DNA of 64,000 nucleotides from Camelus dromedarius (lineage: Eukaryota). Position numbers and translations under genes: made by a program. Location of the stretch: NCBI RefSeq assembly GCF_036321535.1, contig NC_087442.1:13144001-13208000 (forward strand), written 5' to 3'. Position 1 is the stretch's first letter. Every line of letters starts with the position of its first letter. The notes below the pieces were generated by a model. That model saw only the letters and a list, made by a program, of their open reading frames with translations, was not told the origin of the DNA and ran no database searches. Positions 1 through 64,000 of the stretch are shown piece by piece.

Positions 1-1957
1 AGATCTGGCTTGCAGGCAACAGTTTGCCAACACTTAGGTAAGAGAACTAGTCAATGATATGGCTTTAAGTAACCATTTATTATTATAAAACATTACTTTA
101 CGCCTCCTGAGTTAGCTCATTCAACCAAGAGAAAAAAACCAGAATAGAAGACAGAATGATGATCACACTATAATAAATCTTGACTAACCACAACTTGATT
201 CTTAATACGGCCTCTCCATTCTCATACCCAACTCAACAAGAAAGGTAAATAATAACAAGCTTATACCAGAGATTCAATCAGAAGGAACATCAAAGGACAC
301 TGGGGGATCAGAATTAATATGGAATCTTCTATACCTTCAACATCTAGAATGAATCAGTAACATATTACATTTATTTGGTTCTTTACACGTGACATGATAC
401 TTGTACAAAATTATCTCACTTAACCCATGTTCAGAATTAGGATCTGAGGCCTGATTAAATAATACTTTCAACTTCTAAGTTAGGAAAAAATTACTACTAT
501 ACTACCCAGTTTTAGAAATATAGTTAAGGAAGATTAAACCGAAAAGACTGAGCATTCTACTTAAGGTTTTAAATAAGCTTAACTTAAAACTGTGCTGAAT
601 CACACAGTGCACATCCTGCTCCACAGTCTTTGCAGGAATGGAATAGGAAGAGAGATGATTGAGACGATGCCTAAGATTAAGGACACACGTTGGTGGTAAG
701 TCCCAGGATTAGTAATAACAAAAATCATGAGATGAATATCAACTGTTTTGCCAGAGTATAATGTCCCAGACAGAAGCTGTTTTCACTCAATATTTCACTC
801 AAACTACCAATAATCCTGATAAAGCAGGCACTCTTCTACTAACTAGGTAAGGAAAGACAAGAGGGGTAATTAGATCATTTGGCCAAGGCCACTTTAATCC
901 AAGCAGTCTGACTCTAGTCTGCATTGTATGTATCTGAACAGAGCAGGCCAGCAAAAAATGCAAACAGTCCTTATTTACCAAGGGTAACTGTTGTCAGGAA
1001 AGGGCACAGACTATTGTATCAGAGACCAGCTGGAGCAGGAGAAGAGCAAATTTATAAAAGCCCTTTAACTGGAACTTTTACCTTGAAATTTAAACTCAAA
1101 TACTATGTAGCAGTAACTTGATGTCCTCTTTTATGTAGTAACATGGTAGATTTTAATAGCAACTGTCTGCTAATTTTTGGCAAAAAAAAAGTTGCTTTGA
1201 AAGAATAATTTGAGTATCAAGATTAGAAGTGCTCTTGAGAAAAGCAAAACTTTAAGTTTTGCAAAAATAATCTTTATGAACATGCTGAAAATATTAGATT
1301 AGGGGTGTCAGGTAGTATGATGGAAATTTTCCTGTACAACTTCATAAATGGAGGAAGCACCAGGGACTAGGCTAACACAGTCCCAGATGAGACTCCATTC
1401 TCACCACCAGAAACAACTGACAGGTGGGCAAGTAGACAAGAGAAACTGTCTTCTATCAACCAGCAAGCTGATTCTCAAAATTTACAGTACAGGTAAGATT
1501 CATGGAGAACTTTTAAAAATGTGTATTTCTGGGCACTGGACTGTGTGCCTGCAGTTTTAAGAATGTGAGATAACTGGCCTAAAATCACACTACAAGGAAC
1601 CCTGTCCCTTATAAATTCCCTGCTCATTCTCTGCATTTGCCTAGAATATTTTTCCTATCTGACTTTACCTACTCAGATTATACCCACTTTATTTAGGTTT
1701 TATCTACTCCCCTGAAGCCATTTTTATAAATTACTCTACTTCCCTCATCTAAGTTCCTATATTATTTAGTCTGTGCCATATATACAGGTTAGCTCTTTGT
1801 TCGGTCAGTCTGATTACTGTCAAAGATGTTAGTCCTGTGTCTTAACTCACTTGAATAAAGTTGCTCAACTACATTATATTTATTTTTTTTTAACTAAGCC
1901 TAGTACAGCAGAAAATATATAATTATTACTGACTTAAAGTCACCTTAAGAACTACTT

Positions 1958-2127
1958 GGTTTGCTAAGAGAGCAGAACTTAAATGTTCTCACCAAAAAAT
2001 ACATGTGAGGTAATGGATATGTTAACTAACTAGATGTGTGGAATCCTTTCACAATGTATATGTGTATCAAATCATGATGAACACTTGAAATGTCTTACAG
2101 TTTTATCAGTTATACCTCACTAAGCTA
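1958..2127 (+). mobile_element. L1 3' end fragment (L1MA/MB-like)
   Basis: Typical L1 3'UTR: TGTTCTCACC...GGTAATGGATATGTTAAC...AGTTATACCTCA. Boundaries approximate. Confidence 0.7.
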
Positions 2128-2994
2128 CTTGGATCAAGGCAAGAATACAACAAAGAGCCTATTACATCCAACTCAGTTTTTGAGTGGTTTCAGGGAATGG
2201 CTAGTTGAGGGTCAAAAAAAAAAAAAAAATCTGCAGAAAGCTGTTAAAAATCTATCATGGGCTTCATGTGGAATATACCCATAGAAAATTTAAGATTAGT
2301 AGGTACTAGGGACTCAAAAAATGTTTTATGTTCCATAGAAATGACCTGGCTCCTAAGGGCCATTGTGTGACCTGAGAAGTTTGGGAGCTTGGTCTATACA
2401 GACTGAGAGTGCCAAGGCTCCGTGCCACATTCTAGTCCTCTGCCCTTAATTCAAGTCCTTAAACATGCTTCACCCTGGGTCTGCCCTCCTTGCACCTTTT
2501 CCATGCTAATGAAGTCTAACTTCCTTATAATTCTGAATCTGCACTGCCAAGCTAACTGTATATACAACATGCACACCTATAGTGCAGATTAAGCAAGAAT
2601 ATACTAGAATGTGTCTGCTCTGAAAAATTAAGTTTGGAAAACAAAAAGTTAAACAAAGGTAAACCAGTTTTACTGAAGGGACTTCTCAGAGCCCTTAATT
2701 TGCCAATACATACTGAAAAAGCTCTAACAATTACTGGTAACTAAAATTATTTGCCCATAAAGTACTTTTTTCCCAAGACACACTAAGTGTAGAAAAGCAA
2801 TAACCTCTGAACATACTGGTTCCAATTTCTTACTCTGGCTCATAAGCATATTCTTTCTGAACTACCCATATAATCAGGGGAAAAAAGTTATACACACACA
2901 AATGTGTCCAAGTTACCAGATGCAAGTTCACACCACTAGTATTCCAAGTCTAAACCACAAAGGTAGTTCCACATCCTCCTATGGACCTCAGTAC

Positions 2995-3186
2995 CTCCTC
3001 CTGGATCGCTCTCTGCTCCTGTCTCTAGAACTGTGCCCACTTCTCTGGTGGCTGCGGCTGCGACTACGGCTGCTGGAGCGGGATCTGTGGCGATGGCGTT
3101 TCTCCCGAGATTTGGATCGAGTTCTCCTTTTCCGTTCCCGTGACATGGAGCGAGACCGATGTCTGCGATGCTCTCTGGACCGAGAT
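2995..3186 (-). CDS. LUC7L2: LUC7L2 exon 9 (192 nt, RS domain)
   Basis: TTTTTTGTAG acceptor and GAG|GTACTG donor. Encodes (R)SRSREHRRHRSRSMSRERKRRTRSKSREKRHRHRSRSSSRSRSRSHQRSGHSSRDRSRERSRR in frame with exon 8. Confidence 0.97.
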
Positions 3187-4377
3187 CTACAAAAAATATT
3201 TCATTTAGTTTTTAGCTTTGTTGGCACTACATTTCTCATTGACTAAAGCCCCTTCTTTAAGAGAAACTATCCCTCAGGAGCTTTACTTAAAATGCTGATT
3301 CTATTTCAAATCAGCTAAATCTATATTAAAATAAATTGCTAGTATATTAAATAAATACTAGAAATTCAAAACAAAAATAAAATACTAGTTCTCAGAGGTC
3401 AATCAGTATTGTATAAATTTACATCAGGAATATTTTTAGACATGAAAGACACAATCTATACCACTACTACATGCCAGGGATAGGATTATCTAGTTGCTTC
3501 ATGAACTTAATTTCATTTAAATTTCTAAGATTCTTAGTACACTTTAGAAACAAAGTGTTGTACCTGATGAACATGGACAGGAGGGAGGAGACGCATGAGA
3601 AGAATATTATTTAGCGTAAGTTACTCTCTGAATTAGAAAGCTTATATGACCACCAAAATAAGTTTAAACACCCACAATATGCCTAGTCACAGTGTAATCA
3701 AAACACAGTTAAGACAGTTCCCTATTTTTTTACAAAAAGTATTTACAAGTACATAGGAGTACAGAGAAGGAAAAACACTTCTGTAGCCTTCACTGTGTCA
3801 CAAAATTAACTAGTGTGTGTGGCGAGGGTGGGGGTGGCATGTGCGGAGGAGAGAAACAATGGGGAAGAAAGCTATGAACTTTGTTAAGGGCCTCTTTAAG
3901 AGTGATGAGAACATTCTAAACTGGATTTTGTCAATTGTGCAACTTTAAACTTACTGAAAAGCATTGACTTACACAGTTAAAATAGGTGAACTTAGGGTAT
4001 ATAAATCTCAGTAAGGCTCTTAAAAATTTTTAATTCTCTTTGTCAAATTATGAGAAAACATCTCATTTTTTAAAGTTTAAAAGCACATTAATTCAGGTGA
4101 TATAATTTATAAATTGAGTTTATTTTCAAAAGATTATTTTGTTAAATGAAGTTTAAGAACAGTCAGCTTATATCAACAATGCTTCAAAGAAAAGCATATT
4201 GTGGACCTAGGATCAACCACAGTTAAATAGAGTATTTCCACAATTTAAAATATTTCTGAAAAGAAATAGGAAAAAGACAGTATCAATTCATTCAAGATTT
4301 ATCAAATGGTAACTTATCACTCATTTTGACCTATTATAATCAATCTATTTCTTCCAATGCATAATTTCATCCCTAGA

Positions 4378-5230
4378 CTATTCATTAATTCAAAAACATT
4401 TACTGGGTACCTACTGTACTGTTCTAGGTACTAGGGAGACTGAGCAGCAAATAAAGCAAAGTCCTTAACTTCATGGAGCTTATACTCCAGAAAGAGGTCT
4501 ATATAGATATGTAGGCAAAAAATACAGGTCAGGCAGTAAAGAAATGATGTATTAGGAAAGGTAAAAATGGAAAGAGAAATGAGGCGGTCATTTTTTATAC
4601 AGAATAGGCAGGAAAGGCTTTTCTTTTCTTTTCCTTTTTTTTGGCTTTTCTTTAAAAATAGCATTTAAGCAAAGACAAAATGAAGTAAGGAAATGAGCTA
4701 ATCAGCCAACTGAGAAGACTGCTTCAGGTAAAGGAAATACAGACGCAAAGGCCCTGAGGTGGGAAAAAGTTCAGCCTGTCAAAGGAATAGAAGAGACATG
4801 TCTGGCTGTAATGAAACAAGGACGACGGGTAACATCAGGAGTCTATCAAGCAGGATGACCAAGTACTTTGTCATTCAAACCAAGATGTTCTTAACACTGA
4901 AATATTCAGAGGGAAAGGGGGAGCTATTAATAAATATGCTGAGACAAAAAATAAACTGTAACTAACTGTCTGAGGGCAGACGGATCACTCTACTTAAAAG
5001 CCATGGGGAGGATTTCAACTCCTGTGAGTGAACAGAGTACGTTTGGAGGGTTTGAGGAGAGGACAGATACAACTTATTTCACTTTTTAAAGAAATCATTC
5101 TGGCTGATGTGTACAAAACAGACTGAGGTGAAGAAGGGAAGTAGGCAAAAACAATCAAGAGACTGGTTAAGAGGCTACTGTAATAGTGAGGTGATAAGTG
5201 GCTTGGCCCAGAGTAGCAGAAATGAAATCT
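4378..5230 (-). mobile_element. L2 LINE fragment
   Basis: Starts with the reverse complement of the L2 3' terminus (ATTCATTAATTCAAAAACATTTACTGGGTACCTACTGT), then degenerate L2 body. Confidence 0.7.
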
Positions 5231-6367
5231 CTGGCATGAGTATCTAAAGATGTTCTACGTACAAATGGGTTAAATATGTCTTCAACAAAGGGACCAGCTT
5301 GCATGAATCAACCAGTAAAAAAGAATAGTATCATCATGTAATGTTTCCACTTCTCATCCTGGATTGAGAAACAACAATATAAATTAGTTTACACAATTGA
5401 TCCTGTTTATTAATGTCTTAGTCTTTGGTGTTTTAAGCAGAAATACCACTGAAAGACTCTAAAAAGTACTAAGGGACATGTAACAGAACATAAAGTTTTT
5501 CCTTCATAACAATAAATGCTCTAGTTTACAGGGAAAAAGTTCTTGGGAAATAGTTACTTTTTAGAGTCAAGGGTACTCAGAAGGTTTCAAAAAGATGATG
5601 TGATCTGAAAAACAGGAATGGCAGGATCTGAAAACAGTGAGAAAGGGCATTCTGGGGAGGAATGGATCCATGAGAAAGGCTCAAGGACAGAAATGAGAAT
5701 GGCACACGAAGAATTAAGAATGATAAAGAATACCATGTCTTATCACCTCAGGAAAAATTACTAAAAACTAGTAAAAACTGTATTAAAAAAAAAAAAAAGG
5801 CTTCTAAAAGCTCACAAACATTAGTGCCAAAAGTCAAAAGTTATCTTCCTCCTCCTCTTTTACACTGTACTCCTCCTCACTGTACAAAGGGAGAAGCAGT
5901 AAAGTCAAAGTCAGTATCAGGTGCAAACTAAACATTTTAGTTTCCCTCAATAACTCATCATGAATCCCTCACTCAGAATGTATCCAACTATTTAAACTAG
6001 TTATATTTTCAGCCTCTTAGAATGTGTTTCTTACGAATCATCCAAATTGATTTAAAAAAATAAATCCTGTCACATATTTACTCTTAGCTTCTAAGGAAGA
6101 TTTTAATGAAATACTCTGAAATATTTTTAGCTTTCTCTGTAACTCCAGGGCACTGCATATGATTTTACTCTGATAAAACTAAATTGTAGCCCATAAGTAT
6201 CTGCAGACCAATTTCTTCTCAAATGATGTTGCACAAGTGTGAACTACAAAAGAATTTAGAGTACTAATCTGTTAATTCTCATTCACTTTTAAAAGATACT
6301 TAATCTATAAAAACTACCTTTGAAAAATACAGCTTCACCACTTAAACTTATTGTGTATAATACCTAC

Positions 6368-6397
6368 CTTTTGGGATTCTTGCTATGTGATCGAGAC
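6368..6397 (-). CDS. LUC7L2: LUC7L2 exon 8 (30 nt, symmetric phase 2-2)
   Basis: TTCTTTTTTTAG acceptor and AAG|GTAGGT donor. Encodes SRSHSKNPK, also seen at the end of ORF 6364..6549. Confidence 0.95.
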
Positions 6398-6967
6398 CTA
6401 AAAAAAGAATATCTATTTTTAGAAAAGTAACTATAAATAAGGAAGAAGTACAATGTGCTAATTACATTCTTCCTCATTTCTAATTTTGTATTAATTTTAT
6501 AAATATAAGGCGTGTATGTACACACACGAATTTTTCCAAAAGGTACCACAAACTCTGCAGACTTCCCGACCTGGGCGTACCTGTTTAGGATACCCGGCTC
6601 TTAAAAAAGAATATGCTCCTAGGAGACTAACACTCCTATACAGCACAACTCCCTAGTTCTCCAAAAACCACTTCCCAATCTGGAAAAAAATCTGTTATTT
6701 GTATCTTTGTCATTTCTTCTTTTTCTCCGGGAACAGAGTAAAATTTCTAAGCTGACACGCTTATACTTTGGAATTACCACTTCGTACTATAATCCCTAGA
6801 ACACGACTCAATTGTACAATGTTTCTTATTATGACACGTGATACTCTTATATAAAAAGCAATCTTTACACTTACTAGCACACAATTAAAGCTCAATAAAT
6901 AGTGACATCTAATATTATGGTTACTAGGAAGTCACAGGATTGGTTTTGTATGTGTGTGTGGAGAATA

Positions 6968-7200
6968 TGTAGCATGGTTGAAGCACGGCTTTGGATTCAG
7001 CCTGATGCAAGCTGTAACCATTTCCACCACTATCTGTGTGGCCTGGACAGATTATGTATCTTCCTTCAGTTTGTCATTTGCAAAAGAGGGACAGTAACAG
7101 AAATTTCACAGGAGGGTTCTAAGTATTAGATGAATTAATATAGGTAAATTCTTAGCACAATGGGCACATAAGCAGCATCCAGTAAGTGACAGTAATTTGT
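6968..7200 (+). mobile_element. MIR SINE
   Basis: Near full length: TAGCATGGTTGAAGCACGGCTTTGGA...CTTCAGTTTGTCATTTGCAAAAGAGGG...TTAGCACAATG. Confidence 0.7.
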
Positions 7201-8573
7201 ATCATTATTCTTTTCATTACCATAGTTGTAATCCCATTTGTGTGTAATTCTGTACTCACTTGTAATTTCCTCATCTTCCATACTTAGGCACAGTATCTCC
7301 TCAAGTTCAAAGACTAAAAAAATGTTTTAAATGTTTCTGAAGCAGTGTTAACATTTTATAATAATCAATGTTAAAAGAAATTTGCCACTTGGCATTAAAG
7401 AGTAAGATAAGATGTACTTTCTCATCATCTACAGATGTGAAAATGTAGTCCTGCAAAGAATGTTTTCTCTCATTTGACTATTACCTCAGTTGAATCATTT
7501 ATATTAGTGGCACTATATTCTGAATTTTAACTTAAACTGAGATTTCTAATGCCATTCATACTGTCTAAAACATTACAATATTGGGCAATATTCTCACAGA
7601 AACTTAGTATACACAAAAGAGATAAAGCTCTGAAGTTACTAAAATACAGCACTTCCTCTAAACAGGAACATGTCCAATATGTAACTTTGTTTTGTTTTTG
7701 TCATTACAGTGCAAAATCATTACAAGCCATGTAACAAATGAAGTCAGTTTAAACATCTTCAAATAGACTGAGTATATGTAACATGCTCAAAGCTTAGAGG
7801 AAGTCGACATGACCTAGTCACATTATTATCCAGGGTTTTAATTAACTGAAGCACAACACTGGCCGAAGAGAAGGTATTTAAATTTCAGAGATGTGTAATA
7901 CAATTAAGGGAACACTAAGTTAGAACTGCAGGTAAATCTTTTATGGCAAACTCATCCATCTGAAAATTGTTGAAGTTATAAATATGATGCTTTATGTAAT
8001 ATTTTGCTGCAAATGGGTAAAAGTGACTCAACACGTAGACATTCTAAATAAGAATCGTATGATTTTATCAACTAATCAGTATAAAAAGAATTGTTCACAT
8101 TTAGCTATTAACTTAATAAAATTTTATAGTTTATAGCTCCTAAACTGAAGAAATATAGAATCAAAGTACAATGTAAAATAATCAATGAAACAAACAAATA
8201 ACCACCCAAACCTTTTATCAACAAGTACACAATATATCAATAAAACAGTTCTACACCAGCCTGGTACAAAACTAGCCCATTGTGAAAATCAGAGGGCCAG
8301 ACAGGGGCTTTATTATAAATCTTACTAAACAGATAGATACGACACACTCTTTACTCCCTCTTCCACACATTCTGAAGGAAATCTTCTTGACTTGACTTAA
8401 ATGGCCATAAGTTAACATAGTTGAATAAACATTATTTCATATGTCAGTATTTTAAAGAAATTTCCCATGTCCAGATTTATTAACATCTAAAATCTTGTAT
8501 CAATCACATCTCTTTTCAGAACTGGGGATATTCAACCTCAGATACTTGGACTACTCAGTTAATTACTCCATAC

Positions 8574-8665
8574 CTCCTCAGCTTCTCCCTTTCTTCTCTC
8601 TCCCTTTCTTCTCTTCTTTTCAGGCGTTCCTGGTTTCTTTTCTCCTGCTTCTCAGCTACAACTCT
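8574..8665 (-). CDS. LUC7L2: LUC7L2 exon 7 (92 nt, Arg/Glu-rich)
   Basis: TTTTTTAAG acceptor and GAG|GTATGG donor. Encodes RVVAEKQEKRNQERLKRREEREREEREKLR. Confidence 0.96.
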
Positions 8666-10148
8666 CTTAAAAAACAATGACAGTTCAAATAATAATAAAT
8701 GAGGAGAAGTATGGGCCCATTCTTAATGAGCACTATCCTAAACTTCACCATATCTAACATCAAAAGCTTTTTAATAACAATTAAATTTGAAGTTTTGCCA
8801 AGTATAATCATTAAGCTTACAAGACTGGTTTCCAAAATCTCCCCTTCTTTTTATGTACAATTTCATATTTCTCTATGACTTCTTAGTATTTCAGAATCAC
8901 TTTTATAAGACTTTTCTCCTCTTAAGGTCTTCTAAATTCTATAAAAATGAATTTTTTAAAAAAACCATCAATCATTATAAACTCCTACAAGTTTCCAAGC
9001 TCTCCGATTTCCAATATGGAAATGTCTTCTGTCAATTTCTACTTACAATCCTGATGCTGCTGCTTTTAAAGATACCGGTGAAATGCTAAACAGTTCTGTT
9101 GCTAGGTCTGTATTTGCGAAGGTTTCCAATTACCATTTTTTTTGAGTTTTAAATTAGAGCTCAATAACCATTCACTATAGTGAAACTCAACTTGTCATTT
9201 CAAAAAACTTACCCAGGATCATCCTAGGTACTCAGAATACTGAGAAGAGCTCACGGTTAACTACAAACACGGAGATGTCCCTAAGTGATTTTGATTCCAC
9301 ATTATTTTAAGTATCAAACTATGGTCTTGGGTTAATTTCAGTGGTAACTACACAAAAAGTCACTACCCAATGTTTGCCATCTTTGAGCAAGTCCTCAATT
9401 CATGACAAAATACTACAGTCCCACAATTTTTTAAAAAACTAGCCACATCAGACTGTTGAAAAGTAAACTGGTCATATCCACTGACTTCTGCTTATGTTTA
9501 CCTCCTTAGAAATATCCTCCCTCTTTTTTTGTTTGCTCATCTTCTCAAAAGAAATCAGCAGACGAGTAAGAGTTGTGTTGCCTTTTTCACAACAGCCTAC
9601 ATACTTAAGTGACAGTGACTGTCCTTTTTAAAAAAATAAATCCTTTCTGAAATGGGGGCAGAAGAAAAAATTAGAGGTACCACAAGTATGCTATTTAGTG
9701 AACTGCAAAATACTCCAAATAAATGCTGGAGCTTTTAAAAAATCTTCCTTAAAAGTAAATATTATTACATTAATGTTACTGATTTTATTAAAAAGAAAAC
9801 ATCATCGGAAATTTTAGGGGACTTGTATGAATTATTTTAGAACCCAGTTAGCAAGACTCCTAATTCAACATCGTATCTAACACAAAATTACTACCTTCCA
9901 GAATAAGAGAAATAGTACTTTAAAGTCTGTTTCCCAGATATCATCCATTAAACAAGATGGTATTTCTAGTTACAATCCTACACTATTCAATATTAACTAT
10001 TAACAGAATCACAGTTAAGAACAGTCTTAATCACAATTAAGAATACTATACAAAAAACCCCCCAACTATACAAAAAGACAACTTACACATATCAAAAGAA
10101 TGAGTGGCTAAACTGGACAAAGGGGGAGGCCTTAATTTACCAATGTAC

Positions 10149-10325
10149 CTTTAATTCTTCAAGCTTCTCTCTTATTTCAATAAATCCCAGGTGCAGTTTA
10201 CCCCCAAAATGATCAGCCAGCCGCCTGTCATTATCATGAAGCCCTAAATAGGCAGAGCAGACTTCACAGACTCGAAGTTTCTGCTGCTGGAAACTGGAAG
10301 CTGGCATAGAATTCCGATAAACTTC
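10149..10325 (-). CDS. LUC7L2: LUC7L2 exon 6 (177 nt, second zinc finger, U1-type C2H2)
   Basis: TTTAG acceptor and AAG|GTACAT donor. Encodes EVYRNSMPASSFQQQKLRVCEVCSAYLGLHDNDRRLADHFGGKLHLGFIEIREKLEELK. Confidence 0.98.
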
Positions 10326-10899
10326 CTAAACGAAAGTGAGAAAAATAATGTTCACATAAACCACATTAAAATCATACAATTAAACAAAATACACTATGTT
10401 TATACCAAAAATGTTTCTAATCAACACACAAAAAGCATGGTGATTTTGTCATGAAAATTACAGACTCCTCATTCCCCCTATTCTCTGTCCTCAGGACCTC
10501 TCTACTAGAAATGAATGATCAGAGCCTTAAATACCTTTTGCCAGGAACCACCATAACAATTCTAACATGATATGGAACACGACTTTCTGAAAAAGTTTTC
10601 TCAGTGTTCTACAACGTTTTCTATAATTCTTGTTAAAAATGCAGCAACCCCAAAACTATACATCAGTGAAAGGTCAAGGAAGCAGAATCGCCCATGATTG
10701 CAGAAAAGGAATGTATGTCTTCCATACTATTACAGCTTCCTTTCGCTGCCTTCTTCCCCACAGATCATTCCCCACCCTCTGGAACTGTGGACAGGGCATA
10801 CAAAGACTTCCTATTAAAAGGAGTAGCTCTGTAAGACAAAAGATGAAAGGTGCCTTACTGAGATTAAGATGCCTCATACTCATTTTATTTATATTAAGT

Positions 10900-12245
10900 T
10901 CATTAATGAAATAATAAATATTAGTGGCTTTGTGTATCCACCGCACCCTGTCTTTTGTATGAAGCAGCAGCATGCCCAATCAAAAACATGACATTTCCAA
11001 GCTTCCAGGCAGCTTTCGTTAAGGAGACACATGCAGACATTACTGGATAGAATCTATAAAAAAGTTCTATAAAAGGGAGTCAGTAGATTCAGATGAAGAT
11101 CATCAGTGGCTGCTATAACATGTGGATCAAAAAGCAATGGGAAATAGACACTTACAGTGTCAATACCAAGATATTAATTATAAAGGGAAACACAGTAACT
11201 TCACAGTAGGAAAACAGGCAACATTACCAGAAGTGGACAAGCTACTAACAGCCTTCTGACAGGATTTAACATCACTTCAGTGGTATTCCTCTCAAATATC
11301 TAACCAGGAAGAAGTATTAGACAAACCCAAAGTGAAGGACATTTTACAGGATAACTGATCTATACTTTTCAAAACTGTCAAGATCACGTCAGACAAAGAC
11401 TGAGGTACCAGATTAAAGGGGACTAGAGAGACATACAACTAAATGCAACACGTGATCCTGGACTGGATGTTAAACAAAAAAAATTTCCTTTCTTTTTTGA
11501 AAAAGAACATTATTAGGACAAATGGCAAAATTTGAACAGTCTTCAGATTAACTATTAGTATTGTATCAGTGTTACTTCTTGATTCAGGTAATTCTACTGT
11601 GGTTATATAATAAAATATTGTTTTTAAAAAATACACATTGAAGTATTCAGGGATAAAAAGGCATCATATCTATAGCTGATTGTTAAACAGTTCAAATACA
11701 CACATACAGGAGGAGAATGATATAGCAAATGTGGTAAAATGTTAACATTTGAGGAATCTGGGTGGAGGATATAGGGAAATTTTTCATATAATGTTTTAAC
11801 TTTTCTTGAAATATTTCAAAATTAAAAATTTTTAAAAAGGGAACCCCAAAGCATGACACACAAAGCAAGTCAACTCAATTTTTATGCCTTGTTATTCCTC
11901 CTCTTTCTACTTGTGCACAAAGGAAAGGCTTTAGGCTTAGCAGACACATGACTAACACAAAGAGATAAGCATAAAGACAAAGTCACATAGTAAGGATGGC
12001 TTTTTTTTTTTTTTTTTAATATGCCACAATTTTTATTGCAATGTCGCCATTTTTGTGAGGTTGGGGAGTTTGATCTCAAAAACAAAGCTAGAAGCAGGCT
12101 GTGTGCTAGATGGCATCATGAAGCTGCTGGGCCAGCCCCAGACTTTCTAAACTCAAGTTATTTATTAAATGAGATAAATAAAACCTTTCTTTGGTTAAGT
12201 CATTAATAAGTTAAATTTTCTATTATGTACAATTGAACACAATCT
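10900..12245 (+). mobile_element. MLT1-type LTR split by an L1MC 3' end (about 11140-11835) and a poly(A) retrocopy
   Basis: MLT1-like 5' half about 10900-11130 (CATTTCCAAGCTTCC...) and 3' half about 11890-12245 (AGGATGGC...CATCATGAAGCTGCTG...AATAAAACC...TTAAGTCA). Between them lies an L1MC-like 3'UTR (AACTAAATGCAACACGTGATCCTGGACTGGAT). Confidence 0.55.
12001..12083 (-). pseudogene. Short polyadenylated retrocopy fragment, source unidentified
   Basis: A17 tail with AATAAA (12037-12032) 14 nt upstream. Interrupts an MLT1-like LTR. No clear TSD. Confidence 0.5.
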
Positions 12246-12889
12246 AGAATAGGCAAGTACATTTTGTAATGCACTGTCCCAAGTAGAAGTCAATGGATGA
12301 TAAAACATAACAGGCTAATGATGTCAAGCTACAGGGTAATACCAGTAAAACTCCAAGTATATATATACATGAAGTTTTATGAAAACTGCAATATATGGAA
12401 GGAAAATAATGCTCGCTGGATTCATTACCCAAGAGTTTTCTGGGGAAATAAACTAGCTATAAAATATTTTGCATTTTAAAATTCATAGTATTCATTTTCT
12501 GGATTGGTATTAACTACATTTAAAGAATCATAATATTAAGACATTAAAACGATCAAGAATAGCTTCTTGATAATATCTTTCCCCAGCCCAGAACCTGTAA
12601 TCTTGTGTCTTCATACTTCCAGAGTGGGTTTCTTGTAGCTAGCATATAGCTAAGTCTTGTTTAAAAAAAAAAAAAAATCCAGTCTCACAATCTCTGCTTT
12701 TTAATTGGATTGCTGAGACTATTTACATTTAATATAATTATTGGTACACTGGGTTTAGATCTACCATCCTATTTATTTTCTGTTTGTTCCCTTTCTTCTG
12801 CCTTTCTTTTGGATTAAGTATTCTTTTTAGGATTCCATTTTGTTTCTACTATTAGTTACACCTCTTTCCCCCTCCAGTGGTTTCGCTTA

Positions 12890-13655
12890 TGAAAAAAGCT
12901 AGAGAAGCTTTTATTACTAGCAGACGAAGGAGATTTCAAAACAAGGGACATCACTAGGGACAAAGAAGGACACTTCAAAGTAATAAAGAGTTAAATTAAT
13001 CGAAAGATAATAACAATCCTAAATATATACTAACCTAATAACAGAGCTTCAAAATATATGATCAAAAACTGACAAGATGGAAAGCATAAACAAACAAATC
13101 CACAATTCTAGTTAGACACTTCAACACTCCTCTCAGTGAGTAGTAGAACAAGGAGGCAGAAAATCATTAGGATATAGAAGACTCGAACAAATCTATCAAC
13201 TATCTTGACTCAATTGACATTTTATTTATAGAACACTCCATTTAACAAGGCAGAGTATCATTGTTTTTAAATGTAGATGGAACATTCACCAAGGCAGACC
13301 TTATGCACGGACACAAAACAAGTACTGATATACTTAAGAGAACTGAAATCACACACACGTTCTCTGACCACAACAGAAATAAATTAGTATCAGTAACAGA
13401 AAAATATCTGGAAAACCTCCAAATATAGAAAAACTAAACACATGCCTAAATAACCCACAGGTCAAAAAAAAAAAAAAAAAAACCACAAGCAATATTAGTA
13501 AATATTTAGAAATGAATGAAAATAAAAACACATATGAAAATCTGTGAGAAGCAGCTACAGTCATGCTTAGAAGAAAACTTACAGCATTTAATGGTCTAAA
13601 ATCAATGATCTAAGCTTCTGCCTTAAGAGGCTAGAGAATAACAAATCAAACCCAA
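12890..13655 (+). mobile_element. Degraded L1 ORF2 endonuclease region
   Basis: Old L1 ORF2 motifs (GGAACATTCACCAAGGCAGACC, TTCTCTGACCACAACAGAAATAAATTAG) with many frameshifts. Confidence 0.75.
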
Positions 13656-14167
13656 GTGTGATACAGTTAGGCTCAATGGAGATTATGGCAAAAGGGGAGA
13701 GTACAATCTCATCTGAAGGCATTCAATTTTCTAATAAACACTGGCGGAGGGGGACAAAAGGTAACTTTGTCTGCAGGTACCAGATTTTGACCTGTACGTG
13801 GAGAAAGAACGAGAGGGAGTTCCCAGGGTGTTAGCAGACTATGCTAAGGTGGGAAGACAAGGGAGAACACTGCAGCTGCGTGGGGATGGAGTAGGGATGG
13901 CATCGCAGTGACCACGTGTATGAAGACTGCACTGGGTCTACTTACATGTGTGACTGCTGTGTATGACTTGCTTAGTTTACTTCATTTACCGTTATAAATT
14001 TCAACAGATCAATGACTCTAAATTCCAAAAAATCCCACTAATTTTGATATACAACCCATCAGTATGACACAGACTAATATTTTAAATTGGTTTAAATAGT
14101 AATAACTTTTCAATAATTTCCAGTCAAATATGCATTCTTTAGGAATATAGCTGCTAAAGTAAGTTAC

Positions 14168-14311
14168 CTCTGCTTCTCTTTTTTTTGCCCGTGCCTTCTC
14201 TACTTCATCCATTACTTTCTGGGATTCCTCCACATTCCCTTCAGCTCCTAGCTGTTCTACCTTAGCCAACAATTTACCAATTTCTTCATTTAACTCATGA
14301 ACACGTTCTGC
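14168..14311 (-). CDS. LUC7L2: LUC7L2 exon 5 (144 nt, coiled coil)
   Basis: TTTCTTTCTAG acceptor and GAG|GTAACT donor. Encodes AERVHELNEEIGKLLAKVEQLGAEGNVEESQKVMDEVEKARAKKREAE. Confidence 0.98.
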
Positions 14312-15649
14312 CTAGAAAGAAACAGAAAAGATCATGAATAAAAAGCAGAATGTACCAAAGTTTAAAAAATTTCATAAATGCTAGAAAAGACAGTTATCTA
14401 AGGCAATATGAGTGTAAATAATGCTTTCTGAGCACATCGTAAGTGAACCAGTGGGACATAAGGATGCTGAGTCTGCCTGCCTTTACTTCAGTAAGGTCAA
14501 GGATATAACTGATCTCAATATAACTATTACTCTTCAACCTCTGCTTTGACAGTGTATTCCAAGTATAAAATACATTTTCTTCCACAATCTGGCACTCTGT
14601 ACCTTTCCAAACCATCTCTTTCTGTTCTCCGACTCTGCAACAAATCTACAGTTATAGTTTCCCAAACTTACCCTGTTTTCTGCCTCTGTGACTTTGCACA
14701 CACTGCTCCCTCTTCCTGGGATGTCATCCGTTACCTCCCTTACCTGCCTCATGTATGTCTATCCATTCAGTAAGATCCAACTGAAGAGTCTATTCTGTGA
14801 AGCATTCTTGAACAATCACCACATCTGACCCTCACTTAAGACACTTAAGCAGAGAGAGCCACCCCTCCTTTGTGCCACCTTTGTATTTTTATGACAGTTA
14901 TTTTATATGTATCACACCACTTTAAAGACTTCCCATTCTTGTATTTCCAATGTCCAAGAAATAGCATAGGCTCAAATATGAGTAAAAGGAATGAACTGGT
15001 GGATACCCTTCAAAGCAAATAGATAGCTTTAGAGTCCCTCTAGCTTACTGTCAATTACTAGCTGTGGAACTGTAACCAGATTACATGACCTGAATCTACT
15101 TCCTCATCTGAGAAGTAGGGGTAATACCTATCTCACGAAGTTGTGAGAGTGAGAAAATACACCTTGTACATGCACTGTGCAGCACACGACTGATTTTCAG
15201 TAGTCTAACATGGCACCCCTTCTCCCTCAGTCCATGTCTTTCCATTGGGACTAATTCTTGCCTTAGGATTTGATGTCTCCTCACCACCATCACCCTGGGA
15301 ATCTAGTTCATTCCTATTGTTTTAATGGCACATTAACATATACTGTCTTTTTTTTTTTTTTTGGTATTTATATTATATTTTTATTGATGTATAGTCAGTT
15401 TACAATGTTGTATCCATTTCTGGTGTACTACACAGTCTTTATTTTGGCTACAAAATAAGTATTCAGCCTGTGTAGCCAATTATATTAGCAAAGAAGGTTT
15501 TAATTTGATCTGGACATCCAGTCCCGACAAAGTAGTGTGCCAATAATCTTTACTTCTTAAATTGTCTTCAATCTGAGGTAAATTTGTCCCTCAAATAAAT
15601 TCCCAACTCTATTATCATTATCCTAACTCTTTAATAAAATTCTTCTACT

Positions 15650-16078
15650 ACTACCACAGACTGATTGCATTAATGCTCAAAGCTCTTCACCCTTTCTATA
15701 TCCATGCCCTTTGCTACGTAACTGAGAACCATATGCACTGACTGAACTTGGCCATGTAATTGGCTTGGCTTTGGTTAATAGGACGGTAGCAAGTATGACA
15801 TATGGAAAGGCTTAAAAAGTGCTTGCATGGCTGGGCTTGATGCTTCAGCACCTCTGATACCACCATGAGAACCTGGCCAGGCTAGCCTTCTGGGCACAGT
15901 TCAGCAGCCTCCAGCTGACTGGAAGATATGTACATGAGTCCAGCTGAAACAGGAATAACTACCTAGTCAAGCTTAGCCTAAATCACTGACTACAGACTCA
16001 TGGGCTAAATAAATAATATTTTAAATTTGAGGAAGCCTATTAAACAGCACTCTTGTAGTTATGGATAACCAATACAAT
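15650..16078 (+). mobile_element. MLT1 (MaLR) solo LTR
   Basis: CTTGGCCATGTAATTGGCTTGGCTTTGG...CACCATGAGAA...ATGGATAACCAATACA terminus. Confidence 0.65.
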
Positions 16079-16663
16079 GCTGTGTAAACCACGACAGCTG
16101 GGGTCTAGCCAGCACCTGTGGATCTCTTTCAACCATGAGATATGAGATCCCTTGTATGTTAGGATGCTCATCTTTATAGTCTTAGAACTTTCCAAAAAAA
16201 GTTGGTTAAAAGTAACCCTCTCCTCAAACAAGGGAATTCACTTCCCTTTGTACACACATATCTGAGCACTATATTTAATGCTGTCACCTAAACTCTATTG
16301 GGTTAACTCTTCATCTCCATTCTGCATTTTCATAAAATGTGCTAGACTATATTGAATGGTATGAAATATTATGAAGTAGTAAGTTATCAAATCAATAAGT
16401 CAATGTATGGACTTTTGAATTCTGATTAGAGCAAACCAACTCTACATAGGAAAAAGAAACACATTCTGGATATTACATAATTATTGTTACTTTTAGGAAT
16501 ATGATTTTGTGGTTATGTTTTAAAGATGAAATGATTATGACATCTAAAATCTGCTTTTAAAATAATGAAACAGGAGGAAACTGATGGCTTTGAATCCACT
16601 GGGGTTCACTGTACTTTTTGCATTTAAATTCACAATAAAACATTTTAAAATAGTAATGAGTAA

Positions 16664-16783
16664 GCGGGGAGGGTATAGCTTAGTGGTAGAGTGCCTACCC
16701 AGCATGCACAAGGTCCTGGGTTCAATCCCCAGCACCTCCACTAAAAAAATAAATAACTTAATAATCACCCCCCCCCACCAAAG
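16664..16783 (+). mobile_element. tRNA-Ala-derived SINE (camelid Vic-1-like), long form
   Basis: GGGGAGGGTATAGCTTAGTGGTAGAGTGC...GGTTCAATCCCCAGCACCTCCA head, then A-rich/CCCCC tail. Confidence 0.85.
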
Positions 16784-16856
16784 AAGTGAGTAAAGCAGAA
16801 CACTTAAAACACAACATTAAAAAAAATGAGTAATCTACTTGGAAAATGGGCATAAG

Positions 16857-16986
16857 NNNNNNNNNNNNNNNNNNNNNNNNNNNNNNNNNNNNNNNNNNNN
16901 NNNNNNNNNNNNNNNNNNNNNNNNNNNNNNNNNNNNNNNNNNNNNNNNNNNNNNNNNNNNNNNNNNNNNNNNNNNNNNNNNNNNNN
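16857..16986. other. Assembly gap
   Basis: 130 N. Confidence 1.
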
Positions 16987-16987
16987 G

Positions 16988-17826
16988 AATGATTAAAATG
17001 AAACATAGTGACACCATCAAATGTTGGCATGGATGTGAAACTGGATCACTGACTGACCACTGCTGGCAGGAATATAAAAGTGGTATAGCCACTCTCTGGA
17101 AAAAAGTTTGGCACTTGCTTTCAAAACTAAAAATAGACTTTCTAAGTGACCCAGCAACTGCATTCTTGGGCATTTACCCCAGAGAAATAAAAATTTATGT
17201 CCATACAAAAATCAGTACACAAATGTTTATTGCAGCTTTACTGGTATTAGCTAATAACAGAAATGTTCTTCAATGTGTAGATGGTTTAACTGTGGTATAT
17301 CCATACAATGAAATACTACTTAGAAATAAAAAGGAATGAATTATTGATACAATTTGTACAATCTCAAGAAAGTTGTGCTGAGTGAAAAAAGCCAATCTCA
17401 AAAAGGATACATACTGCATGATTCCATTTATATAATATTCAATGAAATAACATGATTATAGAGATGAAAAACAGATTAGTGGCAGCCAGGGGCTTGGAAA
17501 AAGAGGGAACTGGTGTGGCTATAAAGGCGTAACATGAAGGAGTACTGTGGTGATGCTACACAGTTAGGTAACTAAATTACAGTAGTAGTTACCCAAGTTA
17601 CACGTGTGATAAAACTGCATAGAGCCACACACACACACACACACGCATAACTGGTGAAATCTGAATGAAATGTAAGGATTAGTCCAATATCAATTTCTTG
17701 GCTTTAATACTGTACTAAGGTTGTCTAAGAAGTTAACATAAGGGAGGCTAGAGTTAAAGTACATAAAATTTCCCTATATATGTCTTTGCAACCTCCTATG
17801 AATGTAATTATTTCAAAATAAAAAGT
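16988..17826 (+). mobile_element. L1MB-like 3' ORF2 end and 3'UTR
   Basis: ACCCAGCAACTGCATTCTTGGGCATTTACCCCAGAGAAAT, GTGGTATATCCATACAATGAAATACTAC. Explains ORF 16839..17339. Contains a (CA)n run near 17625. Confidence 0.85.
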
Positions 17827-17887
17827 TAAAATAGAAGTAGTGAAGTAAAACTATTCTTTGTACTAATGAAATGATTAAAAATCTTAC

Positions 17888-17998
17888 CTTTGCTGCCACT
17901 TCAGCACTAATCTCTTCTTGAGTTTCTGCTAACCTTTTCTTAGCCACTTCTGTTCTTCGATCACAGTCTGCAATGAATGACTGCAGATGATCCATAGC
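17888..17998 (-). CDS. LUC7L2: LUC7L2 exon 4 (111 nt)
   Basis: TTTGTAG acceptor and AAG|GTAAGA donor. Encodes AMDHLQSFIADCDRRTEVAKKRLAETQEEISAEVAAK. Confidence 0.98.
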
Positions 17999-18882
17999 CT
18001 ACAAAGTTTGATTAAATGACAATTACTGCAGGAAAAATCAACTTTATTAAAAAAAATCTTTACTCAAAAATTATGCTTATGAGTAAAAAAGATAACAAAA
18101 GTAGGTTCAATGATAAATTGACTCATTATTCATAATCTATCAAACTGACAATAAACAAATAATAAACACAAACATATATATAATTCCCAGGAATGGTAAG
18201 GAAACTGCCACTCTCATACTCTGCTGAAGGAAGCACAAACCAGCATAACCTTAATAAAAAGACAACATGGTAACTGTTATTGAAAGCCTTAAAACTGTCC
18301 CCAAACTTAGTAACTTTACTCCTAGAAATCTATTAGGAAAGTAATCATAGGTGTATGAAAGAATATTCAAAGCTATCCTTCACATTGTTATCTTTAATGG
18401 TGAAAAGTTGTAAATAGCCTAAATATCCAAGTAACACATAGAAAATTTGATCTGCAGCTATTTTAAAGAAGGTGTTAGTACAACACTTAAGGACATGATT
18501 CATTTGTACATAAAAAGTTAGACTGTTATATGTAATAAAACCCCAATTTATAAAATAAAGCATAGAAAAAAATGGAAGAGCATACGTAAAATGTTAATTA
18601 TTGCTAAATATACAGATAACTTTTGTTTTACTGTTTTTCAAATTTTTTAAAGAAAATGTCATAATCAGGGAAACTTGCCCTTTTCTCAAAACAACGAGAA
18701 TTTCAGTAGTATCTACATTGCAAAAATCCAGTTCAATATTTATATAAATGATATTTATCAGGCATATATTAATACATCTGTAATAATAGTTCATTTAAAA
18801 GTAAACTTCTACGTTTTATTCCCAAACTAAGCAACTTAGACTTTTATATTTTAATTAAAGCTAATTTAAAACACAAATGTTT

Positions 18883-19027
18883 AATGGTAGAGTGCCTGCC
18901 GAGCATACTTGAGGTCCTGGGTTCAATCCTCAGTACCTCCATTAAAAAGATAAACTTTAAAAACCTAATTACCTCCCCCACAAAATAAAACAAACAAAAA
19001 AATTATTAAAAAATTATTTTAAAAAAT
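18883..19027 (+). mobile_element. tRNA-Ala-derived SINE, 5'-truncated
   Basis: Starts at AATGGTAGAGTGCC. Flanked by TSD CACAAATGTTT (18872-18882 and 19028-19038). Confidence 0.85.
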
Positions 19028-20746
19028 CACAAATGTTTTAAAATGTAACTTTATTCAACATGTATCAAATTCTAAAAATGGTTGGTTAACCCGTGAGTTT
19101 CATGAAAGTGCAAAGTAAAAGCTTTTATCTGTAATGGCAAAGAAATAGCTATTTAACTCTTTTATAATTTAAATTTTATCTTTAAACATCACAACAGAAA
19201 TCTATTGAAATTTCCTTTTGGGAAAAGATGAACTAATTCAATAAATAGTATTGGGTCAACTAAGTAGTCATCTGGAAAAAGAAAGAGAGATCCTTAGACC
19301 AGAATAAATTTAAGTTGAATCACATATTTAAATGTGTAAAACGAAGCCACAGAAATACCAGAAGAAACCATGGGAGAGAACTTTGATCACATCAGAAAAG
19401 GGAAAGCCTTTTGAATTAATCCAACAGATTTTTAAAAGATTAATACACAAGACAACTATAAAAATATTTTGCAAGGCTCACAACTACCAAAAGAGAAACA
19501 GAAAAAAAATTGCAACGTATTAGCTGAGAAAGGGGACTAATTTTCATAATATGTAGAGTCAGTACAAATCAATTAGAAAAATACTGACATCCAAGATTGG
19601 CAAATAGCAAATGTACACTGACACTTATATTCCACATTTCATCTATCAAAGCTGCAAAGAAATCTTGACAACAAACTATGTGGCATATGGGAAACAGATC
19701 ATTTCATACATACTAGTGGGAATATAAATTCATAATTCTCATTGGAAGCAACCTGGCAAAATTGCTCTTTGACTGAGTTATTCTATTTGTAGAAACTTAC
19801 TTCGTCGACACTCAATATATAAAAACAAAGCATTATTATACCATGACAGAAAAAGACTGAAAACAACATGAAGACCCATATGCCTACATCTAGGTGGTGA
19901 TGAATTTCTACTGTATTTTATGCTCAGTATATATTAAATCACAACCCAATTACTTCAGGGTCTTTCCCCAAATGCTCCAGTGCCATGTTAAACTCTGTTT
20001 ACATGGATAACTGCATTTGCATTAGCAGAAATTCTTGGAAGTTCAGGGAAGTAGGTGGGGGGAGGGGTCTATTTACCACTTTACCTCCCAAACCAAATAA
20101 AGTGTCTATTATCTTACTGAAAAAAACTCATCATAAGATTTGTGCTCATTAGTATGTTTTATCTAATGCTGACTGGTATGTCTTCTATAAATAAAGTTCC
20201 CTTATTTCCATACCAACAATTCTCATGTTTGTATAAACAATATAAAGTCAAGAGTTTGAGCCCTTTAGATACATAAGTGGTATCTTCTATTTCCTCTAAT
20301 CTCTCTTCTACTAGTTTTACGTAAAAAACAACATTGCCCTTAATATTCTCCCCCTCTATATATGTATTTACAAATATAAAAATAAATATTAATGTAAAAA
20401 TCCAGTAGATCATTAAAGGGCTTTATATACACTAGAAATTAGTTGTTTACATTTGCTTACATTGGTATTTCCTTAAGCACCACTAACTTATTGGGAAGAA
20501 TATGCTTAATTTTCAGAAGAACACGTGAATTACATGACTCTCACACATTTTCTTAAAATATTCATTTTAAGATTTTTAAAAAAATACTGTTGGTCAAGAA
20601 AGCACATAATCTTACTTAATTTAGTATTACCCTTCATATAACCACAAAAAAGATCATCTGCTAACAGCCTTTTCTCATTATGAGACATTAATCCATATTC
20701 AAAATGTTTTACAGATAATCGAACCCATTAAAGCAAAATCACATAC

Positions 20747-20845
20747 ATCAAGTTCAAAGAAAAAATCCTGTTCTTTGGATGCAATTTCATAATCTGCTCT
20801 TAAAGCCAGGTCATGAACTTTCAGACATTCTCCAAGATCCATTCT
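20747..20845 (-). CDS. LUC7L2: LUC7L2 exon 3 (99 nt, second half of CCCH zinc finger 1)
   Basis: TTTTTTCCCCCCCCAG acceptor and GAT|GTATGT donor. Encodes RMDLGECLKVHDLALRADYEIASKEQDFFFELD. Confidence 0.98.
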
Positions 20846-22379
20846 CTGGGGGGGGAAAAAAACATATTATTAAAACAGAAAATACATTTTTCAAAAACTC
20901 ATTAACAGCCATAGTTCTCTTTAAAATAAGTCATTCAGATGATTCTTTATTTCTGGACTTTCAAATTACAAAATTTTGTAGACAAGTATAAAACCTGGTG
21001 CCAGAAAAAACGCGCATGAATTCTGTCTACTAACAGATGGGAACCATGACCACCTTTGCACTAAAGAACAAATGGACAAAGAAAAAGACTGTCAGAATCT
21101 GAAAAAAGCTTCCAGCTTCTATCCCAAAACATGTTTCACTTGGCCCTTTAATACAGAAAAGATAAAGTTAACAGTTAATTTAAAATAAAACTAAGAATGT
21201 GTAAATCACACTACTGACTTATACAGTTAGTATTCTCTGAACATTCTAATTTTCAAATAAAGCTGGAGTCCTTAAACAAGACTGGTAATCCTATATGGAT
21301 TCCAGACAAGACTCCAAATGAACTAGCAGAGATAATTTATTAAAACCCAATATGATGTCACAGAAATAAGTGTCTAACCCCACTTATGATAAGCATGTGT
21401 CAGGGAAATACAATAAATACATAGTAGGTATTCATTTCAATAAGGAATGTGGTAGGATCCTTCTACTTGGAATTCCAATCAGATATTATTTATCCAACTA
21501 GAGGCTTTTCTCCTGAGACAAAAATTTCTAAAACTCTGTCCATTTTTACATGTATCTGGGCAACTGATGAGATCTTTCACAAAATCCATTTGGAAGCATA
21601 CTGAATACAAAAAAATGGGCTAGATGTAAAGTTAATTACAGATGTGATTAAAAGTGATCAAAGTAAAGCAGAGATTTTCCAATTGGAGGCATGCTAGCCC
21701 ATCACGGGAATGTCTCAATCTCTGAAGGCTGGTGAAAGGAAGTACAGTAATTCAAAAAAGTATCATAAACATTCCTTTTGTTTTTGTTACACAAACTATA
21801 CATAAAATAAAACTACAAAACACTGCAGCAGTAAAGTCAGCTGATAACTGAGTATCTAACTTGTGCCAGGCACCATACTAGGGACATGGCACTAACTGGC
21901 AAAGAAATGGTCTCTGACCTTATGGAGCTGACACTCTAGAAGAGGGGGAACAAATAATAAAGCAAAATTGTGTCTCTGAACAAAGTGATCTAATAAAATA
22001 GTAAGGCTTCCATTACTATGGGAGGCTACTTGGGATGAAGCAGTCAGAGAAGATCGTTCTGAAGAGGGTATGTTTAAACCGAATCTAAAAAGTGAGAAGC
22101 AGCACACTAATCTTGGGAAAAGTCAAGAAAAAAGTGCTCTGGTTTTACAGAAGATTTAGAAAGCAGATCTTTAAAAAAAAAAAAAAAAAAAAGTCAGCAT
22201 TACTCAATCAGAGGGAAGTTTCTAGCAGCAAGGAAGAGGACTAGCGTATCTATAGCACATAGATCTGGGCCTTAGCTTTGTATATACTATCTAGAAATGA
22301 CTTTGCCTATTTAACGTCTTTGCTAACCACTTAGACATGTATAACAAAGGACATGACCATCAGTTCTATACAATATCCC

Positions 22380-23040
22380 AAGCTAAAAAGGATAGTGAAT
22401 TCACTGGATTAAGGTTCAAAAATATTGACAGAGTAGTAAAAATTTAATGTAAAGAAATAAATGTGAAGTCCTATAATTACATTTAGAAAGTGAAATTTAC
22501 AAATAACTAGGTATGAGTAAAAAATCAAACAAATTGAAAAACTAGTCAAGGGTAAGGGTTACAGTGTGGAATGACTGAGATCAATTTATGTGATGTAAAA
22601 CTAACTTACAGAATACAGTATGAGCAAAATGGTAAAACTTATTGAAAGCCGGTTTCAAAAGCAAACCCCTCTCCAAACAAAAAAACCCCCACATTCTGAG
22701 TGCTAACACATTTCAAAAGGATATGAATAAATTAGACAAAATGTCTCGAAACAAAACTATACAAAAAAGCTAGAGAACAGATGTAATTAGCTGGAGAAGA
22801 ATCAAGATGTGAAGTCATCAATCAACTGAAGAACTTTTTAATATGAAGCAGAAATAGATTTTATTATAGCCCCAAAGAACTCCAGTGAGTCAGAATTCAG
22901 CCCTTTCAATATAAGAAAATACTTTCTAATGATCAGCTTTCCACAGATGGAATAAGCTTCCTCAGGAGTGAGTGAGTGTCTAGGTAACTGAGAGTTTCAA
23001 ATACAGTTTAAACAACCATTTTTCCAGAGTACTGAGGAAA
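22380..23040 (+). mobile_element. L3/CR1 LINE 3' remnant
   Basis: AAGAAAATACTTTCTAATGATCAGCTTTCCACAGATGGAATAAGCTTCCTCAGGAG resembles the CR1/L3 3' consensus as recalled. Confidence 0.55.
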
Positions 23041-26000
23041 CAATTTGACCATCAGGTAGCTTTTATTCTTTTTTCTGAGATTTTATGACTATCTAAAAAA
23101 AAAAAAAGTTTCTCAGTAAAACTGTATTACCTCAGTTCTTAATTACATAAAGTAACCAATGGGCAAATATAAATACACAAATGTTCTCCAAGGTATCTTC
23201 TGGGAAACAATAAGGTATATACATCACCATTATAAAATTCCTCATCACACTGATGGTCTGAAGTGCCACTGTGTTGCTGAGGATGTTGAGATTTTTCCAG
23301 GTAGGCCCCACTGCTTACTCTCACTCATTAGTCTATGGATTAACAAACCAAGGAGTTTTCCAGTGATAAGAAACAGCACAACTGAAACTTTCAATAAACA
23401 TGTGGAAATTTAAAGCTGCTTATTAAGCAACATTTATTAAGAAAAAGCTGTAGAAAAATATTTACTACTCTTTAAAAGAAAACATGCAGGAAAACAAGAT
23501 AGAAATGAAAGAAATTAACGGCAAAAGAATGTTGTTACCTCCTTTACCATATAAGCCAGTCGATTTCTTAATATTTTAACATTAATCACTCCAACAGTCC
23601 TATTAGCATGTGTTTCCACAGCTGTGGTTTTTCATGCTATGCTTATTTCATAAAATGTTAAGACGTCATAGTTGGAAATGCCTTTCATTCAGTGCAGTTT
23701 TCAATCTGAACCTGGGAAGCTTTTAAATAATATTGATGGAAGCTTCTGTAAATAGGCCCAAACCCTACCCTCCAAAAACTGAACTGTAAAAGCTCCCAGA
23801 AGTTTTTAATGTACACTGTTGTGAACCACCCACTGATCTAGTTTTATTCCCATTCCACAGAGGAACTGAAGCCCAGAAAGACTGATTTCTTCAGGGTACT
23901 TACTAGAAAATCTGTTTAGACTAGTCTTAACACCCGTCCCACTTTATCATGCTAGTTTTGATTATTTCAGTACTAACTTATCTTTTAACATTTTTAGTTG
24001 GCAGTCATCCCCCATAACATCTAAAAAAGCTCTGCACACAGCAGATACTCAAAGCAGCTGTCTACTGCCTTTCTTTCAGTTATCTCCCTTATTTTTATCC
24101 TCAAACCTTGCCTGTGTTTAAACCTAAACATCTCGTCCACCCATACTATTCTTTGGCAGGAATTCCAGGCTTTCCCCTACTCTATCTTTAAATTTACACC
24201 ACACAACCAACCAAAAGAAGAAAATCAACTATGTGGGTCAAGAACAAAATGAACACCAAAAAAGACCCAATTATATCACTGTAGTGGGGGTGGAGTTCTG
24301 GTGAGAAGAGCTGGGGGAATACATGGCTTGAGGCAGATTTGTAGAAGGAGAATTGTGAGCTCCACAAGGACAAGGATTTCTTTGTTTTATCTACTATGTA
24401 CCTGTGCCTGTATATAAGTATACAGGAGTGCTTAATAAATTTTGTTTAATGACCCAAACCAGGAAAAGAGGGCACAGAAGAACATCTGGCATGGAGGCCC
24501 CGGGCTTAACAAGCAAGGGTGGTCAAGATGCACCCCAAGACAAAACTGGGCTGAGCTCTGGAGGGGGACGTTTTAGCCTCTCCTTGGATTATCTCCTTTG
24601 CTTGAACTCTTTTCCTTCGTAAGTGTTTTGAACTATCCTTCTGTCTTTCCTCTTCTTCAGAAGGTAGACTAACTTGGGCTTTCACTGCTCTGGGCTATCA
24701 GCTCCTGCAGCATTACAGTCTTGCACAGTTCACCAACGTAGATTTGGGGGCCAAAGACATAGGAGGAAGACCCCACCCCCACCCCTGCCACCACAGCCAC
24801 AGTGCTTATTGCTAGCAGGACAGTAGGTGTGGCAAGGCAGATTTTCAGAATTCTTGACACTAGTCATCTATTTTCCTGTCCATAACATCATGACTAAGCA
24901 CTTATTCTGGCATCGGGTCATGCACAGGAGGAGTATTTAAAATAAAAAATAAACAGCCCAAAATAAACCAATTACCTGTCACAGTAAAAGTGAGTGAAGG
25001 GAAAGTATGCTCATATTAATGCTCTCTGTGACCCTAGTCATCTAGTTAAAAAGCTACCAGAGGGAACCACACCATGACCAAGCACGAACCAACCCTCAAA
25101 AGCCAAATCAAACCTGACTTCATCACTGATGGTGCAATAGTGCTTTGAACACTAAGCACACAGATATTTGCTGCTGCTGCTTCTCCTTTGAAATAACTGA
25201 GCTTCAAACTGAACAAAGTAAAATGTATGGTTATTTAACTTAAAGAAACTATTTGTGATGAAAGCCACTAGGAAGAGTTTTAAATTTTTAAATTTAACAA
25301 GTAATTTACTTCACAATTAAATTCTTTCTATAAATTTTAATTTAAGATACCTAAATTCTTAGACTGAAAATGGAAAAAAATGCTTATTTTTAATTGGATA
25401 AACTCAGTTCTACATTTTGTCCTCTCCATCCTAAATCCAGTTCCTCCGTGAAGTCTTGACCAAATAACTGTATCTGATCTTGGCAACAGAATTCTTTTAT
25501 AATCTCACAGCATTTTATACTGTTTTACCCATTTAACAAATGTACATACAAGGATTTCACTGCCACACTGTACACCCAAAACAAAAACTACTAACATATT
25601 AATAGTCACTGGATAAATAATTTAGGGAACAGTCATATTGTGAAATATTACACAGGCATTTAAAAAATGTAGACAACTAATATGGAAACTTCTTCAAAAC
25701 AAGCGAGAAAAACTTAAATACACCATTTGTTAAAACAGACACGCAGGTATGCACACAAACTTGAAAATGTACAGAAAGGAGGGTAAAAGATGTACATTCA
25801 ATTGTTTACAGGGTTTAGTTCTGGGAATGAAGATGATGAACTATGGGAAATATTCATGTTTTGTGCTTTTTCCTCTTATATTTGAAGATAATATTGCCTA
25901 AGTAATAAAGTAAGACAGACTGAACACTGACCAACTCAGAAAATAGCCCTTTACCTCTTATTACCATTTAACTCAGAAATTCACTTAATGTCTCGGAACT

Positions 26001-27319
26001 TCTCATTTCTCAAGTACTTCATGGATTAAATTACAGACTGACTAGATTGTGGAAGATTGTGGATATGAGTCAACACATGCACAATCTACCCTGAAGGCAG
26101 AGAACAATGCTCCACTACTTGGACAGAAATATATGACAAAATCTGTTTTAGAAGCATTAACATCACACTACTGGATGCACTGACATTCTTGCCAGACAGC
26201 AAGGAATGTAAGAATAGATAGCAATACTGGTAAAGTACTAAAAGGAATATATACCAGCTGGAGAAAAAGTGAAACAAAACCATGACAGCGGGGCAGAGAA
26301 CACAGGAAATACAAACCCCTAGCCCAGCGTTTGAACTGTTCCATATACTATCCCCATGCCAATGCTATTCTCCAAAATACAAATCACCTACACTTTGATC
26401 TTCATTTCTTACATCTTCACCTTCTTCCTCCTCACATTTGTAACATCTTTTTGTCATCCATTGTCAATGCTTGCTTCAAGATCCAGCTCAAGAACAAGAG
26501 AAAATCTACTATATTATTGAAAAAGCCTTGAAATAACAAAATGTGGATATAAATTTCAGTTATGCAACTACTGTCTTACAATAAAACTTAAGGTTTTTCT
26601 TTCCTAATTCCAGTCCTGACACTCAAAACTAACAAGCCAAACATGAGTGGTGGGTGAAGAGGAATGGGGCATACTGTGCATGCAGAAAGTAGTTCCTGCT
26701 TTTCTATCACTTCCCAACTTTTAACTGCTCATTGTCACTTGTGGAATGTCCTACCCTCCAGTTCACTTTTTCCTGAGTGGATAAAGATAAATAAAGCTCT
26801 TCTTTACCTTTTATTTTTGAAGAATATAGCAGGAAATACCTTCTTATCCATTTCTCATCCTAGATACGCAAAGACATCTAGACAAAACTAAAACAAAAGG
26901 CCTTGCCCCATAAAGACTATGCTATCTAACTGAGGGAAGAAAGGACATATATAAACAAGACAAAACAAGTACATATTCAGCAGTATGGACAGCAGGTGAT
27001 ACACTAGGGTTCAGCGCAATTGTGTACGGTAAGTCAGGCAGGATTTAAATTTGTATAGAAAGGGTATTCCAGGAAGAGAAAAGGAGACAGGCAAAAATAA
27101 GAAGCATGCTGGGTAAGGAAAGTAGTGAGACAATAATGAATATTTCAATCTGGTCAAAACAAATGGACCAAACTGATTTATTCATTCATTCATTAAAGGG
27201 AGAGAGAGACTAGGCTAAGGATTTTAAATTTTTAACCATATGTATAACAGGGAAACACCAAGTTTCTGTGTGGAGGCAATTTCACTCAAGAATGACTGGC
27301 TTCTTTTCTTTACATTTAG

Positions 27320-27600
27320 ATCTCTCCAAATGTCATTTCATCAAAAGTTTTTTCCAATCACTCTGTTAGAGTAGCCCCTTGCCCCTGTCTCAGACCTAAC
27401 CATGAATTTCTGTCATAGCACTTAAATCATTCCTGAAATCACGTTATTTCTTCTCATATTTGGTTTTGAAAGAACATTAGGATGTAAGCTCCCATTACTG
27501 AAACAGAAACCCCTGTCCACTTCTGTATTCCCAGCACTGTGCACAGCACAGAGTAGGTCCTCAATAAGTATTTGTCAAGTGACTAGATGAATGAATGCTG
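27320..27600 (+). mobile_element. L2 3' end
   Basis: GATGTAAGCTCC...CCCAGCACTGTGCACAGCACAGAGTAGGTCCTCAATAAGTATTTG...GAATGAATG. Confidence 0.7.
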
Positions 27601-29433
27601 ATGTTAGCAATCAGCAGCACTCCCAGAGACATGAAAACATAAATCACTTCCTGAAAGGGAATTTTTTGTTAACTTTTACTGTGAATTCTCTTTACTTTTT
27701 CCACTTAGCCTTCATTAATCTGATACCTCTTCCTTGCCATTTTCTATTTCTTCCTCTACTTAATTCCAATATTACCTAAATTGCACTAAATACTATTATA
27801 ATAAAGCCAAATGTGGGGGGAACACACAAAAATCTATCTGATTATAGCTTACATTATCCAAGTACACCAATATATGTCTATATTTTTTTGACCCTGTAGA
27901 CCAAAAAAGTCTAAGGGATAATATGTATTCAAGATATTTTATTCAATACAGGTCAGAATAAAACACCAAATGCTATTAAAAGTTTCCTTAATGAGTAACT
28001 ATCATCAAATTAGAAAAGATTATACTAAGCCATTTGGTCTTAACACCTGCACATCAAGATACAACTCATCATATTACAAAAGAAATTTCCTGTGATAATA
28101 CATGACTTTGCTTGATGTTTGTGGTTAATCAACCACCTATACAATAAAAATATTTATTTCAAGTTTTAGTTTATTACCATGTGTTTGCTCTGTGTTCATT
28201 GTCCACATCTTTCAAATGATGCATTTATAACTCCATCCTCACTTTTTCAGTGAATAAACTCAGAGAATATACTAGTTTCTTCAGACTTGTTAAAATGCAG
28301 TTTATAAACCTGCATTATCTCTAAAAAAAGATCTAAAGAGTTCAGGGAATGCTAAGAGGATGATTCCTGGTTCACAGGTGATAAGCATTTAACAAATGTG
28401 ACAGTGAAATACGCTGACCAAGCACCAGGCTATGAAAAACAATCTGTTTCAACAATGACTTCCAGACCTCATTCTGTTTTGCTTGGGAATAACCAGTCTT
28501 TGCTACTTTAAAGTGTTTCAAGATTTGCTTCAAAAAACAAACAAAAGGATAGAGAGGATGTAATTAATTATACATGAAACAAGTGGAAAGTACATACTGA
28601 AGTTGGCGTACGGGTAAATGAAGTTCATTACACAAGTCTCCATTTTTATTTATAGTTGAAATTTTCTATTAAAGAAGTTTAAAAAGATCTTTCTGCAAAT
28701 TGATTCAATAATATTATAGAATAAAAAAAATCAATTTGTATTTGACATACAAGGACTGGACATTAGCACAACAATTCATCATATTTACATGCATGTACAC
28801 TTATATTTAACCATTTCACCAAGTCATAGACAAATAAAATATCTGACCAACCTCAACTAGTAACAGACTAAACTAGAACAAGATTCTCTAGGTCACATTA
28901 GTCTTTGGGTCACCTTAAAAAAAAATCACTTCCATAAGCCTGAAGTATATTAAGTTATTTTTAAGTATATAAAACGAATGCATGATTATTCAGAATAACA
29001 GAAAAAGGTTATTTCCCAAGGGCATAAGTACCCCAAGTTGAATAGCTCAGGGTATTCATGTGCCAATTTGCCAACAATGCTCCAAATTATATTCAGGATT
29101 GGGTTTTTAAAGTTTAACCATAAAGCTCTAACTATTCACTGGGAAGCTTTTAGTGTGCCTCTGTTCTCCTATACACCAAGTGTGTTTTTGATTTAGGCAT
29201 TCTCTAGAATGGCTTGTTAAAGGAATGCATATTTTTATAAGAAACTGAGAATAAAATACAAACAGCAAATCTGACATAATACACTTCAAAAGCCAGATCT
29301 GGTAAAATTTGGGTTATCTGACATCTGGCAAATTGAGAAGCTCTAGAAATTGGCTGTCATTGAAATAAAAAAAAAAATCCAAGCCAATAATCTGGGCTAA
29401 TGTTAAAACACTTGTTTAAAAATGCCTAGGTAG

Positions 29434-29532
29434 TGGGGAAAGGAGAATAGCTCAGTGGTAGAGCGCATGCTTAGCATGCACTTAGTCCTGGGTTCAATCC
29501 CCAGTACCTCCATTAGAAATAGTAAATTTTTA
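29434..29532 (+). mobile_element. tRNA-Ala-derived SINE, short form
   Basis: tRNA-Ala-like head. 16-bp TSD AAAAATGCCTA(G/A)GTAG at 29418-29433 and 29533-29548, at a TTT|AAAAA L1 endonuclease site. Confidence 0.9.
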
Positions 29533-30779
29533 AAAAATGCCTAAGTAGCCCAAAACATACCCTTTCTGGATGTGAGATTATGGGTTTAAAGTATCTAAAG
29601 TATCTACAGACTAACTTTTTCACATCTGCATGTGAAACCACTTTTGTCATGTTTTGATAAGTAACTCAAAATCAAGATACTCTCCAGCACCTTATTTCTT
29701 AAAAGGTAACACTTTCCCCACAGTCATTAATTTCTGAAACTCAAAGTTAGTTTTTGAAACATTTATTTCGCATGGATCAAATTTTAACACAATGGAGGGA
29801 CACTGTTCTAGATGCTGAGGACAATGTCCCTGCCCTCACTATGAAAGTTACATTTAGTGAGTGGTTGAGAAAATTTTGTACAGATTTAGTTCTTATCACT
29901 TATTCTGCTTCTCTAAACTTTCATGGCTCCTTTGAATATAAACTATCAAAGAGACTTTAAAGTTCAGGTTTGTATGTATCCAAGGAGGTGATTTTAACCA
30001 GGCCTTAAAAGAGAGAAGCAATAAAGGAGTTTCAATTAATAAAAACTGCATTTTGGATAAAACACAGAACCTATTGGGACCACCATAAAACAACTAAGTC
30101 AGAATTTCATTTCAAAAAGGCAGATAAAAATTTTACTTTATCCTTGTCCCCAAGTATTTCTCAAGATCAGCTCTTCTTAAATTCTATTTCTGAGCAGCAG
30201 AATTTCTTTTTAAGAATGGCCTGTCCCCAGGTTCTCAGTGCATGAGATGTCTCTAAGGACATTTCAGAAATATCTGAAAGTCACTGCACTAGGTCACTGT
30301 GTTATCTAAAAAACTAACAACACAACAAAAAACAGTTAAAAAAGCATTCAGATGTAAGTAACTCAAAGATTCCTGGGTGGTAAAATATACTGTGATTCTT
30401 GTGAGACATCTGACAAAAACAATTTCTGAGCCTTAATTTTTCCATATATATAAAATGATGATCTTATGCTAGAAGACATGATGGCCTGTCAACACTAAAA
30501 TTACACTACGATAAAGACTATAATAAAATTAGTAGTGGCCATTTCTGAATTTAGGATAGACACATTATGAGAATATACATTTACATCTCTGCAGAGCTTA
30601 ATTTCAAGCTTATGTAACCATGTGCTTTAGATTTAATGCCATCTTTAAATTATTACTATCACATACCTTTTCCCCAGATCACTAGGAACTAGATGGAAAG
30701 TGTTTTTTAATGCACTTCAATACTTATCTTCCCCCAGGAAATATATATGACAGAAATAATATACGTATGTATGTCTGTA

Positions 30780-30783
<4 letters not shown>

Positions 30784-30831
<48 letters not shown>

Positions 30832-30833
30832 CG
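30784..30833. repeat. Compound microsatellite (TG)20(CG)5
   Basis: Read directly from the sequence. Confidence 0.97.
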
Positions 30834-31539
30834 GGCACACACTCTGGGGAGTGGGCACGTTGACAACTCTGCTTAGGCTTTTTTTTTTCATGGTAGCATT
30901 TATTCCTTTTCAACAAAAGCTGTACCTAACGTTGATGAATTCTCAATCCACATTATGTCAACAAGAATATCTTGGTGTCCTTGACCATGACTCAGGAAAT
31001 GATTATTTGAGGTTATTAAAATCAATGTTTGATTTATTAAAGTTACAAATTTAAAAAGTTGTTTCTTCCTAAGCTTTTAACTTCACTATAACTCAAACTA
31101 TTAATCTGTAAATCTGAAAAAATTTAATAATTACTTTTAAGAGGTTTTTGATTACTATTTAGTCTCATTTATAATTTTAGTTAAATATTTCAATTGTCTG
31201 GTCGGCAAAACTTCCCAAGTATCCACATAACTCCTGAATCTAGAAAATTAAGTATGTCCATATATTTATATTGAATCTCAGGTTATTTTAAAAGTTAAAA
31301 TGCTTTTTATAACCTTAACTTTGTCTTATGCCTTTCAGCTTAAAACTGCAAACATAAATCAACGAAACTTTTTATACTGGAATCATAAGAATCATTTGTA
31401 AAATATTAAACATGCCAAACTTCTTAAAGCAGTAAAACATAAAACAGTAAAATAAGTCAATGACAAACAGCTTATTCCCTAACCTACCATGAAAATGTTA
31501 ACATTGTAATTTTGGTTTGCTTCATCATCTAAAGATGTA

Positions 31540-31747
31540 TTTTTTTTTAAATTGATACACAGTTGATTGACAATGTTGTGTTAGTTTCAGGTAAACAGCA
31601 AACTGATTCAGTTATATATACATATATATTTATTCTTTTTCAGATTCTTTTTCATTACAGGTTACTATAAGATACTGAGCATAGTTTCCTGTGCTATACA
31701 GTAGGCCCTTGTTGATTACCTATTTTATATATAGTAGTGTGTATATG
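31540..31747 (-). mobile_element. L1 3' end (artiodactyl-type)
   Basis: T-tail, then TTGACAATGTTGTGTTAGTTTCAGGT...CTGTGCTATACAGTAGG. Confidence 0.8.
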
Positions 31748-32580
31748 AAAACCCCAACCAAGCGTAGGCTTTTTGTTTTGCCTAAATCTGAAAGGGGATG
31801 CTGTCTATTGTCTGCATGGTGAATACAAGATGGAAAAAACTAAATGTACCAAAGGAGGAAAAGAGCGGGACTAAAACAAAAAATTCTCAATGACTAGGAA
31901 AATAATCCAAGCCTTTGAAATACAGTAATTTCCTAATTATAGAAATATTCATGCTTCTTATAAGAATCATAATTCAAAGATATATATACACATACATACA
32001 ATTATCTCGATTCTCTGTTCTACATTTTACCTCCCCTAATTGATTTATTAGCTTAAGTTAGTTATACCAGAATACCAGACTAATGAAAGGTAAAATGTTA
32101 CAGAGGCAATTTTATCAAATTGAATTCCAAAAATATTCCATACTCATTGTAAGTTATGAGTATATTTTTAGAAATCATACTTTTCATCTCCAAGTGCTTG
32201 ATATAAAGTTTAACCTCTTTATAATTAAAAAAAAAAGCCAGAGAATATATTTCTGTGTATTCTTCTGCTAAATAATCTAGATGATGAGTCATACTCTGCT
32301 GGAAGCGGCAGCCCTGAGGAACAAGGTCTGGAAAATTAAAGGGCAACCTTTAGTTATATGACGAAGAAAAAGCATTATAAAATCAACAACTCAGTTCTTT
32401 TCATCCTTGATCTCACACACACAAAAAGCACCTTCAACATAAAGAGGTGTGAACTATTAGATTCTGCACCAGAAAAGCATTTGTTTTACAGAGACTGGTG
32501 CTAAACAAGTCAGAGTTCTGTAATTACAAACTACTTGTACATACGATAAACTGTTAGTCTTTTTTAGTAATAAGGGTCAT

Positions 32581-32637
32581 AAGAAAATCACACTATGGTT
32601 AAAAAAAAGAAAAAGAAAAAAGAAAATCACACTATGG
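32581..32637 (+). repeat. 18-bp direct repeat flanking a 21-nt A-rich insert
   Basis: AAGAAAATCACACTATGG at 32581-32598 and 32620-32637 around TTAAAAAAAAGAAAAAGAAAA. Confidence 0.8.
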
Positions 32638-33119
32638 ATGACTTCAAGTTCTCAAGGATTCCACTCTGTGACATTCCTAAATTCTGAAGGAGGTTCACAT
32701 TTAACCCCGTTCTTACGTACGACAGTCTCCTACCTACCTGGCTGACAAAAATGAGATATTTCTCATCCACGGTTTCCCTAGCAAGTGCCTTTAGAAAGGC
32801 TTTCCTTAATTGTTTTTCATGTAATTCAAGACATTATCAATTTTAAGCCTCATCATTAAATTCTATACCTTAAGAATGTTACAAATTAAAATAGTATTTT
32901 TCTATCACTAATTTTAGGATGTGTATTTCAGAGATGTTAAGATCTGTAAAAATGTGCTTCTTATAAATCCACTAGCAAGAATTTTACAAGGAGAGTCCAA
33001 AACCAACCACTTATCCTTTTTATTTAACATGATGAAGATTAAGTATCACCTAAAGAGTAGAAAACATGGTGAATAAAACTACAGCTCAGAAAATTGGAGT
33101 TTAGTTCCAGTTTTGCTTT

Positions 33120-33344
33120 TTTTTATTATTATTATTTTTAAAAGTCTTTATTTCATTTGTTTTTGAAGATATTTTAACTTGATATAAAATTCTAGGTTGA
33201 CAACTTTTTTTGTTTGTTTTTGTTTATTTTGGCGGGGAGGGGATTAGGTTTATTTATTTATGTTTAGAGGAGGTACTGGGGATTGAACCCAGGACCTCAT
33301 GCATGCTAAGCATTCACTCTACCACTTGAGCTATAACCTCCCCT
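33120..33344 (-). mobile_element. tRNA-Ala-derived SINE with about 65 nt extra 3' sequence and a second A-tail
   Basis: SINE body about 33205-33344, extra segment 33140-33204, A-tail 33120-33139. TSD CC(A/G)GTTTTGCTTT at 33107-33119 and 33345-33357. Confidence 0.85.
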
Positions 33345-33847
33345 CCGGTTTTGCTTTAAATCAACAGAAGTGAATGATTTTGAGTAAGTCACTTAAATAC
33401 AGTAATATCACTATGGCTAACTCTGGAACATACAGCCAAGAGAATCATTTTAGAAATAAATGAGCATTAACTGCATTGTGTGCATATAAAATATAAAAGC
33501 ACAATTGTGATGTCAGACTTTTTTTTTTAACTATTAATGCCAAACCTGAAGAATATAATAATATGTCGAAGTCCTGCTATGATTGGTTTTAAAGTATTGA
33601 AAAATTAAAAATTTAAATTCTGCCACTTATTAACTAATCTTGTTCTCAAAATTTATTTGAAGTGATAATTTAGCCATTAAATAAAATATCTTTAACTGTG
33701 AAATTTAACAGTAAATGTGTAGAATCAAAGTATACTACAAATAATTACGTATTTTATAGATTTAAATCATACAACACCATAGAAAATACTTTAAGTACAG
33801 AAACTCTGAAGAATAGATGTGAGGGTTAATTACCTGTCATAGTCCTA

Positions 33848-34030
33848 GGCTGCCTCTCTTGCTCCCTGATCTTCAGAGACGGCCTGCACTCTGTCTATGA
33901 AGTGTGTATCTACTTTTACCTTAACCTGAGCACCCAAGCCCTACATTGCACAGCCTTTCGCGTTCTGAAACAGCCTATGCCCTATGCAGTATGTATCTCT
34001 CTAAATGAACCTACCTTTACTTAAAAAAAA
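33848..34030 (+). mobile_element. Polyadenylated retrocopy of an LTR-like (U3/R) sequence
   Basis: Exact 20-bp TSD AATTACCTGTCATAGTCCTA at 33828-33847 and 34031-34050. AATGAA 13 nt before the A-tail. Body resembles an ERV LTR R region. Confidence 0.75.
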
Positions 34031-35096
34031 AAATTACCTGTCATAGTCCTAAATCATGTGCTCAGAAACTAGATTTCTTGCCTTGTAATATTAAACTCTA
34101 AAAAAATGCAGGTATTATATTTTTTTTAAATGTTGGCTCTTTTATTCCTTTTAATATAATACAGTTTCAACAGCCTTTCCTACTGGAGAAAGACAGAGGA
34201 GTTTCCCATTGTAAATGCCTTGATATCTATTTATTTGGGGTATTTAACTCTTCCTATCAAGAAGAAACCACCTATCGAGACATCTTTAACTAAGGGAACT
34301 CACTGCATCTGCAAATAGAAGTTCTAAATCTTTTCTTCATTTCAATCATTTCTGACAAATGACAAAGTCAGCTATATGTTTAGGCCCTACCAGCCCTCCT
34401 CTGCCATCCCTGTGAAAGAAAGCTCTTGCAGTGAGTAATCATTTCAATTAAATCCAAAAGTCAGGGAATCAAATCCTTTGTCCCATTTAAATAGGCCCAT
34501 CATCTTGTGATTTATCTACAAAATTAAAGTGATCATACTCTAAGATTAATCAACATCACTACATGTAGAATCTAAATAAGTGAGCTTTACATTAGGAGTA
34601 AGCAAAATAAATGAACTTTAACTGACAACACTACTCACAAATTAAACTGTGAATTTAAGTATTTACCAATATATTTTCCCCACAATGATTTCTATAATAT
34701 AAAGGTGCACAAATCTCAATAAAAATGCATACTGTTTGGGATAATAGTCTACTCTGCTCAAAAGTAAACAATTTAAAAAATCATTCAAATTATTTCTGAG
34801 CTAAAAGTGCAACCACTGTATAACTGCCTCTATGTTCCAAATAAGAAGTGCTTTTTAAAAACTTGCTCTGAAGAATGGAAAAAATTACAAAGTAAAACAC
34901 AACAATTATTTTTGTGAGAAATCCCATTATTGCAGACCTAAATTATCAATCTAAATATAAGGGATGCAAATCAGTCTGCTAACAAGTGTTTAAAAACATC
35001 ACTGCCTAATAATCTGACAAGAAATTAAGTCTTTATCAAACAGTTCATTTTTGTAGTATGCCAATAATCAAACAATTGATTTAATAAAATACGTAC

Positions 35097-35191
35097 AGTT
35101 CCAGACAGGACATCATGGGGGCAACAGTTGAGAAGGTGACTCTTGCACACTCTGTCATCACTGAATTTTATTCGCTGACGAGTAGTGTCTC
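35097..35191 (-). CDS. LUC7L2: LUC7L2 exon 2 (95 nt, first half of CCCH zinc finger 1)
   Basis: CTTTCCTATATTACAG acceptor and ACT|GTACGT donor. Starts in phase 1 and encodes (G)DTTRQRIKFSDDRVCKSHLLNCCPHDVLSGT. Confidence 0.98.
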
Positions 35192-35460
35192 CTGTAATAT
35201 AGGAAAGTTAATAACATTCACGGTTAGACAACTAGAAAATATTTATCTTCTGAGAGCCCTACTAACACTAGCTTTTTATGTGTGGCTATACACACAGATT
35301 TATAAATCAGCTCAAGAAGGATTAGTTTTTTATATATCCTACAGAAAAACTATTTTAGACAACATGCAGTTGCAGGATGTGTACTGCACATGTAATTCAA
35401 ATAGTCAAAGTGGGAAAGCAATGCATTCTGTTAAACAGAGTACTTCAGAAAAGCATAGGA

Positions 35461-35575
35461 TTTAGAGTAGGAATGGACCTTAAAGATTATTGAGTCCAAC
35501 TCCTTCATCCTGCAGACGAGGAAACTGAGGCCCCGAGAGGTTAAGCGACTTGCAGCAGACCCACTAGGAGAGTTT
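35461..35575 (-). mobile_element. MIR core
   Basis: CAGACGAGGAAACTGAGGCCCCGAGAGGTTAAGCGACTTGC. Confidence 0.8.
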
Positions 35576-35650
35576 CTATTGGTATACAACGTTCCCTACT
35601 TGACACTAAACATTGATTTATTTTGTAACTATTTACATTAATTGAAAAAC

Positions 35651-35847
35651 NNNNNNNNNNNNNNNNNNNNNNNNNNNNNNNNNNNNNNNNNNNNNNNNNN
35701 NNNNNNNNNNNNNNNNNNNNNNNNNNNNNNNNNNNNNNNNNNNNNNNNNNNNNNNNNNNNNNNNNNNNNNNNNNNNNNNNNNNNNNNNNNNNNNNNNNNN
35801 NNNNNNNNNNNNNNNNNNNNNNNNNNNNNNNNNNNNNNNNNNNNNNN
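35651..35847. other. Assembly gap
   Basis: 197 N. Confidence 1.
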
Positions 35848-36795
35848 ATGCCTAAATGCAACGTTAACTTTAATGACTCCGAAGGTCCCACACCTCCAAG
35901 TTTTATGTAGTCTGTGCTACATAAGGCCAAACTGGGTACATTTAAATTCATTGTCTTCATTTAACACAATACACCTCCAAAGCAACAGAAGCATCCACCC
36001 TGCTCATTAAATATCCCTATCTACTCAAAACGTTAGAGAAGCTAAGAAAAAGAAAAGTAGCTATCTCTAATAACAAAATAACAGCTGTTAGTTACAGTGG
36101 TTTTTTTTTGTTTTGTTTTTTTGTTTTGCTTAGAATCTCGTTGGGGGAAAAAATGCTTAAGGATGTTTCCTCTATGTATAATGAAAAGCGCTAGGAAATG
36201 AAGGTGTTTTATTTTAGCCTTAAATTGGTATCATCATTGATAAATGAAAACCTACTGGTGAATTACTGAAGCGAGAACTGTTGGTACCAAAATAGTTTGT
36301 AAATACCACCGTACTTCACATTGATGCCTGGAGCACTCCAAAAACTTTCATCTAGGAAGTGATTCATTTAAATTAATTTGTTTTTCACATGTCACTAACA
36401 AAAAAGGTTAAACTTTACCCCTTCCACATGGTCTTATTTTTAAGAGCTTAACTCAAAGTCAACTAAATACTGTCAATTTTAGGTGGGGTAAGATTTTGTT
36501 CAGATTGTTTTAACTTGGCTAAAAAGACTTAAAAAACATATTAATTTGTAATCAGGGTTTATAAAATTTTAAGAACAGTAATTTATAGCTAAAATGATAG
36601 CTTCAGAGTAGTTCAACAATAGGTTTTCTAGAGGCTACTCTCTAGTTAGGTTATTTTTGATACCACAATTTGGAATAATTCACTTAGTGTTCACGCCTGC
36701 TACTATAATAAAGGTTATTTTGATGGTTCTTTTTTCCTTTTAAACACAACTGCTTTTCTTCCACATTCATTAACACATCTGAAAAGTTAGTGATA

Positions 36796-37023
36796 NNNNN
36801 NNNNNNNNNNNNNNNNNNNNNNNNNNNNNNNNNNNNNNNNNNNNNNNNNNNNNNNNNNNNNNNNNNNNNNNNNNNNNNNNNNNNNNNNNNNNNNNNNNNN
36901 NNNNNNNNNNNNNNNNNNNNNNNNNNNNNNNNNNNNNNNNNNNNNNNNNNNNNNNNNNNNNNNNNNNNNNNNNNNNNNNNNNNNNNNNNNNNNNNNNNNN
37001 NNNNNNNNNNNNNNNNNNNNNNN
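36796..37023. other. Assembly gap
   Basis: 228 N. Confidence 1.
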
Positions 37024-37551
37024 AATCGATTTAAGTGTAATCCTAGAGAAGAATACGACTGATCATAGGTAAAACTCTGAGGTTTGAGCTCTGTATAGTG
37101 GTCCTTGGACCAACTAGGGCTTAAAAAAATGTTTTTTTAATAAAGTCTTTTTTCATCAAGACTTTGGTGGGGGCCTTAAGCTCATGTCAGAATGGTACTT
37201 ATGATGAGCTCACACCAGAATGATAATGATATACAGAGAGGCTTTTTGCTTCCTGGCATGTAAGAAAAAATGTTTTACTCTAAATCTGTACCCAAATTAT
37301 GCTAAGAAATTTAAAAGTAATGTAATTTTTGAAGACACAACCTTACATATCTAGGAGTCTCCCTGACACAAGTATCTAAGCTTCTCAGTAATGCAACAGC
37401 AGTACTGTTTTACTGTTTCAACAAACCAATGGCTCAAGAATATTATAAGCCAGGCCTCAGAATAAAATCAAGATTCATAGAAGTTTTACTAGTCAAACAT
37501 TTCACCAAGTAGGGCAACTGTTTTTGCTTCAGAAATCACATCTGTAAATCT

Positions 37552-37694
37552 TTTATTCATTTTTGTTTGTATTTGGGGGGGTAGTAATAGTTTATTTATT
37601 TATTTTTATTTTTTAATGGAGGTACTGGGGATTGAACCCAGGACCTCGTGCATGCTAAGCACACACTCTACCACTGAGCTATTACACTCCCCCA
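37552..37694 (-). mobile_element. tRNA-Ala-derived SINE, long form
   Basis: Full head and tail. 15-bp TSD CACA(T/A)CTGTAAATCT at 37537-37551 and 37695-37709. Confidence 0.9.
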
Positions 37695-38444
37695 CACAAC
37701 TGTAAATCTAATACTAAGACATATGTGCCTTGAAGACACTGCTATCAGATAAAATGAGTAATTCCAAATATGAATTTAACAAAATTATCCCTGATAAGCT
37801 TTAAAAAAAATTATCAGCTTCTATAAATGCCAAAAAGTATTAAGTAACTCACTGCATATGAATGGTTGCTCTGCAAACACTTGATAACTGCAGCAAACAT
37901 AACAAATACAGCTATCAAATATCAGCTGTACAGTATAGAAATCTTTATAACAATGAAATAATAAAACCCTAATAATTTGAGATGCAGAAATACCCTGAGA
38001 GGGACTAGCAACTGAGTATCTGTTTATTGATACTTTTTAAGTCTTCCTTACTAGACTTTAAGGTTAACATTTTAAAATAACTTGGCTATATATGCAGTAT
38101 TTAATAATTTGGGCTTATGCCATGAAAATATAATTTGGCTAAATCAACAAAATCTAAAATAAAAATACTGGTAATTTTGGTTTCTGTCAAGATATCTGGC
38201 CCAAACCATGTTTTTTAAAAAGAAACTAGGGTAAAATAGCACCCACTAAAAAAGGGAGAGGAGGGGTGGAACCACAACTAATAAGGAACAAATATAAATC
38301 AAATCTCCTTATAATACAAGGATTTTTTTTTATTAATTCAATGTACTTTTTCTTTGGTTTCTGCGGGTATATATTCATTATGAAAATAACCTAAGCAAAG
38401 AAATTACCCTGTTACACTAACACTGGATCCAAATCCTAGAATTA

Positions 38445-38905
38445 AGCCTATTAGTGAACATATTCTCTGTGCTTGGCAATGAGGTTACAAAGAGACATTT
38501 AAGACAAGCTCTCTACCCTCAAGGGGCCCATCATTTTGCTAGAGAAATAGGACATTTAAATGAGGTTAACAAGTAATAACAAAAGGTAGCATGATCCAAG
38601 TGCCAAATGGATGTTTGTAATGGATGAAATACTACCGAATAGCAGTACTTCAGGAATTCTAAGACTAGAATGACCACCAAGGACTGGAGAGGTTAGAGAA
38701 GGCTTCATGCAATAAGTAGAAGCCATTATTTGAAGGAAAGATAGCACTTAGACCAAAAGAAAGGAGACAGAAGAGCATTCCAAACTGGAATAATATCTTT
38801 GACAAAGCTTACAGAGGCAAGAAGGTTTGGGAAACAGTAAGTAAATCATATTTGGCTTTGGCAAATGGCTTCATGTAGAGGAATAGGAAAGTTGGGGCAA
38901 GAATA
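38445..38905 (-). mobile_element. L2 fragment
   Basis: GTGCTTGGCAATGAGG...CTACCCTCAAGGGGCCCA...GAAGAGCATTCCAAACTGG, a degenerate L2 pattern. Confidence 0.6.
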
Positions 38906-39656
38906 ATATTTGGAGATAAAATCTGATTTTTTTTCTTCAATTAGGTTTTTTTAAAGGTGTAAACAAAGTAAAAAAAAAAAAAAGTGTAAAAATAATGGGG
39001 CAGAGATTAGACCAAGTTATTTGAGTTAACAACAAAATGCCCAAACCATAAAACATGGAAGTCTCACTTCTCTACAACTTCCATAATACTAATTAATTAG
39101 GCTTTGTACATAATTACAATGACAAGTTTTGAGATTAAAAACGATTTAGAACTTTGGAAGAAGTGTTCTTCATTTGAATGAAAGCATCAAAATTTCTATT
39201 AATATTTTCTACCAAACTACTTACTTCAGAGGAACAACTCTCTTAACCTCTTTTTGTTGTTCAATCTCTTCATGAATTATAACCTATATTTGGGAACACC
39301 TGAGTCACAGGTGTACAGTAGAAACTGGAAAGCATCATTATTCCTCTCAAGGTCTTCCTTGACAGACAGAGCCTGAGATGGTACTGAGGCAGTTTCACCT
39401 AGTGAATACAGACAGGCTACTCTATAAAGGAGGCTTCTGTCCAAACTGTACGCAAATACTTTTATTCTCAAAATCCCCTTCAATCCATGGGGAGGCAAGA
39501 AAAAGCCTACTGTAAATTCCAACACTGCCATTTTACGGTCCTGCCTTTTCTGAAATAGCCTTACACTTAAGTTAGTTAACACTTAAAATCTTGGCCTAGA
39601 TGGTATCTGACATCATTTTACATAGTGCATGCTATTTACCCAATATCCACCCCCTC

Positions 39657-39916
39657 NNNNNNNNNNNNNNNNNNNNNNNNNNNNNNNNNNNNNNNNNNNN
39701 NNNNNNNNNNNNNNNNNNNNNNNNNNNNNNNNNNNNNNNNNNNNNNNNNNNNNNNNNNNNNNNNNNNNNNNNNNNNNNNNNNNNNNNNNNNNNNNNNNNN
39801 NNNNNNNNNNNNNNNNNNNNNNNNNNNNNNNNNNNNNNNNNNNNNNNNNNNNNNNNNNNNNNNNNNNNNNNNNNNNNNNNNNNNNNNNNNNNNNNNNNNN
39901 NNNNNNNNNNNNNNNN
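39657..39916. other. Assembly gap
   Basis: 260 N. Confidence 1.
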
Positions 39917-42900
39917 GCAGAATCCTTATTTTACTGCATATTATCAGGCATTAATGGCAAGCAATTTATAAAAACAACTAATTAGTATTTCTTCTGTACA
40001 GAATTAGCTTAGAGCTTAGCTTAGAGAAAACAGAGAGGAGAAAACTCAACAGCACACAAAGCAAATGGAAGCATCCCCTAGTTTGTAAATGGAGCCAGGA
40101 GAGGGAAAGCTCTCCCACATTCTCCAATGTGACAAAGCAAGCCCTCCCCACAGGTATACTCGTTAGGGGCCATGTGTCATTGTTGGCTTGGGACAGGGTA
40201 GGCACATTCCCTCCAAAATAAATTTCATACCCTTTCAGTAAAAGGAAAGCCAGAGCTAGAAAAAACGGTGTATAAGTGTAAAGCTTCTCATTTCCCTGTG
40301 CCCTCAAATCCTCAAATATGCCATCTTCTTACTACCATTTCCCACTTTATAAGCGATGAGTCCACATAATAATGTGGGAACTATATAAAGACCAATTTCT
40401 ACTCTAGTACAGAGAAGGAAGAGACCTGTCCTGTACTAGTGAACACGTTATGCCTTCATGTGGAACCAAAGTAAAAGCTACTGCTGTACACTATTATAGT
40501 AAAGAGGTTAATTTGATCACTTTTACATCCTCCTCCAATAGTCTTACCAACTCCACTAACTTCTCCCACCTACCTTTGTTGTTCCTTTAGAATTTAGCCT
40601 AAAGCTCACCTATAAGAACCCTTTTGAAATTAACCTAAAAAAAAAAACTTATTACTCCGTGTTACCTTGTTAATAATAAATATAGTTTAATTCATTTTAT
40701 ATTTATACAGTTCAAAGTACAGGGTTTGTCTTATGAAAGAATTCACTACCATGTCTTAATATGATTATTGATGCTTTGAAAACATTTAATATGACTTGAC
40801 ACATGTCAAATTTTCCAGGAATATATTACATAAGGAAAGGAAAGAAAAAATACTCAGCCAAAGATGGCAGTGGGAAAAACTAATTTAAGGCATTTTCCTT
40901 CCAAATGTAGTATCAAGTCACTTTTCTAATAGAACTGATAAAATCATACTGAGTAGCAGTAGAGGCTTTCCTTTCCCCCAGAAAATGCAAAAATAAGGGT
41001 ACTGAAAGGCTATCCTTAATTCTTTCATATGGTCCTATAGGTTTATCATTACGAACAGGTACTAATATCACACCACCATCATCCCCTTGACAAGCCCGAC
41101 ATTTTAAAAATGCAATGCCCATTGCAGAAGAAATTTCCAGAACAAGTTCATTCTTGCTGCGTATGATCAAAGATTAACAATGCTAAAATAATTTTTTAAA
41201 TCTACCAGCCTACTAGTCTATGAAAATCCATATAACAAAATTATAAGGAATGAGACTGGAAAACAGCCTTGGTAGTAGGTGGAAAAGCTTACACGGTCTT
41301 TAAGAGCTAACAGAATGGTGAAGGAAATGTGTGAACTGAAATGAGACTACAGCAGCTACATTCCGAGGGCTCTATTCCACCCCCTGCCACAACCCTGTCT
41401 CCTCTCATTATATAAGCACAGTTTTGGCCACTGGCAGGGGTCAGTGCTGTCACATTTCTGCCAGGAGGATACATGCTTTAGGAAATCAATCATATTTCTC
41501 CTCTCAGATTTAAGACATACATTAGAAAAGCTTGAATAGTTAACTATAAATCAAACCCTAAAAGGATTATATACAATCTGTTTTTAGTATATGTCATAAA
41601 GGAAAGTTAGTCATTAAAAAGTTGCAGCCTGCTACATTTTATATTTTGATACTTACTTGCAGAGCTGCAATTCTGATACAAGAACACTCATACTCTGGAT
41701 ATCTGGAGACTTCTACCATCCAGAACTTTCTATACCCAAAATGAGAAGTAATGAAAGCTATCTTTGGCTACGAATAGCTGAAAAGAATCAAAGAAAAGTA
41801 ATTGTCTATTTTAAAACAAATTAAGACTAATTTGTCATTAAAGAGACAAGTGCTCATTGGCTGGTGATTGCTATAAAAGCTAAGCAGAGCCTCCCCAAAT
41901 CTAAAACCAACGAAGGAAAGAAATAAAGAGAAAAGAAATGAGAATATCGAAGGACAGAGGTGACAGACAACTCAATGATAAAGGAAGTTAAAATGAAAAA
42001 CAGATTTACCATGAAGGAGACTGAGCCTTACAACTACTGAAACAACACAGCAAAAATACTGTGACAAATTCACAAGAATTGCCTTTGGGGAAAGGACTGA
42101 GACTGTGAAGAGGGACATAAAGGACTTCATTTGTAATGCTTTTTTTTTTTTAATTTGCGGGAAACATACAAAATAACATTTGTTCATTCTTATAGGTGTT
42201 TGATGGCCTTTTATATTTTTTAAACACTTTTTTCCAAAATTAGACACCTACATGCAATCGGTATCACAAAATTTATTAAAAATAAACGTAACTGTTCATG
42301 TGTACATCTTCACTCCCCTCTAGACTTTCAGTCCCTGTAGGACTGGAGTCCTATGTTACTACTTCATTGCAGTCAAACGAGAATAGAAGCAAATTCGTCC
42401 ATCATCTCTAAGAAAAGTAAAGGGAGAAATAACTGAAGCAGCTCAGCAACCTAGAGATATTCACGAAAGTAAGATTCTAGCCCCACTGATAATTACTACA
42501 CTCTGAATACATCAGCCAATATCAGAACACCATGTCTTGGGAAGTATTCCCTCTAATACTATCAGGCAAATTAAATAATTTATTTTCATGCTAAAATTTC
42601 TCATAATACAAATACATGGTTTCTAAAATCTGAGGTGAATCAACTGTTTTCCTAGTAAGCATGCCCTGCTAGTTTTCTGTCCATAACTTAGAATCACAGC
42701 ACTTCCCCCCAGTTTCTAGTCCAGTTTTCTCTGATAAGCAGCTTTTCCCACAGCCAGCACTTTTTCACACTTCCACTGTGGAAGAGGTTGGTGAAATCCT
42801 GCAGAATTCCTGACCACTATGGAATAAAGCATTAATGGAGAGGTAAAATCAAGCTAACTGAGGTAGCTTCATCCTAGAAGTCTAAATGGGCCCCTCTAGG

Positions 42901-43415
42901 GACTTCTAGATCTATCTCACAGGTGTGTACTTCTGTCTATTTCTAAGGAAAAGTCATTTCTACTCAGGGGCTTAGGTATAACAGTTCAAACAGTTTTCCT
43001 CTCACTGAGAAACTAGAATAGTATTTCCTGAAGAATGGGATTTGTACAGAAAGTGATTTTAGGTGTTATACGATTTCACCAACATGACATTTTAAACACC
43101 ACTTGATTGAGTTAGTGGTGATTATCATGATGAAGAAAAAAATTTCCATCTGGCACTTAGTATTTAATTAACACATCTAAGGAGTTCTAATTTGTAGTAT
43201 AGGTTAAGTGACAAAAGAGTCTAGTTATCTCTTGTAACACTGTGTTTTCACCGTATTTATTTTTCTGATGATATACTTTCATTTTAAAATTAGCTTATAT
43301 TTTTAGAAAAGTGAGTTGACATAAAGAAAAAATATTAAACAAAAAGAAAACAGGGTAAAAAGAAAAAAGTAAAGATGATATATGTGACTATCATTTGGGA
43401 AACATTTATTCAGAA

Positions 43416-43606
43416 CAGGGTTTCTCAAAATTTCATGTGCATTAGTCACGTGGAAGGCTTCTTAAAACACAGATTACTGGCCCCCAATCCCAAAACCTCT
43501 GATTTGGTAGGCCAGGGGTGGGTCCAAGAATGTGTGTTGTGTTTCTAACAAGTTCCCAGGTGATGCTAGGCTGCTGATCTGGGCATCACACTTTTGAGAA
43601 ACACTG
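43416..43606 (+). mobile_element. MER5A-like hAT-Charlie MITE
   Basis: CAGGGTTTCTCAAA...TTTCTAACAAGTTCCCAGGTGATGCT...TTTGAGAAACACTG with terminal inverted repeats. Confidence 0.85.
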
Positions 43607-43614
43607 ATCTAGAA

Positions 43615-43812
43615 CAATGGTCAACAAGCTTTTCCTTAAAGGGCCAGACAGCAAATATTCTGAGTTTGCCAGCTATACGTCTATGTTGCAATTACCCAAC
43701 TATGCTGTTGTAAGGCAAAGCAGCCACAGACAATATGTACACAAATGGGCATGACTGTGTTCCAATAAAACTTTATTTAAAAAAAACAGGTAGGCCATAG
43801 TGCCAACTCCCA
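43615..43812 (-). mobile_element. MER58A-like hAT-Charlie MITE
   Basis: AAAGGGCCAGACAGCAAATATT...GTGTTCCAATAAAACTTTATT. Confidence 0.8.
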
Positions 43813-46749
43813 TCTAAAAAATACCCTCCTCAAGTAACTGAACAGGGTACGTTGTATAACATAATAGTAGAACAGAATATAAAAGCAGCTGAGCAACTAG
43901 GTATAGACACTATAGATACTATCCAATAAATATCCAACATATCTTATTGAAAGGTAAAGGTTTGGGAAGTTTAACTCTGAAAGAAAAAACTGATGTCTGC
44001 AGAAAACCAAGGTCTCAAAAAGACAAAAACAAAACAATTTACCATGTAATCAGGAGACATGACAAAAGACTCAGAAAGGGCAGCTCGTTAAACGCTTTTC
44101 ATATTGAATCACAGAGGTCAAACATCATTGCACATGGTTCACAACTAAATTAGAACATACGGATCAGTATCTACTGAGTGTTTTTTAAGAAAAAAGTTTT
44201 GAAGACTCCTTCCTCTAGGCCATGTTATACATATATATGTATATATGTATATGGCCATGTTGTTGTAAACAGCAAAATATAACATTTACTCAGTTGACTG
44301 AGCTACATGTTACTTTCTGATGGCTTTGACTTTTCAAAGTCATAAGTTATTCTATTATAACAAACACATGAGGCTGTAGCCAATTTCAGAGTTTTTACAA
44401 AGTATTTTTCTCTACATTCTCTATAATTTTACAAAACTGCTTAACTGATCTATTTTGGCCTCACCGTCTAATTCTATCCCAGCAGCTGCTAGTGTTTGAG
44501 AATTTAAACTGAAGAGGAACAGAATGACATTTCTGCAGGTGCTGAATCCATAAGATCCGCGTCAAGTATAAACTTATCCTATCCCTCACTCCCTCGTTCT
44601 TTCTCCAGCAAATGTTTCAACTTTCATCTTCTTAGTCTACAATTTCTTAGTAGCCTGATTATTAAGTTGGGTAGTAGAATCACTTATGTGTCCTTGATGA
44701 AAATATTAACAGCCCTGGGGTTTTAGGATTCAGTCCATTTCAAGCACCTTTCTAAAATTCCATTTGTGAGGAGCACCTGCCTAATCTACCTAGTCTTACC
44801 CACACTTACTATTTGAAGCCATCTGCATATCTGCAACTTTTAACACCTGCCTGAACCCTTAGCAACCTGAAGCTTTAATGTGTATGAATCACCTGGTACT
44901 GAATACTCTGACCCACTAAACCTCACCCTCATCCATGACAGTTACTTGTTCTTGACTTCCTGCTACCTATCTTGAACAGGCAGCTCACTATTTATCCTTA
45001 CATGACATCTTATCCAACCAAATCAAAGCATTTACTTATTGCTTATAGAACTTACGCAGTGATAGAGAATATGATTTTTCTTTGGTTTCAATTTATTTTT
45101 TTACCCGAAGCAAAAGTGTGTCTCAGAAGCACAGGTTTCCTTGAGGAGAGCTAAACTGTAGAGAATCCAAAAACAATGCAGAGTTGTGGAAGGCGATACT
45201 ATTATTGTTTTCTGGGTTGTTCTGTAGATAGAAATATTATTCAGAGTTCAAAATGAGTTAAAGTATTTTAAAACGGATTCACTATGTGGGTGTTAACAGA
45301 GCTTTCAGCGTTTTGATATGCCTGAATCGCTGATAAAATCAAACATTTACTAAAACTCTGTTTAACCTTACGTTTAACTACTGTTCAACCTTATGTTTGC
45401 TAAAATTTCTTATAAAGAATTTAAAGAATTTACAAGCTCTGGAATTAGATACATCCCATTATTATTCAAAAAATGTGCACTTGTACATTAAAGGCTACGC
45501 CTCCTTCACTTAAAATGAACAAGCCAAGTGGAATAGAAGAATGACTTACAACTGACCAAGAAATAAATATGGTTCATACGTTAATGAGAGAAAATGAAAA
45601 GAAAATGCTCTCAATGTTGATGACAAGCAAGGAACAGAGATTACAGCAAAGATGATTTTATGAAGAAAATCCACTAAAGAAAACACTACTTCAACCTTTG
45701 ATTCAGTAATTTATTTTGCAGAAAGGCAGCAATGTCATACCGTCCTATAGGTTCAAGAGTCACGTATCCCTAACCTTATATTAGAAAGAAGCAAATGACT
45801 TTCTGAACTGTATTTTCCTGAGTATCTCCTAGGATGCATTATCCTTTTAACTTTATATCCTGTAAACTGCAACTACTATACAATGTAAGTGAATGGAATA
45901 AATATTAAGTTATGATTAATATATTCTATTAACTGAGGAAGAACATTGTATGTTCAGAAAGATTACCATCAAAAATAGCTAAAATTATCTGAAAGCTTTA
46001 ACTTGCCCTAAACATTCCCTAACCAAAAAGGACAACTAATAATGCTGTAAAATTCAATTCTATATTCTACATTCTATTAGTCTACTGGTTGTTTTTAAGG
46101 GCAGACTGTCATTTCTGGCCTGTTTAACCTTTCAGAGATGGTCTCCGCTCCCATTTAAAGGTTACAGGCAATTAAGAGATATGGAATCCTCAAAACTACC
46201 TTCTGTAACTTCCCTAGTTTCTAAACTTAGGATACAATCTAAATTCACATCCTCAATTGTGTTTAATTCCTATCCCTCAAAACTTGCAAGGCCTTTCTGG
46301 GATCAGGACCAGAGACTTCTCATAACCAAACTGTATCTGTTGGCAAATGGGCTTTAGCTAAGGGATATCCTTGTAATTAAACCAACTCAACAAAAATGAC
46401 TGCAGTCTATGGGAGGATACTGAGTTCCTCCAACCACCACACAGACAATTCAGCTAAATTGATGTTTGAATTTTTCCAGGGTTGTTCCTCCCTGCTGTCA
46501 AATGGACTATGTTCTGGGAAAACAAATGATCCTTCTCCCTTCTATTAATGCTAACAACTAAAACAAAGGTATTGAGAAAATTTAATGTATTTTAAACTTC
46601 AGATAAAATAAGATACTAATTTATATCTACTTATGGTTCCTCTCTTCTAAAAAACTTAAAATATATTTATTTTTCAACATTTCTGAGGATAACATAGGAA
46701 ATTATTTGGCTTCTCATTTAACGAATTATAGATTTAACTTCAGGCAAAA

Positions 46750-47081
46750 NNNNNNNNNNNNNNNNNNNNNNNNNNNNNNNNNNNNNNNNNNNNNNNNNNN
46801 NNNNNNNNNNNNNNNNNNNNNNNNNNNNNNNNNNNNNNNNNNNNNNNNNNNNNNNNNNNNNNNNNNNNNNNNNNNNNNNNNNNNNNNNNNNNNNNNNNNN
46901 NNNNNNNNNNNNNNNNNNNNNNNNNNNNNNNNNNNNNNNNNNNNNNNNNNNNNNNNNNNNNNNNNNNNNNNNNNNNNNNNNNNNNNNNNNNNNNNNNNNN
47001 NNNNNNNNNNNNNNNNNNNNNNNNNNNNNNNNNNNNNNNNNNNNNNNNNNNNNNNNNNNNNNNNNNNNNNNNNNNNNNNNN
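46750..47081. other. Assembly gap
   Basis: 332 N. Confidence 1.
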
Positions 47082-47595
47082 CCCTCCCACTTCCCTTATG
47101 CATTCCTCTCCCACCTCCTGGTCATCCCCCTGCCCAGCCTCCCAGTGCCATCATGCTGCCCTCTGGTTGTTCAAAGCCTCCCACTTTCACCGCTCACCCA
47201 GCACTGGCCTTCCTGGAAGTGCCCAATGATCCAAAATTACCTCTCCATTTCCCTACTACTAAAACTCCTATTTCTGAGAATTTCAGTAAAGTTTAGGTAA
47301 TCTCCATAATTAACTGATTTAAGTCATTCAAAATAAGTTATATTTAACAGACATATCTCCAAGGAGTTTAAAAAGGAACTAATTAAAAACTCTAATTTGG
47401 GGGAGGAAAGGAGGAAATCAATCTTTCATTAGGGGGTGGGGGAGGTGAAAGCGAAAGTGCCCTTGGCCTCCTTTGCTGCTTCAGTTTCCCTCACAGACAG
47501 GACACTAGGAGTTGAGGGGGTGGTTACTGCCACCCTGAGTCCCACTATCCAAAGACAGTGATTGTTTTATAGTTAGTCTCTGGGAATAAGAAAAA

Positions 47596-47670
47596 TATGT
47601 ATATATATATACATATATTACTACACAAATAAAATATATATATATATATATTTATTTATTTATTTATATA
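47596..47670. repeat. (TA)n/(TTTA)n low-complexity tract
   Basis: Read directly from the sequence. Confidence 0.85.
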
Positions 47671-49629
47671 TTGGACAGAGCTGCCTTAAATACCCTCCTA
47701 CCTACCTTTTTCATGTCTCTCCTACCTCTTGGATCCCCATTTCCACATCTTAGTGCCAAAGACACCCAACAGAATTCCCTGTAAGCTGTTCCTGTGTCCA
47801 ATACAAAACTTCCCATTATATGGTTTCAAATTACATGGTGTTATTCAGAAAGGTATCCATGTTTCCCTATCCCTGGATAACTTGAAGTTGATTGTACAAT
47901 AAAAAAAAAAAAATCCTAATTATTTAAAGGTCCTGAATCATAACATAAAATATGTAAACTCATTTACTATCTGGTAAGAAGGAAAAGAATACTGATTCTT
48001 ATCTTATTTACATAAAAGAACTAATTTGAAAATCTAAAAAAACATTCAATTCTTTTCCTTGAAAGTAGTATGTTTCTTTCTTCTGGCCCAACACAGCAGT
48101 GAAAATCCAGTCATTTCAGTTAAATAATACTGTGGACTTGTAAACATGAGTTCACTGGTAAATCCTCTTAGTCTGAAGGCAAAAAAAAATCCAGTAACAG
48201 ACACAGAAAAATATAAATTTATTTGTAATACAAAGCACAGTGGATTTTAAGAAATCCAAGTTTCTGCTGATTACACACACAGGAAAAAATATATATATGT
48301 ATGTATACACATACTTTAATTTAGCTTTGCAATACTAGATTGTGCCTAGTTTGGAAATTTATCAGGTGATCATAGTTACTTTGATCCAACTACCCTCCCA
48401 GTAAAATTAGGAAATTCAATCCACGTAGAAGGTACCAAAAATGGCATCCATCTAGGAATAAAAGGATCATCTAAAGTAAGTCTTGAATGATTTCTATAAT
48501 TTTACTACAAAGATTATTCTGCCAGCTAAAAACCTGGATTAAGCCCCTTCTCAATATCATCTTCATAATGGAAAAGGAGCAATATTAAGACAAGCTGCAG
48601 TTATAAAAAAAACCATTCTTACCTAACAGTGAAAAATGATAATTGGTAGAAGTTTCTCCAGTGGCATTTTTAATTGATGTTAACTTTCAAGGGTTTACTA
48701 CACAAATAAAATTCATTTCCTTCCCAAACTTCCCCTCCTCTCTATGCAACCACAAGTAGGTTTACGATCTTTACCTATTATTCTAAACAGTCTATAAAGA
48801 AAAGTTCCAAATATGAGTTTTATTAAAACTGAACTATGAACACTGAAAAACCAAAGTATGCACTGCTAAAAACATATTAATTCAATAAAATGTTTTTAAT
48901 CTACTCGCATATTTTGCTGCAGAGCACTCAAGAAAATTATTATACCCATTGTTAAAAAGTGTGCCTTTTCTCTTAGGTCAAGCAATTAAAATAACTTGTC
49001 AAGAAAAAAGCATTTCTTTATTGGCTAAGAAACCATTCGCCTAAACAAGCAACATACAAAAATGAGCAAGTGTTTGGCTTTTTTAAGAGAGAAAGTACTA
49101 GACTAGATCTTTCCTCCCTATTAGCATGGATTTGAGTCGAATTTCAAAGAGTACATTACTAATCATCACCAAAAAGCAACAGCATCTATCTCATCTTTTT
49201 GTTTAGAAATTCTCTTTATGACAAAAAGATATCGAGTAATTAGTGGTTTTCTATACAGATTCTAACCTAAGCGCCTGAAAGGATCGTTGTTTCCCTCAAT
49301 TCTACTTCACTGGGCACCACATTTTCAAAATGGTTCTATTTGGGGCACATGTAAGGTTTGTCAATATTTACTGAACAAAGCCTCTATTAAATTGTCTAAC
49401 AAAATGGAGGTCTCTCGGAAAAAAACAGGCCGTTAACATTTTTCTTTTCACAAAATGGGCCAAACACACCCACTTCAAGAACCATGGTTTGGGTCAGATT
49501 TTCCCTTAAGGATGGTTGTTTCCGTGAGGGGATCAAGAATGCATCTCTAGGACTGGATTCCTAGCAAAGGTTTCCTCGGACCCAGGTAAGGGCTGGGTTG
49601 GGGGTGGGAACCACTTCTCTCTGGACACT

Positions 49630-50960
49630 CTGGAGGGCGGCGGCGAGGGATGATCTCAAAGCTCAGGGTTAAGGAATTAGTTCTGGGGGCGGATGCTTTA
49701 GCGGTCCGCAGGTACCTGATCAGCGACAAAACAGGCCGCCGACTACGCAAGAGAGACGTGGGCTCTCCCGTCCCAGCCAAGTCAACACTGAATGCTCAAA
49801 CTCTCCCTTCTGCCTCCAGGCCCCGCCTGACCCCATTGGCAGCGGTTCCCGCCAATCCACTCGGTCGCCGCCCCCTAAGCCCGCCTGCCAAGCCTTGATT
49901 GGATGGGACGGGAGCCGGGACCTCGTGTTACCAATCTGGGAGCCCCTTACTCAGCCACACACATAAGCCCAGGTGCGCCCACGGAGCCCCTTCCCCTTGC
50001 CTTCCCAGTCCCTTCCCCCACCCCCAGNNNNNNNNNNNNNNNNNNNNNNNNNNNNNNNNNNNNNNNNNNNNNNNNNNNNNNNNNNNNNNNNNNNNNNNNN
50101 NNNNNNNNNNNNNNNNNNNNNNNNNNNNNNNNNNNNNNNNNNNNNNNNNNNNNNNNNNNNNNNNNNNGGGGGACAAGGGGAAGGGGTGGGGGAGGTGAGA
50201 CGCTGTCTCAGTTGCCGCCGCTGCCTCGAGGCGTGCGAAAAAGGAGCCGGAGGGATTGTAGGAGAGTCCGGGCTGCGCTCCTCACGACGACGCGTACGCG
50301 GAAGGCGGCAGCCCCCGAAAGCGACCCTCGTTCCCTCACTCTCCGTCGGGTTCCTGCGACAGAAGCGATACCAGCTAAGCAAGCTCTCGTCTCCTACACC
50401 ACCACCCGCCAGCAGACGTCAGCCCCCCCTCCAAGCTCTGACGCCGCTCGCCGCCACCGTCGCCGCGACGTGAGCGCGCACGCTCCTCGCGCTTAGTCGT
50501 TTCCCGCGGGGCTCCACCAACTGGCGTCCAACTGTATTTGCCCCGCCCTCCCCGCCCCGCCCCCCCCCCCCCGAGACGGGTTCCACCCTAACGGCTCTCA
50601 GGCGCGTGCACGCGGGTCTCTCCCGCCCCTACCCGCTAGATCTCGCGAGACTCAGCGAACGCCCGAACCCGATCCGCCCCGGGTGCCAAACCTCAAGCTC
50701 CAGGCTGCAGGTCTTCTAGGGCCGCGCCGCACTGTGCTGGCGAACCAGACCCAAGTTAGCCAATGTGCCAGAGGTTAGCCCGAGTCGAAAGTAAGTAGAG
50801 ATCCTGCCCGTCGTTTCCACTGAGGTTAGCAGTCTTAGCTAATCTGGGCGTATTCCTGACGAATACTTACTGACCAACGAAGTCGTTTTCAGGCGCCCGC
50901 CTGAAAATCGTGTAGACTCAACCTTTTTCTCACTGCTGCCCCACCCTCTGCAGGAGTCCG
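49630..50960 (-). promoter_or_regulatory. LUC7L2: LUC7L2 CpG-island promoter and 5'UTR
   Basis: High GC and CpG density, GC boxes near 50540-50570, TCTCGCGAGA at 50641-50650, CCAAT near 50760. Boundaries approximate. Confidence 0.85.
50028..50167 (-). other. LUC7L2: Assembly gap inferred to hide the LUC7L2 start codon, coding part of exon 1 and intron-1 donor
   Basis: The gap sits in the LUC7L2 CpG island between 5'UTR-like sequence (right) and G-rich intron-start-like sequence (left). No exon encoding the expected MSAQAQMRAMLDQLMGTSRD N-terminus is visible elsewhere. Position is inferred, not seen. Confidence 0.75.
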
Positions 50961-52423
50961 GAGATCTGGCAGCTGGGTCGTTTTCCTTAATCTATGCAGG
51001 GAGGCTTTAAGCCCCCCGAACTGGGATAGGTCAGGTTCAGGAAATAACGCCTGAAATTACTACACTAGGAAACAGGCCAAGGCCATCTAACCCATTCGGA
51101 TTTATCATCGTTACTTATGTAGCAAGAATCTGTTAGTCTAAATTGGAAACTAAAAATTAAGCAGTATTTTGAGAAAGGAAAGGAGGTAGTCTTGTGGAGA
51201 ATTTTGTTTCCTGCTTGAGAGCTAAATTTGAAGGATAAGGCCTTTTGAATATATTGACAACGAAAACGACAGCGTGTGGGTTCTTAGCTTGCCATCACCC
51301 TGCATTCAAAACGTAGGTCGACCGATTACTAACTGTGGGACCTTCAGCAATTTATTTCTTAATCGCACGTCTAATGGAGATAGGCATACAAACCTTATAG
51401 CACTGTTGTGAGGGCTAAAGGAGCTAACAGAAAATGCCTAGCGCAGAGTCTTCTGGTGTTTTAACTTCTTTAATGTAAACTTAATCCTCAAGATGAGATA
51501 TACTTTGAAAGGAAATAATGGTAAAATTTTATTTCATTGGGATTTTATATACATCACCTTGAAACTTACAACTTATTAGGAAGATCAATAAAAAAAAATG
51601 AACATGAAATAGTAATTGTTGTCCCCAGATCCCTTTGAATGCATATCTGGCCGATAAAAATCTTGGAATCACAGCAGTGTTTAGTAACTGACAAAAGAGC
51701 TTCCCTCCAGTTATTTAGAGAACTGAAAACTCACCTCCAAATACATGGAATATCATCCTTTGAAAACTATTTACAGTAAAAGAAAAATTACAAATTAATA
51801 TGTCCTAGAGGAGTGCAATGTTATATATACAATCTCCTTAGGAGGAAAATACACTAAAATGTTGAATATGTGTTAGTGAGGAGATTTTAATTTTTTTCTC
51901 TCTTCCTTTCTGGTTGCTTGCATTTTAGATGTATCTTATTTAAAAGAACATACAGTTGTGTTTTTTTTAATAACATTTTTAATAAGACTCACTCTTTTAA
52001 TTGAGGCATTTAATCATTTATATGTAATTATGTAAATAGGCTTAAAGCTCTTATTTTGTCTATTTGTTTCACCTGTTTTATGTTTAATTTTCTTTTGTCT
52101 TGCCTGCCTTTTAATAATTCCGTTGTTTCCCCTTCTAGTAGTTTGTAAATTTTAGTCTGTTTTTATTATTTTAGCAGTTACCCTATAAGTTATAACAGGC
52201 ATTTTTAACAGATCAAAGTCTATAATTTAATCAGTACCTTTATTCTTTCCCCAGGGAGATAATACAGAAAACCTAAAAAACTTAACTCCATTTAAGCTCT
52301 TCCCAAGTTATGTGCTCTTGTCATCATGTGTTTTAGCTCATGGTTTTACACTTCTTTGCTCTTCTTTCCTTCTCCCTTTCCAATTAGGATCATTTCCCTT
52401 TTGTCTGTGTTTAAACTTTAGGA

Positions 52424-52640
52424 CAGGAGTCAGCAATCTACAATCCACTCATCAAATCCAGGCCACTGCCTATTTTTGTGAGTAGTTTCATTGGAATACC
52501 GCCAGGCTCATTCATTTGCTATTGTTTATGGCTTCTTTTGCACTACAACAGCAGAGTTCAGTGGTTGTGGCAGATACCACACCCTGTGGCCTGCAAGACT
52601 GAAATATTTACTTTCTGGCTTTTTAGGGAAGTTTCAACGT
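52424..52640 (+). mobile_element. MER58-like MITE inserted in an antisense L1 fragment (about 51980-52800)
   Basis: CAGGAGTCAGCAATCTAC...CAAATCCAGGCCACTGCCTATTTTTG...GAAATATTTACTTTCTGGC. Confidence 0.8.
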
Positions 52641-53804
52641 TTGCATTTGTGTTGGTCTGCTAGTAAGGAAGTCTTCTATTTTTGTTGGTTTGAAAAGATC
52701 TTTATTTTGCCTTTCCTAATTCTAGATGAGTATTTCCCTTGGGCATAGAATTCTAAGTTGTAAGTTACTTTCTTTCGGCACATAGATTCTGTCATTCATT
52801 AACAGAATTAAAAGTTTGTTTTCTTTGTAAATTTTTTTTTAATTTTTAAAGTTTAGTAACACTTACCTGAAAAAACAAAAACCTCTGTGAATATGTGTAA
52901 GTGTACATTCTAGCAATGATATCCATTCCTTAAGGAATAAGGTCTCATAAGGAAACAGGAACTTACATAAAAGTAGGGTTAAATCTATACATGCAAGAAA
53001 CTAGGTAATTAAAAATTAGAATAGGTACAAGTAACATAACATTTTGCTAGTCATCCAGAGCAGACAACTATTCATCTTACTGTAATTAATAAACTAAATA
53101 TAGTAAATAATTAAAGACTATACAGTAAAGTTTTGTATTACAGTTATTCTTGGGGCATCAGTGCATACCTACTATCAAATTTTATAAACAGGATTCCTGT
53201 TAATTTAAATGTAGATCAAAAAATTCAAATTCTGTGTAAATTATTTATCTTTTAGTTAGGTGAATTAAAAATTTATGTTACAAACAGAATGTGCCTTGGA
53301 TTAGCCTGCCTTTAGTTCACAACCTCACAGCCTTCTTCCTCCCACCACACACATTATCTTATATGTGAACCTTTTGTTCTTATCATTATGTTCATATTTG
53401 TATCTATAACAGTTACCCAGACAGGGGACAAGCAAAGTACTAATAACTCAATACTTTAGAGCCGGAAACAATTCTAGTTAAAATGCATAAACATTTGAAG
53501 TTTATGGAGAAGAGAAATAGCAAGAGCCAAACCTGAACTGAGTGAACTAGTTGACTGGTCTTTAAAACAGGGGAATTAAAAGCAATAAGCATCTATAAAC
53601 CAAGCCAAGAGAAAAGGAAGGAATGGTTAATAGTGTCAAAAACGCTCCCTAGAGATCAGCAAGATAAGGAATAAACCATTGGGTTTAGTGGCCTGAAGAT
53701 CACTTGTAAACTTGCAAGGCAGTTCTAGTTAAGAGGGAGAAACCAGACTGCAGTGGATTGAGAATGAGTGGCAGTGAAAAATGCAGTAGATGTATACATG
53801 AAAC

Positions 53805-54125
53805 AAAATGGATTATGACCTCAAAATCACTATGCTGAGCAAAAGAAACCAACTCAAAAGAGTACATACTGTATGACTGCATTTGGATGAAATACTTGAA
53901 CAGGCCAAACTAATCTATGGTGACAGCAAGCAGGTCAGTGATTGCTGGGGACCAGGTGTGGGAAAGGGAAGTTGTCTGCAAAGGATCACAAGGGGACTTT
54001 GTGGGGCAATGAAAATGTTCTGTAGCTTTATCGGGGTGGTTATTACACAGGTGCATTCATTTGTCATTATTCATTGACCTGTATAATTATATATAAATTA
54101 TACCTCAATACAACTTATTTAAGTT
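53805..54125 (+). mobile_element. L1M 3' end nested in an L2
   Basis: GCTGAGCAAAAGAAACCAACTCAAAAGAGTACATACTGTATGA...AAATTATACCTCAATA. Confidence 0.75.
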
Positions 54126-54237
54126 CAAAAAAATGTAGAAAATGAAAACAACTCATTGAATACATTTATTCAGTTTGTTTGTGAAGAGGAACAAGAGAAG
54201 ATAGTAGCTGAAAAGGTACGTGAATTAAAGCCGAGTA

Positions 54238-54448
54238 CAGCTGACCCTGAACAGTGTGTGCACAGCACTGGTCCACTTACACCGGGATCTTTTCAATAGT
54301 AAAACACTGCAGTGCTACCCTACCTGCAGTTGGTTGAATCCGCAGATGCAGAACCATGGAGGGAGGGCCAACTGTAAGTTATACTCGGGAGTTTTGACTG
54401 TGCAGAGGGTCGGTGCCCCTAATCCCCTGAATTGTTCAAGGTCAACTA
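54238..54448 (+). mobile_element. Tigger2a-like (TcMar-Tigger) MITE
   Basis: TIRs CAGCTGACCCTGAACA and TGTTCAAGGTCAACTA, each with flanking TA. Confidence 0.75.
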
Positions 54449-55164
54449 TAGTTGTTTTTAAGTGGGAGACCCTCGAGCACATTTAAATGCTGATAGAATT
54501 CAGTGAGAGGAAGCAGCTGAAGTTAAAAGGACAGCAGGTCAGAGACAGCAAGTGAAGGAATGTGATAAAGCATGTACCACATCAAAACGTGGAGTAGTGA
54601 GTCAACACAGGGCCAAAACCTCAGGATCCCCTAGTTCTAGGACATTCCCAGTACAGAAAGTTTATCGCTAGTACAGTTCGTGTTCCAGAATCAGTTCCTT
54701 CTATTCCTAACATTGAGTTCAGCTAATTCTGGATGGTAAGACCATTGATAAGAGGTACAGGTTGATTATATATGGACAGAAATGGCCTGAGTGAATGACT
54801 TAAACTAGGAAATAACTTGTCTATATTTCAGAAGACTGGTGACAGCAGGCCTTAGGGAAGGATTCGTGATGAAAGAACACATGTGTGACTTAAAATGAAA
54901 ACAAGATTTTCCTTTTGTCAGGCACTTATGTACTGTGCAACTCTTTTATGTGAACATTATTCTCATTTATTACAGCCACCTTGTTGGCATTCTTATCCTG
55001 TGGAAGCGGGAGAAGGTCAGGTCACCTAACCTGCCTAAGAACACACAGGTGGAAAATTGTAAAGGTGGGATTAAAGCCTAGGCCTAGATGACTTCAAACC
55101 CATAATAAATATTTCTTACCCTGTTAGGCAATTCTGCCTCAAATCTCTTTCTTTAAAAAATGTT

Positions 55165-55350
55165 ATTTATTGATAAACAAGTTTATACTGTATAGCACAG
55201 GTAACTATATTCAGTATCTTGTAGTAACTTACGGTGTAAAAGAATATGAAAACAAATATATGTATATGTTTCATGTATGACTGAAGCATTGTGCTGGACG
55301 CCAGAAATTGACACAATATTGTAAACTGACTATACTTCAATAAAAATATA
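55165..55350 (+). mobile_element. L1 3' end (artiodactyl-type)
   Basis: ACTGTATAGCACAGGTAACTATATTCAGTATCTTGTAGTAAC...TGTAAACTGACTATACTTCAATAAAA. Confidence 0.8.
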
Positions 55351-55687
55351 TGCACCAAAGTTATTCATTGTATATACAATATTTTGACAAAAGTAATAAA
55401 AACATCAGTCTATCCTAATTCTTTTGCTTTCTTCATCTTAGCAAAGTAAAACATTTTTGGATAATAAACCTATGACCATGAAACAAAGCAGGGGGAAAAT
55501 CTTAAACATTACTATTTTTTTTAATCTGTTCAGTTGAGAAATGCTTGGTTTGACTTATTAATACTATTATTTTAATGTTAATCTCTTAGAAGAAACAGAT
55601 GATGTTTTGAAATGCTTTATGAATATTTCTGTTCAGATTGTATTCCTCCTAGTGAGTAGAACTGAACCTTGCATTCAAAACACTGAT

Positions 55688-55808
55688 TGAGGAGGACGGT
55701 ATAGCTCAGTGGTAGAGTGCGTGCCTAGCATGCACGAAGCCCTGGGCTCAATCCCCAGTACCTCCATTAATAAATAAGTAAACCTAATTAATGCTCCCCT
55801 TAAAAAAA
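55688..55808 (+). mobile_element. tRNA-Ala-derived SINE, long form
   Basis: Head GGTATAGCTCAGTGGTAGAGTGCG. TSD AAAACACTGA at 55677-55686 and 55809-55818. Confidence 0.9.
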
Positions 55809-56859
55809 AAAACACTGAGTAACTGTCTGTGTAAGTCACTGTGGAAGGTGCCTTGTAAACAAAAATGAATGAGACATGGTCCTTACTCTAAAGGAGCTGC
55901 AGTCCAAGGGAAAAGAGAGATGTCTATAGTCATAATACCTGGAGAAACTAACATATAATATACTACCACAGATAAAGAACTACTGGTAGTTCACAGAGAA
56001 TTTTCATTTGAGGAATTCAAGACATTAGAGGCAAGGGGACCATTTAGAAGTCTAGCTTATGAATGCAGCCAAAACACTACCGGCGCTTAAACTAGGACAG
56101 ATGCAGTGATGCTAACAGTTCTTGCAGAAGCAGAACTTACTGACTGGATGTGGAGGGTGAGGAGGAGAAATACAGAATGAAGCCCAAGTTCTTGATGGGC
56201 AGCCAAATGCATGGTGGAGCCCTTCACCCTGATAGAGAATTTAAGAGGAAGAGCAATTTGACTAGGAGGGCAGAAGGCAGAAGTCAGTGTGCTCACTCCA
56301 TCTTCCCTCTCGGGCTTCCTGCAGCCTGTAGTTGACGGTGGCCATGACCTAAGGGTCTGCTCTGTCCGGCCAAAGGGAGATAACAGTGCCCACTGTTGCT
56401 AGCCCATCTTGCTGACCTTAATTCAACCCACATCTTTATATATCCCTTCACTAACTCACTCTCCTCAGTAACCCTAGTTGAGTGTGCCATCTGTTTTCTA
56501 CCAGGACCATAACATCATATTTGTGTATTTTTTAATAAAAGTCTATCTGTATAATTGTTTATGCATAGGAAACATCTGGAAAGATGCCCACCTAATTGCT
56601 AGTAATTGTTACCACCTGATAACGGGGTTGGGAGGGGCAAGGGAAAAGATAAGAGGGCTTTACGTTATGTACCTATATACCATGTGAATTCCTTACCAAT
56701 AGGGTGTTATTACTTTTAAAATAAAAATAGGGTTTTTTTTTTAACTAAATCAAGAACATCAGCCTAGTGTAAGAACGTCAGTAAATTCACTGAGTAAAGA
56801 TGAAACCTAAGAAACAGTCAACAAAATTACAAAGAAAACCCCTAAACTTTAAAAAAGAA

Positions 56860-56865
56860 TTTAAT
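56860..56865 (-). terminator. FMC1: Probable FMC1 polyadenylation signal ATTAAA
   Basis: ATTAAA about 70 nt after the stop codon, followed by a U/GU-rich downstream element (GGGGTTTTCTTTGTAATTTTGTTG). Confidence 0.7.
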
Positions 56866-56934
56866 GATAAATACATATCAAAAGAAACAATTAAATTCTT
56901 GTACGAAGGCAGCATCCAAGGAATCTCTCCATTT

Positions 56935-57138
56935 TCATGGCTCCCAGCCCTTCCCTCCAGGCTGCTGGGGCAACTTGAGACCCACTAAGCCAGCCGACTC
57001 CTCCACTGAGCGCTCACCCTTGCCATGAAATTCCTGATGAAGGGCCACGTGTGCTCGGATGCTCCGGAGGAGGCAGAGATAGGTGGCAGCCTGGAAATGA
57101 AGTTCATGCTGGGCTCTGCACAACTTCTCACTGGTGAC
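56935..57138 (-). CDS. FMC1: FMC1 (C7orf55) exon 2 CDS, 67 aa plus stop
   Basis: CTTCTCTAG acceptor. Encodes VTSEKLCRAQHELHFQAATYLCLLRSIRAHVALHQEFHGKGERSVEESAGLVGLKLPQQPGGKGWEP*, TGA at 56937-56935. Confidence 0.97.
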   Translation of the reverse strand, partial: VTSEKLCRAQHELHFQAATYLCLLRSIRAHVALHQEFHGKGERSVEESAGLVGLKLPQQPGGKGWEP

Positions 57139-59965
57139 CTAGAGAAGTAGCAAGGTCAGATATTATACAGGCAATCTGTAATTGCTGATTAGGAAAGCTG
57201 GCCTCCAGTTAGTTGAAGAGGAATTTTACAAGGAGTTTCACTAAAGCATTTCATTAGGTGTCCTCCAATTTTAATACTGGAAAAAGTTCTCTCTTCTTTC
57301 AACACCCTTATTTAATGAATGAGGAAACTAAAGCCCAGAGAGAGGCTCCATGGTTGGTTAATGGCAGAGATGGGGAACTAGAATCAGGTCACTGATCATT
57401 AATGTTGCCTAAGGAATAAAATATAGAACTTTCTCCCCTTCAAACAAATGAAGGGCGGCTTTATTTTATGAGACTGTGGACTTAATGTGGCATATGCCTT
57501 TCATTTCAATGAAAATTAAAAACTTTATCTGAAAAATAGCTTTGTCCTCAGCAGTAACAAAATGAAGGTTTTATATATAAAGTAAAATGAATATGTTGAT
57601 ATTACTTAATTTTCCTTGCTCTCACAATTCACTTATTCATCTTAAAAATCTGTATTCTGATGACCTTAAGAAGCTGGAAACTCCATATCCATTCTGAAGT
57701 CCCTGGTGACTCCAAACCCTGTTTTTTTCCTTCATCATAATTAACTTCCAGATTAAGTAAATTAGTATACAGACTTAACTTGACAAGTTTTATATTCTGA
57801 GGTTGTGAGAAAGGGACAGGAAAGGTGAGACAGATATGTGTGCATAGCCTCAAGTAACTTAAGGAGCCTTATCCAAGTATGGATTAATCTCTGGGCACCA
57901 ATGCCTACATATGTCTTTCTTTGCCCTGTCTTTATTTGACTGTCTAGGTTTGGACTCTGAAAACTAGAAAGTGTGGTTTAAGATTTGCAGGTCATAAAAG
58001 TGAAAATGGCACTTACAAGCTGCTCAAAAATAGAATTCATCTGCTTTAATCAATTTAACTTTTTATAATTAAAAATTTGAGAGCACAACACTAATGTCAA
58101 ACAACAAAGGGTAACATTTCTATTATGTAAGTCTAAATTGTAAGTCTAAATTCTGTTAGCGTAGAACAGGAGATAACTTATCTTGACCCAGCAGAGCCTG
58201 AATCATGAGGACTCGGGAGAGCAGGGTCAGCAACATAACATAGTAAGTGAACCGCAATAGACCAAAAGAGATCTAATGAATTAGAAAACTGTATTTTCCC
58301 TAAGGAGAAAGGGGAGACTACTCCCTAACGGAATCCCTTAAATTTAGGGAAAGGAGAGAGGAAATGGGCATAGATGACTAGCAAGTTAGCTCTGAGCCAC
58401 TGAGCAAGAAATAAACACCATTCCCCACATCCTCATATGCATTCCACAGACTGGTGTTCCTGGAATTTGTACCATGAATTTCAGATGTTATTTCCAAGGA
58501 ATTCCAGAGCCATTACCAAGCTTCTCTCAAAAGCAATCATGTTGCTTTCATAAGGTACAGCTATAATCACTTCACCTGTAAAAACCTTATAGTGATCTCC
58601 CATTACAGTTACAATAAAGTAGAAATTCCTGCCTATCGAGTACCCCATCTTCCTCCACTTCACCCACCACACCCCCAGCCTTAACTGTTCTCAACTGGCA
58701 GCTCCTCTCAGCTCTGGGCTTTCAGTTGTGCAACTTCTTCACCTTGACCTCATCTTCCCCTCCCCCTATTTACTTGCTAAGTCAATTCATTCTTCAAGTC
58801 CCTGCTTATCGAAGGGCTACCCCTTCTGTATACCAGGACCCTTGCAGTCTGTTTACTTCTTTTGCACTTGTTTAACTGCTTGGTTAGTGTCCTCAGGTGG
58901 ATTGTAATCTTCTTAAGACAGGACCCATTTGGATCTTATTCGTCATTTTTAGCCAAGTTCCTAGAAGTCCCTAATATTGTGGCCTTTTACAAATTAGTTC
59001 AATTTTAGTTCTAACATTTTGCACTCTAACTTCCATGGCTTAGAAAATCAACAGTTAGGATGACGGTTCTCCCCTTTCCCACAATGCTCAAAGGACGGTA
59101 AATTTCCTTCCCTGAAGCCCAAGCTGACTCTCCAATTTATTATTTCTGAGATAGCCTACAACTTCTTTCCAAGCCAGATCCGTATCTCTAAAGGCAGCAA
59201 TTAAATGGAAGACTTATTTGGAACCAAGTAACCTAGATTCTATTCACATGCTTGTACAGATCAACTGTCCCCGAGCCTCAGTTGCCCCATTTGAAAAATG
59301 AAACTATCTTCCATCCGATCTTGTATAATTGGGGTATGGAGTGTGGATTTCACAAAGGAATTTTCCAAGGGTGGCCTACCATATGTTCATATTTATCCAC
59401 TACAGACGGTAAAACTATCTGGTCATATATCACGTTAATGTAAATGACAGTACAACCTCATTAGACGTTTCTAGTTCTGCTCTACAAGGCACCATTTTCT
59501 GAAGTGGCATAGAGGGTACAAAAGTAAACACTGTCCTACTCTTCAAGAAGCTCCTAGTATTCCTCTCTACATCAAAAATTACTTCTCAGAATACCTCTAC
59601 TAGGAGAAGGAGGGTGGTGGATAGATGCTGTGGCTAGTGACCCTACACTCTCCACCAAAACATCTTTTTTCTTGTCCCTTTCTATCATCTCCATTTTACT
59701 TTCCTCTGACTTTCCCTTCCGCACAGGGCCGAAGACAGCCAATGAAATCTTCAGGGACGGTTTTGCTCTCCCGCCGGTCCTCGGTTAGTTCCCGGGCTTA
59801 GGCGGTAGACCAGCGCATGGGGCCTGCTTGGCCGGAGCAGGGCCGGGTGGGAGGGTCGGCCTCAGAAACGAGCAGGAGGCCAGCGCACTCTACCGCCGCC
59901 CCGACCCCATTCTCCCTCCCGCCCCGGGAAAGGGACGCTAGAACGTCCCGACACGGGCTTCGTAC

Positions 59966-60103
59966 CCGATGTGCTCGGAAAGCCTTCACGAGGTACCGAT
60001 AGGCCGCAGTGTCGCGATAGGGTCGGCCAGTGGCCGCGTTCAAGTAGCGCAACTCCCGTAGAAGGCCTCGCCAGGTGCGCGCCGGCGACCCCAACGCCGC
60101 CAT
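59966..60103 (-). CDS. FMC1: FMC1 (C7orf55) exon 1 CDS, 46 aa; mitochondrial complex V assembly factor, LYR-like family
   Basis: ATG at 60103-60101 in GAAATGG context. Encodes MAALGSPARTWRGLLRELRYLNAATGRPYRDTAAYRYLVKAFRAHR, then CGG|GTACGA donor. With exon 2 this gives 113 aa. Confidence 0.97.
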
Positions 60104-60734
60104 TTCCCCGTCCTCCAAGCCTGGTGCGGGCCTGCGCCCTACGCCTCTCACTCCCTCACCCCCACCCCCCGCCCACCTGCTCCATAATACGGTGGGAACC
60201 AGACTGCCGGTTCCACCTATCAGCTGCAGGGCAGTGGGAGGTCTCACTTCCCTTCTCTGCGGAGCGTTGTTAATCGAACGCCGAGAGACGCCCTAAGGAG
60301 TTAAGGGAAAAGCAAACGAAAGCCAAGTGTAACCAAATTGCCTGGAGAACGGGCCGGGGGAGGGAAAAGGAGGTCCTTTTCTGACTGCGTCACTTCAGAC
60401 GCCATTAGCTGACTTCCCGCTGAGTCGCGAGAAAATTAAGGGCGTGTCAGAAGTTGATGTCGATTTGAAACAGAAAACTTTGAGGGTTGTTTTTGTTTTT
60501 GTTTTTTTAGGGGGAATATGAAAATTGACTTCCCAGAAATCTTAACAAGACCACGACTCAGAGGAAGTATTCTGACTCGCACACTGTAGCTCCAAGTATA
60601 GAAAAACTACACATACACTTCCCATCTTTGAAGAGGAAAATTAAGTTAGCCTATTTTGCTATAAATACTTAAGGAAAAAGGCAAACGTTCTATTTAAAGG
60701 TTTATTTAAACTTACTAAAAGGCAAAACGTCAAC

Positions 60735-64000: not shown

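Follow-up and report, generated by a model that had tools for sequence, protein, structure and literature searches.

An internal donor in camelid FMC1 and the known FMC1-LUC7L2 read-through gene

A splice donor inside the last exon of FMC1 can be joined in frame to exon 2 of the neighbouring LUC7L2 gene in a 64,000-nucleotide stretch of the Camelus dromedarius genome (contig NC_087442.1, forward-strand positions 13,144,001 to 13,208,000), referred to here as the window. Judged from its sequence, the predicted chimera is the camelid orthologue of the FMC1-LUC7L2 conjoined (read-through) gene, and the feature is of a kind already known. We consider it probable, at about 0.7, that this orthologue is a minor by-product, made at low level when FMC1 termination leaks, and we do not read it as a demonstrated adaptation. 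The camelid case in itself adds little, as the human gene is annotated and a camel model already exists.

Structure of the locus

FMC1 and LUC7L2 form a tandem on the minus strand, with FMC1 directly upstream. The coding part of FMC1 exon 1 (60103-59966, minus strand; 138 nt, 46 codons, MAALGSPARTW...AFRAHR) starts with the ATG at 60103-60101 and ends at the donor CGG|GTACGA. Exon 2 (57138-56935, minus strand) follows the acceptor ctctag|GTCACC and reads VTSEK...HGKGERS...GWEP up to the TGA stop at 56937-56935. Inside exon 2 lies the internal 5' splice site AGG|GTGAGC (57012-57020, minus strand, covering positions -3 to +6), in the context CAT GGC AAG G|GT GAG CGC, with 57018 as the final exon base and the GT at 57017-57016 supplied by bases 2 and 3 of the Gly87 codon GGT. 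The segment from the exon 2 acceptor to this donor, exon 2a (57018-57138, minus strand; 121 nt), encodes residues 47-86 and the first base of Gly87, and the remainder, exon 2b (56935-57017, minus strand), encodes residues 87-113 (GERSVEES...GGKGWEP) together with the stop and is absent from the predicted fusion. The internal donor matches the consensus at 7 of 9 positions and is as strong as the adjacent constitutive donors, which by the same count reach 6/9 (FMC1 exon 1) and 7/9 (LUC7L2 exon 2). The likely FMC1 poly(A) signal, an ATTAAA at 56860-56865 (minus strand) read from the sequence, is located 152 nt 3' of the internal donor GT, and as a variant hexamer it would fit leaky FMC1 termination.

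Two other sites in FMC1 exon 2 can be noted. A CCA|GTGAGA at 57128-57136 (minus strand) lies 7 nt into the exon, in phase 1, with a 6/9 match, and a TTA|GTGGGT at 56982-56990 (minus strand) follows ...ESAGL, the point at which gene models of Plecturocebus (P0121) and Cricetulus (P0122) exit FMC1.

LUC7L2 exon 2 (35098-35191, minus strand; 94 nt, phase 1 at its start) is bounded by the acceptor tattacag|GAGACACT and the donor GGAAC|GTACGT. The frame carries on from this exon through the later coding exons (2994-20845, minus strand), placed by tblastn at about 20845-20735, 18004-17885, 14311-14114, 10325-10149 and 3188-2994, extents whose splice boundaries are inexact, as far as about 2994; the final LUC7L2 exon or exons fall beyond the window. 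Upstream, the LUC7L2 CpG island and 5' UTR occupy about 50700-50170 (minus strand). The coding part of exon 1 and its donor are masked by an unfilled run of N at 50028-50167 (minus strand), an exon that is skipped in the predicted fusion.

The 138 nt of exon 1 and the 121 nt of exon 2a sum to 259 nt, or 86 codons plus one base, which gives phase 1 and equals the phase of LUC7L2 exon 2. The join from 57018 to 35191 translates without a stop as ...HQEFHGKGDTTRQRIKFSDDRVCKSHLLNCCPHDVLSG, and the predicted chimera reads ...HQEFHGK-G-DTTRQRIKFSDD..., in short form ...HQEFHGK-G-DTTRQR. The donor at 57018/57017, the sum of 259, the phase and the frame into LUC7L2 exon 2 had all been given in a preliminary description of this DNA, and each was confirmed to the base. 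The total length of 458 residues that it proposed for a LUC7L2 of 392 residues rests on homologues, as the last LUC7L2 exon or exons lie outside the window, and is that of the human protein and the other 458-residue homologues.

Several minor sequence features accompany the locus. Six runs of N of 130-332 bases (16857-16986, 35651-35847, 36796-37023, 39657-39916, 46750-47081 and 50028-50167) all fall inside or adjoin LUC7L2, and none has been filled. Within the LUC7L2 promoter CpG island, a run of about 12 G followed by GC-rich GGGGCGGGG repeats (about 50552-50569, minus strand) is Sp1-like or G-quadruplex-prone. Between the two genes, on the sense strand, ttttgttttttcag|GTAAGT at 52861-52875 (minus strand) sets an acceptor directly against a perfect donor, an arrangement that resembles a recursive splice site and would be relevant only to read-through RNA.

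Relatives of the predicted fusion

A search for the exon 2a region inside longer proteins recovered fusion proteins carrying a LUC7 domain, and a cluster look-up showed that the group contains the human 'FMC1-LUC7L2 readthrough protein' NP_001231513.1 (P0256) of 458 residues, also present as BAH12639.1, which we take to be a cDNA-derived entry for the human fusion protein. The correspondence to the annotated human read-through that had been suggested for the camelid junction is borne out, as HGKGDTTRQR is identical in the window's predicted chimera and in NP_001231513.1. The same junction occurs in 458-residue models of pilot whale, aardvark and mole, and in models that differ from these in length (cats, goat, yak and the marsupial Dromiciops). 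The human gene (formerly C7orf55-LUC7L2; GeneID 100996928; UniProt Q96HJ9 isoform 2) shares with the camelid locus the gene order, the donor after Lys86 plus one base, the acceptor of LUC7L2 exon 2 and the length logic of 86 + 372. The two differ in a few FMC1 residues, such as Ala75 in the camelid, and the camelid fusion is predicted from DNA. The human locus has been tabulated as a coding read-through gene (PMC5793191), and UniProt FMC1 isoform 2 has been linked to peptides common to LUC7L2 (PMC13434801). Otherwise the locus appears in the literature in lists of differentially expressed genes, and a literature search found no functional study of the fusion.

A second known relative of the predicted camelid protein is a genome-annotation model, not a transcript, found for Camelus ferus. 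This model, EPY80755.1 ('Putative RNA-binding protein Luc7-like 2 isoform 10-like protein', 312 residues), is near-identical to the window chimera through the junction and LUC7L2 exons 2-6. A single residue of FMC1 exon 1 differs (Leu for Arg12), and the model is truncated and ends in residues that do not belong to LUC7L2. Conjoined genes usually arise by splicing from a donor within the terminal exon of the upstream gene to exon 2 of the downstream gene, whose first exon is left out. The conjoined genes tabulated alongside the human locus (ATP5J2-PTCD1, URGCP-MRPS24 and RBM14-RBM4; PMC5793191) show no structural difference from FMC1-LUC7L2. The N-terminus encoded by LUC7L2 exon 1 is also replaced in a 398-residue LUC7L2 'isoform X2' (Camelus, Mus, bats and hedgehog) that splices into exon 2 before DTTRQR; unlike the FMC1 fusion, this isoform uses an alternative first exon within the LUC7L2 gene. 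A search of the unmasked part of the window did not recover the first exon of isoform X2 from camel, which may lie inside a run of N other than that at 50028-50167.

A search of representative proteins returned no 458-residue fusion, presumably because these proteins are clustered under LUC7L2. When partial fusion reading frames were sought in the protein collection, no hit of 52-164 residues spanned both sides of the junction, and no relative of FMC1 was found among metagenome contigs (host DNA).

It should be noted that annotated fusions do not all reflect a usable splice site. The model of the eagle Morphnus joins HGKG to DTTRQR, yet the DNA reads AAA GGG GAG and would require a GG-AG intron (L022, about 1446-1460). 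The Gnomon models of kiwi and Gopherus read KGER-DTTRQR and require a poor GC donor, GAGC|GCTC (kiwi, L019, about 2637-2650, with exon 2 at 16430; Gopherus, L020, about 2799-2812, with exon 2 at 25490). Each of the three appears to have been made by projecting the mammalian fusion protein onto a genome without the donor. Two reptile Gnomon models, from Chrysemys and Rhineura, carry the mammalian-type junction as protein models. The use of fusion models as proof of deep conservation was rejected in view of the GG-AG intron needed in Morphnus and the GC donor needed in kiwi and Gopherus, and with bird and turtle models of this kind included, tallies of annotated fusions overstate conservation. 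The human protein may have been projected onto many other species, whose fusion models would then not be independent evidence.

Distribution of the internal donor

Codons 86-88 of FMC1 were compared in fetched DNA, with therians represented by a small sample of four lineages (camelid, bat, squirrels and koala). The codons read AAG GGT GAG in the camelid window and in bat, AGG GGT GAG in five squirrel-family genomes and AAG GGT GAA in koala; the GT is present in all of these, with the G at +5 lost in koala. No GT is found in platypus (CGA GGG GAG), sea turtles (AAA GGA GAG), Gopherus, kiwi and Morphnus (AAA GGG GAG) or ducks (CGG or AGG followed by GGG GAG). The GT is thus confined to therians in this sample, and a single synonymous base, the third of Gly87, decides its presence. 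Gene models imply the GT in primates, rodents, ruminants, cetaceans, carnivores, pangolin, mole, aardvark and a second marsupial. Bat, squirrel and duck share the tandem order of FMC1 followed by LUC7L2. The platypus assembly instead has LUC7L2 exon 1 (L018, 1988-2050, minus strand) head-to-head with FMC1 (10001-12470, plus strand), 8 kb upstream, an arrangement that makes read-through impossible there.

Some variation in gene structure was seen along the way. The FMC1 gene of a catshark spans 327 nt for 108 residues and is apparently intronless. FMC1 of duck (L009-L017) and Morphnus (L022) ends three residues early, at ...GGKG*, and in duck the FMC1 intron is tiny and the start of LUC7L2 is only about 1.6 kb downstream.

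Use of the internal donor is implied by gene models of human, Pan, Macaca, rat, Mus spicilegus, sheep and pangolin. In sheep, rat, Mus spicilegus, Pan, Macaca and pangolin, FMC1 stops exactly at the internal donor and continues into unrelated, lineage-specific exons, which gives the donor at least six alternative partners of this type, most of them with early stops. These tails cannot come from projection of the human fusion protein and so provide indirect support for use of the donor. A promiscuous donor in read-through RNA would give such varied downstream partners. The tails of the primate and mouse isoforms did not map to the window, which indicates that those exons are lineage-specific. 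The tail of the sheep FMC1 isoform (P0102) maps to 50350-50285 of the window, behind a candidate alternative acceptor, gtcgcag|G (50353-50360, minus strand, cut at 50354/50353), that is located in the LUC7L2 CpG island or 5' UTR and corresponds to the acceptor of the sheep isoform. A one-base difference from sheep shifts the camelid frame after this acceptor, and the tail is non-conserved and ends in a stop.

Selection or codon choice

Most of the donor is dictated by the protein, as the peptide K-G-E-R fixes positions -1, +1, +3 and +4. Free to vary are just +2 and +5, which are the third bases of the Gly87 and Glu88 codons, and +6, with which the Arg89 codon opens. The preliminary description had taken the preservation of donor and frame in a camelid as a sign of selection, while granting that coding constraint on FMC1 might also account for it, and had proposed that synonymous positions be compared across vertebrates. 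That comparison did not uphold the claim: the third base of Gly87 is T in all sampled therians, yet the same invariance is seen at 14 of the exon's 30 four-fold sites when koala is included (at 23 of 32 among camelid, bat and squirrel), and the Gly87 base is not conserved better than this background. Gly99 has the same pattern, with T in therians and another base elsewhere. When synonymous codons were resampled for the exon 2 peptide, 19% of draws had a donor of at least 7/9 at the K-G-E site and 34% had a phase-1 donor anywhere in the exon, and the prior for a phase match is 1 in 3. From these frequencies and the background-level conservation, both the presence of the donor in the camelid and its frame are expected without selection, and synonymous change has removed the motif from platypus, birds and turtles. 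The GT may be under weak constraint, given that the therian sample comprises four lineages.

Predicted product

Modelled with AlphaFold2, the fusion of Camelus ferus (P0246) has predicted helices at residues 7-23, 33-44 and 54-85; mean pLDDT in blocks of 10 residues is 62-82 over residues 1-80, and the model is unreliable past residue 85. According to this model, the join at 86/87 would keep all three predicted helices of the LYRM core and lose the conserved tail of 27 residues. The Pfam family PF13233 has a weak precomputed match on FMC1, and none was reported for the fusion at E <= 0.01. The LUC7 domain (PF03194) is matched in the fusion with an E value of about 1e-74, starting at profile position 21 of 246, and the fusion is without the first 20 positions of the domain. 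The loss of the LUC7 N-terminal helix noted in the preliminary description is consistent with this match, and yeast Luc7 uses that helix and ZnF1 to bind the Sm ring (PMC11251525).

Human FMC1 acts in a ternary complex with ATPAF2 and NDUFAB1 and keeps an acetylated Ala2 (PMC13434801). Since Ala2 is retained, no presequence is cleaved, and a mitochondrial presequence as the targeting element is unsupported for human FMC1. The RS-rich LUC7L2 tail of the fusion would favour the nucleus, and it is doubtful that a core of 86 residues would carry an RS-tailed protein of 458 residues into mitochondria.

Discussion

The events that would yield the camelid fusion as a by-product of leaky termination can be set out in order. 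A fraction of polymerases would pass the FMC1 poly(A) site unterminated and travel about 22 kb, crossing the promoter, first exon and first intron of LUC7L2. Exon 2a, with its 121 nt, could then be defined as an internal exon. Since a first exon has no acceptor, the nearest constitutive acceptor beyond the donor would be that of LUC7L2 exon 2, and the two would pair. This splice would remove the FMC1 tail, its stop and poly(A) site and LUC7L2 exon 1. The resulting protein would consist of residues 1-86 of FMC1, with all three predicted helices of the LYRM core, followed by LUC7L2 minus its first 20 residues. The donor would exist because the conserved K-G-E-R fixes most of its positions and therians happen to use GGT for Gly87.

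A functional isoform maintained by selection, in which the LYRM core replaces the Sm-ring helix and produces either a LUC7L2 uncoupled from U1 or a link between ATP-synthase assembly and splicing, would draw on the GT being kept in every therian lineage sampled as DNA and implied by models in more, on a predicted junction at the end of helix 3 (residue 85/86) that would retain the whole fold, and on a long reading frame that runs to the normal LUC7L2 stop and should escape nonsense-mediated decay. The helix that would be exchanged does bind the Sm ring in yeast (PMC11251525). However, conservation of the T is at background (14/30 four-fold sites invariant), koala has lost the G at +5 (GAA), and the monotreme, birds and turtles are without the GT though FMC1 and LUC7L2 are equally conserved there. 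A matching phase arises by chance one time in three, and synonymous resampling placed a donor here in 19% of draws. FMC1 lacks a cleavable presequence, the fusion bears an RS-rich nuclear tail, and the literature search turned up no functional paper. Further, replacement of the LUC7L2 N-terminus on exon 2 is not special to FMC1, as the 398-residue isoform X2 already does so in camels. Selection on the fusion is, on this balance, improbable. A more specific form of the idea, which we regard as the least probable of all, would have the chimera as a therian-specific translated isoform under selection, born with the GGT codon of Gly87 in the therian stem, in which exchange of the Sm-ring-binding helix for an acyl-ACP-binding LYRM core would alter U1 association or confer partial mitochondrial localisation, and so couple ATP-synthase biogenesis to splicing control of the balance between glycolysis and OXPHOS.

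The motif might instead act at the RNA level on FMC1 itself, with U1 snRNP damping 3'-end formation or diverting transcripts to unproductive isoforms, of which the fusion would be one outcome among several. U1 bound in a terminal exon is known to inhibit polyadenylation nearby, a principle that is established in general, and in the camelid the donor is 152 nt upstream of the ATTAAA; the at least six lineage-specific partner exons, mostly with early stops, would also be accommodated. Set against this are the lack of excess conservation of the donor and the species without a GT, which make FMC1 normally, and we consider such a role as improbable as selection on the fusion. Slightly less remote, although still unlikely, is that the motif is silent in camelids, mere codons for Lys-Gly-Glu, and that the Camelus ferus fusion model is a merge made by gene prediction. 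EPY80755.1 is of ab initio style, truncated and with an end that is not LUC7L2, the three sauropsid models checked against DNA are splice-inconsistent or have poor GC donors and illustrate that such models can arise without transcripts, and no junction-spanning fragment of 52-164 residues was present in the protein collection. Yet the 9-mer, the length of exon 2a and the acceptor are shared with isoforms of sheep, rat, pangolin and Pan that cannot be projected from the human fusion, the human fusion also has the accession BAH12639.1, which is presumably cDNA-derived, and the donor equals the adjacent constitutive donors in strength.

LUC7L2 loss shifts cells towards OXPHOS. Should the fusion be functional, it would be a physical link between an ATP-synthase assembly factor and a splicing factor whose loss favours OXPHOS, and it is in any case a thought-provoking coincidence that the partner of an ATP-synthase assembly factor should be a U1-associated factor tied to the OXPHOS/glycolysis balance. 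The fusion is nearly invisible to tryptic proteomics: as read from the sequence, full tryptic digestion yields GDTTR as the sole fusion-specific peptide, and standard proteomics would consequently miss the protein. The dependence of the donor on one synonymous base offers a clean handle, as a change from GGT to GGA would abolish the fusion and leave the FMC1 protein untouched.
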